A stretch of DNA of 64,000 nt from a virus. Below, piece by piece: positions 1-64,000 of the stretch; within the stretch, counting starts at the first letter, position 1, and each line of letters starts with the position of its first letter. The translations under genes were made by a program, and so were the position numbers. The stretch spans positions 129,158 through 193,157 of the IMG/VR virus record IMGVR_UViG_3300008952_000003. One strand, written 5' to 3'. A model generated the notes under the pieces. That model was not told where the DNA came from and searched no databases. It was given only the letters and a program-made list of their open reading frames with translations.

Positions 1-281
1 TGTGGGGAGGCGACAGGGTTGCCATCCAGGATGATGAGTCTTTGTTCGAGGCCATAAAGGGATCCGACAACATCCTCCAGTCCGGAGCGTGGTTCACCAT
101 GGTTCACGAAGATGGATCAATGGAGAAATTCCAAGCCTCAAAGTGGGTTGAGAAGATGGAAGGTGATAAATTCCGACAGAGAGTTTATCAAATAATGGAC
201 GAAGAAGTTATCATGAAATTCGATACCCGTGAAGGAAAAGCGGAAGATTTTTATGAAACCGAAGAGATTATAGAAATTTAA
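1..281 (+). CDS. C-terminal part of a protein, possibly RecA/UvsX-like recombinase (partial)
   Basis: Frame open from window edge (WGGDRVAIQDDESLFEAIK...QSGAWFT); SGAWF resembles the RecA C-terminal GAWY motif; the next genes are replication genes. Confidence 0.4.
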   Translation, partial: WGGDRVAIQDDESLFEAIKGSDNILQSGAWFTMVHEDGSMEKFQASKWVEKMEGDKFRQRVYQIMDEEVIMKFDTREGKAEDFYETEEIIEI

Positions 282-306
282 CAGAATTGAAAAGTAGGAG
301 GAAGAG

Positions 307-612
307 ATGAAACAATTATTTAAAATCGCACTGCTGGCAATGGCAATCGTGATCCCGCTCGATGATGCAGAGGCATGTGAAAGGTGTGAATCAACTAAGG
401 TGTGGGTAGACGCTTATCGCGATAGCCATGGCCATTATCACGAGAGTCACTGGAGGATCGTTGAATTGTGCCGACAACCCCCGCCACCACGCCCTCGGGT
501 GATTATCCGAGTCCCAACAGTGACATTGCGTCCTGGACATGTTCATCATCGCCATCACACGGCGACACGACGTACACACTCGGTCCATTATCGCGGTCAT
601 CATCATCGATAG
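307..612 (+). CDS. secreted His/Arg-rich small protein
   Basis: SD upstream (AGGAGG); hydrophobic signal peptide ending AEA; VWVDAY..HGHYHESHW segment, poly-Pro linker, His-rich tail. Confidence 0.65.
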   Translation: MKQLFKIALLAMAIVIPLDDAEACERCESTKVWVDAYRDSHGHYHESHWRIVELCRQPPPPRPRVIIRVPTVTLRPGHVHHRHHTATRRTHSVHYRGHHHR

Positions 613-667
613 TCTGCGCGTGTAACCTCTTTTTGTCTATTGGGGGGCCAACTTACTATATTATAGT

Positions 668-1318
668 ATGCCAGCCCACAAAGACAAACTGAGGAATCAT
701 AAATTATTATTCGAATTGAAATTTCTCTACGCAGACCTAGAGTACCACAGGGTAGCTGTGGACGAAGCAGGAAGAGATTTTCAGAAAGAATTAGTAAAGA
801 AATATGAAGGCGATGGCGGATTGAATGCGACCCCGCAGGCCGAACCTCACTCCGAGGAGTCCGGTGTTCAGGAAGCTGTATCAGAAGGTATTAGCGATAT
901 ATACCAGATAGATAAAAAAGATATCGATAAAGAAGTCAAAGATTTGTACAAAAAGATAGTCACAATAACTCATCCCGACAAGCTAACCTCACTTTCCAAG
1001 TCGGAGAGGGAGCACAAGAGGGGGTTGTTCTTGAAGGCATCCGAAGCTGCAGAAGAAAACCGACTTTTTGCTTTGCAACAAATAGCTCTAGACCTTGGTA
1101 TCGACATCGGCGACCTGAGTGATGATCAGGTGAGGATACTCAAACTAGAGTCGAAAAAGATAAAAAAAGAAATTGATAAAATGACGAATTCTTATGCTTG
1201 GGTTTGGTATAATGAGGACTCTGAAGAGATAAAAGACGAACTGATAACAAGATATGGCGAAATCATAAAGTCGCTATCGAAAGAGACTGAAAGCGAAAAT
1301 TCGGAGAAAGAAGAGTGA
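668..1318 (+). CDS. J-domain (DnaJ-like) co-chaperone
   Basis: LYKKIVTITHPDK: helix II plus HPD motif. Confidence 0.75.
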   Translation: MPAHKDKLRNHKLLFELKFLYADLEYHRVAVDEAGRDFQKELVKKYEGDGGLNATPQAEPHSEESGVQEAVSEGISDIYQIDKKDIDKEVKDLYKKIVTITHPDKLTSLSKSEREHKRGLFLKASEAAEENRLFALQQIALDLGIDIGDLSDDQVRILKLESKKIKKEIDKMTNSYAWVWYNEDSEEIKDELITRYGEIIKSLSKETESENSEKEE

Positions 1319-2271
1319 AAAGATTATTAGTCATTGATGCACTCAATGCATATTTCAGGGCCTATATCGTAGACCCGAGCTTATCTGCCAATGGTCAGCC
1401 AATTGGTGGATATAAGGGCTTCATCAAGATTTTACAAAAACTATGCCGAGAAATGAAGCCTGATGAAATTATCATAGCTTGGGATGGTGCAGGCGGATCC
1501 CAGAGAAGGAAGGCTGTTAACAAGAATTATAAAGAGGGCCGCAAGCCAATTCGCCTGAATAGGGACATTCGAAACTTAACCGAAGACGAAGAAATGAAAA
1601 ATAAGGTCTGGCAACAGCACAGGCTCATGGAGATACTCAACGAGATGCCCGTTATCCAGTTGATGAATGATGGCGTCGAAGCAGATGATATTATCTCTTA
1701 CGTTGTTCAACTTCCGCACTACGAGGGGTGGCAAAAGATTATTGTTTCTAGTGATAAGGACTTTTTCCAACTTTGCGATGACGAGACTATCCTCTATAGG
1801 CCAATCCAAAAAAAGTTTGTCAATAAGCCAAGAATCCTAGAAGAGTACTCAATACACCCAGACAACTTTGCGCTAGCTAGAGCAATCGCAGGCGACAAGT
1901 CCGACAATCTGCCTGGGGCAAAGGGTGTAGGCCTCGCTACCATTTCAAAGAGGTTTCCCTTTTTCGCAGAAGAGTCAGGCGCAAATTTTGAAAAACTATT
2001 TGAATTTTGTGAAAATGACAATACGAACTTGAGAGTTTTCTCTTCTATTCTCGATAATAGGGAGATCATTGTAGAGAATTATAAGATCATGCAATTGTAT
2101 TCTCCATCAATATCTATCGACGGAAAAAACAGGATAAAGCATATCGTTGATAATTATGAACCTCAGTTCAACAAAACCGAGGTGATAAAGAGGATGGCCA
2201 CCGATGGCTTCGGGGAGTGGAATACATCATCACTATTCGCTACTTTTAAAAGAATCACAAGTAATGTTTGA
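1315..2271 (+). CDS. 5'-3' exonuclease / RNase H (FEN/PolI N-terminal family)
   Basis: LVID, AWDG, EADD, SSDKDF, GDKSDNLPG motifs. Confidence 0.93.
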   Translation: MKRLLVIDALNAYFRAYIVDPSLSANGQPIGGYKGFIKILQKLCREMKPDEIIIAWDGAGGSQRRKAVNKNYKEGRKPIRLNRDIRNLTEDEEMKNKVWQQHRLMEILNEMPVIQLMNDGVEADDIISYVVQLPHYEGWQKIIVSSDKDFFQLCDDETILYRPIQKKFVNKPRILEEYSIHPDNFALARAIAGDKSDNLPGAKGVGLATISKRFPFFAEESGANFEKLFEFCENDNTNLRVFSSILDNREIIVENYKIMQLYSPSISIDGKNRIKHIVDNYEPQFNKTEVIKRMATDGFGEWNTSSLFATFKRITSNV

Positions 2272-2296
2272 CAAATGCGATATTTGATGTTATATT
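2268..2296 (+). promoter_or_regulatory. sigma70-type promoter
   Basis: TTGACA-17-TATATT upstream of helicase. Confidence 0.8.
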
Positions 2297-2316
2297 AACA
2301 TTAGATAGGGGGGCGA

Positions 2317-3672
2317 ATGTCCAAAGAAGATTTTAGTCAATATGGTAAAGATTTTCAAGAAATGCTATGCCATTTGATTTTGATCGATAGGCCATTCGCC
2401 GATCAGATGTTTGAGGTCATAGATGTAAATTTCCTAGAGTTAAAATATCTTCAGGAGTTTATAAATCTGATCTCCTCTTATCGAGATAAATTTTCAGTAC
2501 ACCCAACTGAAAAAATAATGACCTCGATTTTGAGGACAGAGATAGGAAATTTAAATGAATCCGTCCAGCAACAAGTCAGGAATTTTTTTGCTAGAATATC
2601 CAAGTTGGACATCCACGATGCTACATACATTAAAGAGACTTCTTTGGATTTTTGTCGCAAGCAAAAGCTCAAAGAAGCTATGCTTAGGTCTGTTAAGCTT
2701 TTACGGAAATCTTCGTTTGATGAAATTGCGGAAGTCATCAATGAGGCCCTCCGCTTAGGGTCGGATTCAAATTTCGGACATGATTATCTGAAGGATTTCG
2801 AACAAAGATTCATCCTTAAGGCCCGCAATCCAGTCCCGACGGGTTGGGACGAGATTGATAGCATAACCCACCAAGGTCTCGGCGCCGGCGAGCTAGGAGT
2901 CGTCATCGCTCCGACCGGAGCAGGCAAATCTATGGCCCTTGTTCACATTGGGTCGCAAGCTCTCATCGCCGGAAAGAATGTGATTTATTATACCCTGGAG
3001 CTTTCAGACACAGTAGTGGGCTCCAGATTTGATTCTTGTATAACCAAGGTTCCGTTGGGGAGCCTCCACTCTTTTAAAGAAGAGATATATGAAAAGATTC
3101 AAGATTTAGAGGGAAAACTAATTGTCAAGGAATACCCAACGAAATCTTCAAGCGTCAATACCTTGAAGCACCATTTAGAAAAATTAAAAAATCGTGGATT
3201 TGTTCCCGACGTCATAATCGTGGATTATGCGGATCTTTTAAGGCCTGCATCAAATTTAAGAGAGAAAAGGCATGAACTGGAGACTATTTATGAGCAGTTG
3301 AGAGCTTTGGCACAAGTACACAAATGTTGCGTATGGACTGCCTCGCAAACAAACCGATCTGGATTGAATGCTGAAGTGATCACGATGGAATCTATATCAG
3401 AGGCTTTTAATAAATGTTTTGTTGCAGATTTTATATTTTCAATCTCTCGAACTGCCGAGGACAAATTGAATAACGAAGGCCGCGTGTTTATCGCAAAGAA
3501 TAGGAATGGGGTCGACGGAGTGGTGTATCCAATTTATATGAATACTTCAAATATCACGATTAAGATTCATCCAAGTACTGGCGAGACGATAGGAGAGGTC
3601 AAGCTCGAAGCCAAGAAAAGGCAAGAAAAGAAAATGAAAGAGAAATATGCCAAATGGAAGGGGAAAAAATAA
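2317..3672 (+). CDS. dnaB: replicative DNA helicase (DnaB / T4 gp41-like)
   Basis: Walker A APTGAGKS, IIVDYADLL, ASQTNR. Confidence 0.92.
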   Translation: MSKEDFSQYGKDFQEMLCHLILIDRPFADQMFEVIDVNFLELKYLQEFINLISSYRDKFSVHPTEKIMTSILRTEIGNLNESVQQQVRNFFARISKLDIHDATYIKETSLDFCRKQKLKEAMLRSVKLLRKSSFDEIAEVINEALRLGSDSNFGHDYLKDFEQRFILKARNPVPTGWDEIDSITHQGLGAGELGVVIAPTGAGKSMALVHIGSQALIAGKNVIYYTLELSDTVVGSRFDSCITKVPLGSLHSFKEEIYEKIQDLEGKLIVKEYPTKSSSVNTLKHHLEKLKNRGFVPDVIIVDYADLLRPASNLREKRHELETIYEQLRALAQVHKCCVWTASQTNRSGLNAEVITMESISEAFNKCFVADFIFSISRTAEDKLNNEGRVFIAKNRNGVDGVVYPIYMNTSNITIKIHPSTGETIGEVKLEAKKRQEKKMKEKYAKWKGKK

Positions 3673-5910
3673 GTGTCGATAAATATGCTCCAAGAATATA
3701 CAAGAATAGCGAAATATGCCAAATATTTGTCCGAAGAGAACCGAAGGGAAACCTGGAAAGAACAGGTCTCGCGAGTCTTTGACATGCACAGGGAAGTATT
3801 CGACGACTTCCCAGACGTCATTCCATATGTAGATGAAGCTGAGGGGGCAGTTCTCAGGAAGGAGATCCTCGGGTCGCAAAGAATCCTACAGTTTGGGGGT
3901 ACTCCAATCATAAAACATAATGCTAGGGTCTATAACTGTGCATTTGGGCATATAAGCCGGACAGCGACCTTTTCCGAACTGATGTACCTCTTATTGTGTG
4001 GCTGCGGGGTAGGTTTTTCGGTTCAAAGGCATCACGTAGCGCAGCTACCACCGATCGCAAGACCAAACAAGAATCACAAAAAGATATTCGTAATTCCGGA
4101 CTCAATTGAGGGCTGGGCGGATGCTATCGCCGTCCTCATGAGTAGTTATTTCGGATCTGACAAGAGATTCGATGAATATATCGGCACAAATGTTGAATTT
4201 GATTATAGCCAGATCCGCCCACAGGGGTCTAAACTAAGTTCTGGAGCAAAAGCCCCAGGCCCCGCCGGGCTCAGGCGATCAATCGGGAAAATTCGAGAAG
4301 TTTTTGAAAATAGGCTTGGGAATTGTAATCGAGTCACCGTTAGGCCTATTGACGTATATGATGTCATAATGCACTCTGCAGATGCAGTCATCTCAGGAGG
4401 AGTCCGCCGCTCAGCAACAATCGCCCTGTTCTCTCCAGATGATGAGGACATGGCGAAAGCTAAGACAGGTAACTGGTTTTTGGAAAATCCCCAAAGAGGA
4501 CGATCGAACAATAGCGCGCTCTTGATTAGGAACGAGACTTCGAAGTCTGATTTTAAGAGATTAATTAACTGGGTGAAGGAATTTGGAGAGCCAGGATTTG
4601 TATGGGCCGACAACAAGGAGATGGGATTCAATCCGTGCGTCGAAATCGGACTATACCCCATCGATGAGTCTACGGGAGAATCAGGGTGGCAATTTTGTAA
4701 TTTGGCAGAGATTAATGGAAAAAAGGCATCGACTCCTGAAAAATTTTATGATGCATGTCGCGCTGCAGCAATCATAGGCACACTCCAAGCTGCCTATACC
4801 CAGTTCCCATATCTCAGCGAAGCTACCGAAAGAATAACCAGGAGAGAGGCACTTCTTGGGGTTTCTGTTACGGGAATGATGGATAACCCAGACGTACTTT
4901 TCGACCCACAAATCCAGCGCAATGGCGCGAAAATCGTCAAAGAAATCAATAAAACCGTTGCAGACATAATTGGCATTAATGCTGCAGCAAGGACCACCTG
5001 TGTGAAACCAGCCGGCTCCACTTCTTGTATATTAGGGACTGCATCTGGCATACACCCCCACCATGCAAAGAGATATTTTCGCAGAGTACAGGCAAACGTG
5101 CAAGAAAATCCAGTTCGACACTTTAAACAATTTAATCCACGAGCAGTAGAAAAGTCAGTGTGGGATCCAAATGGGGTGACCGAAGTTATTACTTTTCTCT
5201 GCGAGGTTCCAGTTGGGGCAAAGACGAAGAATCAAATTGATGCATCAAGGTTGCTAGAGAGCGTCAAGCTGACTCAGCAGAATTGGGTTAGGTATGGTAC
5301 GAACAGGGAACTATGCGTAAAGCCCTGGCTCTCTCACAATGTTTCCAACACTATTCACGTTAGAGAGGATGAGTGGGACGACATCACGGACTATATTTAT
5401 AAAAACAGAAAATACTTTGCAGGAATCTCTCTGATCCCAAGCTCAGGAGATAAAGATTATCCACAGGCGCCCTTTTGTGCGGTTCCATACCCTTCTGACA
5501 TCTTGAGAATCTACGGTCCAGGTTCTTTTTTTGCTTCTGGCATCATTGAGGGCGCCCTTTATGCTTTTGATGATGATTTGTGGGCCGCAAGTGATTGTAT
5601 TTTGGGGGTCGGCATGCCACTGCACGAGGTCGACCTTGTGAAAAGGGACTGGGCTCAGTCTGCCATTAAATTCGCAGATAGTCATTTTTCTGGCGATGTC
5701 AGGAAGATGACATATTGCCTAAAAGACATTTATAATCTCAAACTTTGGGAGAAATTATCCCAAGAATATCGCGATGTCGACTGGACTCTCATGAGAGAGG
5801 ACCGTGATAACGTAGATTTTCAACAAGATTCTGCTTGTGCTGGTGGATCATGTGAGATGCCAGCCGAGTATTTAGAAGCCATAAGAATTCACACAAATAC
5901 AGGAGAGTAA
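3673..5910 (+). CDS. nrdJ: ribonucleotide reductase, class II (B12-dependent) type
   Basis: GGVRRSA, NPCVEI, CNLAE, TCVKPAGS, GTASGIHP, C-terminal CAGGSC; no beta subunit gene in window; GTG start. Confidence 0.82.
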   Translation: MSINMLQEYTRIAKYAKYLSEENRRETWKEQVSRVFDMHREVFDDFPDVIPYVDEAEGAVLRKEILGSQRILQFGGTPIIKHNARVYNCAFGHISRTATFSELMYLLLCGCGVGFSVQRHHVAQLPPIARPNKNHKKIFVIPDSIEGWADAIAVLMSSYFGSDKRFDEYIGTNVEFDYSQIRPQGSKLSSGAKAPGPAGLRRSIGKIREVFENRLGNCNRVTVRPIDVYDVIMHSADAVISGGVRRSATIALFSPDDEDMAKAKTGNWFLENPQRGRSNNSALLIRNETSKSDFKRLINWVKEFGEPGFVWADNKEMGFNPCVEIGLYPIDESTGESGWQFCNLAEINGKKASTPEKFYDACRAAAIIGTLQAAYTQFPYLSEATERITRREALLGVSVTGMMDNPDVLFDPQIQRNGAKIVKEINKTVADIIGINAAARTTCVKPAGSTSCILGTASGIHPHHAKRYFRRVQANVQENPVRHFKQFNPRAVEKSVWDPNGVTEVITFLCEVPVGAKTKNQIDASRLLESVKLTQQNWVRYGTNRELCVKPWLSHNVSNTIHVREDEWDDITDYIYKNRKYFAGISLIPSSGDKDYPQAPFCAVPYPSDILRIYGPGSFFASGIIEGALYAFDDDLWAASDCILGVGMPLHEVDLVKRDWAQSAIKFADSHFSGDVRKMTYCLKDIYNLKLWEKLSQEYRDVDWTLMREDRDNVDFQQDSACAGGSCEMPAEYLEAIRIHTNTGE

Positions 5911-5913
5911 AAA

Positions 5914-6183
5914 ATGTTCCAGCCATGTAATCGTTATCTGATGATAGAGAGAGAAAGCAAGCAAGAGAGTGAAAATTTAATAACACTTCCGGAGGGCGTC
6001 TTTAAGACGGAGATCTCCCATGAAAAAGTAAGAGTTAAGGCCATTTCAGCCGACGTTCGCCCTCCACTTTCAGCCGATCAGGAAGTGGTAGTTTTGAGCC
6101 AGATGATAGAAGAAGTGGAATTTGACAATAAAACTATCTATTTAGTATTAGAAAATTATGTATTGGGTATCGTTGGAGGATAA
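5914..6183 (+). CDS. groES: GroES-like co-chaperonin
   Basis: 89 aa, FQPCNRYLMIER...ITLPE...YLVLENYVLGIV matches cpn10 layout. Confidence 0.7.
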   Translation: MFQPCNRYLMIERESKQESENLITLPEGVFKTEISHEKVRVKAISADVRPPLSADQEVVVLSQMIEEVEFDNKTIYLVLENYVLGIVGG

Positions 6184-6189
6184 TACGAA

Positions 6190-6351
6190 ATGACTATAAG
6201 TAATAAGAGTTTTCTTATTTTGATCAAAGATCTTATTAAGGAAGAAATGGAAAAGAAGCAGACTTTATTGGAGGCCCCATACTCCAAGAAGATGGATGAA
6301 GTTTTGGTTGAAAAGCTAAACCTCATTTTTAATAAGAATAAAAATAAATAA
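6190..6351 (+). CDS. small hypothetical protein (53 aa)
   Basis: ATG..TAA filling intergenic gap; contains LIKDLIKEE. Confidence 0.55.
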   Translation: MTISNKSFLILIKDLIKEEMEKKQTLLEAPYSKKMDEVLVEKLNLIFNKNKNK

Positions 6352-6426
6352 TTTTGAAACACAGGTGTCAATATCACCGTTGAGTTATCATCCAGAATAG
6401 ACAAGCACATTTACCACCACGACAAG

Positions 6427-7281
6427 ATGGTCGTCGGCGGTGGGCTAAACGCACTGCTGTATTCTTTTTTTAGCGGGTACCCGTGTATCTACGCCAAGGA
6501 AGCTCCTCCCTTTAGATTTGATTTCGATACGAAGCTAAGAGACTCGGAATTTTTCCAAACCAAAACAGGCAATCTTCGCGAAGTTTGGGAGAGGCTGATT
6601 ATGATTCTATCCCTCGGCGGGCAGCTTCCGATGGGAGATAAGACATATTCAATAAATATTCACGACAATCTCATCAAGGCATACACTCACGGCTCAAGGC
6701 TTGGAAGATTTAAGTTTGAAAAGTTAATAATATTCGACGACCATCGCATGTTCGGTTTACCACCAGTCAAAAAGCAAGACATAGGAAAGTCGAGGGTTTT
6801 GGATTGGTATGATGTCAGGACTGGCATGGAGCATGAGCATGATATTTTCCACACCCCGGATGATTTCGTAAATAAAGTATATTTTTACCCTTCCGATAGA
6901 TTTGGAAATCAAAAATCTGGTCGCGTTAGGAAGGATCTAGTCGCAGTATCTTATCTTACCGAGGATCAAATAGGAGATTTTGAATTCTCAGATACGATGG
7001 CAAAATTTAAAATTTTGAAACTTATGAAAGAAAACGGAATTAGGGGAGCCAGAAACGGCCGAGACATGAATAATCCAAACATATATCGGTATTATTCTCC
7101 AAAGATAGAATCAGTCCAGCGCCAAGTGATTTCAAATATAAGAAGTCATTATGAGAAAGATGAAAGATTCGAGTTTCGTTATGACACCCCGGCAGAGATT
7201 CTCGCAGCCTTCGAGAATCCTCCAGATACATATTCTTTTAAAATAAGTGAGTTTTCTATTGACAAATATATAAATTCGTGA
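6427..7281 (+). CDS. hypothetical protein with N-terminal Rossmann-like glycine motif
   Basis: VVGGGLNALL resembles a dinucleotide-binding loop; start may lie further upstream. Confidence 0.6.
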   Translation: MVVGGGLNALLYSFFSGYPCIYAKEAPPFRFDFDTKLRDSEFFQTKTGNLREVWERLIMILSLGGQLPMGDKTYSINIHDNLIKAYTHGSRLGRFKFEKLIIFDDHRMFGLPPVKKQDIGKSRVLDWYDVRTGMEHEHDIFHTPDDFVNKVYFYPSDRFGNQKSGRVRKDLVAVSYLTEDQIGDFEFSDTMAKFKILKLMKENGIRGARNGRDMNNPNIYRYYSPKIESVQRQVISNIRSHYEKDERFEFRYDTPAEILAAFENPPDTYSFKISEFSIDKYINS

Positions 7282-7287
7282 TATGAT
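7259..7287 (+). promoter_or_regulatory. sigma70-type promoter
   Basis: TTGACA-17-TATGAT with TGn extension. Confidence 0.7.
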
Positions 7288-7303
7288 TTATTTATAGCTG
7301 GAG

Positions 7304-7804
7304 GTGAGTTTGAGAAAGTTTGGAAATTTTATAAGTAATATATTTGCTTTTCGATCCGCTAAGAAAACTGATATTTTGTTGTCCATATTTCTGGCCCTGA
7401 TAGTCGGAACAGTATCTACAAAGTTAGTTAATTTCTTGATTCGCCAAATGCCAGACAAGGTTCCAGAGGGACTTGAGTTAACGAACGAAATATTGAGAAG
7501 CGCAGATGGGTATTTGTTATTGTCGTTTTTATTCGGGGTTTGTATCTTCGCCCCGGTTGTAGAAGAGGTGATCTTTAGAGGTATCCTGTGGTGGCCAATT
7601 GAGAAGCTTTTCTCAAGCAATGTTGCACTGATTGTGACTTCCGTATTATTTTCGTTGGCTCATGCAGACCTCTTGCATATAATCGCAGTGTTCCCATTGG
7701 GAGTTCTTTTTGGTATCTTAAGGAAGAGGACAGGGAGTATTTGGCCTTCGATAATCGCCCACGCCGCGAATAATACGATGGCCTCTATAAGTTTAATTTT
7801 TTAA
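7304..7804 (+). CDS. CPBP (Abi/CAAX-type) intramembrane glutamic protease
   Basis: PVVEEVIFRG, FSLAH, AHAANN motifs; several TM helices. Confidence 0.9.
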   Translation: MSLRKFGNFISNIFAFRSAKKTDILLSIFLALIVGTVSTKLVNFLIRQMPDKVPEGLELTNEILRSADGYLLLSFLFGVCIFAPVVEEVIFRGILWWPIEKLFSSNVALIVTSVLFSLAHADLLHIIAVFPLGVLFGILRKRTGSIWPSIIAHAANNTMASISLIF

Positions 7805-7814
7805 ATGAAAAGGT

Positions 7815-7822
7815 ACTATTTA
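7815..7822 (+). promoter_or_regulatory. putative late promoter (leaderless type)
   Basis: ACTATTTA, 5 nt before GTG start 7828. Confidence 0.6.
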
Positions 7823-7827
7823 GTAAT

Positions 7828-8028
7828 GTGGGACACCTTAAAGACATCAATGAAACATATCTTGAGCACTTTCGCCATGCGTTTGAGATCGGGTCTGTTT
7901 TGCTTTTATCTTCTTTCTCCCAGCTTTTTCATTCTATTATTCCTGATTTTCATCCTCCTTATGGATCTGATGTTGAGTCATTGATCAGGTTTCTGGAGTC
8001 GAAAAAGGCAGGAAACCGCCATGATTAA
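7828..8028 (+). CDS. small hypothetical protein (DUF6356-like)
   Basis: HLKDINETYLEHFRHAF motif recalled from this small family. Confidence 0.55.
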   Translation: MGHLKDINETYLEHFRHAFEIGSVLLLSSFSQLFHSIIPDFHPPYGSDVESLIRFLESKKAGNRHD

Positions 8029-8368
8029 AAAACCAATTATAGTAAGAAATAGCAAAATCCCAGCTTTATTGAGTTGGGTAATCAAAATATATGCAATCAC
8101 ATTATTTCCATTTGTTTTTATTCGAGACCACGGAGACGAGGTTACGATTACTCACGAAACAATCCACCATCATCAGTACTTGGAAACTCTCATTATAGGT
8201 TTCCCGATCATTTATCTTGCCGATTGGCTCGTTGGCCTCATAAAGTACCGTGATTCAGAGAAAGCATATTGCCAGATTCGATTTGAACAAGAAGCGTACA
8301 ACAATGATCTTTACGAGGATTATCTAGAAAAAAGAAAGTTGTTTTCTTGGTTGAAATATAAAATTTAA
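8021..8368 (+). CDS. membrane-associated putative Zn-metalloprotease-like protein
   Basis: HETIH (HExxH) followed by FEQEAY; TM segments. Confidence 0.6.
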   Translation: MIKKPIIVRNSKIPALLSWVIKIYAITLFPFVFIRDHGDEVTITHETIHHHQYLETLIIGFPIIYLADWLVGLIKYRDSEKAYCQIRFEQEAYNNDLYEDYLEKRKLFSWLKYKI

Positions 8369-8387
8369 TTTACACAAGAGGTGAGAA

Positions 8388-8906
8388 ATGATTAAAAAGA
8401 CTTTAGCTTCCCTAGCGTTGCTGACTGTTTTAGTTAGTGATTCTAGTGCTGCGGACAAATCCCATTCTTTGGGTTTTGCTGCTGGATCAACATATGGGAT
8501 TGGATTATCTTATTCCCACGATTGGGACAAGAATGGGATACAAGTCACAGCGCTTCCATACTGGAATAACGACAAAGGAATGATTGCAAGTGGCATAAAC
8601 TTTAAGAGAAATTTTGATGAGAATGGAAAAATCGGTATCTATGGGAGTTTTGGCCTCGCTGCTTCCGTGCAAAAGGAAACCTACACCGAGTGCCGCTGGG
8701 ATGATGTCCTAGAGGAAGAAGTTTGCGAACCACCAGTTGTCGAAATAAGTCACAATTATGCAACTGGCCCAGGCGTAGGTATGCAGTTTTATTTTTGGCA
8801 AAATGGAGTTTTTCGATTCGAACTGCCAATCGCAGTTAGGTTTGGTACCAATGGCTTCGGAATCTTGCCAATTCCAAACGTGGCCCTGATGTATCGATGG
8901 CAGTAA
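8388..8906 (+). CDS. secreted / outer-membrane beta-strand-rich protein
   Basis: signal peptide, alternating G/aromatic beta strands, C-terminal aromatic residues. Confidence 0.6.
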   Translation: MIKKTLASLALLTVLVSDSSAADKSHSLGFAAGSTYGIGLSYSHDWDKNGIQVTALPYWNNDKGMIASGINFKRNFDENGKIGIYGSFGLAASVQKETYTECRWDDVLEEEVCEPPVVEISHNYATGPGVGMQFYFWQNGVFRFELPIAVRFGTNGFGILPIPNVALMYRWQ

Positions 8907-8907
8907 A

Positions 8908-9798
8908 TTGCCTTCTTACCACTTGTCTGGAATAGTTCCGGTTGCTGGCCAGCCATTAGATTTCAAGATGGACTGGCACGACTCTATGATGCCCATCGCT
9001 CCGGATTATTTAGCGGTCGAGCGCGCTGTATATGAGTGTGCTTGGGCAGGCTGCGAAACTATTTGGATTGTGTGCAATGATGACATGTCGCCCCTGATTC
9101 GTCACCGAATTGGAGAATGGGTGCAGGACCCTGTTTGGATTGGGAGAAGACTCGATCCTTATCCATCCCAAACAAGAAAACAAATTCCAATATTTTACGT
9201 GCCAGTCCGCGCAAAGGATATTGGAAAGAGAGACTGCTTGGCTTGGAGTATATTGCATGGCGCAGTCACGGCTTTTGAAATTTCTGCTCGATTGAGCAAG
9301 TGGGTGATACCAACAAGAAATTATGTTGCTTTCCCATACGGTGTCTACGACCCAGAGATCCTCCGAGAATACAGAAAAAACATCTCCAGCGCCAGACCAT
9401 TCATGTTAGCTCGTAATGGCAAGACCGTTCAGGATGGAGAATATCTTGGTTTTACCTTTGATAAGGACGATTTTGTGTCATCGCGCCGAAAGATTCGCGA
9501 GGGCACCGGGAAATATAATTCTAAAGTCCTAGAAGACGGTCTATATCCCAGGGAGAAGCTGCCAAAAGAAGAAAGATACTCTGCGCGCTATTTTTCCCTT
9601 GACAAAATTTTTAAATCTGTTATAATAGATATAGAAAACAAAGTAGAAGTCCCATGGTATTATAACATAGATTCTTGGGACGGATACTGTAGCTATTTGG
9701 GATCAGAAGAGCGAAAGCTGGTTGAAAGACCTCACCCAATCTTTATGAAATACCACGAATGGAATGAAATAGGAGTTGATGATGAAACTAATGAGTAA
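8908..9798 (+). CDS. nucleotidyltransferase-like (NTP_transferase N-terminus) hypothetical protein
   Basis: GIVPVAG N-terminal motif; TTG start. Confidence 0.5.
   Translation: MPSYHLSGIVPVAGQPLDFKMDWHDSMMPIAPDYLAVERAVYECAWAGCETIWIVCNDDMSPLIRHRIGEWVQDPVWIGRRLDPYPSQTRKQIPIFYVPVRAKDIGKRDCLAWSILHGAVTAFEISARLSKWVIPTRNYVAFPYGVYDPEILREYRKNISSARPFMLARNGKTVQDGEYLGFTFDKDDFVSSRRKIREGTGKYNSKVLEDGLYPREKLPKEERYSARYFSLDKIFKSVIIDIENKVEVPWYYNIDSWDGYCSYLGSEERKLVERPHPIFMKYHEWNEIGVDDETNE
9599..9626 (+). promoter_or_regulatory. intragenic sigma70-type promoter
   Basis: TTGACA-16-TATAAT with TGn, inside the 8908-9798 ORF, upstream of dnaE. Confidence 0.6.
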
Positions 9799-9967
9799 CA
9801 CAAAAAAGCAGTTAGTGATTTTGCTAGAGGGGCACCAACACAAGTTGTCTGTCATTCAGAGATCCGCAGGACGCTTGCGAAAGGAGATTTTTGATTTGAA
9901 TCTCGATGCAGAAACACGCAATAAGATTGTCGCCAAAATTGATAAACATATTGACAACCTTGTCTAG
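9776..9967 (+). CDS. small hypothetical protein
   Basis: ORF in operon context. Confidence 0.55.
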   Translation: MMMKLMSNTKKQLVILLEGHQHKLSVIQRSAGRLRKEIFDLNLDAETRNKIVAKIDKHIDNLV

Positions 9968-9976
9968 GGGACACAA

Positions 9977-12900
9977 ATGAAGAGAAAAAGTAGTAGCATC
10001 CCCTTTGTTGGGTTGCACGCTCATTCCGTCGCCGGAAGCATCTTTGATGCCCTTGGGTATCCACAAGAGCACATGGATTTCGCTTTCGAGAATGGTATGA
10101 GCGCCCTGGCCCTCACCGACCATGGGAACATGAATGGTCTCCCCCACCAGGTTCTCCACGCGAAGAAGATGAGAGAGGGTGGTAGGGAGTTTAAGCCCAT
10201 TTTTGGAATTGAGGCATATTTCATCCCCTCTTTAGACGAGTGGAGGGAGGATTACGACGCGGCCAAAGAAGATAAAAAGAGGCGCAAGACATTAAGTAAA
10301 GATGTAACAGCGACGACCGTCGAAGATGAAGACGCATCTAAAAAGGCCGTCAGAAACGTCTTGAATCGCCGACGACACCTTATCCTGCTCGCCCAGAATC
10401 AAGAGGGCTTGAATAACCTTTTCGCAATGATTTCAGAATCGTTTGGTCCGAACAATTATTATCGCTACCCGCGCGTTGATTATAAAACTCTAAAAAAGTA
10501 TTCTGAGGGCGTCATAGGCGCGTCTGCTTGCCTTGGTGGGGTATATGCCGGTAATTACTGGGAGAACCGCGAGAATGGGGAAGAATCGGTCCTGGAGGCC
10601 ATGCGTGAAACGACAAAACAAATGGTCGATATTTTCGGAGATCGGTGGTATGGAGAACTTCAGTGGAATAATATTGAAGAGCAGCACGTACTGAATAAGT
10701 ATATTATCAAAATGCACGAAGAGTTTGGAATTAAATTGATTTCCACTTCCGATTCGCACTACCCAAATCCGAAGGCATGGAAAGATCGCGAGCTTTATCG
10801 AAAGCTCGGTTGGCTGGGAAAGCCACGACCAGGATATGAGTCTGCCGAACTTCCGGCTGGAGTAGAAGAGATCGGATATGAACTTTATCCACGGAATGGG
10901 GATCAGATGTGGGAAGCATACAAGAAATACTCCGAGGAGTGCGGAGTGGAGTATGATGATGACCTGATTCTAAAATCGATAACTGAAACTCACGATATCG
11001 CTCATCAGCGCATCGAAGATTTTATGCCAGATAATACCGTGCGTCTTCCTGACTTTGTTATCCCACCTGGCGAAACAGCAGATTCTGCATTGCAGAAGTT
11101 TTGCTTTGAGGGGCTCCGAAGCCTCGGCCTTCATACCAAGGAGGAATATACCGATCGATTACGCATGGAGCTTGGGGTCATTTCTGATCGAGGCTTCTCT
11201 AAGTATTTTCTGACAATGAACCAGATTAGTCAAAAGGCTAATGAGGTAATGCTCACCGGCCCTGGTCGCGGTTCGGCTGCTGGATCTCTCGTTGCGTATG
11301 TGTTGAATATCACACAAGTCGATCCTCTAAAATATGGGCTGCAGTTTTCCCGCTTTATGCGAGCAGACGCAACCGACTATCCAGATATTGACTATGATGT
11401 AGCTGATAGCATGGGCCTGAAAGAGATGTTAATCAATGATTGGGGGGAGGATAAGGTGGCTCCAATTTCAAACTGGAACACACTGCAGCTTAAAAGCCTC
11501 ATTAAGGACATTTCAAAATTCTATGGCATACCCTTTAAAGAGGTCAATGACGTCACTTCTGTTATGATGGTGGAGGCTATTGGCCCCGCTAAACTGAAGC
11601 ACGGAATCAAGACGGGAATTTATAATCCCACTTTTGAAGAAGTCATGGAATTTAGCGAGACTCTTAGGGGATTCTTGGCTCGCTATCCGCATGTCAAGAC
11701 ACACGTTGAAGTTCTTTATGGTCAGGTCCGATCGTGTTCCCGGCATGCCGGCGGAGTCGTCGTAGGGGAAGACCTAAACTCCAGAATGCCACTTATCAAT
11801 TCTGGAGGAGTTCGTCAAACTCCCTGGTCTGAAGGTCAAAACGTCCGACATCTTGAGCCGATGGGATTTATCAAGTTTGATGTTCTTGGGCTCTCAACTC
11901 TCAAGATGATTGATGGCGCTATCTATCACATTCTTCGAAGGCATCACGGAATCGAAAATCCAACATTCGAGGACATCAAAGATTTTTATAATAAAAACCT
12001 CCATCCAGATGTAATCGACTTTGATGATCAGGAGGTTTACAAGAATATATTTCATGCTGGAAAGTGGGCGGGAGTATTTCAATTTACTGAAGTGGGAGCC
12101 CAGAGATTCTGCCAACAGGCGAAACCAGCAAATCTGATCGACCTAGCGGCAATAACCTCCATTTATCGACCAGGCCCACTAGGAGCTAATGTACACAATG
12201 ATTATGTGGAGGCCAGAGAGAACGCTCATCGACTCAAGTTTATTAATGACGAACATCGAGAAGTTACAGAAGAAACGTTCGGGTTTCTAATCTTTCAGGA
12301 GCAGATTGCTGAGCTTGCTCATAGGTTGGGGAAAGGTCTCTCTCTAGATGAGGGCAATGCATTGCGAAAAGTCTTGACCAAGAAGGGCACAGGCAAGGAA
12401 GCGAAAGTAAAAAAAGCTCTTCACTCAAAATTTGTAAATGGCTGTACGGAAAAGGGGATCCAAAGGGCAACTGCGGAAAGGCTATGGGAGACTTTCGAGT
12501 ATTTCTCCGGATACGGCTTCAATAAGTCTCACGCAGTTTCATATTGCATTTTGTCTTTCCAGTGTGCGTGGCTATTGAACTATTATCAAGTTGAGTGGCT
12601 CGCAGCATTCCTGGACAAGGAGCCGGAAACTAGAAAAGAGCGCGCCATTAATGTAGCAAAATCTTTCGGCCTCGGCATTAAGAGTTTAGATGTAAATTCT
12701 TCTGGTCGAGTTTGGGAGATTTCTGAAGATGGCAAAATGCTAATTCAGCCACTATCTTCGATCAAGGGCTTGGGAGACGCAGCAATAGATCAAATTGTTG
12801 GAAATAGGCCATTCGAAAATATCGAAGCTTTCTTGTTCAATGAAAAGATCATTTATTCAAAACTTAATAAAAAGAGCCTGGATGTTCTTTGCAGGAGCGG

Positions 12901-13408
12901 AGCCCTGCAGGGACTAGCTGATGAACGCTTCACTGGTGGAAAACACTTCTGGACCGCCATATGTATTGATCGACCACGAAAGGAAAAACACCTAGCTGAG
13001 AATATAAAAGAGTACGCTCCAGAGGGAGATTTTTCTGACGAGGAGAAGATCGGGTATCTAGTTGAGCTAACTGGGGTATTTCCTTTCAACAAGGTCATGA
13101 AACCAGAAATATATAAACAATTAAATGAAGCATTTATTCCGCCCATCGCGAATTACGATCCAGAGCTTTGCGAAGTGGTGTGGTTTATTCCCCGAACAGT
13201 GACAACGAAGAGGACAAAAAATGGAAAGCCGTATTGGATTCTTGAAGTTGTCGATGATACGAACACCCTAACTCGCATTCGATGTTGGGGAGTACAGCAG
13301 TATGATAGGATCCACATCAATAAGCCATACATGGCAAAATTAGAGTATAACGAGAAGTGGGGATTTTCAACCAGAAGTCTCCGAAGAAATTTTAGGATTT
13401 TAGCTTGA
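9977..13408 (+). CDS. dnaE: DNA polymerase III alpha subunit (family C)
   Basis: PHP domain (LHAHS, TDHGNM), GRGSAAGSLVAY, PDIDYD, KFDVLGL, FSGYGFNKSHA, C-terminal OB fold. Confidence 0.97.
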   Translation: MKRKSSSIPFVGLHAHSVAGSIFDALGYPQEHMDFAFENGMSALALTDHGNMNGLPHQVLHAKKMREGGREFKPIFGIEAYFIPSLDEWREDYDAAKEDKKRRKTLSKDVTATTVEDEDASKKAVRNVLNRRRHLILLAQNQEGLNNLFAMISESFGPNNYYRYPRVDYKTLKKYSEGVIGASACLGGVYAGNYWENRENGEESVLEAMRETTKQMVDIFGDRWYGELQWNNIEEQHVLNKYIIKMHEEFGIKLISTSDSHYPNPKAWKDRELYRKLGWLGKPRPGYESAELPAGVEEIGYELYPRNGDQMWEAYKKYSEECGVEYDDDLILKSITETHDIAHQRIEDFMPDNTVRLPDFVIPPGETADSALQKFCFEGLRSLGLHTKEEYTDRLRMELGVISDRGFSKYFLTMNQISQKANEVMLTGPGRGSAAGSLVAYVLNITQVDPLKYGLQFSRFMRADATDYPDIDYDVADSMGLKEMLINDWGEDKVAPISNWNTLQLKSLIKDISKFYGIPFKEVNDVTSVMMVEAIGPAKLKHGIKTGIYNPTFEEVMEFSETLRGFLARYPHVKTHVEVLYGQVRSCSRHAGGVVVGEDLNSRMPLINSGGVRQTPWSEGQNVRHLEPMGFIKFDVLGLSTLKMIDGAIYHILRRHHGIENPTFEDIKDFYNKNLHPDVIDFDDQEVYKNIFHAGKWAGVFQFTEVGAQRFCQQAKPANLIDLAAITSIYRPGPLGANVHNDYVEARENAHRLKFINDEHREVTEETFGFLIFQEQIAELAHRLGKGLSLDEGNALRKVLTKKGTGKEAKVKKALHSKFVNGCTEKGIQRATAERLWETFEYFSGYGFNKSHAVSYCILSFQCAWLLNYYQVEWLAAFLDKEPETRKERAINVAKSFGLGIKSLDVNSSGRVWEISEDGKMLIQPLSSIKGLGDAAIDQIVGNRPFENIEAFLFNEKIIYSKLNKKSLDVLCRSGALQGLADERFTGGKHFWTAICIDRPRKEKHLAENIKEYAPEGDFSDEEKIGYLVELTGVFPFNKVMKPEIYKQLNEAFIPPIANYDPELCEVVWFIPRTVTTKRTKNGKPYWILEVVDDTNTLTRIRCWGVQQYDRIHINKPYMAKLEYNEKWGFSTRSLRRNFRILA

Positions 13409-13433
13409 CACGAGAAGGAATGTGTGCTATATT
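13405..13433 (+). promoter_or_regulatory. sigma70-type promoter
   Basis: TTGACA-17-TATATT. Confidence 0.8.
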
Positions 13434-13458
13434 GATAGAGTAGGCAGAGGAGAATACT

Positions 13459-13644
13459 ATGAAGTTTACGAATGTAATTACTAAGATTGAATTTAGCAAA
13501 GAGGATATCCGCACCGCGCTAGCTGACTATGTTGATTTAAATCATCATCGACCTGGCTTGGCAGATAGCATTCGCAAGAACAATTTCAAAGTCACGACAT
13601 CCCCCAATGGAAACTTCAGTATCAAGGTGCTCTCTGTAAAATAA
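13459..13644 (+). CDS. small hypothetical protein
   Basis: SD GAGGAG, behind promoter. Confidence 0.6.
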   Translation: MKFTNVITKIEFSKEDIRTALADYVDLNHHRPGLADSIRKNNFKVTTSPNGNFSIKVLSVK

Positions 13645-13663
13645 GTTTTAATTTGGAGATTGA

Positions 13664-14665
13664 ATGTTACAAGTTGATATTATTCTGGGAGTGCAGCACG
13701 GCGATGAGGGAAAGGGAAAAGTTACCCATCACTTATTGAGAGAGGGAGACTACACCCACTGTCTTCGCTATAACGGCGGCTGCAATGCGGGGCATACAAT
13801 TTATCATAACGGACAAAAGTTCGTCACACACCACATCCCAGCCGGTGTCTTCTTTGGGGTGAAGAGTATCATCGGCCCAGGGTGTATTGTTGACATTGAT
13901 AAATTCTTCGAAGAGATCCAGATGCTGAGGGATGGAGGAATCGACGTCGATAGCAAAATATTTATTGCTAAAAATGCACACGTCATACAGAGAAAGCACA
14001 CCGACGCCGACGCAAATGAGATTCGCTTAGGCACCACCAGGACTGGTAATGGTCCGTGCTATAGCGACAAATATGCCAGGGTTGGCTCTCGTGCAGAATC
14101 GTTTGCTCGCCTTGTGCCATACCTCGTCGATATGTACGAGGAATTTTATATTGCGAACAGTAGCGCCACAGTCTTGTGCGAAGGAGCCCAAGGCTTCGCC
14201 CTGGACGTTGACTGGGGAGACTACCCGCATGTCACCAGCAGCCACTGCACCACTGCTGGCGCCATGTTGAACGGCTTTCCTCCTAAATCAATACGAAATG
14301 TTTATGGTGTTGCAAAGGTATACGAAACGTATGTCGGCTCAAAGAAATTCCAACCTACCGGCGAGGTTTTTGAAAAAATCCAAGAAGCTGGGCAAGAGTA
14401 TGGGGCCACCACCGGCCGCAAGCGCCAATGCAACTGGATGAATTTAAGTTCCTTAAACCGAGCCTTGAAGATAAACGGAGTAGATCACCTAATAATCAAT
14501 AAGGTCGATGTACTGGAAGAGGTTGGAGAGTGGTCCGTGGAAATCGGATATCCAGAAAACAGTTCTATGTTATCTTTCTGCAATAAAGACCAGTTCTGTG
14601 ATTACATTACCCGATATTTTGACGGAGTGGATATCACATTTTCCTCAAGTCCCGAGCAGATCTGA
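13664..14665 (+). CDS. purA: adenylosuccinate synthetase
   Basis: QHGDEGKGK, NAGHT, EGAQG, GATTGRKR. Confidence 0.96.
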   Translation: MLQVDIILGVQHGDEGKGKVTHHLLREGDYTHCLRYNGGCNAGHTIYHNGQKFVTHHIPAGVFFGVKSIIGPGCIVDIDKFFEEIQMLRDGGIDVDSKIFIAKNAHVIQRKHTDADANEIRLGTTRTGNGPCYSDKYARVGSRAESFARLVPYLVDMYEEFYIANSSATVLCEGAQGFALDVDWGDYPHVTSSHCTTAGAMLNGFPPKSIRNVYGVAKVYETYVGSKKFQPTGEVFEKIQEAGQEYGATTGRKRQCNWMNLSSLNRALKINGVDHLIINKVDVLEEVGEWSVEIGYPENSSMLSFCNKDQFCDYITRYFDGVDITFSSSPEQI

Positions 14666-14905
14666 GTGAAAGTAAAATATCCGATACTCGATCTCCATGG
14701 TGAGGAACACGACCGCGCAGACTTCTTAATTGAAAAGTTCATCACAGACAATATTGATGAACTTCCGCTGAAGGTCATCACTGGGTATTCTGAGTTTTTT
14801 ATCGATAAGACAAAAGAAATTGTCAAGAAGCTAAATCTTTTCTGCTACAAAGAGAACTATACAAATGATGGTTGCTGGATTATTCTTCGCAGTCCGTGGT
14901 TTTGA
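14666..14905 (+). CDS. Smr/MutS2-domain small protein
   Basis: LDLHG...KVITG motif. Confidence 0.75.
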   Translation: MKVKYPILDLHGEEHDRADFLIEKFITDNIDELPLKVITGYSEFFIDKTKEIVKKLNLFCYKENYTNDGCWIILRSPWF

Positions 14906-14915
14906 GAGAAAGTGC

Positions 14916-14944
14916 TTGACAAATGTTAGCAATCATGCTATATT
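14916..14944 (+). promoter_or_regulatory. sigma70-type promoter
   Basis: TTGACA-17-TATATT upstream of nuclease/MTase pair. Confidence 0.8.
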
Positions 14945-14967
14945 AATATTATAACTTAGGAGGAAAC

Positions 14968-15474
14968 ATGGCAGGAGGCATTCAGCCGGGAACATCAGCC
15001 ACTACAACGGAATCAGTGTTGTCGGAACAAAAACATATTGATCTTGTTTTATACGCAATTTCTTTGCGTCCGAATCTTTCGCTTAAAAAATCTGTATTGA
15101 TTGAGGACATTGCTGATCATCCGGCAGAGTATTCTAGGTGCGCCAATGGTAAATCTCAACGATGGGATGCTGATGGCGGCTTTATCACAACAAACGACGG
15201 TCAGGTTATCGGTGTTTGTGAAAACAAATATCAGGGTACCCGACAAAACGCGTGCGAGAGGGTTTGTAAATATCTAACATTTCTAGACGCCCACCAGATG
15301 TTTGTTTCTTGCGATGGTCCGGGTTTCGAAAAGAAGAATGGCGAAGGATCTACTGGTCCACTCGTTGATATGCTTAAGCATGCTGGTGCAGTCGTACTAG
15401 AAAACGAAACCCATGAAAAGTTCTTGGAAGCCATCAATGGCTGGCTCGATTCATTAGAGGCAAGATATTTATGA
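14968..15474 (+). CDS. EcoRI/MunI-like type II restriction endonuclease (putative)
   Basis: DADGG...CENKYQG...NACER matches EcoRI PDGG...EAKHQG...NAIER; overlaps the MTase start. Confidence 0.65.
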   Translation: MAGGIQPGTSATTTESVLSEQKHIDLVLYAISLRPNLSLKKSVLIEDIADHPAEYSRCANGKSQRWDADGGFITTNDGQVIGVCENKYQGTRQNACERVCKYLTFLDAHQMFVSCDGPGFEKKNGEGSTGPLVDMLKHAGAVVLENETHEKFLEAINGWLDSLEARYL

Positions 15475-16517
15475 AGCCACTGTTTATGTGGGCTGGAGGC
15501 AAGAAAAAGCTTCTCAAGAAATACGAACCACACTTGCCTGACAATTTTGAATCTTATCACGAACCTTTCTTTGGTGGTGGTGCGATGTTTGTCTGGGCAT
15601 ACGAAAAGAATCCTAATGCAAACTTCTACATCAATGACATCAATAAACATATTATTGGTATCTATAAGGCCGTTCGAGACGATGTGGAAACGTTCTGCGC
15701 GCATTTAGACGAGCTTCAAAGGGAGTATCTTGAACTGCCTGGCCCAAAAGAGCAGGGCGGAGAGACGAACAAGACCCTGCAGAAAAAGTACGCTCGCCCA
15801 GATAAGGGACGAGGCCGTAGAGACTGGGAGTCAATTTACAGAGAGCAAAAGTCTCGAAGGCATTATTATTTCAAAGTTCGAGACGAGTATGCTTGGGATC
15901 ACAAGAAATTAACTCCAGTCAATGAAGCTGCCATGCTGTATTTTCTAATGAAGACTGGGTTTAACGGCGTCTGGCAACTGAACAAGAACACTAACGGCAG
16001 ATTCGGCACACCTTGTGGCCTAATGAAGCATACTGATAAAGTGTACGACAAAGAGAATGTCATGGAGTGGCACAGAGCCCTCCAGAATTGTGAAATAACT
16101 TCTGGCGACTACAAGCAAACTTTAAGAGATGTTGGTCCCGGCTCTTATATCTTCTTGGATCCTCCTTATCGTGGGGGCTTTGCGGACTATGGAACAGAAA
16201 AAGACGATAACTTCCAGCAAGAAGTCGTAAATTATCTTAACGCTGCTGCAGCCAGAAAGGCATACTGTATGCTATCCAATCGTGACATGGGTGACGGATT
16301 CTTCGAGGATCGAAAAGGAAACAATCAAATTGAATATTTTGATGTAACTTACACGGTTGGGCGAAGAAAGAAAGTAGGCGTGGATGAGAATGGAAAAGAT
16401 ATATTCGAGGCTGTAAAGGCAAAAGAAATTTTAATGATTGGACTTGACAAAGAAAGTCAAACGTGCTATATTAATAATACAAACAAACTAGGAGTGTTAA
16501 ATGGGAACTGGATTTGA
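15471..16517 (+). CDS. dam: DNA adenine methyltransferase (Dam/D12 family)
   Basis: WAGGKKKL, EPFFGGG, INDIN, LDPPY. Confidence 0.93.
   Translation: MKPLFMWAGGKKKLLKKYEPHLPDNFESYHEPFFGGGAMFVWAYEKNPNANFYINDINKHIIGIYKAVRDDVETFCAHLDELQREYLELPGPKEQGGETNKTLQKKYARPDKGRGRRDWESIYREQKSRRHYYFKVRDEYAWDHKKLTPVNEAAMLYFLMKTGFNGVWQLNKNTNGRFGTPCGLMKHTDKVYDKENVMEWHRALQNCEITSGDYKQTLRDVGPGSYIFLDPPYRGGFADYGTEKDDNFQQEVVNYLNAAAARKAYCMLSNRDMGDGFFEDRKGNNQIEYFDVTYTVGRRKKVGVDENGKDIFEAVKAKEILMIGLDKESQTCYINNTNKLGVLNGNWI
16444..16472 (+). promoter_or_regulatory. sigma70-type promoter
   Basis: TTGACA-17-TATATT in the 3' end of the MTase gene. Confidence 0.8.
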
Positions 16518-16812
16518 AATTTTTGAAAACGTAGTGGAGATTCATCAAGAAGTTGAGGATGTCGATATGTCAACAAAAGAAGAAAAGATGTTGGAGTATG
16601 TTCAAGAACTTCAGAAGATTGAAGATCAGATGGAGCCACTGAAAGAGATGAAGCGCCAACTTAAAGCAGACTTTAAAGAAGCTGATTGGCTCACTGGAGA
16701 CGAGATCTCCATGACAGTCAAGGCTTATCGAATGCTCAAGACAAAAGACTTTGACTTCGATGAGTTTAGCAACGTTTATGAATCACTTGCGAAGATTGCT
16801 GGGAAGGTATGA
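16501..16812 (+). CDS. GapR / T4 DsbA-like small DNA-binding protein (putative)
   Basis: coiled coil EYVQELQKIEDQ...KRQLKADFK then ISMTVKAYRM, layout like DUF2312/DsbA. Confidence 0.45.
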   Translation: MGTGFEIFENVVEIHQEVEDVDMSTKEEKMLEYVQELQKIEDQMEPLKEMKRQLKADFKEADWLTGDEISMTVKAYRMLKTKDFDFDEFSNVYESLAKIAGKV

Positions 16813-17936
16813 TGGGAAATATAATACGAAACAAATTCACAGGGACTGATAAAAACAATAAATTAGACCTTCGACAGTTTCCGTCAAAGAAGATGTATTG
16901 CCCAGTCGCTCAATCAGAAAAGGCATGCTATTATGTTCCTTTGAGTATGGTTGATTCTTTGGGTCACAACCCAGGTAGAATAAAGGGGACTCAAAACGAT
17001 AATGTTCAGCGCATTGCAGAATCATTTCGCACAAATCCAGATGGACAAGAAGAGCCGGTTTGTCTTAGATGGTCGGGCATCCATGCAAACTTCGAGAGGG
17101 TTTACGGAGTTCATCGATGCGAAGCGGCCAATATTGTTCAAAATGAGGACAATATGACAATCGCCAATCATCCACCAAATACTGAACCCGGCATCTGGGC
17201 TTGGGTTTTTACTGGAACTGACGCCGAAAAAACACTAGTTCAAATGAAGGAGAATGGAAATAAGAAGCCTCAAAGTCCTGCCACCAAAGAAGAAATCGCC
17301 GGAATGTTAAAAAAGTGTATTGATCAGGGGGGCCTAGATTATTCTGAAGGAGGAAGATTTGCATCCCTTAGTGATGAAGACAAACGCAAGCGTGCAAAGG
17401 ACTTGCTGCTCAAGGAAGTTCCCCAATGGGGCGGAAGAAAGTTCCAAGGAGTGTGGAATGTTATCCTTGGTAGTGATGCACACTCATCGTATTCTAGTTT
17501 AAAAACTTGGACCAAAGAAAGAATTAGGGAATATTTTGCATATCACAATAAATATAATTTACCTATAGACGAAGTATTAAATACAAAGAAGAAGTCGCCG
17601 ATCATCGACGCGGGTGGAGTAAGATATAATATCAGATTTGTGGCAGATGTCCAAGAAATCACCGGAGCGCTCCCGACTCATGCAGCAAAGGCAAGGGAGA
17701 AAAAGAAAATAGATAAGACTATAGTTGTCGCTGGACTTGGAAGAACTACAGTAAAAAAGATTGAAACCGACAGAAAGCGTCTTATCAAGGAAGCAAAATA
17801 TTGGAACGAAAATATTTATTATTCTTTTGATGAATTATTATTTGTTCCCCAGACAACAGAAGAAACGGACAAGCATCTCCATAAGGGTGAATATGCTCTC
17901 GAAGTTGATCTTACAGAAAGCCAAGAAGAGGAATAA
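16809..17936 (+). CDS. ParB-like N-terminal domain protein
   Basis: NPGR...VQRIAESF...EPV...YGVHRCEA; paralog of 37587-38729. Confidence 0.6.
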   Translation: MMGNIIRNKFTGTDKNNKLDLRQFPSKKMYCPVAQSEKACYYVPLSMVDSLGHNPGRIKGTQNDNVQRIAESFRTNPDGQEEPVCLRWSGIHANFERVYGVHRCEAANIVQNEDNMTIANHPPNTEPGIWAWVFTGTDAEKTLVQMKENGNKKPQSPATKEEIAGMLKKCIDQGGLDYSEGGRFASLSDEDKRKRAKDLLLKEVPQWGGRKFQGVWNVILGSDAHSSYSSLKTWTKERIREYFAYHNKYNLPIDEVLNTKKKSPIIDAGGVRYNIRFVADVQEITGALPTHAAKAREKKKIDKTIVVAGLGRTTVKKIETDRKRLIKEAKYWNENIYYSFDELLFVPQTTEETDKHLHKGEYALEVDLTESQEEE

Positions 17937-18470
17937 ATGATTTTAGAGTATTACCGCACACGACCGAATGCTATTCCTCCAACCCGCGCAAATCCATCAG
18001 ACGCGGGATTGGATGTGTATTATAATCCAGAACACCCCCAGGAATTGGGGTTGAATCTGCGCCCAGGCGAGAGTAAGTTGTTTCCCACTGGTCTTAAATT
18101 CGGAGTGCCTCACGGCTATATGCTGGAGGTAAAGAATCGCAGTGGAAATGCATCGAAACGAAGTTTACTTGTTGGTGCCTGTGTTATAGATTCTGGATAT
18201 GATGGCGAGGTTTTTGTGAATCTCCATAATGTGGGGACGGAGACTCAATTTGTGAAAAGAGGAACGAAGGTTGCTCAAATCGTAATGGTACCGGTTGTAC
18301 ACTTCCGAGCGCTTGAGACAAATCGAGACAATCTATACGATTGGTATCCGATTACGATGAGTGGTCGCGGCGATGGTGCCCTTGGCTCAACGGATAATGA
18401 GAGCCCCCCACAAAACTCAATCGATTCTCGTGACACCCCCGGAAGCTGGGAACTTGGAGATCCTACATGA
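17937..18470 (+). CDS. dut: dUTP diphosphatase
   Basis: DAGLD, NRSG, GACVIDSGYDGE, RGDGALGST. Confidence 0.96.
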   Translation: MILEYYRTRPNAIPPTRANPSDAGLDVYYNPEHPQELGLNLRPGESKLFPTGLKFGVPHGYMLEVKNRSGNASKRSLLVGACVIDSGYDGEVFVNLHNVGTETQFVKRGTKVAQIVMVPVVHFRALETNRDNLYDWYPITMSGRGDGALGSTDNESPPQNSIDSRDTPGSWELGDPT

Positions 18471-19507
18471 AGATGAGAAAATGCTTATCATACGATGACG
18501 TGTTGCTCGTGCCTCAGTATTCTGATATAGTGTCACGATCCGAGGTAGACATTACAACGAGCCTATCTCCTGATTTAATCTTTGAATTTCCGGTGATCTC
18601 TTCGCCTATGGATACGATCACAGAAGATGATATGGCGGCTACCATGTCATCATTGGGAGGCCTGGGAGTTATCCATCGATATAACACGATAGAAGCCCAG
18701 TGTGATTTGGTGAGATCGGTAAAAGTCTCCTCCCCTGGCGCCACCGTATCCGCAGCTATTGGGGTGACTGGAGACTATATGGAGAGGGCCCAGTCGCTCG
18801 TCCGTGCTGGAGCAAGCATTCTTTGTTTGGATGTTGCTCACGGTCACCACATTCTTATGAAAGATGCACTTACGAGCGTTAGATCAATCTTTAATGAGCG
18901 CCTGCACATAATGGCTGGAAATGTCGCGACCAGGAAGGCCGCCGAGGATCTAGCAAAGTGGGGAGCAGATTCGATTAGGTGCAATATAGGTGGCGGTTCA
19001 ATTTGTTCCACGCGAGTTCAGACTGGTCACGGCCTTCCCGGATTTCAAACAATCGTAGATTGCTTTGATGCTACCTTTAATCGCGATATCAAAATTATCG
19101 CTGATGGGGGAATTCGAAATAGTGGGGATATTGTAAAGGCCCTCGCCGCTGGCGCCGACTTTGTGATGGTCGGGTCTCTGTTTTCTGGCACGTCGGAGAC
19201 CCCAGGGAAAATAATCAGAGATAAGGAAGGAAATAGCTTTAAGGCATATCGCGGAATGGCATCCTCAGAGGCACAAAGAAACTGGCGAGGACACACCAGT
19301 TCTCTGGAGGGTGTCTCCGCATTGGTTCCGTTTCGTGGCTCCGTCGAGAACATAGTAGATGAACTAAAGGTCGGAATCCGCAGTGGCCTCTCCTATTCTG
19401 GAGCTAGGAATATCGACGAATTGCAGTCAACCGCCGAGTTCGTTGTGCAGACATCTTCCGGCTTGGTGGAGAGTGGCACCCACATTAATGGCAGGTTCAG
19501 TGGCTGA
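18467..19507 (+). CDS. guaB: IMP dehydrogenase / GMP reductase family (no CBS domains)
   Basis: SSPMDT, GGGSICSTR, ADGGI, YRGMAS. Confidence 0.9.
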   Translation: MKMRKCLSYDDVLLVPQYSDIVSRSEVDITTSLSPDLIFEFPVISSPMDTITEDDMAATMSSLGGLGVIHRYNTIEAQCDLVRSVKVSSPGATVSAAIGVTGDYMERAQSLVRAGASILCLDVAHGHHILMKDALTSVRSIFNERLHIMAGNVATRKAAEDLAKWGADSIRCNIGGGSICSTRVQTGHGLPGFQTIVDCFDATFNRDIKIIADGGIRNSGDIVKALAAGADFVMVGSLFSGTSETPGKIIRDKEGNSFKAYRGMASSEAQRNWRGHTSSLEGVSALVPFRGSVENIVDELKVGIRSGLSYSGARNIDELQSTAEFVVQTSSGLVESGTHINGRFSG

Positions 19508-19829
19508 TTACGGAAAAAGGGAGAAGCGAATAAGTTTCATGGATACGGATAAACGAAATGCAGATTTGCTTATTAGGTTAAAGAATGATGGACTGACAAA
19601 GACAAAGTTTTTTCGAGCAATCCTTTCTGGGTATTTAGAGAGGGATCACGCCATTGTTGAGTTTGTGGAGAGGTTCAAGCTATCAGCGGGCCACCAAAGC
19701 CGCTCCAAAGCCGCAGTTGTTAAAGATTTAGAGGGAAAAGGAAAAAAGAATAAGGCAAAATATGGTCTTGAGGATAGAGAGATACAAAATATTTTCGATA
19801 TCCTTGAAAAAGAACATCCCGAATTATAA
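19500..19829 (+). CDS. small putative DNA-binding protein (RHH-like)
   Basis: GTG start overlapping upstream stop; RISF strand followed by two helices. Confidence 0.5.
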   Translation: MADYGKREKRISFMDTDKRNADLLIRLKNDGLTKTKFFRAILSGYLERDHAIVEFVERFKLSAGHQSRSKAAVVKDLEGKGKKNKAKYGLEDREIQNIFDILEKEHPEL

Positions 19830-19856
19830 ACTTTTGGGTTTTTTAAAAAACAAAAT

Positions 19857-19864
19857 ACTATTTA
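19857..19864 (+). promoter_or_regulatory. putative late promoter
   Basis: ACTATTTA upstream of 19913. Confidence 0.6.
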
Positions 19865-19912
19865 TTAATGATTATAATATACTGCTCTTGGTATATCTAA
19901 GGAGATCTTAAA

Positions 19913-20593
19913 ATGAGCAAAAAACTTTTGAACGAGTCAACTATTCGTCGCTTCGGCCAGTTGGCCAACATGAATTCTTCTCTCGTTTCCAATTTCATTC
20001 AGGAAATGGTGGAAGAAGAGACACCTCCCTATATTGGGGAAGAAGAGGAAGAAGACGGTGATCTAGGCCTCGATGGCGAAGTTGATATGGAGCTTCCCCC
20101 GGAAGAGCCAGTCATGGACTATCCCGAAGATGAGGCCCTGGGCGAAGAACCAGCAGATCTTGCATCGAAAGTGATTCAAGCTGTTGCCGACGCACTAGAT
20201 ATCCAGGTTGACATTGTGGGTGGCGCCGCAGACGATCTTGGACTTGAAGACGATCTCGCCGCAGACGATCTTGGACTTGAAGACGATCTCGCCGCAGACG
20301 ATCTTGGACTTGAAGATGATTTGGAGGAGAGTGATGTCGGACAGAAATCTTTCGACGCTCTCGTCGCAGCAGTTCTCCAGGAAATAGAGAATGTCAAGAG
20401 TACAGACGAGACTGAAATCACTGAAGCCGAAGAGGCAGACGAGACTGAAATCACTGAAGCCGAAGAGGCAGACGAGACTGAAATCACTGAAGCCGACGAA
20501 GCTGATAAAGCCGAAATTGACGAAGAGGTGGTTCAGGAAGTTTTGCGTAGAGTCAAGAGTCGCATTGCAAGCCTTCGCAATAAAAAATCTTAA
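19913..20593 (+). CDS. acidic repeat-containing protein, candidate prohead core/internal virion protein
   Basis: very acidic, LNE/LEE/ITE motifs, two 11-aa tandem arrays, late motif upstream. Confidence 0.55.
   Translation: MSKKLLNESTIRRFGQLANMNSSLVSNFIQEMVEEETPPYIGEEEEEDGDLGLDGEVDMELPPEEPVMDYPEDEALGEEPADLASKVIQAVADALDIQVDIVGGAADDLGLEDDLAADDLGLEDDLAADDLGLEDDLEESDVGQKSFDALVAAVLQEIENVKSTDETEITEAEEADETEITEAEEADETEITEADEADKAEIDEEVVQEVLRRVKSRIASLRNKKS
20225..20323 (+). repeat. 3 x 33-bp tandem repeat (AADDLGLEDDL)
   Basis: gccgcagacgatcttggacttgaagacgatctc x2 exact plus 1 variant. Confidence 0.95.
20405..20503 (+). repeat. 3 x 33-bp tandem repeat (DETEITEAEEA)
   Basis: gacgagactgaaatcactgaagccgaagaggca x2 exact plus 1 variant. 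Confidence 0.95.
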
Positions 20594-20611
20594 AACACTT
20601 TAGTGTGCCCT

Positions 20612-20654
20612 AAATGCCATGATCCTTATTTTTCTTAAATAAGCCATGGCATTT
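20612..20654 (+). terminator. hairpin, probable terminator
   Basis: AAATGCCATG/CATGGCATTT outer stem with CTTATTT/AAATAAG inner stem after ORF stop. Confidence 0.55.
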
Positions 20655-20673
20655 TATATTTGAGAGTGGATAA

Positions 20674-21066
20674 ATGGAAAATATTTTAATATTTGCCTTT
20701 GGGTTGGTGGCTGGAGCCATCTTTTATCGAGCAGCAGCAATTCTGCGAGTGGCGTGGATAAACCTTTTAATGTTCCGTATGGTAGAGTTACAATGCCTTC
20801 AGATGCTGGCAATGTCTCTTGAGGACGCCGCGTTCATGAAGGAAGCGCGCCGACAAATGATGCAAAAGGTCCGTATATATGACAAGAACCAGATAAGAAT
20901 AATAGAGAATGAAGATCAATACAACCTTCAGAATTGGAAGGACAACTCAATCGATCGTTTAATTAATCGATACCCAAAGAATTACAAGAAGACTTTAAAG
21001 TATCATGATTGGGGGACTGCAATGAAATATCTAAATGCTCATGTGGAGAAAGTGCTTGACAGATAA
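20674..21066 (+). CDS. hypothetical protein with N-terminal TM helix
   Basis: ORF, hydrophobic N-terminus. Confidence 0.65.
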   Translation: MENILIFAFGLVAGAIFYRAAAILRVAWINLLMFRMVELQCLQMLAMSLEDAAFMKEARRQMMQKVRIYDKNQIRIIENEDQYNLQNWKDNSIDRLINRYPKNYKKTLKYHDWGTAMKYLNAHVEKVLDR

Positions 21067-21084
21067 ATTGTTTTGTGTTATACT
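21056..21084 (+). promoter_or_regulatory. sigma70-type promoter
   Basis: TTGACA-17-TATACT. Confidence 0.8.
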
Positions 21085-21112
21085 TATTTATAGATAGAGG
21101 AGAAAAGGTCTC

Positions 21113-21436
21113 ATGGAAGCAGTTGCATGGAAACACTTTAGAAGCGGTAATAATTATTACTATGTGATTCAACTAAATAATATAAGGGGTATACGCCAAA
21201 AGAGAGAAATTGAAAAACACCTTAGAGATTGGAAATTTCACGGAGAAGGGTTTGATCCCAAAAACAAAGAAATGACACTGTTGTTTAGGAGGAGTTTCGA
21301 TAGCGACGAGAGTTGGAAATCCTGGGCTCAGTTATTTCCATACGTCTTGATTGAAGTAGGAAAGAGCGGAAAGAATAAGCCATACAAACTGGGATTAGAT
21401 TACATGAATTCCCCCAGGAGAAAAAAGAATGCCTGA
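21113..21436 (+). CDS. hypothetical protein
   Basis: SD GAGGAG behind promoter. Confidence 0.7.
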   Translation: MEAVAWKHFRSGNNYYYVIQLNNIRGIRQKREIEKHLRDWKFHGEGFDPKNKEMTLLFRRSFDSDESWKSWAQLFPYVLIEVGKSGKNKPYKLGLDYMNSPRRKKNA

Positions 21437-22019
21437 TGAAGATAGTCCTCTGAATGAGGACACAGACACAGACACAGACGCGGAAGCGGAAGAGGTACCA
21501 CAACCACCACCAGAGCTTCGCGTTATTGGGCTCTTTGGTGAAGTGTCGGAGAAAAAAGCCGAAGAAATAATCTATGGACTAATGCTGTTAGCGCACGAGG
21601 CGCCTGAAGACATCGATTTGTGCATCTCCTCCACTGGAGGCGCCGCAATTGATATGTTCGCCATATATGATGTAATGAGGGTGCTGAGAGAGGGTGTAGA
21701 TATCAGTACGATCGGCCTGGGAAAGATAATGTCTGCTGCAGTTCTATTGTTGGCCGCCGGCACCAAGGGAAAGAGGAAGATAGGCAGATATTGTCGAGTC
21801 ATGATTCACTCTGTAATTTCTGGGACACACGGAAGCCTCCATGATTTAAATAATGAAATGAGAGAGATAGAATATACTCAGGATCAATATATCGAAGTTC
21901 TGTGCAAGGAAACCAACCTCACCGAAGAGAAAATTAGAGAGATGTTTTCTAAGAATGTTAATATATATCTTACGGCTGAAGAGGCAGTTGAGTATGGAAT
22001 TGCCGATGAGATAATTTAA
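21429..22019 (+). CDS. clpP: ClpP-like protease subunit
   Basis: ISSTGG, STIGLG..MSAAVLLLAAG, RVMIH, YLTAEEAVEYGIAD; triad Asp position reads Asn. Confidence 0.9.
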   Translation: MPDEDSPLNEDTDTDTDAEAEEVPQPPPELRVIGLFGEVSEKKAEEIIYGLMLLAHEAPEDIDLCISSTGGAAIDMFAIYDVMRVLREGVDISTIGLGKIMSAAVLLLAAGTKGKRKIGRYCRVMIHSVISGTHGSLHDLNNEMREIEYTQDQYIEVLCKETNLTEEKIREMFSKNVNIYLTAEEAVEYGIADEII

Positions 22020-22029
22020 GGAGAACAGA

Positions 22030-22671
22030 ATGTCCACCATCAAGGGCTTGCATGCCAAAATAATTGCCGAGAACATAAAAGGGATTATGAAGAAAAAAGG
22101 ATATGCCTTCTTTGAAAAGGGGTCTTACAACGTTAATATTGTTGGCGTAAGATCAAAAGAGAGAAAATCAAATAATTTTGATGATACGATCCTCTTAGTT
22201 TATAAAAATAAGAAAGAACAGTGGGAGGTAATATCTTCTGTAGCTACCACCGATCCTGGAAAATACTACCTTGTTGATAGCCCAGTAAATGATCGCGGTA
22301 CTGCGATATTGGTCCCGAATCAATATAGGGGGATTTATCGCGTAGATATCCATGCAGCAAGTAATAAAAACTTTGCTCACGAGGCTCTGTGCCAGAGAGG
22401 CGGCGTGCTATCTGTGTGGCGTGATAATAATTTTGATGACATCTTGGATCACGACCCGGAGTCGATTGAGGAAGGTTGGTTTGGTGTGAATATTCATCGC
22501 AGCAAGTCTTCTGGTGCGGCAAATTATGTGGGCGCCTACTCCGCAGGATGCCAGGTTTTTAAAAATAGTACAAATTTTGATAACTTCATGAGTGTTGTTA
22601 ATAAATCTAAAGATAAATATGGCAACAGTTTTACTTACACTCTTTTGGAAGAAGAGGATTTTGAGGACTAA
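22030..22671 (+). CDS. YkuD/L,D-transpeptidase-like putative cell-wall enzyme
   Basis: GVNIH...YSAGCQV resembles the H-x(n)-SxGC catalytic motif. Confidence 0.45.
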   Translation: MSTIKGLHAKIIAENIKGIMKKKGYAFFEKGSYNVNIVGVRSKERKSNNFDDTILLVYKNKKEQWEVISSVATTDPGKYYLVDSPVNDRGTAILVPNQYRGIYRVDIHAASNKNFAHEALCQRGGVLSVWRDNNFDDILDHDPESIEEGWFGVNIHRSKSSGAANYVGAYSAGCQVFKNSTNFDNFMSVVNKSKDKYGNSFTYTLLEEEDFED

Positions 22672-22674
22672 TTA
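22667..22674 (+). promoter_or_regulatory. putative late promoter (leaderless type)
   Basis: ACTAATTA, 5 nt before ATG 22680. Confidence 0.55.
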
Positions 22675-22679
22675 GTAGT

Positions 22680-23996
22680 ATGGACGAACTAGATCTATTA
22701 ATCAAGAAAAGATATAAAAAACAAGACAGAATGGGTTCAGAAGAATTTGTTAAGTTTGTCGAAGAGACACTTGATAAATTCTATGATAGCTTGCCTCGCG
22801 CCACTATTCTGGCGGAAGGCGCCATCAATGAGGAATTCGAGAAGGGAAAAGAATTTCTATTGACTCTTCCAAAATTCGCACCCAATGAAAATTGGGGAAA
22901 GCCAGGGTCTGCCGACCGAGAGGCAGTCAATCGAATCTTTAATGCTATCGGTGGTGACGCCACCCTCGAAGCAAAGTTGAATTTTTTAGCAACTATCGGA
23001 AAAGAAGAGTCGGGAATAACATCTCCACGTCGAATAATATCGAGCCTGATAATCCTAGAGTCTCTATCGTCTATATTGACAAGTTTCCAGCCATCACCAG
23101 CCGGCTTTGTATTTGAGGCTTTCCTGGCAGCACTTCTGAGAGGAGCACAAATCCCAGCAGCCAACGCCGACACGATCGCCGACTTGGAGGCATTCACTCA
23201 TATCCCTTCTTCGGGCAATGCTCCAGCAAAAGTGCGAAAAGGATTGTCGATAAGCCTTAAGTTGCTTGCTCCTGGGACGGCAATCGAGGGAAGCTACACT
23301 GACCTCATAGACTCCCTGAATAAAGCGGGCTCAATGACGTATGTGATCGCGAGGAAGGTAGGGGGAGTTCTTAAAATTGAATCTTTCGTATTCACTAGGG
23401 ATAATTTCCTTAAAGCCATCAGCACGATGCAGAAGGGCACTAAACTTAAGTCAACTGCTGGGCTCTTTACTCTTCCTGGAAAAACTGGCAAAGAATCTCT
23501 CGAATATCTTAACAGTCTGGACTGGCCCGAGAAGTACAGGGAGCTTCAAAAAACACCAGGTTACCGTGGCAAAGTTACCCCAACAGAGGAGAAGCCAGAT
23601 AGAGATCCCGCGATCGAACCAACAGACAATCCCGACACTCAGTCTGTCACTACAGAGTCGCAAGAGCTTTTAGCCGAGTCATTGACCCAGTGGAGCGTTA
23701 CCGGTGGTCAGCTTGACACGCTGGGCAAAGCCGTGGTCTATGGACACCTGGCCGACCTGCCATATGCGCCAGAAAAGATTTATAAAATTGCTGAAATGAG
23801 AATGAAGGCTCTCGATGCTACATTGTTGGATCTCTTTTCCGCAACAAAAAGCTTGTCCGATAATGTAAATTTGTATTTCTCCGAAGAGCATCGCAATAAT
23901 GCGATCAGTGCTGGACAGTCTGCTATATCGGACACTACCAGAATTGCTGAGAACTTGAAATCTGGAATTGCAAAAGATAAAAAAGAAGTAAATTAG
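22680..23996 (+). CDS. hypothetical late protein, possible PD-(D/E)xK-like domain
   Basis: GFVFEAFL...IAD...SISLK pattern; late motif upstream. Confidence 0.5.
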   Translation: MDELDLLIKKRYKKQDRMGSEEFVKFVEETLDKFYDSLPRATILAEGAINEEFEKGKEFLLTLPKFAPNENWGKPGSADREAVNRIFNAIGGDATLEAKLNFLATIGKEESGITSPRRIISSLIILESLSSILTSFQPSPAGFVFEAFLAALLRGAQIPAANADTIADLEAFTHIPSSGNAPAKVRKGLSISLKLLAPGTAIEGSYTDLIDSLNKAGSMTYVIARKVGGVLKIESFVFTRDNFLKAISTMQKGTKLKSTAGLFTLPGKTGKESLEYLNSLDWPEKYRELQKTPGYRGKVTPTEEKPDRDPAIEPTDNPDTQSVTTESQELLAESLTQWSVTGGQLDTLGKAVVYGHLADLPYAPEKIYKIAEMRMKALDATLLDLFSATKSLSDNVNLYFSEEHRNNAISAGQSAISDTTRIAENLKSGIAKDKKEVN

Positions 23997-23999
23997 TCC

Positions 24000-24028
24000 T
24001 TGACATTTAGTTCAAATGTGTTTATAAT
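24000..24028 (+). promoter_or_regulatory. sigma70-type promoter
   Basis: TTGACA-17-TATAAT upstream of groEL. Confidence 0.85.
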
Positions 24029-24058
24029 ATAGTATACAAGACTTTTACGAGGTGTGAT

Positions 24059-25627
24059 TTGAAAAAACATTATGATTCTGGTTCCGAGATGAGTCAGCGT
24101 ATCTTGGCTGGCGTCAATAAGCTAGCAGATAACGTGGCTTCCACTCTGGGCCCAAGAGGCAGAAACGTCATATTGCAAGAAAAGAATAAGCGCCCCATTA
24201 TCACAAAAGATGGCGTTACGGTCGCAGGCTTTGTTGACCTTGAAGATCCTATCGAGAATGTGGGCGCCCAGATAATCAAGCAGGCAGCAGAACAAACCAA
24301 CTCTGATGCTGGTGACGGAACTACTACTGCCACGGTTCTTTCGAGAGCAATATTGAACGGGGCACAAAAGTATATATCATCTGGAGTACCTCCCATCGAG
24401 CTTCAGAGAGGAATAGAGAGGGCTGTACAGTCGATGGTGGAAAACCTCGACGCCGCCAGCCGCCCGATTATGTCCGAGGATGATATTGCCCACGTGGCCA
24501 CGATATCTGCAAATAACGATAAGCAAATTGGAAAACTCATAGCCCAGGCTGTATCTGCCGCTGGTAAGGACGGTGCGATAACTGTCGAAGAGGCCAGATC
24601 GTTTCAGACTAGTTTGGATTTGGTCGAGGGATTCAGGATGGATGCTGGCTATGCAGCCAGTGCCTTCATTACTGATGAGCGCCGCCGCGCAGTCCTATAC
24701 GAGGATCCAATGATCCTGGTTACAGATGAAAAAATTGATAATGTACATGATATTCTTCCCATTTTGGAACTCGCCGCACGCGAAGCTCGTCCTCTAATCT
24801 TTGTTGCTAGCGAGGTAGAGGGGCAAGCTCTCGCCGCGATGATCGTTAATGCCCTCAAGGGCACACTAAAGGTCGCCGCGATAAAGGCCCCAAGATACGG
24901 AGAGGAACGCAAGAATATCTTAAGTGATCTGGCGCTCTCTACGGGAGCAACCTTGATCACACGGTCAAGCGGGAAAAGATTAAAAGATGCTAAACTAGTG
25001 GACTTTGGAAGTGCATCGAGAGTGGACATCACCAGGGCGCAAACGACGATCGTCGGCGGAAATGGTGATCCAACTATGACTGAGATTAGAATTAATAGCC
25101 TTAAGGAAGAGTTGGTTGGTGAAGATAATCTGCATGAGTGCGAGAAGATACAGGACCGGATTTCACGTTTGGCCAGTGGTATCGCTATAATAAGAGTTGG
25201 TGCGTCTACGGAGATTGAAATGGTTGAGAAGAAGCACCGCATCGAAGATGCTCTTGAGGCAGTTCGCTCGGCCCAGATGGAGGGGATCGTAGAGGGTGGC
25301 GGCATCGCACTTCTCCGCGCCTCCACTGCGTTGAATGTGGAGGTCGAGAACCCGGACCAGGCGCTCGGTATTGAGATTATTAAGCAAGCTTCGCAGGCCC
25401 CGCTTCGGCAGATGGCAACTAATGCAGGCAGATCACCCGACATCATTTGTCAACTTGTTTTGGAGTCGAACATCGGCGACGGCTACGATTTTATAACTGA
25501 CTCCATCGTACATATGATTGATTCTGGAATAATAGATCCAGTGAGGGTTACTAAGAAAGCCCTTCAGAACGCGGCATCTGTATCTGGAACCCTGATAACA
25601 ACAAATTGTGCTGTGATTGAGGAGTGA
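24059..25627 (+). CDS. groEL: chaperonin GroEL (phage type, no GGM tail)
   Basis: TLGPRGRNV, ITKDGVTVA, AGDGTTTAT, KAPRYG, EGGG, IIDP. Confidence 0.96.
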   Translation: MKKHYDSGSEMSQRILAGVNKLADNVASTLGPRGRNVILQEKNKRPIITKDGVTVAGFVDLEDPIENVGAQIIKQAAEQTNSDAGDGTTTATVLSRAILNGAQKYISSGVPPIELQRGIERAVQSMVENLDAASRPIMSEDDIAHVATISANNDKQIGKLIAQAVSAAGKDGAITVEEARSFQTSLDLVEGFRMDAGYAASAFITDERRRAVLYEDPMILVTDEKIDNVHDILPILELAAREARPLIFVASEVEGQALAAMIVNALKGTLKVAAIKAPRYGEERKNILSDLALSTGATLITRSSGKRLKDAKLVDFGSASRVDITRAQTTIVGGNGDPTMTEIRINSLKEELVGEDNLHECEKIQDRISRLASGIAIIRVGASTEIEMVEKKHRIEDALEAVRSAQMEGIVEGGGIALLRASTALNVEVENPDQALGIEIIKQASQAPLRQMATNAGRSPDIICQLVLESNIGDGYDFITDSIVHMIDSGIIDPVRVTKKALQNAASVSGTLITTNCAVIEE

Positions 25628-25630
25628 GCC

Positions 25631-25638
25631 GCTAGTTA
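25631..25638 (+). promoter_or_regulatory. putative late promoter variant
   Basis: GCTAGTTA upstream of 25664. Confidence 0.4.
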
Positions 25639-25663
25639 ATACAATCAAGCGGAGGAACGCAGA

Positions 25664-25936
25664 ATGTCAGAAGAAGAAATTAAAATAGATATTGTTGAGC
25701 TAGGCGGAAAGATAGATAGAATGATAGATAACTTGCACGCCGTTCGCGAAAGGTGTGACGAGATAGCAGTGTGTGTGAACAAGGTAAAGAAAGCGGTATA
25801 CGAGCCAGATCAGGGATTGTATGCCAGACTAAGAGAGTTAGAGCAGTGGAAAGACCAGGCATCTAGGTTCCTCTGGGTCATCACGACATCTTTGATTGGT
25901 TTGATTACCGCGACAGTTTATAAAGCACTTTTTTAG
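25664..25936 (+). CDS. coiled-coil protein with C-terminal TM anchor
   Basis: heptad region then FLWVITTSLIGLITATVY. Confidence 0.65.
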   Translation: MSEEEIKIDIVELGGKIDRMIDNLHAVRERCDEIAVCVNKVKKAVYEPDQGLYARLRELEQWKDQASRFLWVITTSLIGLITATVYKALF

Positions 25937-25953
25937 GATACAAATGAGAGGTA

Positions 25954-26256
25954 GTGATGAGGGTTAATATAACTTATTCTGTAGATTTGGAGGACATTCC
26001 AATCGAAATAGATAAATTATTGCAAGAGAATAGGGAATTGTTAAATAAAATAATTGAGGATTTAGAATCTGTTTCTGGAAAGAATCCTCTTGAAATCATA
26101 GAACTAATTAATACTTCGCGAGAATCCCTTGCGGTAGTTGACGTAAGATTGTCGGAGTGCAATAACATCTTGTCGGGATTTATAGACATTCGAGCAAGGG
26201 GAGTTAACCAACAATTTATAGAAGTCGAGGAGGGCTCCCCAGATGGCCCCATTTAA
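25954..26256 (+). CDS. hypothetical protein
   Basis: ORF in operon. Confidence 0.65.
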   Translation: MMRVNITYSVDLEDIPIEIDKLLQENRELLNKIIEDLESVSGKNPLEIIELINTSRESLAVVDVRLSECNNILSGFIDIRARGVNQQFIEVEEGSPDGPI

Positions 26257-26485
26257 AGAAGGGGAGTATGTTCACATCCCTGCAGGAGTGGTGGCTTACA
26301 ATTTAGACGACACTGGCGATGTTGTGTCCTATTTTAAATCACAAGAGCCGCTCGTGTTGATGTATCTGGGCCACCGCCTCGATCCGAAATTCACGGGCTC
26401 CGAAATGTGTGATGTTTTTTACGAGGGGAAGGTTTACTCTGTTATAGAGGAAAATGTCTATGAAGTGAGGGGGGAAAGTGAGTAA
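26243..26485 (+). CDS. small SH3/KOW-like protein
   Basis: FKEGEYVHI N-terminus like the 39-49 kb array. Confidence 0.55.
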   Translation: MAPFKEGEYVHIPAGVVAYNLDDTGDVVSYFKSQEPLVLMYLGHRLDPKFTGSEMCDVFYEGKVYSVIEENVYEVRGESE

Positions 26486-26777
26486 TACTGTTAAATTTAT
26501 TGAAATTTATAATCGATCGGGCGGAGGCACAATCCGAGATTATAGTCTGAGAACAATTTATATTAATCCTGATCACGTGATCTCCCTAGTGGAGGACAGT
26601 AGGACTGCTAGGCTACTCCACGAGGGCGCCCTCCCCGACGATCTTGATCAAAGGCAGCAATTTACTAATATATCTTTGAATGTTGGGGTCAGCGGGCAAT
26701 CCATTGTAGTCGTAGGGCCTATTAGTGAGATCCACCATAAACTTTATGAAAGCAATAAAACACTACTGAAAGGATAA
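26478..26777 (+). CDS. FlbD-like small protein
   Basis: IYINPDHVISL...TNISL..G..IVV pattern. Confidence 0.5.
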   Translation: MSNTVKFIEIYNRSGGGTIRDYSLRTIYINPDHVISLVEDSRTARLLHEGALPDDLDQRQQFTNISLNVGVSGQSIVVVGPISEIHHKLYESNKTLLKG

Positions 26778-26780
26778 AAA

Positions 26781-27203
26781 ATGGAAATCCCTTGTAAGTT
26801 CGAGTCGGTCACTCAATGGCATGGCACCTCGTTGGGCGGCGAAACAAAACTAGGTCGATATGACGGAACAAACCTGAATATCAAAGGCCTTGGGTATGAG
26901 AAGTGGGCCTTGGTTGCCAATATCTTAATGGACAAGCCAATCCAGGAATATTTAGAGCGTGGCTTGACCGAAAAACAAGTCGTCGATGGATGCTTGGAGT
27001 TCTTGAACAAGCCTCCCACAAAGCGAGCCCGCAAGCCAAAGTATGGCAGGTTGGATTGTCGCTATTTTAAGGTCTTGAGTGACAAGATAACCATGTCACT
27101 GACGACAACAGAAAGAAATAGCAAATACTTCTGGGGTCGCGGCTCTAAGTCCCAAGAACCCAGGAAGATGTCTAAGCGCGGCCGACCAAGGAATCGCAAG
27201 TGA
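26781..27203 (+). CDS. basic hypothetical protein
   Basis: ORF with SD. Confidence 0.65.
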   Translation: MEIPCKFESVTQWHGTSLGGETKLGRYDGTNLNIKGLGYEKWALVANILMDKPIQEYLERGLTEKQVVDGCLEFLNKPPTKRARKPKYGRLDCRYFKVLSDKITMSLTTTERNSKYFWGRGSKSQEPRKMSKRGRPRNRK

Positions 27204-27649
27204 GCAATAGTAAAATGGTGCGATCACACTTGAGGCAGCTTGAGTGGTATTTGCTAGACAGATATGACGTTCACGTATCATTCGAGAAGGACGGAACGGA
27301 TGAGTATTGGTACGATCCAGAAAATCTTGAAGAAGACAAGGGGGTGATATCCATAAATTCATCAAAGACTCTGATGCACCAGCTTTATGTTTTACTCCAC
27401 GAGTCGGGTCATGTAATTTTGAGAGCAGATCCGACCGCCTTCAAGGAGGAGTTCCCTGATTCCTGTAGGAACACGCTTCCGGGCCGTCTGGAGATATTGA
27501 GAGAGGAAGTTCTTGCTTGGGACAAGGCAGGGGAAGTTGCCGAGCGGTTGGATATAAAGATCAATCAATGCACCTGGAAGGAGAACTACCGGGATGCTTT
27601 AGAGAAGTATGTTAGATGGGTATTGGATGGAGATGATGATGAGAAATAG
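27200..27649 (+). CDS. HExxH Zn-metallopeptidase-like (ImmA/IrrE-like) protein
   Basis: LLHESGH...EEVLAW. Confidence 0.6.
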   Translation: MSNSKMVRSHLRQLEWYLLDRYDVHVSFEKDGTDEYWYDPENLEEDKGVISINSSKTLMHQLYVLLHESGHVILRADPTAFKEEFPDSCRNTLPGRLEILREEVLAWDKAGEVAERLDIKINQCTWKENYRDALEKYVRWVLDGDDDEK

Positions 27650-30302
27650 ATTTGTTGAGTTGTTTATGTTGCTAGCCTTGGTGCTAAGCTCGGCCTGTAG
27701 CGAATATGAAATAGAGGTAATAGAGACAGAGGTTATCCCTGGTCCGCCACATTTCACAGACCCGCCAGATGGCAAGTGGTTACCCCCTCAGAAGGATTTT
27801 GAAATCCCAGATGGGCCCCTGGAGCTTGGAGACCCACTGCTCCCCGATATTGACCTGAGCTTCATTCAGTATGATTTTGGCACACACGAGTTATCGGACC
27901 CCCCAGTCTCAATCGGTCTTGAAATTAGGAACCTCGGGGACTATCCCTTGCGGATAGGCAGTATCGATCAGACATCTATTTCAAAATCTTTCACTCTTTC
28001 ATCGCTATTGAATAATGAGATACAACCTGGCGCCATGGAGGTTCTCGACATCACATATGATGGAGAAAAGCATGGCCCCGACGGTGATATGATAAAGATA
28101 GAATCAAACGATCCAGATGAGCCCTCCGTGGTTGTCCTGGTCGCAGCTAACGGTGCAACTCCTATTTTAGAGATTGATCCATTAGCGTTTGATTTTGGCC
28201 CAGTAGACCCCCTCAATTCTCCCGTCACGACATTCATAGACTTGACAAATGTCGGCGACGGCGTTTTGGAAATATCAAAGATAGAGGAGTTAAAGTCAAA
28301 TTTGGACATCAGTATCACTTCCTATCCATCCACTAAACTATCCCCAGGCCAAGCCACATCCATGCAGGTGTCATATTATCCTATCGACTCTGGAAAGGAT
28401 ATTGAAAAGATAAAAATTACAAGCAATGATCCGAACGATCCTGTTCAAAAAATCACACTCAAAGGCGAATCAGCCGACCCAGATATCGATGCCCCCTCTC
28501 AGGTAGATTTTGGAACCCTGGAGTTGTCGAACTCCCTGGTAAAGACGGTCGATATTAAAAATGTCGGAGCAGGGATACTTCGTGTCACCGGAATTTCTTT
28601 TCCGCAAAGTACCGCAGCCTTCTCCATTATAAAGGGTTTTTCTGGTGATATCCTCCCAGGAAATTCCGAACCGATAGAGGTTCAATACTCACCAGATGAT
28701 TATCTTTCTGATGCGTCCAGTTTGCAGATCTCTTCCAATGACCCGGCGACACCAGCGCATTCGATATCTCTGATTGGGTCTGTAGGCGTACCGGAAATAG
28801 AAATTGACCCATTCAGTATCGATTTTGGCAATGTAAACGTCTATGGGGTTCCCCCGACAGAGAAAATTAAAATATCCAATGTCGGAACTGGAAATTTATC
28901 ACTGGCACCAGTGTCGCTGAAGGGTGGCCTCCCATTTTCGTGGACGCTAATAAGCAATTCTCTAGCCCCTGGAATGTCTGTTGACTTGGAGGTGACGTAT
29001 AGTCCATCATCTTATTCTCCGTCCTCGGACGAATTGTTGATAGGCTCCAATGACCCCACCCAACCTCTAACAACTGTCCCTTTGATCGGCTGGGGCTCTG
29101 CTCCACAGTTGGAGATATATCCAGACCCGTATGATTTTGGATCCTCATATCTTGAGTGTGGCATTGAGAAAGTCATAGATTTAAAGAACGTGGGTGATGC
29201 AGACTTAGAGATCTCAAAGGTAGAATACTTCACGTCGTTCCCTAGCCACTTTACTATTGATTATGATTACGCAGCAAACGGCCAGTTTCCATGGGTTGTC
29301 TCTCCTGGGTCATTCTATTCTGTGTATATTGAGTATCTACCAATGGCTGCAGCAACGACCGATTCTTCTTTCGTAAAAGTTCACTCCAACGATCCCCAGA
29401 ATCCACAAATGCTCTCTTATCAATATGGGGTGGGAGATTATTATTCTTCTGTGATGGACACCTACACCCAGGACACAGTTATGATGTCTGATATTCTATT
29501 TATAATAGATAATTCCTGTTCTATGTCAACGTGGCAGACACATGTGGCTACAAATTTTGATTCTTTTATAACTGTGTTTAAAAATTCTGGAGTTGATTAT
29601 CATATAGCCATCATAACTACTGATGATCCCTCTTTCACAGGGCCCATCATCGACAACTCCACGATTGATCCGATCGCAGAGTTTAAAACCCAGGCACAAG
29701 TGGGGACATATGGCTCCGGTCACGAGCGCGGCCTCGATATGGCTTATGGCGCCTTACAACCCGGAGGTGACGCCGCACCCGGCTCTTCTTTCGAACGCAC
29801 CGATGCGAAGATGTCGCTTATCTTTGTTTCCGATGAGCCGGATTACTCTTATGAACTTTCCACGCCCCTTGATTATTCATCCTATTTTACAGGAGTAAAG
29901 CTCAACTCTTCGAAGATCGTGTCCCATGCTGTGAGTGGGGACTGTCCAAGCGGCTGCTCGATGCCCTATACTTCTTCGACTGGGTACACGTACAATAAAT
30001 ATGCATCCTGTAATTACGATTATATTGATGTTGTCAGTGATATGGGGGGCACACAACTATCATTGTGTGATACAGACTGGGGCCTGAAGATGGAGACGTT
30101 GGCAAAAGACTCCATCATTAAATCCTCTTTTGAATTATCGGATATCCCTATTGCGACCACTATTGAGGTATTGGTCGACGGCTCACTCACGGGAAACTGG
30201 ACATACGACCCGCTCATCAACAGCGTCATATTTGATCCAGGAAGTATTCCAGTTGCAGGAAGCATCATTGATATTAGTTACAATATTTTAGGAGGTTGTT
30301 GA
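27639..30302 (+). CDS. lipoprotein with about 5 tandem Ig-like (ASH/choice-of-anchor D-like) domains and C-terminal vWA-like domain
   Basis: lipobox LSSAC; repeated P..IDFG...I.NVG...L.I...I.SNDP units; DILFIIDNSCSM MIDAS motif. Confidence 0.8.
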   Translation: MRNRFVELFMLLALVLSSACSEYEIEVIETEVIPGPPHFTDPPDGKWLPPQKDFEIPDGPLELGDPLLPDIDLSFIQYDFGTHELSDPPVSIGLEIRNLGDYPLRIGSIDQTSISKSFTLSSLLNNEIQPGAMEVLDITYDGEKHGPDGDMIKIESNDPDEPSVVVLVAANGATPILEIDPLAFDFGPVDPLNSPVTTFIDLTNVGDGVLEISKIEELKSNLDISITSYPSTKLSPGQATSMQVSYYPIDSGKDIEKIKITSNDPNDPVQKITLKGESADPDIDAPSQVDFGTLELSNSLVKTVDIKNVGAGILRVTGISFPQSTAAFSIIKGFSGDILPGNSEPIEVQYSPDDYLSDASSLQISSNDPATPAHSISLIGSVGVPEIEIDPFSIDFGNVNVYGVPPTEKIKISNVGTGNLSLAPVSLKGGLPFSWTLISNSLAPGMSVDLEVTYSPSSYSPSSDELLIGSNDPTQPLTTVPLIGWGSAPQLEIYPDPYDFGSSYLECGIEKVIDLKNVGDADLEISKVEYFTSFPSHFTIDYDYAANGQFPWVVSPGSFYSVYIEYLPMAAATTDSSFVKVHSNDPQNPQMLSYQYGVGDYYSSVMDTYTQDTVMMSDILFIIDNSCSMSTWQTHVATNFDSFITVFKNSGVDYHIAIITTDDPSFTGPIIDNSTIDPIAEFKTQAQVGTYGSGHERGLDMAYGALQPGGDAAPGSSFERTDAKMSLIFVSDEPDYSYELSTPLDYSSYFTGVKLNSSKIVSHAVSGDCPSGCSMPYTSSTGYTYNKYASCNYDYIDVVSDMGGTQLSLCDTDWGLKMETLAKDSIIKSSFELSDIPIATTIEVLVDGSLTGNWTYDPLINSVIFDPGSIPVAGSIIDISYNILGGC

Positions 30303-30304
30303 TA

Positions 30305-30640
30305 ATGGAGAAAATAGAAAAACCATGGGGATTTGAAATAATCTGGGCCAAGACTGATAGTTATGTTGGAAAATTGCTACACATAACTTCCGGCTCACGA
30401 CTGTCCAGGCAGTACCATGTCGAGAAGGAAGAGACGATTTACGTTTTGACGGGAGTTTTGTATAATTACGATAGAGACGGAAACGTCCAAAGAATACTTC
30501 CAGGGGAATCGTTTCACGTTCGCCCACGACAAATTCATAGATTCGCCGCAATGGAAGAATCGAACGTAGAGTTGATTGAGGTCAGCACGAATCATCTCGA
30601 TGATGTGGTCCGACTCGCCGATGATTACAAGAGGGTCTAG
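30305..30640 (+). CDS. cupin-domain protein (mannose-6-P isomerase-like)
   Basis: KPWGFE, LSRQYH..KEET, IHRF. Confidence 0.8.
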   Translation: MEKIEKPWGFEIIWAKTDSYVGKLLHITSGSRLSRQYHVEKEETIYVLTGVLYNYDRDGNVQRILPGESFHVRPRQIHRFAAMEESNVELIEVSTNHLDDVVRLADDYKRV

Positions 30641-30987
30641 TGACCTATAAGCTTCTGTTTGCGTGTCTATTGATCCTAATGGGTCACACAGTATCTTGGT
30701 ATGCGACATACTCACAATTCATATGGGATTGGTGCAAGAATAATGTGATTTTGCTGCCATTGATTTTCTCAATTCCAACAGGGTACTTGTTCACTTATGG
30801 TATGAGGTTCGCAGTCCAGGAGATGGGCGAAGCCTGGGGCCCCCGACTTCTTGGATTCGGCATATCCTATCTGGTGTTTCCGATGTTAACTTATTATTAT
30901 TTTAATGAAAGCATGTTCACACCGAAAACCCTATTATGTATATTGTTGTCGCTTGTCATTGTGGCAATTCAGGTATTTTGGCGCTAA
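30640..30987 (+). CDS. small 4-TM membrane protein (DMT/SMR-like)
   Basis: four hydrophobic helices in 115 aa. Confidence 0.65.
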   Translation: MTYKLLFACLLILMGHTVSWYATYSQFIWDWCKNNVILLPLIFSIPTGYLFTYGMRFAVQEMGEAWGPRLLGFGISYLVFPMLTYYYFNESMFTPKTLLCILLSLVIVAIQVFWR

Positions 30988-30992
30988 AATAA

Positions 30993-31000
30993 ACTATTTA
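30993..31000 (+). promoter_or_regulatory. putative late promoter
   Basis: ACTATTTA upstream of 31018. Confidence 0.6.
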
Positions 31001-31017
31001 TTGATTAGGAGACTAAC

Positions 31018-31374
31018 ATGGCTTTAATTGATGACGTAATAAATGAAAATTTACAGAGACTAAGAGAAGAAAAATACAGATTAAGGACTTTTCAGGTGGT
31101 GATGGACCTTAAGATCGATTCCGAATATGGAGTCGAGGAAACCCTGCAGGCCATCCGAGCAATCCGGGGCGTCACCGTCGTAACTGCGATCGATTCAACG
31201 TACCAGAAGCAGCAATCCGAATATATAAGCACAGTAAGGGTGAAATTTCACCCAGCCAGAGAAACAATGACTCCGATAAAATATGTCAATACGGAATTAC
31301 TCCCATCCATTAGGGATCGCTCCATTCCAGGTGTATCTCTTGTCCGCGTCGGCTCCCCATCCCAGATTGGCTAA
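31018..31374 (+). CDS. hypothetical late protein
   Basis: INENLQRLREE N-terminus, SD AGGAG. Confidence 0.65.
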   Translation: MALIDDVINENLQRLREEKYRLRTFQVVMDLKIDSEYGVEETLQAIRAIRGVTVVTAIDSTYQKQQSEYISTVRVKFHPARETMTPIKYVNTELLPSIRDRSIPGVSLVRVGSPSQIG

Positions 31375-31439
31375 TCTCATAAATATTGTCAAAAAAATAG
31401 TAAAACATAAGAAATAGATCTTCTTTTATATTTTATCTT

Positions 31440-31447
31440 CATAGTTA
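31440..31447 (+). promoter_or_regulatory. putative late promoter variant
   Basis: CATAGTTA upstream of 31483. Confidence 0.4.
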
Positions 31448-31482
31448 TCTATGAGGGTGAGAACCCGCGGGGGGGAATATGT

Positions 31483-32304
31483 ATGATTATCGGAAGGTGG
31501 CTTTCTAAGGTAGTAGTAGCATCATTAATGGGGATTATTCTAGTTTTTACTGGATGTCAACCATGGCAAGCTTGGGAAGTTGACTTGTCTGATCACGGAA
31601 CGAACCTGGGGTCGGTATACGCTTCCAATAGCAATTTTACTGATTATCTATATCATGATATTGCGCGCTACGAATATGAGACATATGTTCATCGCCTCTC
31701 TCGCAACGCCGCTGTCAGGGTTCAGATAGAATATCCCTTTGGAACCATACAGGGAACTGGAACCTATTTTAAGTGGAAGGGTCACACAATGGTTGTTACT
31801 GCTGCTCACTTATTCGCCTTCGGAGGAGCCTATGCAATGTCATCCGAGGCCCTCGTAACAACTCCGAGCGAGCGGGTACTCGGAAGATTGGTTTACGTTG
31901 ACAACTATGTCGACATCGCTGTTTTTGCAGTGCCTACCCTGGACTCTCGCCGGCCAGCAAGATTTAACCGTGCAACAGACTTCCCAATAGGGGAAGACGT
32001 GGTATATTCAGGGTTTCCTGGCGCCAATAGCTTGTTGACTTTTGAGGGCACTCTTACTGGCGACGGCTTTGATACTGACATCGCGATGCAATCTTTTGCA
32101 TGGGGAGGGTCATCGGGTTCTGGCGTTTTTAATGCAAGGGGAGAGTTCGTCGGCGTGCTGGTATCCATAATGGTGGGCCCAGGCTTTCAGGGTCCACAAC
32201 TTGTCGGTTCCGTCGTCTACATAGCTCCATCAACTTTGATTGATTCTGCACTACTTAGGCACAGGCTCGACAAACTATCGAGGATGAAGAATAATGGCTT
32301 TTAA
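31483..32304 (+). CDS. lipoprotein trypsin-like serine protease
   Basis: lipobox VFTGC; VTAAH, DIA, GSSGSGV catalytic motifs. Confidence 0.85.
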   Translation: MIIGRWLSKVVVASLMGIILVFTGCQPWQAWEVDLSDHGTNLGSVYASNSNFTDYLYHDIARYEYETYVHRLSRNAAVRVQIEYPFGTIQGTGTYFKWKGHTMVVTAAHLFAFGGAYAMSSEALVTTPSERVLGRLVYVDNYVDIAVFAVPTLDSRRPARFNRATDFPIGEDVVYSGFPGANSLLTFEGTLTGDGFDTDIAMQSFAWGGSSGSGVFNARGEFVGVLVSIMVGPGFQGPQLVGSVVYIAPSTLIDSALLRHRLDKLSRMKNNGF

Positions 32305-33256
32305 TAAGCTTTCGTTGATCATCTTTTTCTTTTTGGCGCTCATATCCTGCACTACAAATTTGGACTACACTCTTGGAACTTCGACAGTTCCAGATGAATT
32401 AGAGACTGATATTTGGGTCGATTCTTTCGTTCAGGTTGGATCATATGAGAACATAGATATCCTTTGGGTTATTGACAGATCGTGTTCCATGAATGATAAC
32501 GACACGGAGTTATTATCAGGAATAGAATCTATGATGAATCTTCTCTCTTCGGATGTAAACTGGAGACTAAAGATAATTACAGCAGGAGATTGGGGAATTC
32601 CTCAATCAAATTCGTTCCCGCTAACACAGGGCGCAACTTATAAGGATGCCTTGTCCATGTTAAGCACATTGCCAGACGACGGAGGTGAGGCTGGTTTCGC
32701 TGCGCTCTATGATTATATTATGTACGATTCCTACGCGCAAACATGGCTTCGTTCCGACGCCGCTCTGTTGGTGGTATTCGTGTCAGACGAAGAAGAACAA
32801 AGCAGTATGCTCGTGAGCGAGTTTACTTCTTGGTACGAAGATCTCAGAGATAGTGTGTATGTATCGTCTATAGTGAACGTAGACCCGGCAGAATCAGTAT
32901 GTTCTTATGTTCCTCACGGCTCAAATATTGGCTACCGATATGTCGAGGCGACTGATTACTTCAATGGAAATGTGATAGATATATGTTCACAGGATTGGTC
33001 TTCGGGTGTAGCAGAGGCTACCTCGCGAATAGAGCCACATGAATTTTATACTCTCAGTCATTTTCCCTACGAGGATACTATAGTGGTATTTCAAAATGGC
33101 TCTCCATTTAATGCATGGTATTATGAACCGCTAGATAATACGGTATATTTTGATGAAACTCCAGCCGAAGGAGTACTGATGGAAATAGGATATTCGATTA
33201 AAGAGTATGCCACATCGGATACAGAATCTGTTGGCTTGGTAGCCCCAAATAAATAA
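32294..33256 (+). CDS. lipoprotein with vWA-like domain (paralog of the C-terminus of 27639-30302)
   Basis: lipobox LISC; DILWVIDRSCSM; VFVSDEE; shared C-terminal WYY..N.V.F domain. Confidence 0.8.
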   Translation: MAFNKLSLIIFFFLALISCTTNLDYTLGTSTVPDELETDIWVDSFVQVGSYENIDILWVIDRSCSMNDNDTELLSGIESMMNLLSSDVNWRLKIITAGDWGIPQSNSFPLTQGATYKDALSMLSTLPDDGGEAGFAALYDYIMYDSYAQTWLRSDAALLVVFVSDEEEQSSMLVSEFTSWYEDLRDSVYVSSIVNVDPAESVCSYVPHGSNIGYRYVEATDYFNGNVIDICSQDWSSGVAEATSRIEPHEFYTLSHFPYEDTIVVFQNGSPFNAWYYEPLDNTVYFDETPAEGVLMEIGYSIKEYATSDTESVGLVAPNK

Positions 33257-33266
33257 GATAAAATGC

Positions 33267-33295
33267 TTGACATTCCCATAATAAGTTGCTATAAT
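33267..33295 (+). promoter_or_regulatory. sigma70-type promoter
   Basis: TTGACA-17-TATAAT; ACTAATTA motif follows at 33306-33313. Confidence 0.85.
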
Positions 33296-33333
33296 GTATA
33301 AGTAAACTAATTACTTTTAGTTGGGGGTGTGTT

Positions 33334-33621
33334 GTGATTAAACGGTGGTTATACTATATTTTGAGGTTGTTTGGGCTAGCCCCAATTTCCGAATCAAGAA
33401 GATTAGTAAGCGAGATAATAAGACTTGAGGCGCGAAATGACGAATTGGGCGTGCTTGCGCTAGCGCTTGAGGATGAGAATAAGTCATTGTGGCTGATGTT
33501 GGATGAGAATAAGCAGTCTTCAAAATTGGACAGACAAACTGTTGATGACTTTATTGAGGAGGTGAGGGAAACCCTCATGGAAGAGATGCTTAAAGATTTT
33601 GATCCCGTTGGGGAGGCATAG
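33334..33621 (+). CDS. hypothetical coiled-coil protein
   Basis: ORF behind promoter. Confidence 0.65.
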   Translation: MIKRWLYYILRLFGLAPISESRRLVSEIIRLEARNDELGVLALALEDENKSLWLMLDENKQSSKLDRQTVDDFIEEVRETLMEEMLKDFDPVGEA

Positions 33622-33623
33622 CG

Positions 33624-34349
33624 ATGTCAAGCTTGTTTCTTTTTGACGTCGACGGAACACTCACTCTCCCTCGAAAAAGAATGTCTACCCGGTTTGCAGA
33701 ACTATTTGATTCTCTCGTAGATAGAGAGAGGGTATACTTGGTATCAGGAAGCGACATTGGTAAAATTAGAGAACAAGTCCCGCATAGTATTTTGGAAAGA
33801 TGTGCTGGAATATTCGCTAGCTCCGCTAATGAATATTGGATCGGATCGATGCTGCAGCACGAGAACGTTTACGTCCCCTCCAATGCGGTACTTCACCTTT
33901 TGAACGCTGCCATCGAGCAATCGGACTATGAAACGAAAACAGGAAAACACATAGAGCATCGACCCGGAATGATAAACTTTAGCATCGTAGGTCGAAACGC
34001 CACCGATGAGCAGAGAAAGGAGTACAATAGTTGGGACAAGAAAACACAAGAGAGAAAAAGGTTGTCTGAACAACTGCTAAACAAACATCCCGAATTGGAT
34101 GTAAAAGTCGGGGGAGAAATATCGATTGATATATACCCGATGGGCTTGGATAAATCACAAGCCGTCCAATATTTGCGAGAAGAATACGGCAACTGTCAGA
34201 TCGTATTTTTTGGAGACAGAACGGATGAAGATGGGAACGATTACAGTGTTGTTCGAGAAATGTCACCGACAGATATCGTTCATGCTGTTGAGAGTTGTGA
34301 AGATACTTATCAAATTTTAAAAAACTACTTAGGTTATGAAGATGAATAA
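33624..34349 (+). CDS. HAD-IIB hydrolase, phosphomannomutase-like
   Basis: FDVDGTLT, SGSD, GGEISID, FFGD....GND. Confidence 0.85.
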   Translation: MSSLFLFDVDGTLTLPRKRMSTRFAELFDSLVDRERVYLVSGSDIGKIREQVPHSILERCAGIFASSANEYWIGSMLQHENVYVPSNAVLHLLNAAIEQSDYETKTGKHIEHRPGMINFSIVGRNATDEQRKEYNSWDKKTQERKRLSEQLLNKHPELDVKVGGEISIDIYPMGLDKSQAVQYLREEYGNCQIVFFGDRTDEDGNDYSVVREMSPTDIVHAVESCEDTYQILKNYLGYEDE

Positions 34350-34695
34350 TGAAGATAATGAGCAGGATGAAGATAATAAGCTTTCGATCGAGGAAGTGGA
34401 GGCCGAAGATCTCAAGCCAAAGCCAAGACCAAAGCTAGCTCCTCGCGGAATCGAAACATTTACAGTGTGTCGTCAGCACGACGAAACTGGAGTTTCGGGA
34501 GAGGGTGTGATAATAGAGGGTGTCGTTCTTGGGACGGGCCAATGTATTGTTCACTGGCTTTATCCCCCACCAAGGGGTGGTATCGCTATCTTCGATTCGA
34601 TGACAGACTTTATCAAAGTCCACATAGAACCACACCCAGGAAATAAAACAATTATTACCTACCAAGAAGGGGAACAAGAGGTTTATGGTGACTAA
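34336..34695 (+). CDS. hypothetical phage protein
   Basis: DETGVSGEGVIIEGV motif. Confidence 0.65.
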   Translation: MKMNNEDNEQDEDNKLSIEEVEAEDLKPKPRPKLAPRGIETFTVCRQHDETGVSGEGVIIEGVVLGTGQCIVHWLYPPPRGGIAIFDSMTDFIKVHIEPHPGNKTIITYQEGEQEVYGD

Positions 34696-34698
34696 TTA
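34691..34698 (+). promoter_or_regulatory. putative late promoter
   Basis: ACTAATTA upstream of 34716. Confidence 0.55.
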
Positions 34699-34715
34699 CA
34701 GCAGGAGAGAAAACT

Positions 34716-35048
34716 ATGAAAATCACAAAATCAAGACTTATTGAGATGATCAAGGAAGAGGCAGCGTCATACGACGACGCGACCCACGTTGAAGAGGGAA
34801 TTCTTGATCTCTTCAAGCAAAAATCTGCAGAAGCTCCGGCAAAGGGTGAGCCCGAACTTAAGGATCTTATAGTAAAGGCTATACGCCAGAGTCATGGGGA
34901 ATCCATGGGTGCGATCGAGAGGATGACTCACAAATTCAACGAAAGAATCGCAGCAATCGAAAAAGAACTTAAGATTCGAACCCCTGCAGCGCCAGAAGTC
35001 TCCCCGACAGTCACCCAAACCGCCCCTGGACTTAAAAAAGATGACTAA
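34716..35048 (+). CDS. MKITK-motif protein, candidate internal virion protein
   Basis: MKITKSRLIEMIKEE N-terminus shared with 54236 and 56517. Confidence 0.65.
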   Translation: MKITKSRLIEMIKEEAASYDDATHVEEGILDLFKQKSAEAPAKGEPELKDLIVKAIRQSHGESMGAIERMTHKFNERIAAIEKELKIRTPAAPEVSPTVTQTAPGLKKDD

Positions 35049-35943
35049 AGAGTGGAACGAATACCTTGAAATCCTGTCAGAGATGAAGACTACGAAACAC
35101 GTGCAAAATACTTACAGGAAGCTCGGTGATGATTTCATGAAAGCCATGTTGGGTGGGGAGCAGCCAAATACGGCCCCATACACTCGACCACGCCCCCCAA
35201 GAGGAAAATCGGGCCTTGGACCACTCGAAGAGGATGTACCGCTCGTTCCAGAGATTAAAGAAGACTTAAATCGAGATATTTGGGATGAGAATGATAAACT
35301 CAAGCCAGAGATTGCCAAAAAGCTATTGAAGATTGCACGAGATTTTTATGAAGGATTAGATTTAGTAGCCCCAATCTTGGATATCACCATAACCGGGTCC
35401 ATTGCAAACTATAACTGGACTGAAAAATCAGATATAGACTTGCACATCCTCATAGATTACGCAGCAGTGAATGAGGATACGGAATTGGTTAAGAAGTTTT
35501 TGTCCCAGGCAAAAACAAATTGGAACAAGAATCATGAGATAATGATTAAGGACCATGAAGTCGAGACTTATGTCCAAGATAATAACGAACCCCATCATTC
35601 GACCGGAGTATACTCTGTTTTGGGCGACGACTGGATTATCAAGCCAGAGCCAGCAGAATTTCAAGTTAGTGAAGACGATATCAAAAAGAAGAATAAATAC
35701 TTTGTTGATGTTATAGACTCAATAGAGAAGATAAAAGAGGAAGGAAAATACGAAGAGGCATACGGAGATTCAGATAGGCTCACAGATAAACTTAGGAATT
35801 ATCGCCAATCGGGCCTTGAGACTGGTGGCGAATTTTCTGTTGAGAATTTGGTTTTTAAAAGCTTGAGAAATTCTGATTATCTTGGAAAATTATATGACCT
35901 CAAGAGAGCCGCCTATGATGCCATCATGTCAGTGAGTCAATAA
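35041..35943 (+). CDS. Pol beta-superfamily nucleotidyltransferase
   Basis: ITGSIANY...SDIDLH (GS...DxD) motif. Confidence 0.8.
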   Translation: MTKEWNEYLEILSEMKTTKHVQNTYRKLGDDFMKAMLGGEQPNTAPYTRPRPPRGKSGLGPLEEDVPLVPEIKEDLNRDIWDENDKLKPEIAKKLLKIARDFYEGLDLVAPILDITITGSIANYNWTEKSDIDLHILIDYAAVNEDTELVKKFLSQAKTNWNKNHEIMIKDHEVETYVQDNNEPHHSTGVYSVLGDDWIIKPEPAEFQVSEDDIKKKNKYFVDVIDSIEKIKEEGKYEEAYGDSDRLTDKLRNYRQSGLETGGEFSVENLVFKSLRNSDYLGKLYDLKRAAYDAIMSVSQ

Positions 35944-35960
35944 CAAGGAATCCACAATGA

Positions 35961-36266
35961 ATGAGTCGCTTATCTTTTGAGCTTGGAGACATAGTGAGAT
36001 GGCGCCCCCTGTTTATGGTAGCCGGCAAGGCATTAGAAGAATTTTATGGCATGGTTATAAAGGACACAGAGACACTGCGCGGCGGTAAATATTCCTATGG
36101 ATCATCTGAATCTTCGACTGGCGATATAAATATGACCTATATAGAGCCGATGTCTGCTGTGACGGTCTTTTCGTTCAAGGATCAAAAAGTGGTAGTCTTA
36201 TACCAAAATCCAGATGACATCCCCTTGAGTATAGAGAAAGTTTGTTTTAATAATAAAAACTCTTGA
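35961..36266 (+). CDS. small SH3/KOW-like protein
   Basis: FELGDIVRW N-terminus. Confidence 0.55.
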   Translation: MSRLSFELGDIVRWRPLFMVAGKALEEFYGMVIKDTETLRGGKYSYGSSESSTGDINMTYIEPMSAVTVFSFKDQKVVVLYQNPDDIPLSIEKVCFNNKNS

Positions 36267-36291
36267 CAAACTGCCTTTATTGATATATAAT
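36263..36291 (+). promoter_or_regulatory. sigma70-type promoter
   Basis: TTGACA-17-TATAAT. Confidence 0.85.
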
Positions 36292-36313
36292 GTAGGTAGG
36301 ATATGGAGAGAAC

Positions 36314-36730
36314 ATGTCAAAACTTGAACTTGATTTTGAACCCACCGAGCTAGAAATAGAGCACTGTATAGAGATGTTGGTCCCCAAGTTACAGAGGAAA
36401 GTCAACGACCACTACGATGCGATTTACAAAAGAGGCACCCATTCCGCGATAGTTGGGAAGTCATATCTTTCAGAATCGAAGCCTCCACTTTTAACAAAAA
36501 AGAAAGGAAGAGTTTACTGGAAATTGATTCTGGAAAATAGAAATGATTTTGGAGGATCCTCCAGCACAGTGTATGGATTTGTGCGAAGAGCAGACGGCGC
36601 AGTCTTTAGGGCCGCAGACTGGAAGAAGCCAGAGACCAGAACCAAAAGAGCGATTCGGGGATATGTGACAGATGAATTCCCAGAAGATTATTTTACTGCC
36701 TATGGCGTGGTATATGATATGGAATCCTGA
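36314..36730 (+). CDS. conserved phage hypothetical protein
   Basis: VYGFVRRADGAVFRAADWKKP motif common in phage early genes. Confidence 0.7.
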   Translation: MSKLELDFEPTELEIEHCIEMLVPKLQRKVNDHYDAIYKRGTHSAIVGKSYLSESKPPLLTKKKGRVYWKLILENRNDFGGSSSTVYGFVRRADGAVFRAADWKKPETRTKRAIRGYVTDEFPEDYFTAYGVVYDMES

Positions 36731-36882
36731 TGCAATATAATACTTATAAGTTGATCATCGAACTTTTAAATCAAGAGCTTAAAAAAGCAGATAGAATTCC
36801 CACGCTTCTTTATCACGAAGAGATTGAAGAGGCAAAAAAAGATTTCATAAATCATATAAAAGAACAAAACAAGAGGGGCTGA
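36730..36882 (+). CDS. small hypothetical protein (50 aa)
   Basis: ATG overlapping upstream TGA. Confidence 0.55.
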   Translation: MQYNTYKLIIELLNQELKKADRIPTLLYHEEIEEAKKDFINHIKEQNKRG

Positions 36883-36883
36883 T

Positions 36884-37081
36884 GTGACTTATAATACACT
36901 TGGCGAAGGCAATATGATATGGACAGTCATCTTTAAGACTCTCTGTGAGAAACCAGATAGTTGTGTGACTCTCGGGCCACCGTCAAGAACGAGATGCTGG
37001 AACCTTGCAAACCAAAAATATAACAAATTGATCGCAATCATACCAGGAAATCACGAAGTTTATATTAAAAATAACTCTTGA
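36884..37081 (+). CDS. small hypothetical protein
   Basis: ORF in operon. Confidence 0.5.
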   Translation: MTYNTLGEGNMIWTVIFKTLCEKPDSCVTLGPPSRTRCWNLANQKYNKLIAIIPGNHEVYIKNNS

Positions 37082-37132
37082 CATACTCTTGACAATTTAA
37101 CACTAGACAAAATCAGAAATAGCGTGTATAAT
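37076..37132 (+). promoter_or_regulatory. 57-bp early promoter module, copy 1
   Basis: TCTTGACA-TAC-TCTTGACA..TAGACA-17-TATAAT; drives tRNA. Confidence 0.85.
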
Positions 37133-37145
37133 GTATATACATAAT

Positions 37146-37221
37146 ACGCTAGTAGCTCAGGGGTGAGAGCAGTCGTCTTATATGCGATTGGTCGGTGGTT
37201 CAAATCCACCCTAGCGTACCA
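37146..37221 (+). tRNA. tRNA-Ile, anticodon UAU
   Basis: ACGCTAG/CTAGCGT acceptor, GCTC/GAGC D arm, loop CT-TAT-AT, GGTGG-TTCAAAT-CCACC T arm, A73, CCA; 76 nt. Confidence 0.93.
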
Positions 37222-37248
37222 TTTAACCCACAACCATAAAGGTAAATC

Positions 37249-37503
37249 ATGATTAAAACTTGTAAACACTGTGAAATAGAATTCAATGTCAACTCGCGCC
37301 AAAAGCGCCTCGTCGGAGGATACATTAATGAGTGTCCAGATTGCGTCGAGGAGCGAGGTGGTGATAACTCGGAGCCCAAACACTTCGGAGTGACCGGTTC
37401 ACTCGGTGACGATGTTTCGGTAGTTCGCTTTGATAGTCAAAAGAAGCGAGATCAATTCCAGAAAGAGTATGGAGAAATTAAAACCCTCAAAGACTTTTTC
37501 TAG
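37249..37503 (+). CDS. small Zn-ribbon protein
   Basis: CKHC...ECPDC. Confidence 0.7.
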   Translation: MIKTCKHCEIEFNVNSRQKRLVGGYINECPDCVEERGGDNSEPKHFGVTGSLGDDVSVVRFDSQKKRDQFQKEYGEIKTLKDFF

Positions 37504-37560
37504 TCTTGACATTCTCTTGACAATTTAACCATTGACTTAACCTTGAAAATCATGTATAAT
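37504..37560 (+). promoter_or_regulatory. 57-bp early promoter module, copy 2
   Basis: TCTTGACATTCTCTTGACAA..TTGACT-17-TATAAT. Confidence 0.9.
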
Positions 37561-37586
37561 TATTAGAAATCACACAGGAGCCTAAA

Positions 37587-38729
37587 GTGCTAAAATCAAA
37601 CCTATCTGTAGTACCCTCCGTCATCCCACCACTTCCACAGCAGTCCGCTATCCAGTGGGATACTTATCTTAAATCGTGCCCCACCCGACCAGCTCGGTGT
37701 CCGGTACGCGAACACGCCGGGATCAATGGCGGTATCGCAAAAGAATATTTAATAGATATTCACTTAATCGTAAAAGACCCTTACTATCAAAATCGCCTTC
37801 TCGGTGCCCTTGCGAACAAGATTAGTGAGTTAGCTAACCAACTCCACACTTGTCCAGAAGGGCTGAAAGTTGGTATCTGTGTGGCTCTTGGGCCCAACGG
37901 CGACCTTCTATTACGTTGGGGTAACCACCGACTTCGCGCAACTAAGCAAAACAATGGAAATAACTTAGCTATCCCTAACATGCCCGTAGGAAAAATCTGG
38001 GCTTCAATTTATGACTTTCCAACGTCACAGGTTCGCAAGTGGCAAGCTGTAGAAAATAACATACACGATGTCTCTAGTCCTGCTACAAAAGACGATAATG
38101 TACTTTCTTTGAAGGAAATGGTTGCCGCTGGCGAATTGGATACTTCTGCTTCCAAGTTTGTCGATTGCGACGACGAAGAAAAGGATAAGCGTTTAAAGAA
38201 GATTATTAAAGAAACGATGCCAAGTTGGTCGACCAAAATTAAACGTTTGATTAAGGAGTTTCGTCGCCAAAATACCAATGTTTATCGAGTGGAATCGTAT
38301 ACAGCCCGCGAAATGAAAACTTACTTTAAGAAAAACTGTCCACTTCACGGAGAACTTGATTTTAGCTCCTATTCGGAGAGTAATAAGAATATTATTAAGT
38401 CCACATTGCCAGATGGTTCAGTTCGTTCGAGCAAGATTGTATTTACTCATGCTGCCAGCGCAGACCTTGGCGGCGCAATCTTTCAAACTGCCATGCAAAA
38501 CAAATTTGTTGACGTAGACTGCGACGAAGTTGTCTTAGTAAGTTGTCATAGCGGCAAGGCTGAAGCTGGTTTGAACTCGACTCGAAAGGACCGAGAAACA
38601 TTAGTCCGAACTTGGAATTCGGCACTACCAGGCGGTTCTCATACAAGGTTGATTGATAGGATCTTCGTACTTCCGCAGACAACAGCGGAAAAGAAAGGTT
38701 CTAAGTTTATTTCTAAGAAGCCTCTATAG
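37587..38729 (+). CDS. ParB-like N-terminal domain protein (paralog of 16809-17936)
   Basis: WGNHRLRA, EN...SPATK shared with paralog. Confidence 0.6.
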   Translation: MLKSNLSVVPSVIPPLPQQSAIQWDTYLKSCPTRPARCPVREHAGINGGIAKEYLIDIHLIVKDPYYQNRLLGALANKISELANQLHTCPEGLKVGICVALGPNGDLLLRWGNHRLRATKQNNGNNLAIPNMPVGKIWASIYDFPTSQVRKWQAVENNIHDVSSPATKDDNVLSLKEMVAAGELDTSASKFVDCDDEEKDKRLKKIIKETMPSWSTKIKRLIKEFRRQNTNVYRVESYTAREMKTYFKKNCPLHGELDFSSYSESNKNIIKSTLPDGSVRSSKIVFTHAASADLGGAIFQTAMQNKFVDVDCDEVVLVSCHSGKAEAGLNSTRKDRETLVRTWNSALPGGSHTRLIDRIFVLPQTTAEKKGSKFISKKPL

Positions 38730-38780
38730 ACTACACTAGTACCAAGGGGCTGACTCCCCCTAACACCTTTCCATAAGGAC

Positions 38781-38837
38781 TCTTGACATTCTCTTGACAA
38801 TTTAACCATTGACTTTAACTTAAATAACGTGTATAAT
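38781..38837 (+). promoter_or_regulatory. 57-bp early promoter module, copy 3
   Basis: TCTTGACATTCTCTTGACAA..TTGACT-17-TATAAT. Confidence 0.9.
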
Positions 38838-38861
38838 GTATGTATAAATAGGGAGAGAGGC

Positions 38862-38886
38862 GCGGGTTCAAATCCTGTCACGACCA
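38862..38886 (+). pseudogene. tRNA 3'-half remnant
   Basis: GCGGG-TTCAAAT-CCTGT T arm then CACGACCA; no 5' half. Confidence 0.5.
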
Positions 38887-38965
38887 AGGGACCAGTTGTG
38901 AAGTGTTGCTAGGTGGCACGCTCGCCCTATTTATATCACCAATCAATTCAAACCAGGAGCCCAAA

Positions 38966-39130
38966 ATGCTGAACGACCCATCACTTCAAGACCTCATTCA
39001 AGAAACCATCGAAGAATATTATAAAGAAGAATATAATTACGGTTTAGATTATGACGAAATGCCAGAAGATTTAGAGGGCGAATGCCCCGAGTGGATTAAG
39101 GAACAACTTGATGACGACATCCCATTTTAA
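38966..39130 (+). CDS. small acidic hypothetical protein
   Basis: SD AGGAG before ATG 38966. Confidence 0.55.
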   Translation: MLNDPSLQDLIQETIEEYYKEEYNYGLDYDEMPEDLEGECPEWIKEQLDDDIPF

Positions 39131-39356
39131 ACAAGGAACACAAACAACACTGAAGCCCAATAAAGGGGCATCACAGCGGACCCGAAATCGTATTCGCGAA
39201 AAGGGTCCGTCTTTTATTGTCGAGCTTGAGGCGACAATGTTAACCAACACAGCCTCTTCAATTGATGGGAAAATTTGTGTTTGCTTTCGACAAATCGATG
39301 GTGATTGGTCGGGTTGGCTCCCCGTCGACGAGATTCACGCAATAACTTCACTATGA
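39108..39356 (+). CDS. small hypothetical protein
   Basis: overlapping operon ORF. Confidence 0.6.
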   Translation: MMTTSHFKQGTQTTLKPNKGASQRTRNRIREKGPSFIVELEATMLTNTASSIDGKICVCFRQIDGDWSGWLPVDEIHAITSL

Positions 39357-39367
39357 GAGAGAGCAGC

Positions 39368-39592
39368 ATGAAAAGACAATACTTCGAGCCAGGGCAAATT
39401 GTTCAGCTAGACCGCCCAGAATTGGGCGAGCGCGATACGTGGAGATTTATTGTTCTATCTTCGGGTCACAGTCGGTCGCGTCCACCTGGCCGATATTCTC
39501 TTTATTGCATTCGCGCCCCATCTTATCGTAAAGCAGACCTCAATACCATTCAGTATGTATCTGGTTGCAGCCTGCGAATAACGGAGGACTAA
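39368..39592 (+). CDS. small SH3/KOW-like array protein
   Basis: YFEPGQIVQL. Confidence 0.6.
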   Translation: MKRQYFEPGQIVQLDRPELGERDTWRFIVLSSGHSRSRPPGRYSLYCIRAPSYRKADLNTIQYVSGCSLRITED

Positions 39593-39595
39593 TAA

Positions 39596-39817
39596 GTGAA
39601 GTTTAAATCATCAGATTTTAGCAAGGGTCAATTTTATAAGTTGAAGACCCAATCCTTTATTATCTTGGATAAGGAATCAATAAGTGGGTGGTTCGACCGC
39701 ATCTCTGTGTACTTTGTCACGTGCAGAAACAAGCAGTTAAGAGGAAAGAAAAAAGAATTTACCAGTGGTGGTTTTGAAATTTACTTAAACAAGCTTTGCT
39801 CCAGCGAACATAAATAA
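39596..39817 (+). CDS. small SH3/KOW-like array protein
   Basis: DFSKGQFYKL. Confidence 0.55.
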   Translation: MKFKSSDFSKGQFYKLKTQSFIILDKESISGWFDRISVYFVTCRNKQLRGKKKEFTSGGFEIYLNKLCSSEHK

Positions 39818-40042
39818 AATGACCGAGGAGGTTACATAACTTGAAAGCGTAGCCCGTTGCTATATAGGGCTACCTCTTGATTCTAAGGGTTGGCGACAGC
39901 GCTGCTTCAGGCGCGGCGCATTATGAGCCTTCTATCTCCATTATCAAGGGGGCGCGCGCGAAGCGTCAACAAACAATTTATGTAGATAGGAAGCCGGATA
40001 TCCGAGCAAAACGGCATCGACCTCCTCGGTCATTTTATTTAT
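39810..40042. ncRNA. putative structured ncRNA closed by a 23-bp perfect inverted repeat
   Basis: 39810-39832 is the exact reverse complement of 40020-40042; nested stems inside; no ORF. Confidence 0.6.
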
Positions 40043-40047
40043 AATTC

Positions 40048-40104
40048 TCTTGACATTCTCTTGACAATTTAGTTCTTTACTTTCTCTCTAAAAGCGCGTA
40101 TAAT
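40048..40104 (+). promoter_or_regulatory. 57-bp early promoter module, copy 4
   Basis: TCTTGACATTCTCTTGACAA..TTTACT-17-TATAAT. Confidence 0.9.
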
Positions 40105-40130
40105 GTAAGTATACAAAAGAGAGTTGTGCC

Positions 40131-40379
40131 ATGCTAGACATCAATAACTTAAAGTCAGGGCAAATGGTGAGATACTCCTCAAAGATCTTTGATTCTGAGA
40201 AATCGGTAGAGTCTTTGTGGATATTGCTAGAGGAAGAACTCGGAGCCCATCCGCTGGGCCGCGCGTTCAAACTGTATCAAATATATGATAGTCAAAACTA
40301 TGTCGACCCCCAGTACATAACAGTTACTTACATTTTTAACTCACTCAACGCTAAAGATTTCACGCTGGAGGTGCCATGA
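40131..40379 (+). CDS. small SH3/KOW-like array protein (tandem paralog A)
   Basis: LKSGQMVRYS...VESLWILL. Confidence 0.65.
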   Translation: MLDINNLKSGQMVRYSSKIFDSEKSVESLWILLEEELGAHPLGRAFKLYQIYDSQNYVDPQYITVTYIFNSLNAKDFTLEVP

Positions 40380-40636
40380 TAGATATCAATAGCTTAAAGT
40401 CAGGGCAAATGTTAAGATATTCCGTAAAATTGTATGCATCGCAGGAACACGTTGAATCTTTGTGGATATTGCTGGGGGAAAGTAAAGCGCATGCGTTCTG
40501 CCGCCCCGGAGAAAGATTGTTCAAAATGTATCAAATATATGATAGCCACAATGACCTTTTCATCTTGCGTAATCGACCAACCGATTACATTTTTAACTCA
40601 AGTACCATTAAGAATTTTGTATTGGAGCCGGCATGA
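40376..40636 (+). CDS. small SH3/KOW-like array protein (tandem paralog B)
   Basis: LKSGQMLRYS...VESLWILL; clearly similar to 40131. Confidence 0.65.
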   Translation: MIDINSLKSGQMLRYSVKLYASQEHVESLWILLGESKAHAFCRPGERLFKMYQIYDSHNDLFILRNRPTDYIFNSSTIKNFVLEPA

Positions 40637-40845
40637 AAGATGAGCTTAAAGCAGGACAATTAAGAACTGTTCCACGTGGTGGGCTTGAGGGCGCAGTGGT
40701 TATTCTTTTGGATATACAGGAACACGCAAGAGTGTTGACCCCCAAGAATCAGATTTGGAACTCGATTATCGTCTTTTCACCCAGTCCATACTGGGAGCCT
40801 GGCGAGAAAATAGGTCTTCGTGGCATAGATTTGATGAACTGGTGA
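40633..40845 (+). CDS. small SH3/KOW-like array protein
   Basis: ELKAGQLRT. Confidence 0.55.
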   Translation: MKDELKAGQLRTVPRGGLEGAVVILLDIQEHARVLTPKNQIWNSIIVFSPSPYWEPGEKIGLRGIDLMNW

Positions 40846-40848
40846 GTT

Positions 40849-41082
40849 ATGGATTTCGAACCCGGCCAAGTCCTGAATCTATATAGTGGCTACGAGCAGA
40901 GCGCTGAAGAGGAGCTATTGTCATCCAGTATAATCGTGGAAGTTCGAGAGCACTCCCTGCTTCTGTTTAAATTTTATACTAGATTTCCAGACCCAACAGA
41001 GGGCGCCCTCGTACTTCAAGCTAAAGAATATATAGAAGAAGAGTGGGATAATAAATATTTCTATTGGAGAATAGAAAGTTAA
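40849..41082 (+). CDS. small SH3/KOW-like array protein
   Basis: DFEPGQVLNL. Confidence 0.55.
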   Translation: MDFEPGQVLNLYSGYEQSAEEELLSSSIIVEVREHSLLLFKFYTRFPDPTEGALVLQAKEYIEEEWDNKYFYWRIES

Positions 41083-41086
41083 TTCT

Positions 41087-41143
41087 TCTTGACATTCTCT
41101 TGACAATTTAGTTCTTTACTTTCTCTTCGAAAGCGTGTATAAT
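41087..41143 (+). promoter_or_regulatory. 57-bp early promoter module, copy 5
   Basis: TCTTGACATTCTCTTGACAA..TTTACT-17-TATAAT. Confidence 0.9.
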
Positions 41144-41168
41144 GTATATATAGAATGGAGTTTACCCT

Positions 41169-41771
41169 ATGTCAGAACAAGCCAAAAGACTAGATGCCTT
41201 CCTGAACAACAACAGTATTTCTGCCTCTGAACGCTCTTTTGGGGCCTCCCTAAAAAAGAGTGTTACAAACTACGGAAAGATGACAGAGCGCCAGTGGAGT
41301 GCTTTTCAGCGCATGGAGGCGCGCCATAGCCCCGAAGTCAAGGCCGCTCGAAAACAATGGGAGCAAGACTGGACCGAGGAGAAGGCCAAGAATCTCCGAA
41401 CCGCCGCCGAATACTATCTATGTAATCCTCCATACTTCGGAGAGGCAGCCCGAACAATTATCGCAGACCCCACCTACATTCCAAGTCAAAAATTGTATCA
41501 TAAGATGGTAGAGAATAAGTATGTTCAGAAGGTTTTAACGACACTCGCCACAGAGCCGCTCTATCCAGTTGGCAGTCTTGTCCAGGTCAGAAAGACCGCC
41601 AGAGAATATGCGTACAAGCTCCGCGACCGCCAGGCGCTAGTTGTAATGAATGACGGCGTAGTCAAGTCAGCCGCCAAGGGCGCCCGAACTTACACAATTC
41701 TTCCATTCGGAGAATCAGGCACCATCACCATCGAAGAACGCTGGCTCAAGAGAGCCCCGAGGGCTAAATGA
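41169..41771 (+). CDS. hypothetical early protein with C-terminal SH3-like segment
   Basis: YPVGSLVQVRK near C-terminus. Confidence 0.7.
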   Translation: MSEQAKRLDAFLNNNSISASERSFGASLKKSVTNYGKMTERQWSAFQRMEARHSPEVKAARKQWEQDWTEEKAKNLRTAAEYYLCNPPYFGEAARTIIADPTYIPSQKLYHKMVENKYVQKVLTTLATEPLYPVGSLVQVRKTAREYAYKLRDRQALVVMNDGVVKSAAKGARTYTILPFGESGTITIEERWLKRAPRAK

Positions 41772-42025
41772 GCACCCATCTATCCCCGAATCCGGGAGAT
41801 ATCCTTGAGGAGAACTGCCCCAGAAGTGATTTCAGGGCAAGATATATTGTTTTATCTATTATCCAAGATAAGCATGCCCCTACTCATGGAAATTCTTACA
41901 AGTTGTACACCTTGTTTGTCGAGTCTCCGTGCCCATCGGATAGGGATTTGCAGGGTACAATCGACACCGTATACAATCTGGAAATAAACAACACCGACCA
42001 CGACGAATGGCGTATCATCTCTTGA
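41768..42025 (+). CDS. small SH3/KOW-like array protein
   Basis: PNPGDILEE...RYIVL. Confidence 0.55.
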   Translation: MSTHLSPNPGDILEENCPRSDFRARYIVLSIIQDKHAPTHGNSYKLYTLFVESPCPSDRDLQGTIDTVYNLEINNTDHDEWRIIS

Positions 42026-42076
42026 CATTCTCTTGACAACTTTTCTCTTTACTTTCTCTTGAAAAGCGTGTATAAT
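42020..42076 (+). promoter_or_regulatory. 57-bp early promoter module, copy 6
   Basis: TCTTGACATTCTCTTGACAA..TTTACT-17-TATAAT. Confidence 0.9.
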
Positions 42077-42124
42077 GTATATGTAAGTTAGAGATTCGCC
42101 TACAAACTTTTTGGAGCTATCACA

Positions 42125-42919
42125 ATGGCATACACAAGAAACTACAAAAGAACCGTCCGATGCTCATACTGCGGAGATTCCGGTCACAACCGCTCATCAT
42201 GCTCAAACCTGAAAGAGCATATTGAAAAACTACGCGCCGAACACGGCGACGAGCATTATACCGTTCGAGTCCATGACCGCAAGAAAGCAAAACGGAAGGC
42301 CAGCGGAAAGAGTCGCAAGTGTTCATACTGCGACGAAGGCGGCCACAACCGCGCAACCTGTTCGCACTTGAAAGAGCACATGGCTGAAACCAGAGCTAAA
42401 AACTCTGAATTCAGGAAGGCTGTTTATAGGCACCTGTGCCGCCTGGGAATAGGCGTTGGGGCCATAGTTTCGAGCGACACCCACCAGAATCGTATCGATC
42501 CAGACAACTTTGAGAGTGCGCGCTACCGAGTTCCGCAGATTGTAACAGATATAAATTGGCTCGGAATCAACGTATGGAACCGCGAAGTTTGGTATTTTGA
42601 CAGTTCCTCCTCGGGCCACACTGGCGACCGCCCAGCACCTCTTTTCGTCGTTCCTATGGGGAACCTCGGCGCCTACAACTGGAAGAATGTAATGGGCTAC
42701 CCGTTCGATGAGGAGCTTTTAAAGCTGTTTTTGAACGAGCGTCTTTTGGGAGAGCTAAAGGACGGCTCTCACTGGCGTGCTAATGAGAAGGAAAACCACT
42801 TCTTAACTATTGAATCACCCGTTCCGCCCACTGCCCCACCTAAAGGCTGGTTTAGTTCCAAGGACAAGAAAATTAAAGAGATTTACAAGCGCCGAAAGAG
42901 TTGGCAAGGGGCTTTATAA
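42125..42919 (+). CDS. protein with two CCHC zinc knuckles
   Basis: CSYCGDSGHNRSSC and CSYCDEGGHNRATC (CX2CX4HX4C). Confidence 0.85.
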   Translation: MAYTRNYKRTVRCSYCGDSGHNRSSCSNLKEHIEKLRAEHGDEHYTVRVHDRKKAKRKASGKSRKCSYCDEGGHNRATCSHLKEHMAETRAKNSEFRKAVYRHLCRLGIGVGAIVSSDTHQNRIDPDNFESARYRVPQIVTDINWLGINVWNREVWYFDSSSSGHTGDRPAPLFVVPMGNLGAYNWKNVMGYPFDEELLKLFLNERLLGELKDGSHWRANEKENHFLTIESPVPPTAPPKGWFSSKDKKIKEIYKRRKSWQGAL

Positions 42920-42925
42920 GCCCTT
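42906..42925 (+). terminator. hairpin, possible terminator
   Basis: AAGGGGCT-TTATA-AGCCCTT at the ORF end. Confidence 0.45.
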
Positions 42926-42931
42926 TATCAC

Positions 42932-42988
42932 TCTTGACATTCTCTTTACAATTAAAGTATTGATTTATGTTCTAAAAGCGTGTATAAT
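42932..42988 (+). promoter_or_regulatory. 57-bp early promoter module, copy 7
   Basis: TCTTGACATTCTCTTTACAA..TTGATT-17-TATAAT. Confidence 0.85.
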
Positions 42989-43033
42989 GTATATATAAGT
43001 TAGAGAAACAACACAACAACCTGGAGACTTAAT

Positions 43034-44188
43034 ATGTCTATTGCTATCACATTCGCAAACCTCAATTCCATGATTCCAACACTCCTTTCGGGAGACGAAA
43101 AAGACCTTTATTCAGTTCTTATTCGCGGCCGCCACGGCATCGGGAAATCATGGGTTGCTTATCAAACTGCTGCCGGCCTCACTTGGGACGCCTCGGAAAA
43201 CAAGACGCGTCCGCTAAGAGGGAGCGAAAAAGCCCTCCCAGTGGTTGAGATTCGCGCCTCCCAAATGACCGAGGGCGACCTTCTCGGCCTCCCTTCTCCT
43301 CATGAAGTCGACATTAACGGAGAAAAAGCAGCTTCGTTGCGTCCTTTCGCGTGGCTTGTTAAAGCCTGTACCGAGCCCGTTGTCCTTTTCCTTGATGAAG
43401 TTGACCGAGCCACAACGGAGGTTCGCCAGGGCTTCTTTCAGCTTGGTGATAGTCGTCAAATTAACGGCTGGAAACTTCATCCTGGCACTGTTGTTTTTGG
43501 CGCGGTAAATGGAGGAGTTCATGCTGCACAATATCAGGTAGCTGATATGGACCCCGCAGAGCTTGACCGCTGGGTTACGTTTGACGTCGAGCCATCTATC
43601 GAAGATTGGCTCGCTTGGGGCAAATCCGAAGTTCATTCTATTATCTGGGATTTTGTCAATCAAAACCATGATCATCTTGAGCACAAGGGGGAATTCGAGC
43701 CGGGCACCGTGTACCCTTCGCGCCGCTCGTGGCATCGCTTGAGCAATACTCTTGCAAAAGTTGATATGCTCGACGAAGAGAGTCCAAATCTGGGGCTGCT
43801 ATTCAATCTCTCTCATGGGTTCGTCGGCTTTGAGGCCGCCGTAGCCCTCCGTGATTTTGTTGAGAATTACGAGCGCCAAGTCACTGTTGAGGACATCTTG
43901 GTCCATGGCAGAATAGATAAAACCAAGGACTTCGGACTTGTCGACCACGTGGCCCTCATCGAAAAGATTGACGCAAGTGGGGTTTTCGCCGCAGCAATTG
44001 AGAATTCGAAAATGATCAACTTGGTCGATTACTTCGATGCACTCCCAGCAGAGGCCCGCATGAAACTGTTTACAACCCTGACCGCAGCTAACAGCCAGGT
44101 ATCCGCCGAGAATGGAGCGAACTTCCACCGCGAACTGGCCAAGCAAGGCAAAGTGGAAGCATTTATCAAGCTTCTTGGTGGAAAATAA
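43034..44188 (+). CDS. MoxR-like AAA+ ATPase
   Basis: Walker A GRHGIGKS, Walker B LFLDEVDR, GAVN, DPAELDRW, SRRSW. Confidence 0.88.
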   Translation: MSIAITFANLNSMIPTLLSGDEKDLYSVLIRGRHGIGKSWVAYQTAAGLTWDASENKTRPLRGSEKALPVVEIRASQMTEGDLLGLPSPHEVDINGEKAASLRPFAWLVKACTEPVVLFLDEVDRATTEVRQGFFQLGDSRQINGWKLHPGTVVFGAVNGGVHAAQYQVADMDPAELDRWVTFDVEPSIEDWLAWGKSEVHSIIWDFVNQNHDHLEHKGEFEPGTVYPSRRSWHRLSNTLAKVDMLDEESPNLGLLFNLSHGFVGFEAAVALRDFVENYERQVTVEDILVHGRIDKTKDFGLVDHVALIEKIDASGVFAAAIENSKMINLVDYFDALPAEARMKLFTTLTAANSQVSAENGANFHRELAKQGKVEAFIKLLGGK

Positions 44189-44211
44189 GAGAGTGTGATA
44201 GCAAAGGTTGC

Positions 44212-44250
44212 AGCGCTGGCGTCGGTTGGTTGTTATCCGACGCTAGCGCT
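44212..44250 (+). terminator. 14-bp hairpin, probable terminator
   Basis: AGCGCTGGCGTCGG / CCGACGCTAGCGCT followed by a pyrimidine tract. Confidence 0.65.
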
Positions 44251-44257
44251 CCCTTTC

Positions 44258-44314
44258 TCTTGACATTCTCTTGACAATTTAATCCTTTACTTTTGCGCTA
44301 AAAGCGTGTATAAT
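44258..44314 (+). promoter_or_regulatory. 57-bp early promoter module, copy 8
   Basis: TCTTGACATTCTCTTGACAA..TTTACT-17-TATAAT; leader to ATG identical to copy 5. Confidence 0.9.
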
Positions 44315-44339
44315 GTATATATAGAATGGAGTTTACCCT

Positions 44340-45674
44340 ATGACACCGACACCCTTTAATCTTGACGAACATATTGTTGGCCTTCTCCGAGACGAGCCCT
44401 TCTTCGCCGCCCTCTCGCGCCGCATGGAAAAGGTGGCATCGAGGTCAGTTCCTACGGCTGGAGTAGCTTTTAATGAGGAGCGCGCCCGGTTTGAGCTATA
44501 CTATAATCCCGAATTCATGGCAGACATGCTCTCGCAAGATAAGAAATATGTTAAGGGCATTCTTTTACACGAGTTCTATCATATCATGCTTTTACACGTA
44601 ACTTCTCGCATGCCCGAAGGCAAGATGACGAGAAAGTGGAATATCGCTACTGACCTCGCCATTAACAGCGAGCTATCTGTGTTTGCGGCTAACAGCGAAA
44701 CTCCAACTGGGTACGCCGTTGAAAGCTCGCTCTTGCCGCTCGATAAAGCGCTAATTCCCACTGTTGGGCCATTTTCCGAACTGAAGCCACATCTTTCGGC
44801 TGAAGAGTATATGGTTTTATTACCAGAATCCCCAGAGCAAGATAATAATCCAGCCGACGGCCCCGGCGAGCCCGGTGACGATTCTGACTCCGATGGTCCC
44901 GGCAACCCAAGCGACGGCGATGGTGGTTCGTCACCAAGCGACCAGGAAGGCGACGAACAAGGAGGAGAGGGAAGTGGAGACGGCAACGGCTTCGATGATC
45001 ATTCTGATTGGGGTTCTTCCGATGGTTCCGACGAGAATCGAAAAATAGCCGAAGAGAGACTAAAAGAAGCCATCAAGGAGGCATATGTCGAGGCCCAGTC
45101 TCGCGGTTTTGGTTCGGTTTCTGCTAGCATGAGGCGCACAATTAAGGATGTTATAACTCCCAAGGTAAACTGGCGCTCAATCCTGCGCTCTTTCGTCAAG
45201 GCTTCGCAGAGAGCAGATAGAACCTCAACTATCAAGCGCCTGAATCGCCGATACGCTTACATTCATCCAGGCCGCAAGGCAAAGCGTCAAGCTAAAATCG
45301 CGGTTTCAATTGACCAATCTGGCAGTGTTTCCGATGGCATGCTCGTTGCATTTTATGCAGAGCTTGAAAAGCTGGCAACCATCGCTGATTTTACGATTGT
45401 CCCCTTTGATACCGAGGTTGCAGAAGAGCACATCCATGTTTGGAAGAAGGGCGCCCGCCACGAAAAGACTCGCTATAAGCATGGTGGAACCTGCTTCAAC
45501 GCTCCAACCAGGTGGGTCAACGAGAATAACTTTGATGGTCACATTGTCCTGACTGATATGGAGGCTCCAAAGCCCATTCCTAGCAAGTGTCAGCGTATGT
45601 GGATGACAACCAAGGCGCATGCAGAACGCCCTTACTTCCAGACCAATGAGCGAGTGATAGCAATCAATGACTGA
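44340..45674 (+). CDS. DUF2201-like metallopeptidase plus vWA-like domain protein
   Basis: LLHEFYH, NIATDLAIN, acidic G/D/S linker, SIDQSGS MIDAS, GGTCF, LTD. Confidence 0.85.
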   Translation: MTPTPFNLDEHIVGLLRDEPFFAALSRRMEKVASRSVPTAGVAFNEERARFELYYNPEFMADMLSQDKKYVKGILLHEFYHIMLLHVTSRMPEGKMTRKWNIATDLAINSELSVFAANSETPTGYAVESSLLPLDKALIPTVGPFSELKPHLSAEEYMVLLPESPEQDNNPADGPGEPGDDSDSDGPGNPSDGDGGSSPSDQEGDEQGGEGSGDGNGFDDHSDWGSSDGSDENRKIAEERLKEAIKEAYVEAQSRGFGSVSASMRRTIKDVITPKVNWRSILRSFVKASQRADRTSTIKRLNRRYAYIHPGRKAKRQAKIAVSIDQSGSVSDGMLVAFYAELEKLATIADFTIVPFDTEVAEEHIHVWKKGARHEKTRYKHGGTCFNAPTRWVNENNFDGHIVLTDMEAPKPIPSKCQRMWMTTKAHAERPYFQTNERVIAIND

Positions 45675-45903
45675 TAGATACCTTAAAATCAGCAATATCG
45701 AATCTTTAAAAGCTGGAGATATTCTCTGTCTTCCTATGAAGGGAGAGCTAGGTGAGTGGTCGAGGCTTGTTGTATACGAGGTTACGAAAAGGTTGTTGAA
45801 AACTTATGTATTGCTTGACCAAGCTGGTGGCTGGGCTCCAGGAGATATGTATAGTTTCCAGTTAATTGGCTTCGACCCTGCGAATTGGAGGCTACTAGCA
45901 TGA
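45667..45903 (+). CDS. small SH3/KOW-like array protein
   Basis: SLKAGDILCL. Confidence 0.55.
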   Translation: MTDRYLKISNIESLKAGDILCLPMKGELGEWSRLVVYEVTKRLLKTYVLLDQAGGWAPGDMYSFQLIGFDPANWRLLA

Positions 45904-46127
45904 TTCTTGAGTCTGGAACTATAATCGAGGAAATCTCGGATGGTCAAGTCGATATCCGGTGCCTGGTGTTGGAGTACGAAAAACATCCAACGGTTCGAGA
46001 CTTGGGAACGTATGTTTTATATGTGATATATTCAGGCAATACATACGCGCTCCCCGGCGAGACGATGGTGGTCAGGAGTACCCTTGTTGAATCTACGCAT
46101 GCAAATTATCACTGGAGGATAATCTAA
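45900..46127 (+). CDS. small SH3/KOW-like array protein
   Basis: ILESGTIIEE. Confidence 0.55.
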   Translation: MILESGTIIEEISDGQVDIRCLVLEYEKHPTVRDLGTYVLYVIYSGNTYALPGETMVVRSTLVESTHANYHWRII

Positions 46128-46378
46128 TGAAGTTTAAACCTGGAAATTTATTGAAGCACGAGAGGTCTTCCGGGCTCTGGATTGTCGTTGAGGCGCTCCC
46201 AATAAATAAGAAGGGCTCGCCTCACCGCCCGACCGTCTTTAGGCTCCAGATGACTGCCACTTGTGTCCAGCCCGGTACTTCAAACCTCCACTATCCTGGG
46301 AGCAGCGATACCTGGCTTTTCAAGGAGAAAGATGGAAGCGACCATAACGATATGTGGAAGGTGATAAATGAAATTTAA
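46127..46378 (+). CDS. small SH3/KOW-like array protein
   Basis: MKFKPGNLLKH. Confidence 0.6.
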   Translation: MKFKPGNLLKHERSSGLWIVVEALPINKKGSPHRPTVFRLQMTATCVQPGTSNLHYPGSSDTWLFKEKDGSDHNDMWKVINEI

Positions 46379-46613
46379 AGTCGGAGATTTAATAACTCAC
46401 AAGCCTTTGGGTGGTAATACCGCCGTTGATGCGATTATCTTGAAGCACTGGCAAACTGAAACACCAGGAATGGGCGCCCAACAAAAGACGCAGCGCGTTG
46501 ATAACGTGCATTTATTCATAACTTTCGACGAGGCTGACCCGACTGCAGTTGGCGATATTGACGTGATGTGCGGTTTCCGAGAGCAGCATTGGAGCTTAAA
46601 AAATGGAGTTTAA
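46368..46613 (+). CDS. small SH3/KOW-like array protein
   Basis: MKFKVGDLITH; similar to 46603 (KHW, DNV.LF.T.D). Confidence 0.6.
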   Translation: MKFKVGDLITHKPLGGNTAVDAIILKHWQTETPGMGAQQKTQRVDNVHLFITFDEADPTAVGDIDVMCGFREQHWSLKNGV

Positions 46614-46824
46614 AGCTGGAGATATTGTAGTTTATAAACAGGACGGCAAATCGTCAATTGAGGGCATTGTCGTCAAGCACTGGAAAGGGCCAAACCCGTG
46701 GGTAGCGGGAACCATTGATAATGTAGATTTATTCGTAACTTTGGATACGACCTGGCCTTCTAAGCTTCATAAAATTGAGACGTTTAGAAATTTTAGTACC
46801 CAGATTTGGGAGGTGAAAACATGA
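46603..46824 (+). CDS. small SH3/KOW-like array protein
   Basis: MEFKAGDIVVY. Confidence 0.6.
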   Translation: MEFKAGDIVVYKQDGKSSIEGIVVKHWKGPNPWVAGTIDNVDLFVTLDTTWPSKLHKIETFRNFSTQIWEVKT

Positions 46825-47048
46825 AAAAGGGCGACCTAATTCAGCTTCGAACCTCGGTTGCCGCGCGCCGCTGCAGGGGGATTGTATTGGAAGACGCCCC
46901 AAAAGATGCCAATTTTAGAACGAGAATCGCGGTGTATATGTTTTACGTTCCATCCTGGAACAACCTTAAATCAGGGGAAATTTGGGACATCCCCCTGAAC
47001 AAGCTAGGCAAGCAATATGAGATTTTGGGTAAAATCGAAACTATCTAA
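46821..47048 (+). CDS. small SH3/KOW-like array protein
   Basis: MKKGDLIQL. Confidence 0.6.
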   Translation: MKKGDLIQLRTSVAARRCRGIVLEDAPKDANFRTRIAVYMFYVPSWNNLKSGEIWDIPLNKLGKQYEILGKIETI

Positions 47049-47051
47049 GGT

Positions 47052-47321
47052 GTGAAAAAGAGATATCTCCCAGGTCAAATAGTGAGTTTTATGAGGACTG
47101 GGGCTATATATTTGTTAATTGAGGAAGTGGAGATATCAATGCTTTCACCTCATTTTTTTAAAGGAACTGGTCAGGGGTTTAGAGCTAGAATTCTCTATAC
47201 AGGAAGAACCTGGTCGAAACCAGGCGAAGAAAGGGAGATATTCATCCTGCACGCATCATCTTATTACGAGATTTTATCGGACGTCGCCCCAGCCGCGCCC
47301 GCCCAGATAGTTGGTGATTAG
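47052..47321 (+). CDS. small SH3/KOW-like array protein
   Basis: YLPGQIVSF. Confidence 0.6.
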   Translation: MKKRYLPGQIVSFMRTGAIYLLIEEVEISMLSPHFFKGTGQGFRARILYTGRTWSKPGEEREIFILHASSYYEILSDVAPAAPAQIVGD

Positions 47322-47359
47322 CGCGTTTCGCGCGATTTTTTTCCGCTAAATTTTTTTTT
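47321..47359 (-). repeat. A-tract/CGCG intergenic motif, copy 1 (inverted relative to 56436)
   Basis: minus strand reads A9-TTTAGCGG-A7-TCGCGCGAAACGCGC. Confidence 0.55.
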
Positions 47360-47374
47360 CAACAGGATCACATT

Positions 47375-47632
47375 GTGAAGTTTAAACCAGGAAATATCAT
47401 CGAACATTGCCCCACCAAAACAAGATGGATTGTGCTCTCTGCAGAGAATGTCGAGAAAAGAACAGGAATAAACAGCGCTTATAAGCTAGAAGTCGAAGCT
47501 TATTGCGTCTATTTGGGAAAACACAAGAGGGCAATTAAATATTGGGAAGTTAATCAGCGTGATACCTTTGTTTTGACACAGCAAGATTTAAATCCGAGTG
47601 ACTTTGTATGGGAGGTTAGGAATGAAGTTTAA
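47375..47632 (+). CDS. small SH3/KOW-like array protein
   Basis: MKFKPGNIIEH; similar to 46127. Confidence 0.6.
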   Translation: MKFKPGNIIEHCPTKTRWIVLSAENVEKRTGINSAYKLEVEAYCVYLGKHKRAIKYWEVNQRDTFVLTQQDLNPSDFVWEVRNEV

Positions 47633-47813
47633 ACCAGGACAATTGGTGAGAAAGAAAGCGAGAAAAGGAGATCCAGACGCAATCTATTATGTATTGGACA
47701 CGAACTATCCTAAAATGCTGATTCATTGTGTTGAATCACTCTTTGATTTTATACAGGGGGAAGCCTATGAAGTCTGTGTTGGTGAGTGTGAATTGTTGAT
47801 GGATTACCGATGA
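47622..47813 (+). CDS. small SH3/KOW-like array protein
   Basis: MKFKPGQLVRK. Confidence 0.6.
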   Translation: MKFKPGQLVRKKARKGDPDAIYYVLDTNYPKMLIHCVESLFDFIQGEAYEVCVGECELLMDYR

Positions 47814-48055
47814 CCTCGAAACCCGCGAAGATTAGGCTTGAAGCGGGGGATATCGTAACTCTCGATTATGCCCGCGACAAGCCAAAGGGAGACGCGCCAT
47901 TATTCATAACGCTAGATGATCCGCCCTCGGTACACTATTCGGTGAATGTTTACTGCTTTTATAGCCCAGATCCAGGGTATGGGTACACGAATGCTGCTTG
48001 GCTTCATACAATTTTTGACATTTCCCAGAGCAGGTTAATAAAAGTTAATTATTGA
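47810..48055 (+). CDS. small SH3/KOW-like array protein
   Basis: RLEAGDIVTL. Confidence 0.55.
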   Translation: MTSKPAKIRLEAGDIVTLDYARDKPKGDAPLFITLDDPPSVHYSVNVYCFYSPDPGYGYTNAAWLHTIFDISQSRLIKVNY

Positions 48056-48076
48056 AAAAGTTTTTCTATTTACAAT

Positions 48077-48343
48077 GTGAGCGACTTCTTTCCAGGTGAT
48101 TTCATAGAGGAAACCATCGATAATAGAATAGTTGGCTATTATATAGTATTAACCAGGCATTATTTAAACGGTTGCAAAGAGGATGGCATGATTTTGGGAT
48201 ATTACACTTTAATAGTATATAGTACAGGACACGCATTGCCAACTCATTCTCCAGGATCAAACTGGTTTATCAAGCACTCTGATTTACAAAAATCCGATTT
48301 CAGAGTGGTATCCAGTGGCAAATTGTTGTGTCAAAGTCAATAA
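48077..48343 (+). CDS. small SH3/KOW-like array protein
   Basis: FFPGDFIEE...YYIVL. Confidence 0.55.
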   Translation: MSDFFPGDFIEETIDNRIVGYYIVLTRHYLNGCKEDGMILGYYTLIVYSTGHALPTHSPGSNWFIKHSDLQKSDFRVVSSGKLLCQSQ

Positions 48344-48642
48344 TAGAAATCAATCCGGGTGACATTGTGGCGGAGATACTTGGCGGAGAAGAGACGGGCC
48401 GATATATTGTCACGAGCAGAAGATTCGTGCGAGACCACACATTAAGAGAATATGTCATGTATGAGGCGATTATTATATATATAACTGATGAATGGACAGA
48501 CTTTCATAAGCCGGGTGATAAGTGGTCATTCGAATTGTATTCAGACGGGCACAGTATACAGGACGTTAGTTTCGGATCTTACACCTACAAAGTCCTGTTT
48601 AGAAGCTCGTTAACGTGGAAAGACATAGAAGTCATGGAATAA
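48328..48642 (+). CDS. small SH3/KOW-like array protein
   Basis: INPGDIVAE...RYIV...LTWKD. Confidence 0.6.
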   Translation: MSKSIIEINPGDIVAEILGGEETGRYIVTSRRFVRDHTLREYVMYEAIIIYITDEWTDFHKPGDKWSFELYSDGHSIQDVSFGSYTYKVLFRSSLTWKDIEVME

Positions 48643-48650
48643 ACACGCTA

Positions 48651-48989
48651 ATGACATTTGACGCAAAAACATTTAAAAAGAGCATCAGAAGGGGTGATAT
48701 CCTCGTTGAAAAGTACAAACTAACAAAGCACGGACATCGAGAAGTGGTTAGCATATATCTAGTATTAAACAGGCATATGGAGAGTGAACCCATGGTCGAT
48801 GGATACGAGAGAACACTTTTTTATAAAACCTATTTAATGTACGTTAATACTCGACAATGGTCATCAGGAGAGAAAAATCTGGTTGGAACGATATACTATT
48901 TATCAGAGCATGAAATCAGTGACCATCACAATTGGGAAAAACTGTTTGAATCTGGTTTATCATGGAATGATTCTTATCCGAGGACATAA
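48651..48989 (+). CDS. small SH3/KOW-like array protein
   Basis: IRRGDILVEK...ESGLSWND. Confidence 0.6.
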   Translation: MTFDAKTFKKSIRRGDILVEKYKLTKHGHREVVSIYLVLNRHMESEPMVDGYERTLFYKTYLMYVNTRQWSSGEKNLVGTIYYLSEHEISDHHNWEKLFESGLSWNDSYPRT

Positions 48990-48997
48990 AAAAGAAA

Positions 48998-49276
48998 ATG
49001 AAAATTGATGAGTTATCTCCAGGGGATATAGTAAGAGAGAAGGACGGCGATGAAGAAATAGCTCGTTATATAGTAATAAACAGGCATATCCAGCACCCAG
49101 GCGCACAATATTATTATGTCGAATATGATTGTATAATATTGTACTATAATGGTAAGTTATACCAGAGACCTGAAAAGGTAGGAACATGGTGGATAATTGA
49201 TTCAATCAATCTTAATAGTCCCAGAGAGAACTGGGAAATTGTGGTAGAAAGTGGGTTATCGTGGGATGATGATTAA
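48998..49276 (+). CDS. small SH3/KOW-like array protein
   Basis: LSPGDIVRE...RYIV...ESGLSWDD. Confidence 0.6.
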   Translation: MKIDELSPGDIVREKDGDEEIARYIVINRHIQHPGAQYYYVEYDCIILYYNGKLYQRPEKVGTWWIIDSINLNSPRENWEIVVESGLSWDDD

Positions 49277-49522
49277 TATCACAAAACGTAGATTAAAATA
49301 AGGGAATAATAGAATCACAATAGGCATGGAAGAAATAGGGGAATCACGGTGAGGATCTAGTACGTTGTAACTAGAATGTCAAGCGCCATTATTGTGAAGA
49401 TTCTGTCAATTCTTCATATATTTACTTGACAAATGTAAACACGCTTATATACCCCCTTATCGCAATCACAGTACTCATATCGAGTGATTAATCATATGCC
49501 ACCATCAAACACACTAATCGCG

Positions 49523-49556
49523 TGTCAAGTATTTAATTGTCAAAAGAATGTCAAGT
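49523..49556 (-). promoter_or_regulatory. minus-strand copy of the three-box module without a recognisable -10
   Basis: TGTCAA at 49523, 49538, 49549 (15 and 11 bp spacing). Confidence 0.7.
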
Positions 49557-49576
49557 GAAGATAAACAAGATTCCCC

Positions 49577-49606
49577 TTGACATTTCCCCCAATATCATGG
49601 TATACT
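49577..49606 (+). promoter_or_regulatory. sigma70-type promoter
   Basis: TTGACA-18-TATACT with TGn. Confidence 0.65.
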
Positions 49607-49622
49607 AGTATTATAGGAGAGA

Positions 49623-49763
49623 ATGATGGAAGCACTATTACGCAATATACTCCTGCTTTTTGGAGTGTTGTTCATAATTGACTTTGTAACTGAATATCCA
49701 AAGACATTCGATAATGTCGATGAAACCGTTGAAAACATTAAAGCCAAATTTGGCAGTAAATAA
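49623..49763 (+). CDS. small membrane protein (46 aa)
   Basis: SD AGGAG; one TM helix. Confidence 0.6.
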   Translation: MMEALLRNILLLFGVLFIIDFVTEYPKTFDNVDETVENIKAKFGSK

Positions 49764-49773
49764 GGAGATTATC

Positions 49774-49860
49774 ATGCCATCACGATTTACCGACATTGTA
49801 ATAGTGATATCACTCGCGTATCTTGTGGGTTTTGCATTGTATGCTTACATACTAGCTTAA
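49774..49860 (+). CDS. membrane micro-peptide (28 aa)
   Basis: SD AAGGAG; hydrophobic. Confidence 0.55.
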   Translation: MPSRFTDIVIVISLAYLVGFALYAYILA

Positions 49861-49966
49861 TCACAAAACACGTCAAACGCACAAATCTGACAGAAAATTC
49901 GGAGAGCCTATAAGAATATAAATATTATGTCCTCGGTCATATAGAGGGTTATAACACGAATATCAC

Positions 49967-50023
49967 TCTTGACATTCTCTTTACAATTAAGTGATAGACT
50001 TCAAACGCTATCGGGTGTATAAT
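49967..50023 (+). promoter_or_regulatory. 57-bp early promoter module, copy 9
   Basis: TCTTGACATTCTCTTTACAA..TAGACT-17-TATAAT. Confidence 0.85.
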
Positions 50024-50051
50024 TGTATTATAAGTCAGAGGAGCGACCCAC

Positions 50052-50243
50052 ATGAATAAAAAACGCCGTTCATATCGTCCACGCAAGCCGGCCCGCACGC
50101 CTTGGATTGTCTGTTGGACTCACAACACAACAGGATTCGCAGACGCGTCGACTGTGTACGCGAAAGACGAGGAACAAGCTAAGCTTTTGGCGTCTAACGG
50201 TTACACCTCGAACATCACAATTACCAGCGTTTATCGCGCTTAA
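50052..50243 (+). CDS. small hypothetical early protein
   Basis: SD GAGGAG. Confidence 0.65.
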   Translation: MNKKRRSYRPRKPARTPWIVCWTHNTTGFADASTVYAKDEEQAKLLASNGYTSNITITSVYRA

Positions 50244-50266
50244 TCACCCCAGTATAGGATAATAAT

Positions 50267-50662
50267 ATGAAAGATATCAGATTAATGATTGCAGAAAAAA
50301 TGGACGATATGCTTGACGAGCTTTTGTCAGACCTCGCGTACGACTTAGACCTGGATGATGCCGATTTGGATTACGACGTTAAACAGGATGTAAGTGATGA
50401 ATGGGGCACCATGGTCGATAAAATCACTGAAGCTGTTGAGAATCACGTTCAGGCAGTTGTCGAGGTTAAAACAGAGCAATTGCTTGAAGAGTGGAAAGGG
50501 TGGTCATTGCCTATTATCAAGAAAGAATGCGAACAAGATGGCGTCATGGACGGGCCAGCGCGCCGAGAGGATTGGTGCAATTTCGTCGACGCAAAGCAGA
50601 AAAACGGTGAAATCTCCGATTTTGTCGCTGAACTCGTGGATGCTGACGTTGAGAGTGTATAA
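50267..50662 (+). CDS. acidic hypothetical protein
   Basis: D/E-rich; REDWCNFVDA C-terminal motif. Confidence 0.65.
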   Translation: MKDIRLMIAEKMDDMLDELLSDLAYDLDLDDADLDYDVKQDVSDEWGTMVDKITEAVENHVQAVVEVKTEQLLEEWKGWSLPIIKKECEQDGVMDGPARREDWCNFVDAKQKNGEISDFVAELVDADVESV

Positions 50663-50754
50663 TGAATGACTCAATATTGGACTTTCTTGGCCTATTATCA
50701 ATCTTCGCAACCTGTTATTTCCTGCTAATCGCATCACAACTCATCGGAGCATAA
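50662..50754 (+). CDS. membrane micro-peptide (30 aa)
   Basis: ATG overlaps upstream TAA; hydrophobic. Confidence 0.5.
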   Translation: MNDSILDFLGLLSIFATCYFLLIASQLIGA

Positions 50755-50756
50755 TT

Positions 50757-51026
50757 ATGTTTGACCCACACGCAATCGGACCTTTTGCAGAATCCCAAAC
50801 CAAGGCTTTAAGCTTCATTACGAGCCTTATCGTTAATACTGCAGTCACCGAGACTCTTAAAGTCATGGATGATATGCAGTTAGAAGGCAAACAATTGCTT
50901 AAAGAACTTCGAAGTTCCGAGGGCAATAAAAAAGAAGAAGTAAAAGCAGCTTTGAAACTGCACATTAAAGACTCTAAACTCTTGCTTGAAACCATTATGA
51001 TGAACCCAATCGAAAAGGATGCTTAA
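50757..51026 (+). CDS. small hypothetical protein
   Basis: operon ORF. Confidence 0.6.
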   Translation: MFDPHAIGPFAESQTKALSFITSLIVNTAVTETLKVMDDMQLEGKQLLKELRSSEGNKKEEVKAALKLHIKDSKLLLETIMMNPIEKDA

Positions 51027-51029
51027 ACC

Positions 51030-51299
51030 ATGCGTATTGAAAACTATAAATCAAATCAAACTATCGTTCACACTAACACTTATACCGCTCTCTTGAGCTA
51101 TGGAGTCCCTCAAGTTGTTGTTTGTAACCCAGATATGCCATCGCTTGGTAATACTGTGCTTGTGAATAATAAGAAATACTCAAACACTACTTCGAAGCAC
51201 CGCAATGCTTATTTGCGTCAATTGTGTGATCGTTCATATACTATCATCGAAGCAACCCCCGCAGAGATTCAAGAAGTCACCGGCCTAGAAACCCGATAA
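51030..51299 (+). CDS. conserved small phage protein
   Basis: LLSYG...KYSNTTSKHRN motif typical of phage early ORFs. Confidence 0.65.
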   Translation: MRIENYKSNQTIVHTNTYTALLSYGVPQVVVCNPDMPSLGNTVLVNNKKYSNTTSKHRNAYLRQLCDRSYTIIEATPAEIQEVTGLETR

Positions 51300-51310
51300 T
51301 GGAGGACACT

Positions 51311-51457
51311 ATGAATATCGAGTTAACACCTGAAGAATTGGACGTTCTACGTCACGCACTCAAAGTCGAGATATCCTCCTTTAAAGGCGAGGAATTGGAA
51401 GACCCCGATCTTCAAGCTCTCTTCTCCCTCGTTCGCAAGTTAGAAGGTGCAGAATGA
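51311..51457 (+). CDS. small hypothetical protein (48 aa)
   Basis: SD GGAGG. Confidence 0.6.
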   Translation: MNIELTPEELDVLRHALKVEISSFKGEELEDPDLQALFSLVRKLEGAE

Positions 51458-51546
51458 CAAACACACGAAAGGTACTTATAATCGCACATATCGCTGACTG
51501 TGCATGCTGGGCGTCATTGGGCTTTCTAATAGGACAATTGATTTAG
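51454..51546 (+). CDS. membrane micro-peptide (30 aa)
   Basis: ATGA overlap with upstream gene; hydrophobic. Confidence 0.45.
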   Translation: MTNTRKVLIIAHIADCACWASLGFLIGQLI

Positions 51547-51583
51547 CCGAGGGCCTAACAAATAAATAAACCCATATCAGAAT

Positions 51584-51612
51584 AAGCCAGGTAACCCCTG
51601 GCTTTTCTTTTG
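51584..51612 (+). terminator. intrinsic terminator
   Basis: AAGCCAGG-TAACC-CCTGGCTT followed by TTCTTTT. Confidence 0.8.
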
Positions 51613-51808
51613 TCAAGTATTATTATCAGGCTTTACATTCTCTTGACAATTAAATGCTTGACACTCTATAGAGCAGTAACAAACTTATATAATACGAATT
51701 GACACAATCTTTACATATGACATAGTAATAAAAGAGTTTACAAGTATTTGACATATCACAATAACAAAGGAACAAACTGATTTGTCACAGCAAGCAAACG
51801 ATTTGTCA
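51611..51808. repeat. AT-rich array of TTGACA/TTTACA/TGTCA boxes
   Basis: boxes at 51611, 51632, 51643, 51658, 51699, 51710, 51737, 51748, 51783, 51804; many 11 bp apart. Confidence 0.7.
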
Positions 51809-51825
51809 GGATAAAACACGCTAAT

Positions 51826-51840
51826 GGGGGGTACCCCCCC
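51826..51840. other. G6-TA-C7 palindrome
   Basis: GGGGGGTACCCCCCC followed by more C tracts. Confidence 0.85.
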
Positions 51841-51941
51841 TCCCCCTCACACTCCCCGGAAAGTAGCCTCTAACCTGGGATATCGGCCGATCGGGCGAGG
51901 TACATTCGCGATATACACCCAGAAAATTCCCCAGAATAAAA

Positions 51942-51970
51942 TTGACAGAAACCGGTTTCTGTGGTATACT
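51942..51970 (+). promoter_or_regulatory. sigma70-type promoter with an 18-bp perfect palindrome over the spacer
   Basis: TTGACA-17-TATACT; ACAGAAACCGGTTTCTGT at 51945-51962. Confidence 0.85.
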
Positions 51971-51996
51971 ACGAGTATAACAAGAGGAGTAGGTAC

Positions 51997-52683
51997 ATGT
52001 ATTTTGGTAAAGAACAAGAAAAGCAAGTATTGAGATATCTGCAGACAAGAGATGAAAACCTGTACCACAAGGAAGTTCATAAATTGCTTAAGAATATAGC
52101 ATATGGAGTGGCAGCAAAAATGAAAATGAAGCCAGCTAGTCTATACCAATCAAAGGCCGTCAAAGACGGGTGCATCTCTCTCATGTGGGAAAAGCTTACT
52201 TCAACCTGGAATCCAAACAAAGGTCGCGCATACTCCTATTTAACAGCAATTGCACAAAATTATTATTGCAGCGTATGGAGGACATATCACAAAAAGACCA
52301 AAACTCTCTACAAAACTGGCCAAGAGATCGATCGGATCTATCATGCCGCTCATAATCCAAGCTTAAACTCAAATGTGCGAGGCCAAATTGGGTCAATTGA
52401 GGAGTTTAGAATCAAAGAAGAAATCGAAAAGGAGCGGTTCGATTTAGCACTTCAAGTAACTGAGGAAACAAAAGCCCGACAAAAGGAGGCCTCCGTTGCT
52501 GAGGCGGTGATGATCATCCTCGAAAACGCAGACGACGTCGCAGTCTTTAATAAAAAAGCTATTTACCTATATATTAGAGAAATTACCGGCTTAAGCACAA
52601 AGCAGATTGTACGTGTACTAACTAAAATGAGAAAAAGGTACGGTAACCGGAAAATTTCCCAGAATAATTTTCCCATTTTTTAA
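51997..52683 (+). CDS. phage sigma-factor-like protein
   Basis: WNPNKGRAYSYLTAIAQNYY resembles sigma region 2 (FDPxKG..FSTYA); C-terminal IREITGLSTKQI HTH; SD GAGGAG before ATG 51997. Confidence 0.65.
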   Translation: MYFGKEQEKQVLRYLQTRDENLYHKEVHKLLKNIAYGVAAKMKMKPASLYQSKAVKDGCISLMWEKLTSTWNPNKGRAYSYLTAIAQNYYCSVWRTYHKKTKTLYKTGQEIDRIYHAAHNPSLNSNVRGQIGSIEEFRIKEEIEKERFDLALQVTEETKARQKEASVAEAVMIILENADDVAVFNKKAIYLYIREITGLSTKQIVRVLTKMRKRYGNRKISQNNFPIF

Positions 52684-52692
52684 AAAACAGAT

Positions 52693-52700
52693 ACTAATTA
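52693..52700 (+). promoter_or_regulatory. putative late promoter
   Basis: ACTAATTA. Confidence 0.5.
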
Positions 52701-52729
52701 CAGGAGTAGAAACACAAGGTATTATTTTC

Positions 52730-52931
52730 ATGAAAAACCAAACTAACAGTAGTAATCAGAGAGAACAAGAGCAGTGAACAGTTGGACGAGCTTCTGCCCG
52801 GCCCGGCCATCATAACGCATGCATACAAGTGGCTAGCCCCATTGCACGATATGGTGAATATGGCAGATCCCCGCATAATTCAAAGTGAGGTAGAAGTCTG
52901 GCTTGATAATCGGCACTACGACGCGCTTTAA
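52730..52931 (+). pseudogene. small ORF interrupted by a +1 frameshift in an A5 run
   Basis: ATG-AAAAA-CC; removing one A gives a 66-aa ORF MKTKLTVVIRE...; 202 nt = 3n+1. Confidence 0.5.
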
Positions 52932-52947
52932 TAAAACACAAAACCCC

Positions 52948-52976
52948 TTGACACGCACGTAGCCCCGTGTTATAAT
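52948..52976 (+). promoter_or_regulatory. sigma70-type promoter
   Basis: TTGACA-17-TATAAT. Confidence 0.85.
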
Positions 52977-52997
52977 AATACTATATAAGAGGTCAGA

Positions 52998-53468
52998 ATG
53001 GCATTTAGGCATCGATATATTGCAGGACCATTAACTATGGCCCTATTCTTTGTAGCACTAATGATCGCGCTATTTACAGCAGGCTGCGTGTCATATGACC
53101 CATATAACCCCTACGCCCCTAGAGATATATCTGATCCCGTCAAAACCCCCATATTCGAGGATGCCAAGGCGTCATGTTACTTTGAGCCGGCTATCAATGA
53201 TCACGTATGGCACTTTGAAGCTTGGATTCACTATCCTAGACACGACTTTAAACAATTGAAGAGAGCCTATGTTGAGGTGTATGATGGAGAATATCTTGTT
53301 GATTGGTTCGAACTTTATCGCGATAGTGGAAAGTATTGGGATACAAAACGCATCGAATCATATCAAACTGCTTTATATTGCGAGTATTTTGATGATTATG
53401 AAGCAGATTTCTTCGCTTTTGATCATAAAAATGAATCCGACATAATTACAGTACAGGACTTTAATTGA
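52998..53468 (+). CDS. lipoprotein (paralog of 55418-55846)
   Basis: lipobox FTAGC; W.F.AW...F.LY.D.G..W...LYC shared. Confidence 0.75.
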   Translation: MAFRHRYIAGPLTMALFFVALMIALFTAGCVSYDPYNPYAPRDISDPVKTPIFEDAKASCYFEPAINDHVWHFEAWIHYPRHDFKQLKRAYVEVYDGEYLVDWFELYRDSGKYWDTKRIESYQTALYCEYFDDYEADFFAFDHKNESDIITVQDFN

Positions 53469-53470
53469 AC

Positions 53471-53587
53471 ATGACCACTAAACACAAGCAAAAACCAGCG
53501 ATATACCGTATAATAACAAGAACTTTAACCAAACCAATGGTTAAATCACTCATAAAGCCACTGTATAAGTCAAAGGATGAGCAATGA
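53471..53587 (+). CDS. small basic hypothetical protein (38 aa)
   Basis: fills gap, overlaps next start. Confidence 0.4.
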   Translation: MTTKHKQKPAIYRIITRTLTKPMVKSLIKPLYKSKDEQ

Positions 53588-53904
53588 TCATCAATTTGGC
53601 ACAATCATACCTTCATGACCTATTCAAAGGAGAGCTTGAGCTATATTTGATGTCACAATATCCCGGCTTTAAGCTCAATAATATTCCAAATAAGCGAGTT
53701 GTGAAGGTTAAAGGCATCAAAATACCCAAAAATACCCCAAATGTGATTGACCGCATACTCGAATATTGCAAAAAGAAGGATAATGCACTCATGAGTTTAA
53801 GGAAATTCCTCCCAAGCTATAAAAGAAATGAAGAATTGATAATCAGAAAGATGAGACGCAAGGGCTTGAACCAATGGTACCTGACCGAGGATATAAAAAA
53901 ATAA
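53584..53904 (+). CDS. basic hypothetical protein
   Basis: operon ORF. Confidence 0.6.
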   Translation: MIINLAQSYLHDLFKGELELYLMSQYPGFKLNNIPNKRVVKVKGIKIPKNTPNVIDRILEYCKKKDNALMSLRKFLPSYKRNEELIIRKMRRKGLNQWYLTEDIKK

Positions 53905-54182
53905 TGGCATCAATACAGAAGAAAAAGAACGGTGAAAAAATTATCGCTTTAAATAGGGGTGAGAGTGCGATTGTGTTTACAGACGAAGGAATACACCAAA
54001 TCCTTTCGCAAACCTTCAAAAGCACCCTTTTAGAGGCACAGAGGACCCAAGGAAAGTCAATAATGGAAAGATTCGAGAAGTGCGCAGACAAAGATGCTAC
54101 GTCTGTTATAAATGATTTCGTATTGATCCAAGTTGTGAATCTGTTGGCAGAGATTGTTGATAATTTAAAGTCAAAAAAATAA
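53904..54182 (+). CDS. hypothetical protein
   Basis: ATG overlaps upstream TAA. Confidence 0.6.
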   Translation: MASIQKKKNGEKIIALNRGESAIVFTDEGIHQILSQTFKSTLLEAQRTQGKSIMERFEKCADKDATSVINDFVLIQVVNLLAEIVDNLKSKK

Positions 54183-54200
54183 AGCTTTGTTTTTTAAAAA

Positions 54201-54208
54201 ACTATTTA
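54201..54208 (+). promoter_or_regulatory. putative late promoter
   Basis: ACTATTTA upstream of 54236. Confidence 0.6.
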
Positions 54209-54235
54209 TAATACAAAGCATGGGAGACTTTCATC

Positions 54236-55195
54236 ATGAAAATCACGAAAACAAGACTTAGAGAGATAATTGCACAAGAAATAGTGGGAATCCGCGAGTA
54301 TCGTGATCTACCGGATGATCCTGAATATGCATACTGGATCCAGGATCCGGAATTGTGGAATAAATTTCTTGAGAAAGCCAAAACCCCCACGGTATCACCA
54401 GAAGACTTTAAGACGTTGAGGGCCGCGAAGGAGAAAGTCGACACAGATCAACCCATTGGAATCCATCACGCGCTGGAGGTAGGAAATCGAGAACTGTATG
54501 ACTTCGCCGTGGCCGCGCGAGCCGCCATGGATAAGCACGATCCCAGATTGTCGAATAGCGAAGGCGCCAAGATAAGCGAATCAACAAAAATCACGAAAAC
54601 GAGGCTTAGAGAGATAATTGCACAAGAAATGAGCAATACTGCTTATGACCGCGATGATGGGGGTGAAACCAAGACCATCGATAGTCTCATCGACGATCTT
54701 GGAAACGCAGCAGAGCAGTTAAATCATGTCTTAAAGATGGCGGACAAGAAAGTGGAACCGGACGTGGGCGCGCTTAAAACAGCGCTTCAAGGCCTTGAGC
54801 GCTTTCGGGATGAAAAAGATGAAGAATATGGCGAACTCCTGGATCAGGCGGACAATGCTATAGATCAAGCTAATTTAAACGACCTTTCTGGTATCCTCAC
54901 CGACCTTCAAAAATATAGACTAACATCATGGATTGAGGAATATGTCGTAGCGGACGATAATAAAGCTTGGATCGATCTTGCAACGAAGATGCTCAGCAAA
55001 GGTCGCTGGACGGAAGATACCTTTAAGGCACTAACTAGACTCAAGGGTGAGATCAGATTGGGAAAGGACTATCCCAACCTCACAGACGAAGAACGAGACC
55101 TTCTTGATCTTAGCGATCCAGACAAAAATGCAAGTCGGGCCCCGATGACCGAACAAGATCTTCTTAAAATTATCCGCGATGTTTTGGCAGAGTGA
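54236..55195 (+). CDS. MKITK-motif protein with internally duplicated motif, candidate internal virion protein
   Basis: KITKTRLREIIAQE twice (DNA 54239-54282 and 54587-54630). Confidence 0.7.
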   Translation: MKITKTRLREIIAQEIVGIREYRDLPDDPEYAYWIQDPELWNKFLEKAKTPTVSPEDFKTLRAAKEKVDTDQPIGIHHALEVGNRELYDFAVAARAAMDKHDPRLSNSEGAKISESTKITKTRLREIIAQEMSNTAYDRDDGGETKTIDSLIDDLGNAAEQLNHVLKMADKKVEPDVGALKTALQGLERFRDEKDEEYGELLDQADNAIDQANLNDLSGILTDLQKYRLTSWIEEYVVADDNKAWIDLATKMLSKGRWTEDTFKALTRLKGEIRLGKDYPNLTDEERDLLDLSDPDKNASRAPMTEQDLLKIIRDVLAE

Positions 55196-55347
55196 TATTA
55201 AATATTGCAGGCATAATATTCATACTTGCATACATGTTTTTTGTTGCTTATATATGCATTAAGCTTATGTATGCAATATCATGGATCCTAGAGCCAATGA
55301 TCGAGGGCCTAATAGGAACTATCATATACCTCCTCCAGAGAAAATAA
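55192..55347 (+). CDS. small membrane protein (51 aa)
   Basis: GTG overlapping upstream TGA; hydrophobic. Confidence 0.5.
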   Translation: MILNIAGIIFILAYMFFVAYICIKLMYAISWILEPMIEGLIGTIIYLLQRK

Positions 55348-55359
55348 TATTAATTTCTC

Positions 55360-55388
55360 TTGACAGAGATCACATATGGTGCTATAAT
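55360..55388 (+). promoter_or_regulatory. sigma70-type promoter
   Basis: TTGACA-17-TATAAT. Confidence 0.85.
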
Positions 55389-55417
55389 GTAAGTACAATA
55401 TAACAAAGAGGTGTCTC

Positions 55418-55846
55418 ATGTACATTAAATACATTATTTCGTCGTTAATCCTATTGTTAACCGTCACAGGGTGTGATATCGTCATTGATACCCCACGTCC
55501 GCAGGGCCCGGTGGTGATCGTTGATCACGATTATCCAATCCTTCACGATGCAAACGTTGTTTGTAGGTGGGATAACTACTATTATGATTATGTATGGGAG
55601 TTTGACGCATGGGTTGATCACACTTATGGTCCCCGCGAAATTGCCGAGGTTTGGGTAGATGTGTGGCATGGACCGCATTTGGTAAACTCTTTTCCACTAT
55701 ATCCCGATATTGGCAGTCACTGGGATTCTGATTGGATCGAATGGAGTGAGACCAATCTATATTGCGGTGATTACTATGAGTTCGAATTCGTTGCGTATGA
55801 TTGGCATGGTGCTGAAGACTATTTGCTGATTGTACCCACTTATTAG
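55418..55846 (+). CDS. lipoprotein (paralog of 52998-53468)
   Basis: lipobox TVTGC; aromatic-rich beta domain. Confidence 0.75.
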   Translation: MYIKYIISSLILLLTVTGCDIVIDTPRPQGPVVIVDHDYPILHDANVVCRWDNYYYDYVWEFDAWVDHTYGPREIAEVWVDVWHGPHLVNSFPLYPDIGSHWDSDWIEWSETNLYCGDYYEFEFVAYDWHGAEDYLLIVPTY

Positions 55847-55855
55847 GGGACAGCT

Positions 55856-56437
55856 ATGGATAGTTTAGAAGCAAATATGGAGATTGAATATAAGTTTTGG
55901 GCTGGGAATGTCACAAAACAAGATTTTCACTCTCTTTTGGAGACTGCCATAGGTCGTCAATATGAACCACTGTACGTGTGTTCATGTGATGACTATTATG
56001 TCAATCAAGATCATGATTCCTTTTTAAGATATCGCAAAGGAGGGATGGTCACGGAACTCACACTCAAGCAAAAGCGCGAAGGAAATGTCGTTAGAAAGGA
56101 GATTAATCTTGATATGACAAGCAATGATGACTCTTCTGTTGTCGAATTCTTGCTTTTGAGTGGTTATGAAAAGACATTTTCTGTGTTCAAAGAGGCTTGG
56201 ATTTGGGAATTCGAGGATTGTGATGTTTCTTATTACATTTTATCGGATGGAAGGGCTGTTGTGGAGCTAGAAGCCACAATATATGATACACAAGAGCAAG
56301 GAATAGCGATCATTGACGAGTGGTCAAGCAAATTGAAGTGTAATAAACTGATGAGAGAATCACGCTCATTGTTTGAGATATTCACACAAGAGGCAGAATC
56401 ACGCGAGTTGTGTGATGTTGGTGGGTGTGTTAAATAA
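55856..56437 (+). CDS. CYTH (triphosphate tunnel metalloenzyme) domain protein
   Basis: EIEYKF (ExExK), DDYY, LRYR, ELTLK, RKEIN, VELE. Confidence 0.85.
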   Translation: MDSLEANMEIEYKFWAGNVTKQDFHSLLETAIGRQYEPLYVCSCDDYYVNQDHDSFLRYRKGGMVTELTLKQKREGNVVRKEINLDMTSNDDSSVVEFLLLSGYEKTFSVFKEAWIWEFEDCDVSYYILSDGRAVVELEATIYDTQEQGIAIIDEWSSKLKCNKLMRESRSLFEIFTQEAESRELCDVGGCVK

Positions 56438-56480
56438 AAATTTAGCGAAAAAATAAAAAAAATTTGCGGCGCGAAAACGG
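56436..56480 (+). repeat. A-tract/CGCG intergenic motif, copy 2
   Basis: AAAAATTTAGCGAAAAAATAAAAAAAATTTGCGGCGCGAAAACGG. Confidence 0.55.
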
Positions 56481-56485
56481 TGCGT

Positions 56486-56493
56486 ACTATTTA
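56486..56493 (+). promoter_or_regulatory. putative late promoter
   Basis: ACTATTTA upstream of 56517. Confidence 0.6.
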
Positions 56494-56516
56494 CGTTACT
56501 GAGGAGATTTTTTAGA

Positions 56517-56870
56517 ATGAAACTTACAAGGAACAGATTGAAGCGGATAATTTCCGAAGAAATGGAGCGGCTAACCGAAGTCGACAATAGTCGGGTGCAA
56601 ATCGCAACTGCACAATCTATGATGGATGATGTTAATCAGACGGGAGATCCGAAACTTATTGATGAGGTCTGTGTCCTTTTGGACCAAATCATAACTGTCA
56701 CCTCTAATTTATCTGACGGATCTATGCAGGGCGCCATCATCACCCATATTCAAAGCCTCAAGAGTCTCATCGATGAGATCAAGGAAGACGCAAACAGCAG
56801 GGCAGAACCAGAAGTTGATATGCCCGATCAAAATATGGGCGGCGTTGAGGTCGATACGCCCGAAATATAA
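56517..56870 (+). CDS. MKITK-like-motif protein, candidate internal virion protein
   Basis: MKLTRNRLKRIISEE...LTE. Confidence 0.65.
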   Translation: MKLTRNRLKRIISEEMERLTEVDNSRVQIATAQSMMDDVNQTGDPKLIDEVCVLLDQIITVTSNLSDGSMQGAIITHIQSLKSLIDEIKEDANSRAEPEVDMPDQNMGGVEVDTPEI

Positions 56871-56901
56871 TTTAAAAAAGCATTTTTTTATATTTCTAGC
56901 C

Positions 56902-56909
56902 CATAGTTA
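56902..56909 (+). promoter_or_regulatory. putative late promoter variant (leaderless type)
   Basis: CATAGTTA, 5 nt before GTG 56915. Confidence 0.5.
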
Positions 56910-56914
56910 CTAGT

Positions 56915-57364
56915 GTGAAAGCATTTCTATTATCGCTATTCTTTATCACTAGTTGCTCCTCTGAGCCTCGCCTGACCGGATATAAATACGGCGGTGGCTG
57001 GGATGGGAATAAAATAAGGACTTGTAACGAGAGCGACATTATGCAAAAATGGTGGCACTTCGAAACAAAAAACGCAATTGTCAGCACGCTAGTTCCTGGT
57101 TTTGAGGATCTGTGTGCTTTTCCAAAAGAAGATGGTGTTCTTTTCTGGAATGAGGCTGAAGGCTGGGGCGCTTGGCAAGATCAATGGGATTGGTCATGCT
57201 CGGACATTGATACGATGAAGGTTCTTGATACAGACAATAATGATGTCTATTACGTTCAGATCTTCGGAAAAGATCCAGATGGATGCTATGATATCGAAGT
57301 TTCCGATAGTGGAATCACAGTAAGGGGCGAAATGTGCCCCTGTGATGACCCATTCGAAGAATAG
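56915..57364 (+). CDS. Cys/Trp-rich lipoprotein
   Basis: lipobox FITSC; six further Cys. Confidence 0.7.
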   Translation: MKAFLLSLFFITSCSSEPRLTGYKYGGGWDGNKIRTCNESDIMQKWWHFETKNAIVSTLVPGFEDLCAFPKEDGVLFWNEAEGWGAWQDQWDWSCSDIDTMKVLDTDNNDVYYVQIFGKDPDGCYDIEVSDSGITVRGEMCPCDDPFEE

Positions 57365-57383
57365 GATTTTAACCTTATAAGTA

Positions 57384-57391
57384 ACTATTTA
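57384..57391 (+). promoter_or_regulatory. putative late promoter
   Basis: ACTATTTA upstream of 57420. Confidence 0.6.
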
Positions 57392-57419
57392 TATTATAAT
57401 AATATAGGAGACCTTTACC

Positions 57420-58604
57420 ATGAAGGCTATTAAGAACAAGAAAAGATTTGATGCTCGCAGATTTCTCAGCGAGAGGAAAGAAGAAACTAAAGAGAATATT
57501 GAAGAAATTAAAGTGAGTTTTAATGATTTCTCGTTCGATAATTGGCTTGAAGAGGAGTCTGTTAAAGAATTTCAAGTTGGCGACGGCGCGCGTGATCCCT
57601 ATGCTCAGAGTGAAGTTCCACCGCCAACAAAAGAAAATCCAAAGCGAAAAAGTGACGAAGAGCTTGCTAAGGAACTAGCCGATCGCGAGCCTGGTAAAAT
57701 GGTTAAGAACACCTATGAAGAAGGCTGCGGCGAGCCAGAGATGGGTCCAGAAGAAGACGAGCTAGCAGTTACTGATCTTTCCCCGGATGAAGCATTTGGC
57801 GCAGGTTATACGGCTGCTGTGGAAGAAATTATGGCTTCAATTCAAGGCCTCTTGGAAGATCCAATAGAGATGGGTACTGCTCCTGGAGAGGAGGAGAAAG
57901 GAGCCGTTGACATCTCCGCTATATTCGAAGATGATGATGAAATGGTTGGCCAACTTCCAAAAGCAACAGAGTATAGCCCTGATGATCCCGTTTATATGAT
58001 CACTACTAATGACGGAAAAAACCCCGAGCACAAGTCGCAGAGCGCCAATGAAATCGGAGACTGGTACGATAAATTCAGTGAGGAGGGTTATTCAGATGAA
58101 CAAATAATAGTAACAAAAAACCGTGATCCACTTAACGATATATTCGACGAGCCTGGATACGACGTTAACGGCGACGAGCGACCGGAGTGGGAAGACGAAG
58201 CCGCCGAGCTGGATAGGGGGCTCCAAGGAAAAACGTCTGGACGTGTTGATTATGGGATCGGTACCCCGCGACTCAAAAGTGGATCACGTATCCCGCGAGC
58301 GGGTCGGCGAGGTGTTAGTGAATCCCTGCGTGTTCAAGAAGATTCAGACCAAGAAGAAAGGGATACAGCAGTTCAAAAATTGGATGATATAGTCAACAAA
58401 GACTGGAAAGAAAAACATTACTATGTCATAAAGCGTGGGGAAATGAGAAGTGTCAGAAAACCGGGAACCCTCGGCCCCAAGGGTCATGAAGTTGTACGCC
58501 AAAGAACCGAAGACGGACTTAGATCTTTCGCGAGTAGATTGAAGGCTGGGGGAGAGCCATATGCTACCAATTTACCTGACGAGCTAGACCTAGAAGAATC
58601 CTGA
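57420..58604 (+). CDS. acidic low-complexity late protein, candidate internal virion protein
   Basis: E/D-rich, LSE/LEE/VSE motifs, late motif upstream. Confidence 0.6.
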   Translation: MKAIKNKKRFDARRFLSERKEETKENIEEIKVSFNDFSFDNWLEEESVKEFQVGDGARDPYAQSEVPPPTKENPKRKSDEELAKELADREPGKMVKNTYEEGCGEPEMGPEEDELAVTDLSPDEAFGAGYTAAVEEIMASIQGLLEDPIEMGTAPGEEEKGAVDISAIFEDDDEMVGQLPKATEYSPDDPVYMITTNDGKNPEHKSQSANEIGDWYDKFSEEGYSDEQIIVTKNRDPLNDIFDEPGYDVNGDERPEWEDEAAELDRGLQGKTSGRVDYGIGTPRLKSGSRIPRAGRRGVSESLRVQEDSDQEERDTAVQKLDDIVNKDWKEKHYYVIKRGEMRSVRKPGTLGPKGHEVVRQRTEDGLRSFASRLKAGGEPYATNLPDELDLEES

Positions 58605-58672
58605 ACAGAAGAAAACGATCAGGGTGATCAAGATGATATCTAAAATAGTTTTAATATTTTTTATTTTATGTA

Positions 58673-58701
58673 TTGCATCTTTCATATGTTCGTGGTATAA
58701 T
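58673..58701 (+). promoter_or_regulatory. sigma70-type promoter (for 58707 and tmRNA)
   Basis: TTGCAT-17-TATAAT with TGn. Confidence 0.65.
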
Positions 58702-58706
58702 ATGAC

Positions 58707-58979
58707 ATGGATTGGTTGAGCAAAGAAGTAATTGAGGAACTCAGATTGATCATCAAGCGTCAAACTTCCGTTCTCAAACAAGTTCAAGTTAGAAAAGAGG
58801 ATGCTCTAGTCGAGTACGAGTTAAACAAAAAAATAGAAGATGAAATGATGCAAGAAGAGTGGATGATGCGCAGAGCTATCGCTCTTTTAAAAGATGCATA
58901 CGAAAACGTATATCATACTGAGCCGAATTTAAAAGGGATTAATAAAGAAGAACCTATATTTACAGGTGATGAAAAATAG
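58707..58979 (+). CDS. small coiled-coil hypothetical protein
   Basis: ORF behind promoter. Confidence 0.55.
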   Translation: MDWLSKEVIEELRLIIKRQTSVLKQVQVRKEDALVEYELNKKIEDEMMQEEWMMRRAIALLKDAYENVYHTEPNLKGINKEEPIFTGDEK

Positions 58980-59085
58980 AATTCCAAAAGAAGATTATAT
59001 TACTGTTGCTTTTAGTTCATTGATGGCCATTGCTTTTTTCTTTCTACTATTGTGGATGGCATTATCTGCAAATGGCTGTTTATAA
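58969..59085 (+). CDS. small membrane protein (38 aa)
   Basis: one TM helix, overlaps upstream stop. Confidence 0.5.
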   Translation: MKNRIPKEDYITVAFSSLMAIAFFFLLLWMALSANGCL

Positions 59086-59098
59086 AAAAACATTTAAC

Positions 59099-59438
59099 GG
59101 GGGTGCCCTGGCTTCGACGTGGTAATAGAAATGGATAGTGCAGGTGGTCTACTTCAATAAATGACCTTAAACTTATTGAACTCATGATAATTGCCAATAA
59201 CAATAATCATTTTCAAGCTGTAGCCCTCGCGGCTTAGTTTGCTGGGTTTTCGTTGACCTTGTTACCCAATAGCGAATAAGCAGGTGATTCTGCCGACAGC
59301 AAAACATCCGAGTTGTTAATGCTTGTAAAGCAGCGGGAATTTAACAAGCCATTTGATTGTTTAAGAAAATAATCTAAACCTGTGAACGACTTGAACTGGA
59401 CATTATTGCGGACGCGGGTTCGATTCCCGCCACCTCCA
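59099..59438 (+). ncRNA. ssrA: tmRNA
   Basis: GGGGGTG/CACCTCC acceptor with G3.U70, TTCGAC 5' motif, T arm GCGGG-TTCGATT-CCCGC, tag ORF 59193-59237 = ANNNNHFQAVALAA*. Confidence 0.95.
59422..59438 (+). repeat. 17-bp direct repeat, left copy (tmRNA 3' end)
   Basis: GATTCCCGCCACCTCCA, followed by ACT (no CCA). Confidence 0.95.
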
Positions 59439-60045
59439 ACTCCACCTAAAAAACAGGGCATTTCCACCTTCTTGTGACTATTTATTCATAGGAGGGCGGA
59501 AATGTCCAAAATTGAAATTGAATGTTTTTACTGTAATACAAAATTTAAAAAAAGAAAAGCAGAACATAATAGAAGTTTAAAACTTGGAAGAAAATCATTT
59601 TGTTCTAGAAGATGTGCTGGAAAAATTAATGCTTCTAACCTAAAAGAGTTTCGAGGAATTGGCATGCCGGAAAACTTTGTAAGCGATAATAGACGAGACG
59701 AATACTCTGAATTCAAATGGTTTATGAGGTGTATACGCCGAAGAAAGAAACAATATAATGTTGATTTAAAATTCTTAAAGCAAATTTGGTTAGAACAAAA
59801 AGGTATTTGCCCGATTACTGGTTGGGAATTGGCATTACCAAAACATTCTTCTGACTGGGGATCAAAACAGGATAAAATGTTCCGTGCTTCTCTAGACAGG
59901 ATAGACAATCAACTTGGGTATGTAAAGGGAAATGTAAGATTTATAGCGGTAATAGCAAATTACTGTAAAAACGAATTTAGTGATGATGATTTGATGTTAT
60001 TTTGTGAGGCAGTTACATCAAATAAGTAGATTCCCGCCACCTCCA
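59439..60045 (+). mobile_element. HNH endonuclease cassette inserted at the tmRNA 3' end
   Basis: single AT-rich ORF with own late motif (59477-59484) between 17-bp direct repeats. Confidence 0.75.
59502..60029 (+). CDS. HNH / His-Me finger endonuclease with N-terminal Zn finger
   Basis: CFYC...FCSRRC; CPITG...ASLDRID..GYVKGNV...AN.CK. Confidence 0.8.
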   Translation: MSKIEIECFYCNTKFKKRKAEHNRSLKLGRKSFCSRRCAGKINASNLKEFRGIGMPENFVSDNRRDEYSEFKWFMRCIRRRKKQYNVDLKFLKQIWLEQKGICPITGWELALPKHSSDWGSKQDKMFRASLDRIDNQLGYVKGNVRFIAVIANYCKNEFSDDDLMLFCEAVTSNK

Positions 60046-60048
60046 CCA
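60029..60048 (+). repeat. 17-bp direct repeat, right copy plus CCA (displaced tmRNA 3' end)
   Basis: GATTCCCGCCACCTCCA-CCA. Confidence 0.95.
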
Positions 60049-60072
60049 TTTTATTTTAACATGAGGATAAAA

Positions 60073-60201
60073 ATGCAAGAAGAAGAAAAAGAAGAAGAAA
60101 GGCCACACTTAGATAACGCCCTTGAGGAATGCGGAGATGCATGCTCGGCTGAATTTGAAGATGTGTGGAATATTTGGGATTGGCATAAAGGGTGGGGTTG
60201 A
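60073..60201 (+). CDS. small acidic hypothetical protein
   Basis: SD GAGGA before ATG 60073. Confidence 0.45.
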   Translation: MQEEEKEEERPHLDNALEECGDACSAEFEDVWNIWDWHKGWG

Positions 60202-60204
60202 AAA

Positions 60205-60471
60205 ATGAGACCTTTAAAAATTGAACCAAAAGAAGTCGATATAATTGTCGCGTCGTTGGGTAACTCCCTTGATATTTGGGGAAAACGAATTGATAATAGA
60301 GACTTACCAGAAGATTTTGACGATGGCATTGCCGAAAGTCTATTTCTTGATATGTTGGCAACATATGATAAGTTTTTAGAATTTCAATTTCAAATGTCAG
60401 AAGATTTAGAGAATGAGGCCGAGGAAGCCCCAGAGAACGTAATCCCATTCCGGATTCCCGATGGGCCCTGA
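60205..60471 (+). CDS. small acidic hypothetical protein
   Basis: C-terminal NVIPF motif. Confidence 0.6.
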   Translation: MRPLKIEPKEVDIIVASLGNSLDIWGKRIDNRDLPEDFDDGIAESLFLDMLATYDKFLEFQFQMSEDLENEAEEAPENVIPFRIPDGP

Positions 60472-60637
60472 TGAAGAGGGTAAAGAATTAACACTCGAAG
60501 AGTTGGAGTTTGTTCGTGGCGGATTTGATTATTCTGGCTTCTATAAATACCGTGCGGAAATTCTAAATAATTTCAAACTAAAAGATAAATCTAGCAACTA
60601 TTTATTGGTAAAAGAGGAGTACCCATCAAATGACTAG
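60461..60637 (+). CDS. 58-aa peptide with double-glycine (bacteriocin-type) leader motif
   Basis: MGPDEEGKELTLEELEFVRGG-FDYSGFY...; overlaps both neighbours as in an operon. Confidence 0.6.
   Translation: MGPDEEGKELTLEELEFVRGGFDYSGFYKYRAEILNNFKLKDKSSNYLLVKEEYPSND
60597..60604 (+). promoter_or_regulatory. putative late promoter
   Basis: ACTATTTA upstream of 60630. Confidence 0.6.
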
Positions 60638-61274
60638 ATCTACAATTCACGGGAGCCAAATCAGAGACGAAACCGTAACTGATTCTGATATCGCCGAAAA
60701 TGCCATCGGAGCGAGTGAAATAGGGAGCGGCTCAATTTGTGATCAAGTTGAGGTCACCGATATAAATGCTGATGATTGTATTTTAATCAGCAAAACAGAT
60801 GATTCTGGAAATCTCAAGAAAGTAAAGATTATGAATCTCGCGGGGGCAGCTTCATTTGATAGCTCTCCTTCTCAAACTTTCTTGCAATCTACGGAGCATG
60901 GATATGATAAGAGTGACAATAAATTAATTTTTATCCCATGGTATGAAAAGACAGAAAAAACATCTCCAGATTATTTAGATCAGCATATTGCACCCTTTGA
61001 CGGGAGACTTTTAAAAGTTTATGTAAGAAGCTCTCAAAATAACATGGACTCTACCATCGTTGGGATTCATCTAAACGATGCTGGCGAGTCTGAAGTTTCT
61101 ACCAGCCCGCTTGAAACAGTCACTTCAACCATCGCAGATGACGCTGTTGGAGTTTTTGAATTTTCTTCTGCTTCTCATTTTTCAGCTGGCGATATTGTTG
61201 GAATAAGTATCAATCCCACGGGTGATCATAAAAAAGTTAATGTTACCTGTGTTTGGGAATATACATTATCGTAG
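60630..61274 (+). CDS. probable virion structural / tail-associated protein
   Basis: HGSQIRDETVTDSDIAENAI repeats typical of fibre-associated proteins; beta-rich C-domain. Confidence 0.55.
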   Translation: MTRSTIHGSQIRDETVTDSDIAENAIGASEIGSGSICDQVEVTDINADDCILISKTDDSGNLKKVKIMNLAGAASFDSSPSQTFLQSTEHGYDKSDNKLIFIPWYEKTEKTSPDYLDQHIAPFDGRLLKVYVRSSQNNMDSTIVGIHLNDAGESEVSTSPLETVTSTIADDAVGVFEFSSASHFSAGDIVGISINPTGDHKKVNVTCVWEYTLS

Positions 61275-61287
61275 AATTTTAAATTGT

Positions 61288-61295
61288 ACTATTTA
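61288..61295 (+). promoter_or_regulatory. putative late promoter (leaderless type)
   Basis: ACTATTTA, 5 nt before GTG 61301. Confidence 0.6.
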
Positions 61296-61300
61296 TAGGC

Positions 61301-61639
61301 GTGTATGAATATCAAGCAAGATTGTTGAGAGTTGTTGATGGAGATACTATCGATGCCACGATTGACCTCGGTTTCGACGTGTGGGTTAAGAAAAGGGTGC
61401 GATTATACGGCATAGACGCTCCGGAAAGCCGCACTAGGGACCTCGAAGAGAAGAAGAGGGGTCTCGAAGCGAAGGAAAAGCTAATAGATCTCCTCGAAGC
61501 CTGTAACGGCGAATTTGTGATTAAGTCACACGGGGTGGGAAAATATGGTAGATGCCTCGGCGTGATAATCGTCGATGGCGAAAACATCAATGAATCTCTC
61601 ATAAAAGAAGGCTATGCCAAGGAATATTTAAAAAAATGA
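61301..61639 (+). CDS. thermonuclease (SNase-like)
   Basis: RVVDGDT, VRLYGIDAPES, GKYGRCLG, GYA. Confidence 0.92.
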   Translation: MYEYQARLLRVVDGDTIDATIDLGFDVWVKKRVRLYGIDAPESRTRDLEEKKRGLEAKEKLIDLLEACNGEFVIKSHGVGKYGRCLGVIIVDGENINESLIKEGYAKEYLKK

Positions 61640-62529
61640 TTAAAAAAGGTGATAAAGGTACTCAAGTTGCGCATTGTCAGCGACTTTTAAACGAAAAAGG
61701 CTATGAAACAGCCGTTGATGCCGACTTCGGGCCATCAACGGATATTAAGGTTAGGGAATTTCAGAGGGATAATGGGCTTCAAGATGATGGCATCGTAGGT
61801 CAAAAAACGTGGGAACCGCTGCTTAAACTCCCCAATTTTTGTAGTGACACCCCGAAATACATCGTTCACAATGGAAAAAAGCACCCAATTAGGTGGGATC
61901 GCGTTGTTTTATGGGACGAACCGGGCGGTTTAGTATCAAAACCGGGTAGATATTACGATTATTCGAGTAAAAGTGAGAGAAAACCTAATATGTTTGTCAA
62001 TCACTGGGACGTTTGCTTGTCTGCTGAGTCTTGCGCGGACGTTTTGAACGATCGAGGAGTGTCAGTTCACTTCTGTTTAGACGCGGATGGCACCATTTAT
62101 CAGATTTTAGACACCCAACATGGCGCGTGGCACGCAGGGTTGAAGAAAGTAAATCAAAATAGCATCGGTGTTGAGATAAATAATGCATATTATCTCAAAT
62201 ATCAGAAAGATTCCGTTAAAAGAGGTCTCGGAGAGAGACCGTTGCAGGAAAACGGTATCGTCCATGGCCGAACTTTGAGCAAATTTACTTGGTTTTACGA
62301 CGCACAGATCCAAGCCTTGAAGGCACTTTGGGTCGCCATCAGCGAAGCACACGATATTCCGATGGTTTTTCCGCAAAACGAAGACGGTTCTCCGTGTACA
62401 ACGGTTCATAATGATTGTAAATCCGGAACTTTTGAGGGATTTTGTAACCACTTCAACATGACGGAAAGGAAAATTGATTGTGCTGGTCTTGATTTGGAAG
62501 TTCTGCTAAAAGAAGCGAAGCCTTTCTAA
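61636..62529 (+). CDS. endolysin: PG-binding domain plus N-acetylmuramoyl-L-alanine amidase (Amidase_2)
   Basis: V..FQRDNGL.DDGIVG..TW; VNHWD, SVHF, WHAG, SIGVEI, C-terminal H...D. Confidence 0.88.
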   Translation: MIKKGDKGTQVAHCQRLLNEKGYETAVDADFGPSTDIKVREFQRDNGLQDDGIVGQKTWEPLLKLPNFCSDTPKYIVHNGKKHPIRWDRVVLWDEPGGLVSKPGRYYDYSSKSERKPNMFVNHWDVCLSAESCADVLNDRGVSVHFCLDADGTIYQILDTQHGAWHAGLKKVNQNSIGVEINNAYYLKYQKDSVKRGLGERPLQENGIVHGRTLSKFTWFYDAQIQALKALWVAISEAHDIPMVFPQNEDGSPCTTVHNDCKSGTFEGFCNHFNMTERKIDCAGLDLEVLLKEAKPF

Positions 62530-62538
62530 GTCAAAAGA

Positions 62539-62546
62539 ACTATTTA
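62539..62546 (+). promoter_or_regulatory. putative late promoter
   Basis: ACTATTTA upstream of 62564. Confidence 0.6.
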
Positions 62547-62563
62547 TTAGAAAGGATTTAAGA

Positions 62564-62920
62564 ATGCCCACGAAAAAATCGATAAAACTGTCCCATGATG
62601 ATATCAGAGGTATCATAGACAGGCAAGCAGCGGAAGCAAGAGAGGCCGCAATTGAGCAAAAAAGAGTCAATCTCGGGAAAGATCCCAAAAAAGCACAACA
62701 AATTAGCAGAAAACCCATTGCGGTTTTGAAAAAGACTTTTGAAACAGAAAAACAAATTGTTAGAGACAGAAGAAGAAAAGGAGTTACTATGATTAGTATT
62801 GTCAAAGAAACGTTGGAACTCACGAAAGAGTTCGCAACACTAAAATCTCCAGTTGAAGTTTATATCTTCGTTGCTGGAGTTTGGCTAACTGGTGTAGGCA
62901 TCGGCGCGATTTTAGGCTAG
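62564..62920 (+). CDS. hypothetical protein with C-terminal TM helix
   Basis: charged N-terminus, hydrophobic tail. Confidence 0.6.
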   Translation: MPTKKSIKLSHDDIRGIIDRQAAEAREAAIEQKRVNLGKDPKKAQQISRKPIAVLKKTFETEKQIVRDRRRKGVTMISIVKETLELTKEFATLKSPVEVYIFVAGVWLTGVGIGAILG

Positions 62921-62929
62921 GTAGTCTAG

Positions 62930-63841
62930 ATGGCAAAGATTCCATACAACATCTGTGATGAATCTCTTCTGGAGAAAGAGGCTAAAAGTGCTCGTCTTCT
63001 GGAGGGGATTTATCACAGAGGTCAAATAAAGATCTGGGATGGCAATAAGATCCTCGATGATCTCATAGGTAAACACGGAGTTATAGAGATCAAGGACGAG
63101 GACGCAGTCGCCTTAAGGAATATATTCTCGATTATCCTCTGGGGTGAATTGGTTGCCTGGAAGGTTTCTCTCCAACTCGGTGCAGAAATCGATGACTTCT
63201 CTGCAAAGTTGGCCGCAACTTCACAGGCACATGATGAAGCAAGACACTTTTATGTAATGAAAGATTATCTTGATTTGCTTGGTTATGAACCGGCCCCCTT
63301 AACGCCTTCTGTCGCTCGTGTTCTCAATGAGGTTTTACAAACAAAGAACTTAGCAAAAAAGCTCCTTGGCATGCAGCTAATGATAGAGCCGATTGCTTTA
63401 ACAATTTTTAGATTTACGAGACAATTAAATATAGAACCCATTCTAACAGATCTTCTTTCTTATTATGAAATAGATGAAGCAAGACACGTTGCTCTGGGAA
63501 TCCAGTACCTTCCGAGGCTGATGAAAAGGATGAACAAGTTTCAATTAGCATCTCTTATCATGTGGCAAGCTAAAATAATAAATGCTGAAATGATTGGTCT
63601 AAAGGAAATAGAAGGGGACATTATCTCCCTTGGGCTAAATCCATTAGAAGTTTTCGAATACGCTGAAAAGAAACAGATGGAGTGTCTCGAACTGGCTCTT
63701 TCGGAGTTGGGGATAAAGGACGCATTGTGGCCTCCGTTGCGGAAGGTCGTTCAATTTAGAAAAAATCTTACGTTTTATCCGAATAAGAGCCATGGCTCTA
63801 TAAAAAAGATTATAAATTCTTTTCTAAATCTTTTCCACTAA
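62930..63841 (+). CDS. ferritin-like diiron-carboxylate domain protein
   Basis: WGE...DEARH...IE...DEARH duplicated ExxH motifs. Confidence 0.85.
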   Translation: MAKIPYNICDESLLEKEAKSARLLEGIYHRGQIKIWDGNKILDDLIGKHGVIEIKDEDAVALRNIFSIILWGELVAWKVSLQLGAEIDDFSAKLAATSQAHDEARHFYVMKDYLDLLGYEPAPLTPSVARVLNEVLQTKNLAKKLLGMQLMIEPIALTIFRFTRQLNIEPILTDLLSYYEIDEARHVALGIQYLPRLMKRMNKFQLASLIMWQAKIINAEMIGLKEIEGDIISLGLNPLEVFEYAEKKQMECLELALSELGIKDALWPPLRKVVQFRKNLTFYPNKSHGSIKKIINSFLNLFH

Positions 63842-63941
63842 ATTTTATTCGTCATCACAATCGCAATTTGTTTTCTCGATAGCACTTATTGATTTAGAAA
63901 CTATTTGATTTGTATTGTATTGTACAAAAGAAAATAAACCA

Positions 63942-64000
63942 ATGGCTAATATTAGTGAAGTGATTATTAATAAAAATTTGTTTGGCGCCTTCATTTCTCT
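63942..64000 (+). CDS. start of a protein (partial)
   Basis: ATG after ACTATTTG (63900), open to window end. Confidence 0.45.
   Translation, partial: MANISEVIINKNLFGAFIS

Follow-up and report, generated by a model that had tools for sequence, protein, structure and literature searches.

Here we report that a noncoding element of an uncultured marine phage, located between two early gene blocks at positions 39820-40042 (+ strand) of the 64,000-nucleotide stretch of DNA under analysis (hereafter, the window), is, judged by sequence comparison, a real and conserved folded RNA in which five supported helices are arranged in a multi-way junction. Our preferred reading, to which we give about an even chance of being right, is that it belongs to an uncatalogued family of structured RNA modules whose closing stem and U-rich tail terminate or process early transcripts. 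An earlier note on this DNA had proposed a novel phage noncoding RNA, and a structured family with comparative support for its fold and no match in Rfam is in agreement with that proposal.

The window makes up the final 64 kb of an IMG/VR virus record of 193,157 bp, which is rated complete. Nearly all genes of the record, and every neighbor of the element, are on the + strand, to which all coordinates below refer unless indicated otherwise. The gene set includes a DnaB-like helicase, a DnaE-type polymerase, a class II ribonucleotide reductase, a chaperonin and a short PurA-like enzyme. The latter, a protein of 333 amino acids encoded at 13664-14665, matches adenylosuccinate synthetase (8e-83) and is far shorter than bacterial PurA; one possibility is a PurZ-type enzyme, which marks phages that swap adenine for 2-aminoadenine. 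A tmRNA (59099-59441; 119 bits) and a tRNA (37146-37218) both exceed the Rfam gathering scores. There is no close cultured phage in GenBank: the replicative DnaE polymerase is <30% identical to that of any GenBank phage, searches of GenBank phages by blastn with 2 kb and with a 200-amino acid protein discussed below gave no match, and the local genes are without a match there. Related contigs originate from seawater, sponge and other marine metagenomes, and the element is carried by a clade of uncultured marine phages whose genomes measure about 190 kb. Loci on the contigs of these related phages are given as L-numbers, with L044 being L022 reversed.

In the window, the element occupies the gap between the stop codon (39815-39817) of an early ORF of 73 amino acids (39596-39817), homologues of which are 84-90% identical in relatives and which has no match in Pfam or PHROG, and an early promoter cassette (40048-40104). 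The latter is composed of two TTGACA-type boxes followed by a -35 element, 17 nucleotides and a -10 element, and precedes the first gene of the next early block (82 amino acids; 40131-40379 in the ORF list). The box pair is present in 11 copies within the 64-kb window, compared with 0 expected. Cassettes are positioned at 37076, 37504, 38781, 40048, 41087, 42020, 42932, 44258, 49967 and 51630, with one further cassette on the - strand at 49533, so that at least 10 repeats span 37076-51653. The promoter cassette is kept in all related contigs, and the gene content between cassettes varies strongly among relatives. Upstream of the other cassettes in the window there are ordinary small hairpins followed by T-rich sequence, and the element is found at only one of the at least 10 cassettes. 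It lies directly 5' of an early promoter cassette in 8 of 10 copies, including the copy in the window, but not in L068/L070. About 4 kb upstream of the element site in relatives, a gene of 119 amino acids matches Pfam Acb5 (L027:62-421 and the homologous position in others), a hint of anti-defence genes in the early region.

The earlier note had described a perfect 23-bp inverted repeat with nested helices inside. The repeat is exactly as claimed, with 39810-39832 and 40020-40042 complementary at 23 of 23 positions across 187 intervening nucleotides, and the chance expectation for such a repeat is about 3e-7 (64-kb window, spacing of up to 300 nucleotides). On the + strand, the whole 233 nucleotides fold at -93.7 kcal/mol (z = -6.3; 0 of 200 shuffles as good), compared with -81.4 kcal/mol (z = -4.5) on the - strand. 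By contrast, the inner 187 nucleotides alone are unexceptional by energy (z = -1.4 on the + strand and +1.3 on the - strand). The energy signal of the single sequence is thus that of the closing stem, and comparison was needed for the other helices. Only the inner 13-15 bp of the repeat are shared by the family, whereas the outer 10 bp (39810-39819) correspond to the region around the stop codon of the 73-amino acid gene and occur also in relatives without the element.

Ten distinct copies were compared, namely those of the window, L023, L044, L010, L042, L043, L045, L063, L068 and L069, which are 72-98% identical and are all on the coding strand of related marine phage contigs. The five helices termed P1, P2, P3, P5 and P6 were set on a 7-copy alignment, after which a covariance model was built. 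In the 10-copy alignment, which was fitted to this model, 97.9% of the cells of the five helices are paired, compared with 90.7% in shuffles and 29-46% in slid controls. Twelve pairs have changed on both sides in this alignment, mostly through a single diverged lineage (L063, L068 and L069), compared with 6.1 in shuffles and 0-2 in slid controls, and 0 of 500 shuffles reach either of the two observed values. An earlier set of 8 copies contained 11 double-changed pairs, compared with 2.6 in shuffles. Six of the covarying pairs are in P1, where covariation alone would also be expected of the terminal repeats of a transposon; two each are in P2 and P3, and one each in P5 and P6, so that covariation among homologues is present in the interior helices as well. 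When run without structural input, MAFFT aligned the covarying columns of P2, P3 and P6 identically. A competing structure from RNAalifold, which combines a local hairpin with a helix between the segments S1 and S2 described below, was rejected for its lower score on L063, the most diverged copy, which had been held out (161 bits, compared with 179 bits for the model containing P3, a difference of 18 bits in favor of the latter). The multibranch fold suggested earlier for the window is therefore conserved among 10 copies and backed by compensatory changes.

The closing stem P1 pairs 39820-39833, the left edge of the element at which homology across sites starts, with 40019-40032. Among the 10 copies, 6 of its 14 pairs have changed on both sides and 99.3% of cells are paired. 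Within P1, the P2 hairpin (GTAGCCC/GGGCTAC; 39849-39873) has a 7-bp stem, paired in 100% of cells, and a near-invariant loop of 11 nucleotides, and its outer two pairs covary, one from G-C to C-G and the other from U-A to U-G to C-G. P3 (CCTCTTGAT/ATCAAGGGG) pairs 39874-39881 with 39943-39950 and includes two pairs that went from U-A to U-G to C-G in separate lineages. The GC hairpin P5 (39951-39967) alternates between G-C and A-U at one pair and between G-U and G-C at another. P6 (GCCG/CGGC; 39993-40015) has a 4-bp stem and a conserved loop of 15 nucleotides, with C-G, U-G, U-A or G-C as its second pair depending on the copy. These four hairpins and helices had been named in the earlier note and are supported by the nine other copies. 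More generally, all of the nested helices of that note are present in the window and 4 of 5 recur in relatives; the part that failed is an 11-nucleotide helix inside the stem (39833-39843 with 39974-39984), which breaks and was discarded since, by our reading rather than by a count, it is not kept in the diverged copies L045 and L063. A second GC hairpin of the note, P4 (39899-39919), is enclosed by P3 and forms 4-7 bp in every copy, but its sequence and length differ among copies.

Two further segments are conserved with little variation. S1 (39927-39941) is a near-invariant pyrimidine-rich block with two possible partners. Local pairing with a purine run at 39889-39900 is found in 90.9% of cells, which is no better than in shuffles. 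Pairing with S2 (39968-39992), a nearly invariant 25-nucleotide segment that is unpaired in the supported model, would form a pseudoknot across P3 and is possible in 98.9% of cells, a value that carries no covariation signal, as the two segments are nearly invariant. Immediately after P1 there is a U-rich tail (40033-40042; 8 U of 10), which accompanies the element to other sites and is U-rich in all copies, if less so in L068 and L069 (6 of 10). In the window, the tail also pairs with 39810-39819 to form P0, a lineage-specific outer extension of the stem made of native gene-end sequence that is unchanged in the empty sites of L009 and L027-L041. Consequently, the stem measures 23-24 bp in the window lineage and 13-15 bp in other copies. 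P0 was rejected as a leader-trailer helix of the whole family because it is strong in the window lineage and L069 only.

Several features around the arms were noted in passing. A leader of 16 nucleotides just 5' of P1 (L010:9183-9198; also L042, L043, L045 and L069) is shared by copies situated behind the gene of the 200-amino acid protein, even where the upstream gene differs. The heptamer UUUAAAC, located 7 nucleotides before P1 in these copies, was dismissed as a frameshift site because it is downstream of the stop codon, and a resemblance of the arms to Shine-Dalgarno and anti-Shine-Dalgarno sequences was dismissed because it is not kept in L045, L063, L068 and L069. Stand-alone hairpins with a stem and loop resembling P6, followed by a T-run, were observed at L074:1480-1560 (G003:42077-42105) and G005:189822-189850. 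They look like ordinary terminators related to part of the element, and there are none in the window's own genome.

Regarding the strand, G-U cells are frequent in the alignment and A-C cells are rare, and a G-U pair would read as an A-C mismatch on the other strand. Moreover, the + strand folds better than the - strand by 7.7-18.2 kcal/mol in 8 of 8 copies tested. Together with the + orientation of the neighbors and the lack of conserved frames, this places the constraint on a + strand RNA. The noncoding character claimed in the earlier note is borne out, given that no reading frame is conserved and that indels are of 1, 2 and 4 nucleotides rather than multiples of three. It is hence hardly credible that the locus is a small protein gene. 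Two candidate ORFs exist, one of 55 amino acids on the + strand (39877-40044) and one of 36 amino acids on the - strand (40017-39907), the latter preceded by a Shine-Dalgarno-like run within the arm. However, the longest frame shifts in phase and length between copies, the start codon on the - strand is lost in L010, and the longest ORF, used as a query among 5.8 billion proteins, retrieved no resembling protein.

The same strand asymmetry bears on the possibility that the repeat acts as a DNA palindrome in replication, recombination or protein binding, for example as an origin, a hot spot or an operator, which we consider very improbable. The perfect 23-bp repeat, its AT-rich flanks and the adjacent strong promoters would suit such a role, and a matched change from A-T to G-C at one P0 position of L044 could stem from template switching in a quasi-palindrome. 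Nevertheless, tolerance of G-U on one strand and the better + strand fold in every copy tested point to RNA, and the outer 10 bp of the repeat are confined to one lineage. A 187-bp spacer, as found here, disfavors cruciform extrusion. Finally, the element is optional and its positions are variable, which argues against an essential origin.

Filled and exact empty sites are both found among relatives, so that the presence/absence polymorphism named as a check in the earlier note does exist. An exact empty site is present in at least 11 relatives (L009, L027-L035 and L037-L040; also L036 and L041). In L009, the gene end is joined straight to the cassette, with about 226 nucleotides absent from just after 39819, and 13 further loci from three sequence lineages have this junction too. 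The position that the element occupies in the window is filled in L023 and in L022/L044. L023 (filled) and L037 (empty) encode an identical 73-amino acid protein and are 97.5% identical in their upstream flanks, and between the window and L023 identity amounts to 98.2% in the element, 91% in the flanking gene, 91% in the cassette and 73% in the downstream gene. The occurrence of filled and empty sites in closely related backgrounds implies that the element was gained or lost recently.

A second type of site is located behind the 200-amino acid gene. In L010, L042, L043 and a second, truncated copy of L044, the element is situated between this gene and the cassette of a zinc-finger gene; L045 and L063 have one or two small genes between the 200-amino acid gene and the element; and in L068/L070, the element lies between a gene of the 200-amino acid family and an ORF of 80 amino acids, with no cassette directly after it. 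Homology between the two site types starts exactly at 39820 and continues through the U-rich tail into the cassette. Behind the 200-amino acid gene, the identity of the element falls with that of the gene (from 93% down to 72%), and in 14 of 15 pairs it is higher than the nucleotide identity of the gene. The element has thus co-diverged with the gene, yet more slowly, as expected for long vertical retention under constraint. Comparison of the sequences fits retention behind the 200-amino acid gene under purifying selection, and the site in the window looks like a later, secondary location. In ENA contigs encoding protein P0005, the gap before a gene of 199 amino acids is 288 nucleotides, compared with 74 nucleotides in close relatives, and might mark one more place at which the element inserted.

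L044 contains one copy per site type, 2.3 kb apart (766-988 and 3048-3075). Its window-type copy follows a gene of 80 amino acids that shares only the last 45 nucleotides or so with the 73-amino acid gene, so that the upstream gene end is chimeric, and precedes a paralogue of the 200-amino acid gene. The joint movement of about 45 nucleotides of left flank and of the right cassette with the element indicates recombination rather than cut-and-paste. Spread between genomes therefore probably proceeds by recombination in flanking gene ends and promoter cassettes, and not by transposition.

These observations also weigh on the suggestion of a MITE-like insertion made in the earlier note, that is, a nonautonomous DNA transposon with terminal inverted repeats for transposase binding and a passenger interior, which we now regard as improbable. 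Terminal inverted repeats of 13-15 bp in 10 of 10 copies, the sharp left boundary, exact empty sites and more than one insertion context would all be expected of such an element. However, no direct target duplication is seen at any site, either between filled and empty sites or between the two site types, and the genome contains no Y1 transposase, the one transposase family searched. Six virus records, including two rated complete, contain 1-2 copies each, with a single copy in the window's own genome, and two conserved-block patterns detected no copy in 185,579 prokaryote (GTDB) species genomes. The interior is structurally constrained, with covarying helices whose wobble pairs fit one strand only, and neither the co-moving flanks of L044 nor the co-divergence of copies with the 200-amino acid gene conforms to transposition. 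A search of viral contigs with an exact 17-mer of the arm gave five matches, all by chance and in coding starts, and among 12 matches of a stem-plus-gap pattern in metagenome contigs, only L022 and L023 were real.

Concerning function, the element probably ends or processes an early transcript, leaving a compact RNA. It would form the 3' end of the transcript of the upstream early operon, and the GC-rich P1 with the adjoining U-rich tract would stop or attenuate RNA polymerase before the next cassette. Alternatively, or additionally, P1 may serve as a double-stranded processing stem. In either case, the early transcript would end in, or release, a compact and nuclease-resistant RNA of about 200 nucleotides, the conserved unpaired blocks of which would be free to bind a partner. 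In the window lineage, the element may have arrived next to the stop codon of the 73-amino acid gene, where its U-rich tail would pair with the A-rich gene end and lengthen the stem to 23 bp. With the stop codon inside the lengthened stem, translation of the 73-amino acid gene could, speculatively, modulate folding.

A role as a terminator or attenuator is suggested by the combination of P1 with the U-tract, by the position before a promoter, by the hairpins at other cassettes and by the known layout of early promoter stem-loops in other phages (see below). Against termination, L068/L070 have no cassette, and complete termination at this site would leave the downstream ORF unexpressed; in addition, the closing stem encloses about 185 nucleotides in place of a textbook loop, and the U-tract is weak in L068 and L069. 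A possible, if doubtful, alternative is that P1 is mainly a processing site for an excised trans-acting RNA of about 200 nucleotides, a decoy, sponge or anti-defence RNA, with termination being secondary. Processing accounts better than termination for the intercistronic position in L068/L070, and the 5' and 3' ends are joined by a stem of 14-15 bp (23-24 bp in the window lineage). Sequence-specific recognition is suggested by the near-invariant S1, S2 and P2 and P6 loops, and the element resides in a variable early region with an Acb5-family gene about 4 kb upstream in relatives. On the other hand, a stem of 14 bp, about the length in most copies, offers RNase III little length for efficient cleavage. 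A search of the phage genome for targets complementary to the conserved blocks gave only chance-level 11- to 12-mers, and no partner gene co-occurs consistently, as the neighbors differ between sites. We think it rather unlikely that the element represents a new class of phage RNA that is cut from early transcripts and acts in trans via its unpaired blocks, for instance as a decoy for a host defence or RNA-binding protein, and that, as an RNA gene complete in itself and free of protein genes, is transferred from one phage genome to another. The terminator and the processing or released-RNA readings are not exclusive of each other.

Annotation usually depicts phage genomes as an unbroken series of protein genes, and structured phage RNAs with comparative support are few. 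The element described here comprises about 220 nucleotides, with five helices supported by covariation and long invariant single-stranded blocks, and it has long been kept beside one gene family while also being copied to new sites. Should it prove to be a terminator, an entire functional RNA domain can be accommodated within a terminator stem. As an excised RNA, it would constitute an RNA-only accessory gene in the early region devoted to host takeover, in which anti-defence functions are concentrated. Apart from its function, our comparison documents, for phages outside the T4 group, that regulatory modules are shuffled at repeated cassettes of early promoters.

Of the known RNA families, including tRNA, tmRNA, 6S RNA, Y RNA/YrlA, RNase P, SRP and self-cleaving ribozymes, none matches the element, in accordance with the earlier note: in Rfam 15 at E ≤ 10, three copies were used as queries, of which those of the window and L010 gave no match and that of L063 gave one chance-level match of 15 bits. 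The roles considered in the note (sponge, antitoxin mimic, 6S-like) find no support in our data. The fold is a multi-way junction rather than a 6S-like rod with a bubble, and there are no ToxI-like tandem repeats. Three further candidates were removed on the basis of genes missing from the phage: a retron by the lack of an RVT_1 (reverse transcriptase) match in the whole 193-kb genome, a REP/REPIN-type element by the lack of Y1_Tnp in the genome, in addition to the single copy of the element, and a Y RNA by the lack of a Ro/TROVE gene in the genome. As a conserved multi-helix RNA from uncultured marine sequence only, the element resembles the orphan structured RNA motifs of marine and phage metagenomes in Rfam, from which it differs in that no Rfam 15 model matches it.

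Other comparisons concern its layout. The Correia elements of Neisseria and the MPME of mycobacteriophages are likewise small and intergenic, have terminal inverted repeats, show presence/absence polymorphism and possibly have terminator activity; unlike these, the element has no target duplication, multi-copy spread or matching transposase, and its interior is under an RNA-type constraint. A long duplex flanking a structured RNA in an intercistronic or operon-end position is reminiscent of the RNase III stems of T7 early mRNA and of rRNA leader-trailer helices. However, the stem of most copies is shorter than two helical turns, and each T7 RNase III site consists of one hairpin interrupted by an internal loop rather than of the closing stem of a multi-way junction. 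With intrinsic terminators, the element shares a GC-rich stem of 13-15 bp with a U-rich tract immediately 3' of it, and in the window an A-rich run upstream mirrors the U-tract as in bidirectional terminators. It differs in enclosing about 185 nucleotides of conserved, independently folded RNA instead of a loop of 3-8 nucleotides and in its interrupted U-tract, and a scan of the window with a consensus terminator pattern did not call it.

The PeSL (promoter-early stem-loop) cassettes known from T4-type phages (Arbiol 2010, PMC2839356; Comeau 2014, PMC4122927) provide a further comparison. PeSLs are short simple hairpins at many cassettes, whereas the element is a 220-nucleotide, five-helix domain with covariation and invariant blocks. 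It accompanies only one or two of the cassettes of a genome, and one lineage lacks a promoter downstream of it. The phages studied here, with their DnaE-type replicative polymerase, are also not T4-like. Nonetheless, in both cases the early region is hypervariable and contains a stem-loop just 5' of a repeated, sigma-70-like early promoter, together with an AT-rich stretch, and in both the stem-loop is tied to indels and gene swaps between close relatives, with exchange apparently occurring by recombination in the repeated cassette.

Follow-up and report, generated by a model that had tools for sequence, protein, structure and literature searches.

A putative free-standing homing-endonuclease cassette in the 3' end of a phage tmRNA gene

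Introduction

To our knowledge, homing endonuclease genes have been thought to survive in essential genes only by way of introns and inteins, or else to be located between genes. Mobile endonuclease ORFs (mORFs) have been described in the fungal mitochondrial gene atp6 of Allomyces macrogynus and in atp6, atp9, cox2 and nad3 of Glomus (PMC3630166). In these systems the endonuclease gene is located in the 3' part of a conserved gene, a substitute end is used, and the native end is displaced and unused; close relatives contain the uninterrupted gene, and the substitute end can be foreign.

The free-standing homing endonucleases of T-even phages are represented by SegB, encoded in the tRNA cluster, and MobE, encoded beside nrdB, and their mode of spread is termed 'intronless homing' (PMC2988022, PMC2790892). 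Such a small gene adjoins its presumed target and is patchily distributed among relatives, and a hairpin that encloses a promoter-like element masks its ribosome-binding site (PMC2988022). The T4 genes occupy intergenic positions and depend on homology in both flanks; both selfish homing and a marker-exclusion-type role have been assigned to them (PMC2988022). Collaborative homing is known for F-CphI and the psbA intron of cyanophage S-PM2 (PMC6083498), as well as for mobE and the nrdB intron (PMC2790892). In tmRNA genes, group I introns were found at four T-loop subsites, and the endonuclease genes inside them are of the LAGLIDADG type; neither HNH cassettes nor a duplication of the gene end are mentioned there (PMC11915505).

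The window analyzed here is a stretch of 64,000 nucleotides, positions 129,158 to 193,157 of the IMG/VR virus record IMGVR_UViG_3300008952_000003, and coordinates below are those of the window. In this marine phage, segment 59439-60045 of the window very probably represents a free-standing homing-endonuclease cassette by which the gene for the ribosome-rescue RNA, tmRNA, was invaded at its 3' end with neither an intron nor an integrase.

The tmRNA gene and its duplicated 3' end

The phage tmRNA gene is present as a full-length, predicted functional copy on the + strand at 59099-59438, as annotated by ARAGORN and by Rfam RF00023 (119 bits, E 2e-47, model positions 1-374), and in the RF00023 alignment its T-arm and acceptor stem are paired. 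The tag peptide is ANNNNHFQAVALAA. The discriminator is followed by ACT, so that CCA is not encoded.

The preliminary description had reported a duplicated 17-mer at 59422 and 60029, and the sequence GATTCCCGCCACCTCCA was indeed found in two exact copies on the + strand, at 59422-59438 and 60029-60045, with a spacing of 607 bp; the same two sites were recovered with 2 mismatches allowed, and chance 17-mer matches occurred in 0 of 100 dinucleotide-preserving shuffles. Copy 1 (59422-59438, +) extends from T-loop G57 to discriminator A73 in tRNA numbering and is the 3' end used by the tmRNA. Copy 2 together with the adjoining CCATTTTAT (60029-60054, +) represents the displaced native tmRNA end in its native downstream context, its 26 nt being identical to the single tmRNA end of the genomes G001, G002 and G003. 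The stop codon of the nuclease ORF, TAG at 60027-60029, ends on the first base of copy 2, again as described earlier. The statement that CCA is carried only by the downstream copy is correct for the window, where copy 1 is followed by ACT and copy 2 directly by CCA, but fails as a general rule, since the 90%-identical cassettes L006, L007 and L010 have CTA after copy 2.

Copies 1 and 2 are identical in the window and likewise within L006/L007/L010. Between the two lineages the repeat differs at two positions, and at both of them each lineage matches its own T-stem and acceptor partners.

A third copy of the 17-mer is located just past the end of the window, at genome position 177-202, and matches copy 2 over 26 nt, CCATTTTAT included. 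It adjoins the fossil of a nuclease gene of a different clade, and no homologue of its flanks was found in G001, G002 or G003. A terminal overlap of the contig was looked for and not found, and circular closure is assumed from synteny only. An island bounded by copies 2 and 3 was considered and rejected: the genes between them, the homologue of ORF 60205 and the endolysin, are syntenic with G001 and are therefore native genes, not cargo.

Structure of the inserted segment

Comparison with G001 showed that 607 bp on the + strand are absent from the empty-site allele; because of the repeat, the boundary of this segment is ambiguous, and 59439-60045 and 59422-60028 are equally valid. Directly after the discriminator, at 59439-59446 (+), the left-end motif ACTCCACC (NNTCCACC) is located. 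The motif was found after the discriminator in 14 of the 56 T-arm-like ends upstream of HNH relatives, belonging to several clades, and in 1 of 80 viral tmRNA ends chosen regardless of the nuclease, that one being the record of L007 itself.

Copy 1 and the nuclease ORF are separated by a leader of 63 nt, while the distance from the stop codon to copy 2 is 0 nt. The ORF is provided with a ribosome-binding site and a start codon of its own. In an RNA hairpin predicted at 59456-59507 (+), both the Shine-Dalgarno sequence AGGAGG (59490-59495) and the AUG (59502) are base-paired with an upstream strand; the minimum free energy of the hairpin is -32.6 kcal/mol (z -7.2), and none of 200 shuffles was as stable. 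Equivalent hairpins with changed base pairs were found in L007, L008, L016 and L022. The hairpin loop contains the motif CTATTTAT at 59478-59485 (+), which was counted 25 times on the forward and 2 times on the reverse strand of the genome, where chance would give 4.7 per strand. Within the final 9 kb of the window the motif (57385, 59478, 60598, 61289, 62540) is located 12-35 nt upstream of ORF starts. The late promoter of the preliminary description corresponds to this strand-biased, promoter-like motif, which may act as a promoter and, perhaps, as a late one.

A cmscan search of 58500-60700 at E<=1 returned the tmRNA and two further matches, both weak and of unrelated families, and none to Intron_gpI. 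Neither PF00589 nor PF00239 was matched anywhere in the 193-kb record; of 14 control genomes searched in the same way, 14 and 12, respectively, gave matches. The insert had been described as lacking both an intron and an integrase, and this is the case: no group I ribozyme is present in it, and no integrase or resolvase, of the tyrosine or the serine recombinase type, was found in the 193-kb genome.

Occupied and empty alleles

According to the preliminary description, the original tmRNA end had been displaced by an insert of roughly 0.6 kb that rebuilt the gene, and relatives with the empty site were expected. Such a relative is G001, the tmRNA of which is 92% identical to that of the window and in which the nuclease gene is absent. 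Its single 17-mer is followed directly by CCATTTTAT and a homologue of ORF 60205, the sequence of the window beyond copy 2 continues as in G001, and exactly the 607 bases of the window are missing from it. In the more distant G002 and G003, the same 26-mer is present once only. The T-arm is identical in the window and G001; co-conversion is not visible in the window.

The second pair is formed by L244 (occupied) and L074 (empty), with flanks 99-100% identical. In L244 the T-stem is changed on both strands relative to L074, from GCGGG/CCCGC to AGGCG/CGCCT, and only CTCCA of the native end remains, which points to co-conversion of flanking target sequence. Close relatives thus differ by the presence or absence of the cassette at a precise empty site in both cases (G000 versus G001, and L244 versus L074). 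A stop-interrupted, recombinant copy carried by L245 represents a stage of decay. The joint from 59438 to 60046, which would mark an empty allele in the same samples, was not seen in the contigs of four runs, which is no evidence either way, as contigs drop rare variants.

Similarity between the window and L006/L007 is limited to 59367-60067, and the flanking genes and the tmRNA body differ; the cassette itself is about 90% identical in L006, L007 and L010, and the flanks are unrelated. A contig of run X10 (2015) contains a cassette 98% identical to that of the window, but the identity of the tmRNA body is only about 87% and the DNA downstream is of another kind; a contig of run X3 (2024) contains a cassette 99% identical, with the same foreign downstream flank as X10 (the two runs belong to two other marine studies). 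The presence of a near-identical element in divergent genomes indicates its horizontal spread.

The nuclease and its relatives

The only gene of the insert is an ORF of 175 aa (59502-60029, +), the product of which is predicted to contain an N-terminal CxxC...C...C zinc ribbon and a C-terminal PacI-like HNH (beta-beta-alpha-metal) domain. No match to Pfam-A was found at E<=0.1, and precomputed Pfam domains are absent from all 98 homologous clusters; matches were found to PHROG 3322 'endonuclease' (1.6e-17) and PHROG 3118 'HNH endonuclease' (6e-9). The best structural match of the AlphaFold2 model (pLDDT 88.9) is PacI (PDB 3ldy; Z 6.2, rmsd 5.0, 100 residues aligned, residues 64-175), the Gme HNH nickase reached Z 5.0, Z values of 3-4 were obtained for many Cas9 HNH domains, and most of the matches listed are HNH nucleases; Foldseek alone gave no match for the model at E<=0.001. 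The model thus supports a beta-beta-alpha-metal fold for the catalytic domain, with moderate Z values, and the PHROG HNH matches agree. In the comparison of the family profile with the PDB, the best match was again PacI (E 0.0054), with the common motif DR.D..GY..N.R......N, and the N-terminus matched a MYM zinc finger (E 0.0064). The PHROG, structural and profile matches are all in line with the zinc-finger HNH nuclease initially proposed.

Among 44 sequences of the family, D132, N144 and N153 are invariant or nearly so, and the canonical HNH histidine is replaced by an invariant arginine, R133. This histidine is the general base of HNH enzymes. PacI aligns with the same DR...GY...N...N pattern, and the residues appear to fit the PacI branch and not the classical HNH motif. 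In contrast to the nuclease described here, PacI is a restriction enzyme that recognizes 8 bp; the two have a low identity (13-17%) and differ in the N-terminal zinc ribbon. In the paper on the PacI structure, cleavage is reportedly started by a tyrosine.

Clustering of the family at 90% identity gave 98 clusters, and 1,071 representatives were found at E<=1e-30. In a protein search among cultured and GenBank phages, the full-length relatives (about 41% identity) all belonged to crAss-like gut phages, and none was seen to adjoin a tmRNA in a cultured phage. When the GenBank phage collection was searched with the DNA of 58000-61500, the locus had no relative there, and the sole match was a short one within the SNase-like gene at 61301.

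The expectation that homologues would be found next to tmRNA genes was confirmed for at least 57 of the 80 metagenome relatives surveyed. The tmRNA gene is located directly upstream on the same strand in 26 of them (ARAGORN), was found by Rfam in about 19 more, and is represented by truncated 3' ends at the contig edge in 3 further relatives; 7 of the 80 have a convergent tmRNA gene, and 2 are located beside permuted tmRNAs. Relatives in viral contigs are directly downstream of a tmRNA gene in 4 of 4 cases. The tmRNA gene is directly upstream in L016, L018 and L022/23 and directly downstream in L017. An exact scan of viral contigs with the tmRNA 5' end gave no match, and a wider scan with a peptide pattern returned the same four loci only. 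The family, a large metagenomic one without a Pfam entry, looks specialized on phage tmRNA genes.

A duplication beside the homologues had also been anticipated. Displaced tmRNA 3' fragments after the nuclease gene were found in several independent clades, namely in L154, L176/177, L184, L195, L197, L215 and L156/157, and five of these junctions are located in or beside the T-loop. The feature is not universal in the family: a recognizable second copy is absent from most relatives, and therefore the family does not need copy 2 in order to reside beside tmRNA genes. Repeat boundaries differ among the cassette clades. At the T-loop 56/57 junction, G57 is preceded by AAGTA in the clade of the window and by TTTGT in the L154/L156 clade and at copy 3.

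In L166 and L220, a group I intron (Intron_gpI, 96-98 bits) is located in the tmRNA T-loop after U55, one base from the 56/57 repeat boundary. The nuclease gene in both loci does not lie within the intron but follows the 3' exon and a terminator, and the family is therefore free-standing even where an intron is present.

Discussion

The mORF layout of substitute end, endonuclease ORF and displaced native end is reproduced at this locus, and, as with the foreign substitute ends of mORFs, the T-arm of L244 is a foreign substitute by comparison with L074. In contrast to mORFs, the target is a phage structural RNA gene, not a mitochondrial protein gene, and the ORF is not fused in frame with it; in such a target there is no reading frame to preserve, only the pairing of the T-arm and acceptor stem. 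The nuclease is of the PacI-like HNH type, not LAGLIDADG or GIY-YIG, and the duplicated segment is only 17-26 nt long and identical in both copies. With the T-even endonucleases, the cassette shares the small size of the gene, the adjoining presumed target, the patchy distribution and the masked ribosome-binding site. Unlike the T4 genes, it is located within the 3' end of a gene, carries a replacement end and a copy of the end of its target, and belongs to a different nuclease family, with no Pfam match and with arginine for the first histidine. The tmRNA T-loop introns enter the same gene at the same few nucleotides, whereas the cassette involves no ribozyme and no splicing. The arrangement in L166 and L220, an ORF-less T-loop intron with a free-standing nuclease gene just downstream, resembles collaborative homing; the window contains no intron, and there the occupied allele can be protected only by the insertion or the duplication itself.

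The minimal homing element of the preliminary description, directed at the conserved end of an RNA gene, is supported by these comparisons. As a homing cassette, the mobile unit would consist of the replacement tmRNA 3' end (copy 1, G57-A73), the 63-nt leader, with its hairpin masking the ribosome-binding site and the promoter-like motif inside, and the nuclease gene. The native 3' end (copy 2) would have been pushed 607 bp downstream together with CCATTTTAT and the downstream genes and would now be located outside the RNA gene. The tmRNA would stay functional because copy 1 rebuilds the T-arm and acceptor stem, and the missing CCA would be added post-transcriptionally. In a mixed infection, the nuclease would cut tmRNA genes devoid of the cassette, within the T-arm or 3' end or close to them, and the break would be repaired by copying from the occupied allele. 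The copied tract would span the replacement end as well as the nuclease gene and, in some cases, would extend into the tmRNA. In the occupied allele the two halves of the target, left and right, are kept apart by the insertion, and this would protect it. Copy 2 would be the only right-side homology needed, and the cassette could therefore move between phages sharing only the tmRNA gene.

Several observations count against this explanation. The identity of copies 1 and 2 within each lineage runs against simple one-sided repair, which predicts one copy of the donor type, and would need donors with the same end, heteroduplex correction, or selection on copy 2. A length of 17 to 31 nt is very short for homologous repair, and an invariant arginine stands in the place of the HNH histidine, though PacI shares this feature. 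The more specific proposal, namely that copy 2 is a portable right-hand homology arm, that the RNA-gene cassette is self-contained, and that at least two nuclease clades arrived at or inherited the 56/57 junction, is put forward tentatively, with doubt slightly outweighing confidence.

Direct repetition of a tmRNA gene's 3' end is what textbooks give as the hallmark of integrase-driven islands, and the exact 17-nt repeat of that end at both borders would fit classical site-specific integration (attL/attR) with an integrase acting in trans. This origin is hardly credible, given a 193-kb genome with no tyrosine or serine recombinase by searches with matching controls, a nuclease as the only gene of the insert, and repeat boundaries that vary between cassette clades; in L244, moreover, the T-arm upstream of the junction is replaced as well, which fits gene conversion and not a conservative crossover. 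It is also very unlikely that the cassette is a degenerate T-loop group I intron, the ribozyme of which was lost and the tmRNA rescued by duplication of the 3' exon. Introns of this kind are well known in the tmRNA T-loop (PMC11915505), and the same nuclease family is found beside the L166/L220 intron, one base from the 56/57 boundary, and at the locus in the window. Against such an origin, 58500-60700 contains no recognizable remnant of the ribozyme at the threshold used, the spacings of 63 nt from copy 1 to the ORF and 0 nt from the stop codon to copy 2 speak against it, and in both intron-containing loci the nuclease gene is outside the intron.

The nuclease might also be a phage weapon or accessory linked to tmRNA function and not a selfish element, cutting, for example, the ssrA of the host or of a competing phage (marker exclusion or host takeover), the duplication then being an incidental scar. 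Retention of the gene beside tmRNA in relatives down to about 35-40% identity, the absence of a second copy from most of them, and an expression that, from the motif and the hairpin, looks regulated in step with the phage programme are consistent with such a role. It is nevertheless considered unlikely, since close relatives differ by presence or absence at a precise empty site, near-identical cassettes are found in unrelated backbones, the copy in L245 is decayed, and relatives are also located beside group I introns. Precise presence or absence, unrelated backbones, decay and adjoining introns are typical of selfish homing genes. The weapon and homing explanations are not fully exclusive, because the free-standing endonucleases of T4 do both.

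Read as a homing cassette, the locus would represent a third way for an endonuclease gene to survive, realized in a structural RNA: to cut a conserved gene end and bring a spare one. It would explain the mosaic structure of phage tmRNA genes and the assembly breaks at them, and in annotation displaced phage tmRNA 3' fragments should not be taken for integration sites. The nuclease family offers many natural variants, the target sites of which in one conserved RNA gene are presumably long and probably programmable by evolution. With both empty and occupied alleles in hand, the locus is a system in which free-standing endonucleases, ORF-less T-loop introns and gene-end duplication may be related to one another. 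If copy 2 does act as a homology arm, the cassette could invade any phage tmRNA gene, whatever adjoins it.

Organization of the tmRNA locus

The genome G000, of which the window forms the final 64 kb, is 193,157 bp long (100% complete according to CheckV) and belongs to a large marine phage encoding a DnaB-like helicase, ribonucleotide reductase, a DNA polymerase of 1,143 aa and GroEL. The window itself contains the gene of the GroEL-like chaperonin (24059–25627), a gene for tRNA-Ile with anticodon TAT (37146–37221) and an HNH endonuclease gene of PHROG 1314 (44340–45671), unrelated to the nuclease considered here.

A full-length, one-piece tmRNA with the peptide tag ANNNNHFQAVALAA was identified on the plus strand at 59099–59438 by both ARAGORN and Rfam (Rfam score 119 bits). 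The 17-mer GATTCCCGCCACCTCCA, extending from T-loop G57 to discriminator A73 (tRNA numbering), has two exact matches in the window on the plus strand, with none expected by chance: copy 1 at 59422, followed by ACT, and copy 2 at 60029, followed by CCATTTTAT. The duplication reported in the preliminary description is therefore genuine. Its further claims, that the insert encodes a single nuclease and that the stop codon reaches the repeat, also hold: only a 63-nt leader and a plus-strand ORF of 175 aa (59502–60029) lie between the copies, without any spacer, and the last base of the TAG is also the first of copy 2.

The nuclease family

No match for the nuclease was found in Pfam, and PHROGs assigned it to ‘endonuclease’ (1.6e-17) and ‘HNH endonuclease’ (6e-9). 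The family comprises 98 clusters at 90% identity, all of them metagenomic and unnamed; profile search recovered 1,071 representatives at E<=1e-30. In the alignment of 44 members, C8, C11, C34 and C38, forming a zinc ribbon, are invariant, and the motif ASLDRID-x3-GY-x3-N-x8-N is present. AlphaFold2 modelled the protein with confidence (pLDDT 88.9); structurally, its C-terminal domain is closest to PacI, an HNH restriction enzyme (Z 6.2), and the remaining matches are mostly HNH domains with moderate Z. The family profile also matches PacI (E 0.0054), which carries the same pattern DR.D..GY..N.R......N, suggesting that the PacI branch characteristically has arginine where classical HNH enzymes have histidine, and that this residue does not signal decay.

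Empty sites and transfer of the cassette

When viral contigs were scanned with the tmRNA 3′ end, locus L099 was found in the related phage record G001 (87 kb), whose tmRNA is 92% identical to that of the window. Here the 17-mer occurs once and leads straight into CCATTTTATTCTAACATGAGG and a homologue of ORF 60205, with the endolysin and other genes downstream in the same order as in G000; accordingly, G001 lacks exactly the 607 bases at 59439–60045. In the more distant phages G002 (190 kb) and G003, the tmRNA is 75% identical, the 26-mer that starts with the 17-mer (60029–60054 in the window) occurs once and the nuclease gene is absent. All three relatives without the nuclease keep one repeat, not both, and the comparison indicates that the insertion in the tmRNA 3′ end is real, as the preliminary description had proposed. 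The ORF at 60073–60201, encoding an acidic protein of 42 aa, is missing at this position in G001, where the 60205 homologue adjoins the tmRNA end; its homologue lies 2.3 kb further on (G001:67386–67481), which marks it as a small shuffled gene.

Similarity between the window and loci L006/L007 is confined to 59367–60067: the cassette is about 90% identical, the tmRNA body about 60–70%, and the neighbouring genes are unrelated. One contig of the public marine run X10 (2015) contains 59372–60059 at 98% identity, with a tmRNA body only about 87% identical and different sequence after 60059. A contig of X3, a run from another study (2024), contains 59417–60059 at 99% identity and continues into the same foreign sequence as in X10. 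Judging from these comparisons, the cassette moves between phages.

A second pair of occupied and empty alleles was found in another phage lineage. The flanks of L244, whose nuclease is 73% identical, and of empty L074 are 99–100% identical on both sides, while both T-stem strands beside the cassette are changed, and the native end in L244 is reduced to CTCCA behind the nuclease stop codon; such differences are predicted by gene conversion from a foreign donor. In L245:1339–1854, the nuclease gene is interrupted by an in-frame TGA; its first part is about 97% identical to that of the window, its C-terminus comes from another clade, and it lies beside a tmRNA with a very similar tag, ANNNNQFHSIALAA. 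This recombinant copy shows such an element in decay.

Within each genome, copy 1 matches copy 2 exactly, both in the window and in L006/L007/L010. Between these lineages the repeats differ at 2 positions, each matching the T-stem/acceptor partners of its own lineage. One-sided repair predicts one copy of donor type, in contrast to this identity; possible explanations are donors that share this end, correction of heteroduplexes, or selection acting on copy 2.

Association with tmRNA genes

In all four viral-contig relatives (61–90% identity), the nuclease gene lies 63 nt downstream of a tmRNA; it is likewise downstream in L016, L018 and L022/23 (42–53% identity), and in L017 the tmRNA is just downstream of the nuclease gene. 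At least 533 metagenome relatives were found, and among the 80 best a tmRNA gene adjoins the nuclease in at least 57: a same-strand tmRNA directly upstream was predicted by ARAGORN in 26, Rfam added about 19, truncated tmRNA 3′ ends at a contig edge were found in 3, a convergent tmRNA in 7 and a permuted one in 2. Another 6 adjoin group I introns, and so do the relatives in crAss-like gut phages. The nuclease family thus appears to reside at tmRNA genes.

In gut phage members (L019–L021, L178, L199, L202, L203, L206, L213 and the GenBank crAss-like phages cr128_1, cr56_1 and cr113_1), the gene overlaps a group I intron encoded on the opposite strand or lies directly against it, and some of these phages have TAG recoded as glutamine; no tmRNA was detected at these loci. 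A GOLLD RNA (L209:1275–1680, 335 bits) is located directly behind a tmRNA–nuclease pair. Matches to RAGATH-7-assoc, RAGATH-9, RAGATH-22 and the Hatchet ribozyme occur near family members L161, L165, L169, L189 and L191, of which at least two (L161, L165) are from gut-type assemblies.

Two phage tmRNA genes (L166:1827–2490 and L220:1723–2460) are interrupted in the T-loop, after U55, by a group I intron without an ORF, and a free-standing nuclease gene of the same family is located behind the 3′ exon and terminator. This is the ‘collaborative homing’ layout, which is reportedly known from cyanophage psbA and T4 nrdB.

Displaced tmRNA ends

Fragments of the tmRNA 3′ end are displaced behind the nuclease gene in L154, L176/177, L184, L195, L197, L215 and L156/157; that of L154 is 17 nt long and starts at position 57, as in the window. 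Five junctions lie in or beside the T-loop. Thus, of the association sought by the preliminary description, adjacency to tmRNA is borne out, whereas the displaced end occurs in several clades and is absent from most relatives.

Just past the window end (G000:C1:177–202), the tmRNA 3′ end occurs a third time: 26 nt here are identical to copy 2 and lie about 4.1 kb further on, provided that the record is circular. Together with the flank of about 47 nt on its left, this copy spans L003:130–202, and the flank shares homology with the 3′ terminus of L151–L156 clade nuclease genes: the small ORF there ends in ...EQKVYT*, and the L153 nuclease in ...KKVYT* on nearly identical DNA. The junction, TTTGT|G57, is the same in L154, L156/157 and L152. 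Given the flank homology and the shared junction, copy 3 is what is left, as a fossil, of a second cassette, one that belonged to a different clade.

Near this copy, 62555–63982 of the window and G000:C1:4125–6272 form collinear, diverged paralogous blocks, each with ORFs of 118 and roughly 300 aa and a small minus-strand ORF. The roughly 300-aa proteins, 56% identical between the blocks, were read by eye as putative di-iron/ferritin-like proteins. Block 4125–6272 is followed by a tRNA-Ala with a 3′ end similar to that of the tmRNA; together these features suggest a homologous segment acquired from another phage, and the region is a mosaic.

Of 56 T-arm-like ends located upstream of HNH relatives, 14 have the motif NNTCCAC(C) right behind the discriminator, compared with 1 among 80 other viral tmRNA ends. 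The motif is present at 59439–59446 and in L007, L009, L018, L154, L156, L185, L197, L200, L244 and L246, and has the look of a shortened repeat of the terminal TCCACCA.

Leader and candidate promoter

The leader forms a predicted hairpin at 59456–59507 (−32.6 kcal/mol, z −7.2) that pairs the Shine–Dalgarno sequence and AUG and is kept in relatives with different base pairs. Its loop contains the motif CTATTTAT. This motif (AAnAAACTATTTATA) occurs in the whole genome 25 times forward and 2 in reverse (4.7 expected per strand), a strong strand bias, and within the final 9 kb of the window it stands 12–35 nt upstream of ORF starts (57385, 59478, 60598, 61289, 62540). It is also located behind tmRNA genes of other marine phage contigs (L039, L052, L074) and is a candidate promoter of this phage group. 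The leader resembles those of T4 homing endonuclease genes, in which the promoter lies inside a hairpin masking the ribosome-binding site (PMC2988022).

Nature of the element

Integrase-driven insertion is contradicted by the absence of integrase and resolvase genes from the whole G000 genome, so the term ‘integrase-less’ was apt, and the reading as an intron by the absence of a ribozyme from the insert. In a 2025 tmRNA database paper, T-loop insertions are only group I introns with LAGLIDADG genes (PMC11915505), and in our literature search an HNH cassette that replaces a tmRNA gene end was not found described. Among known systems, the element comes closest to the free-standing endonucleases of T-even phages and to the mobile endonuclease ORFs of fungal mitochondria, which import the terminus of a foreign gene and push the native terminus out of place (PMC3630166). 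The cut site proposed here, in or near the T-arm or 3′ end, and the role of copy 2 as a homology arm are tentative, with chances slightly short of even. The element as a whole is probably a mobile nuclease cassette, free of both integrase and intron.
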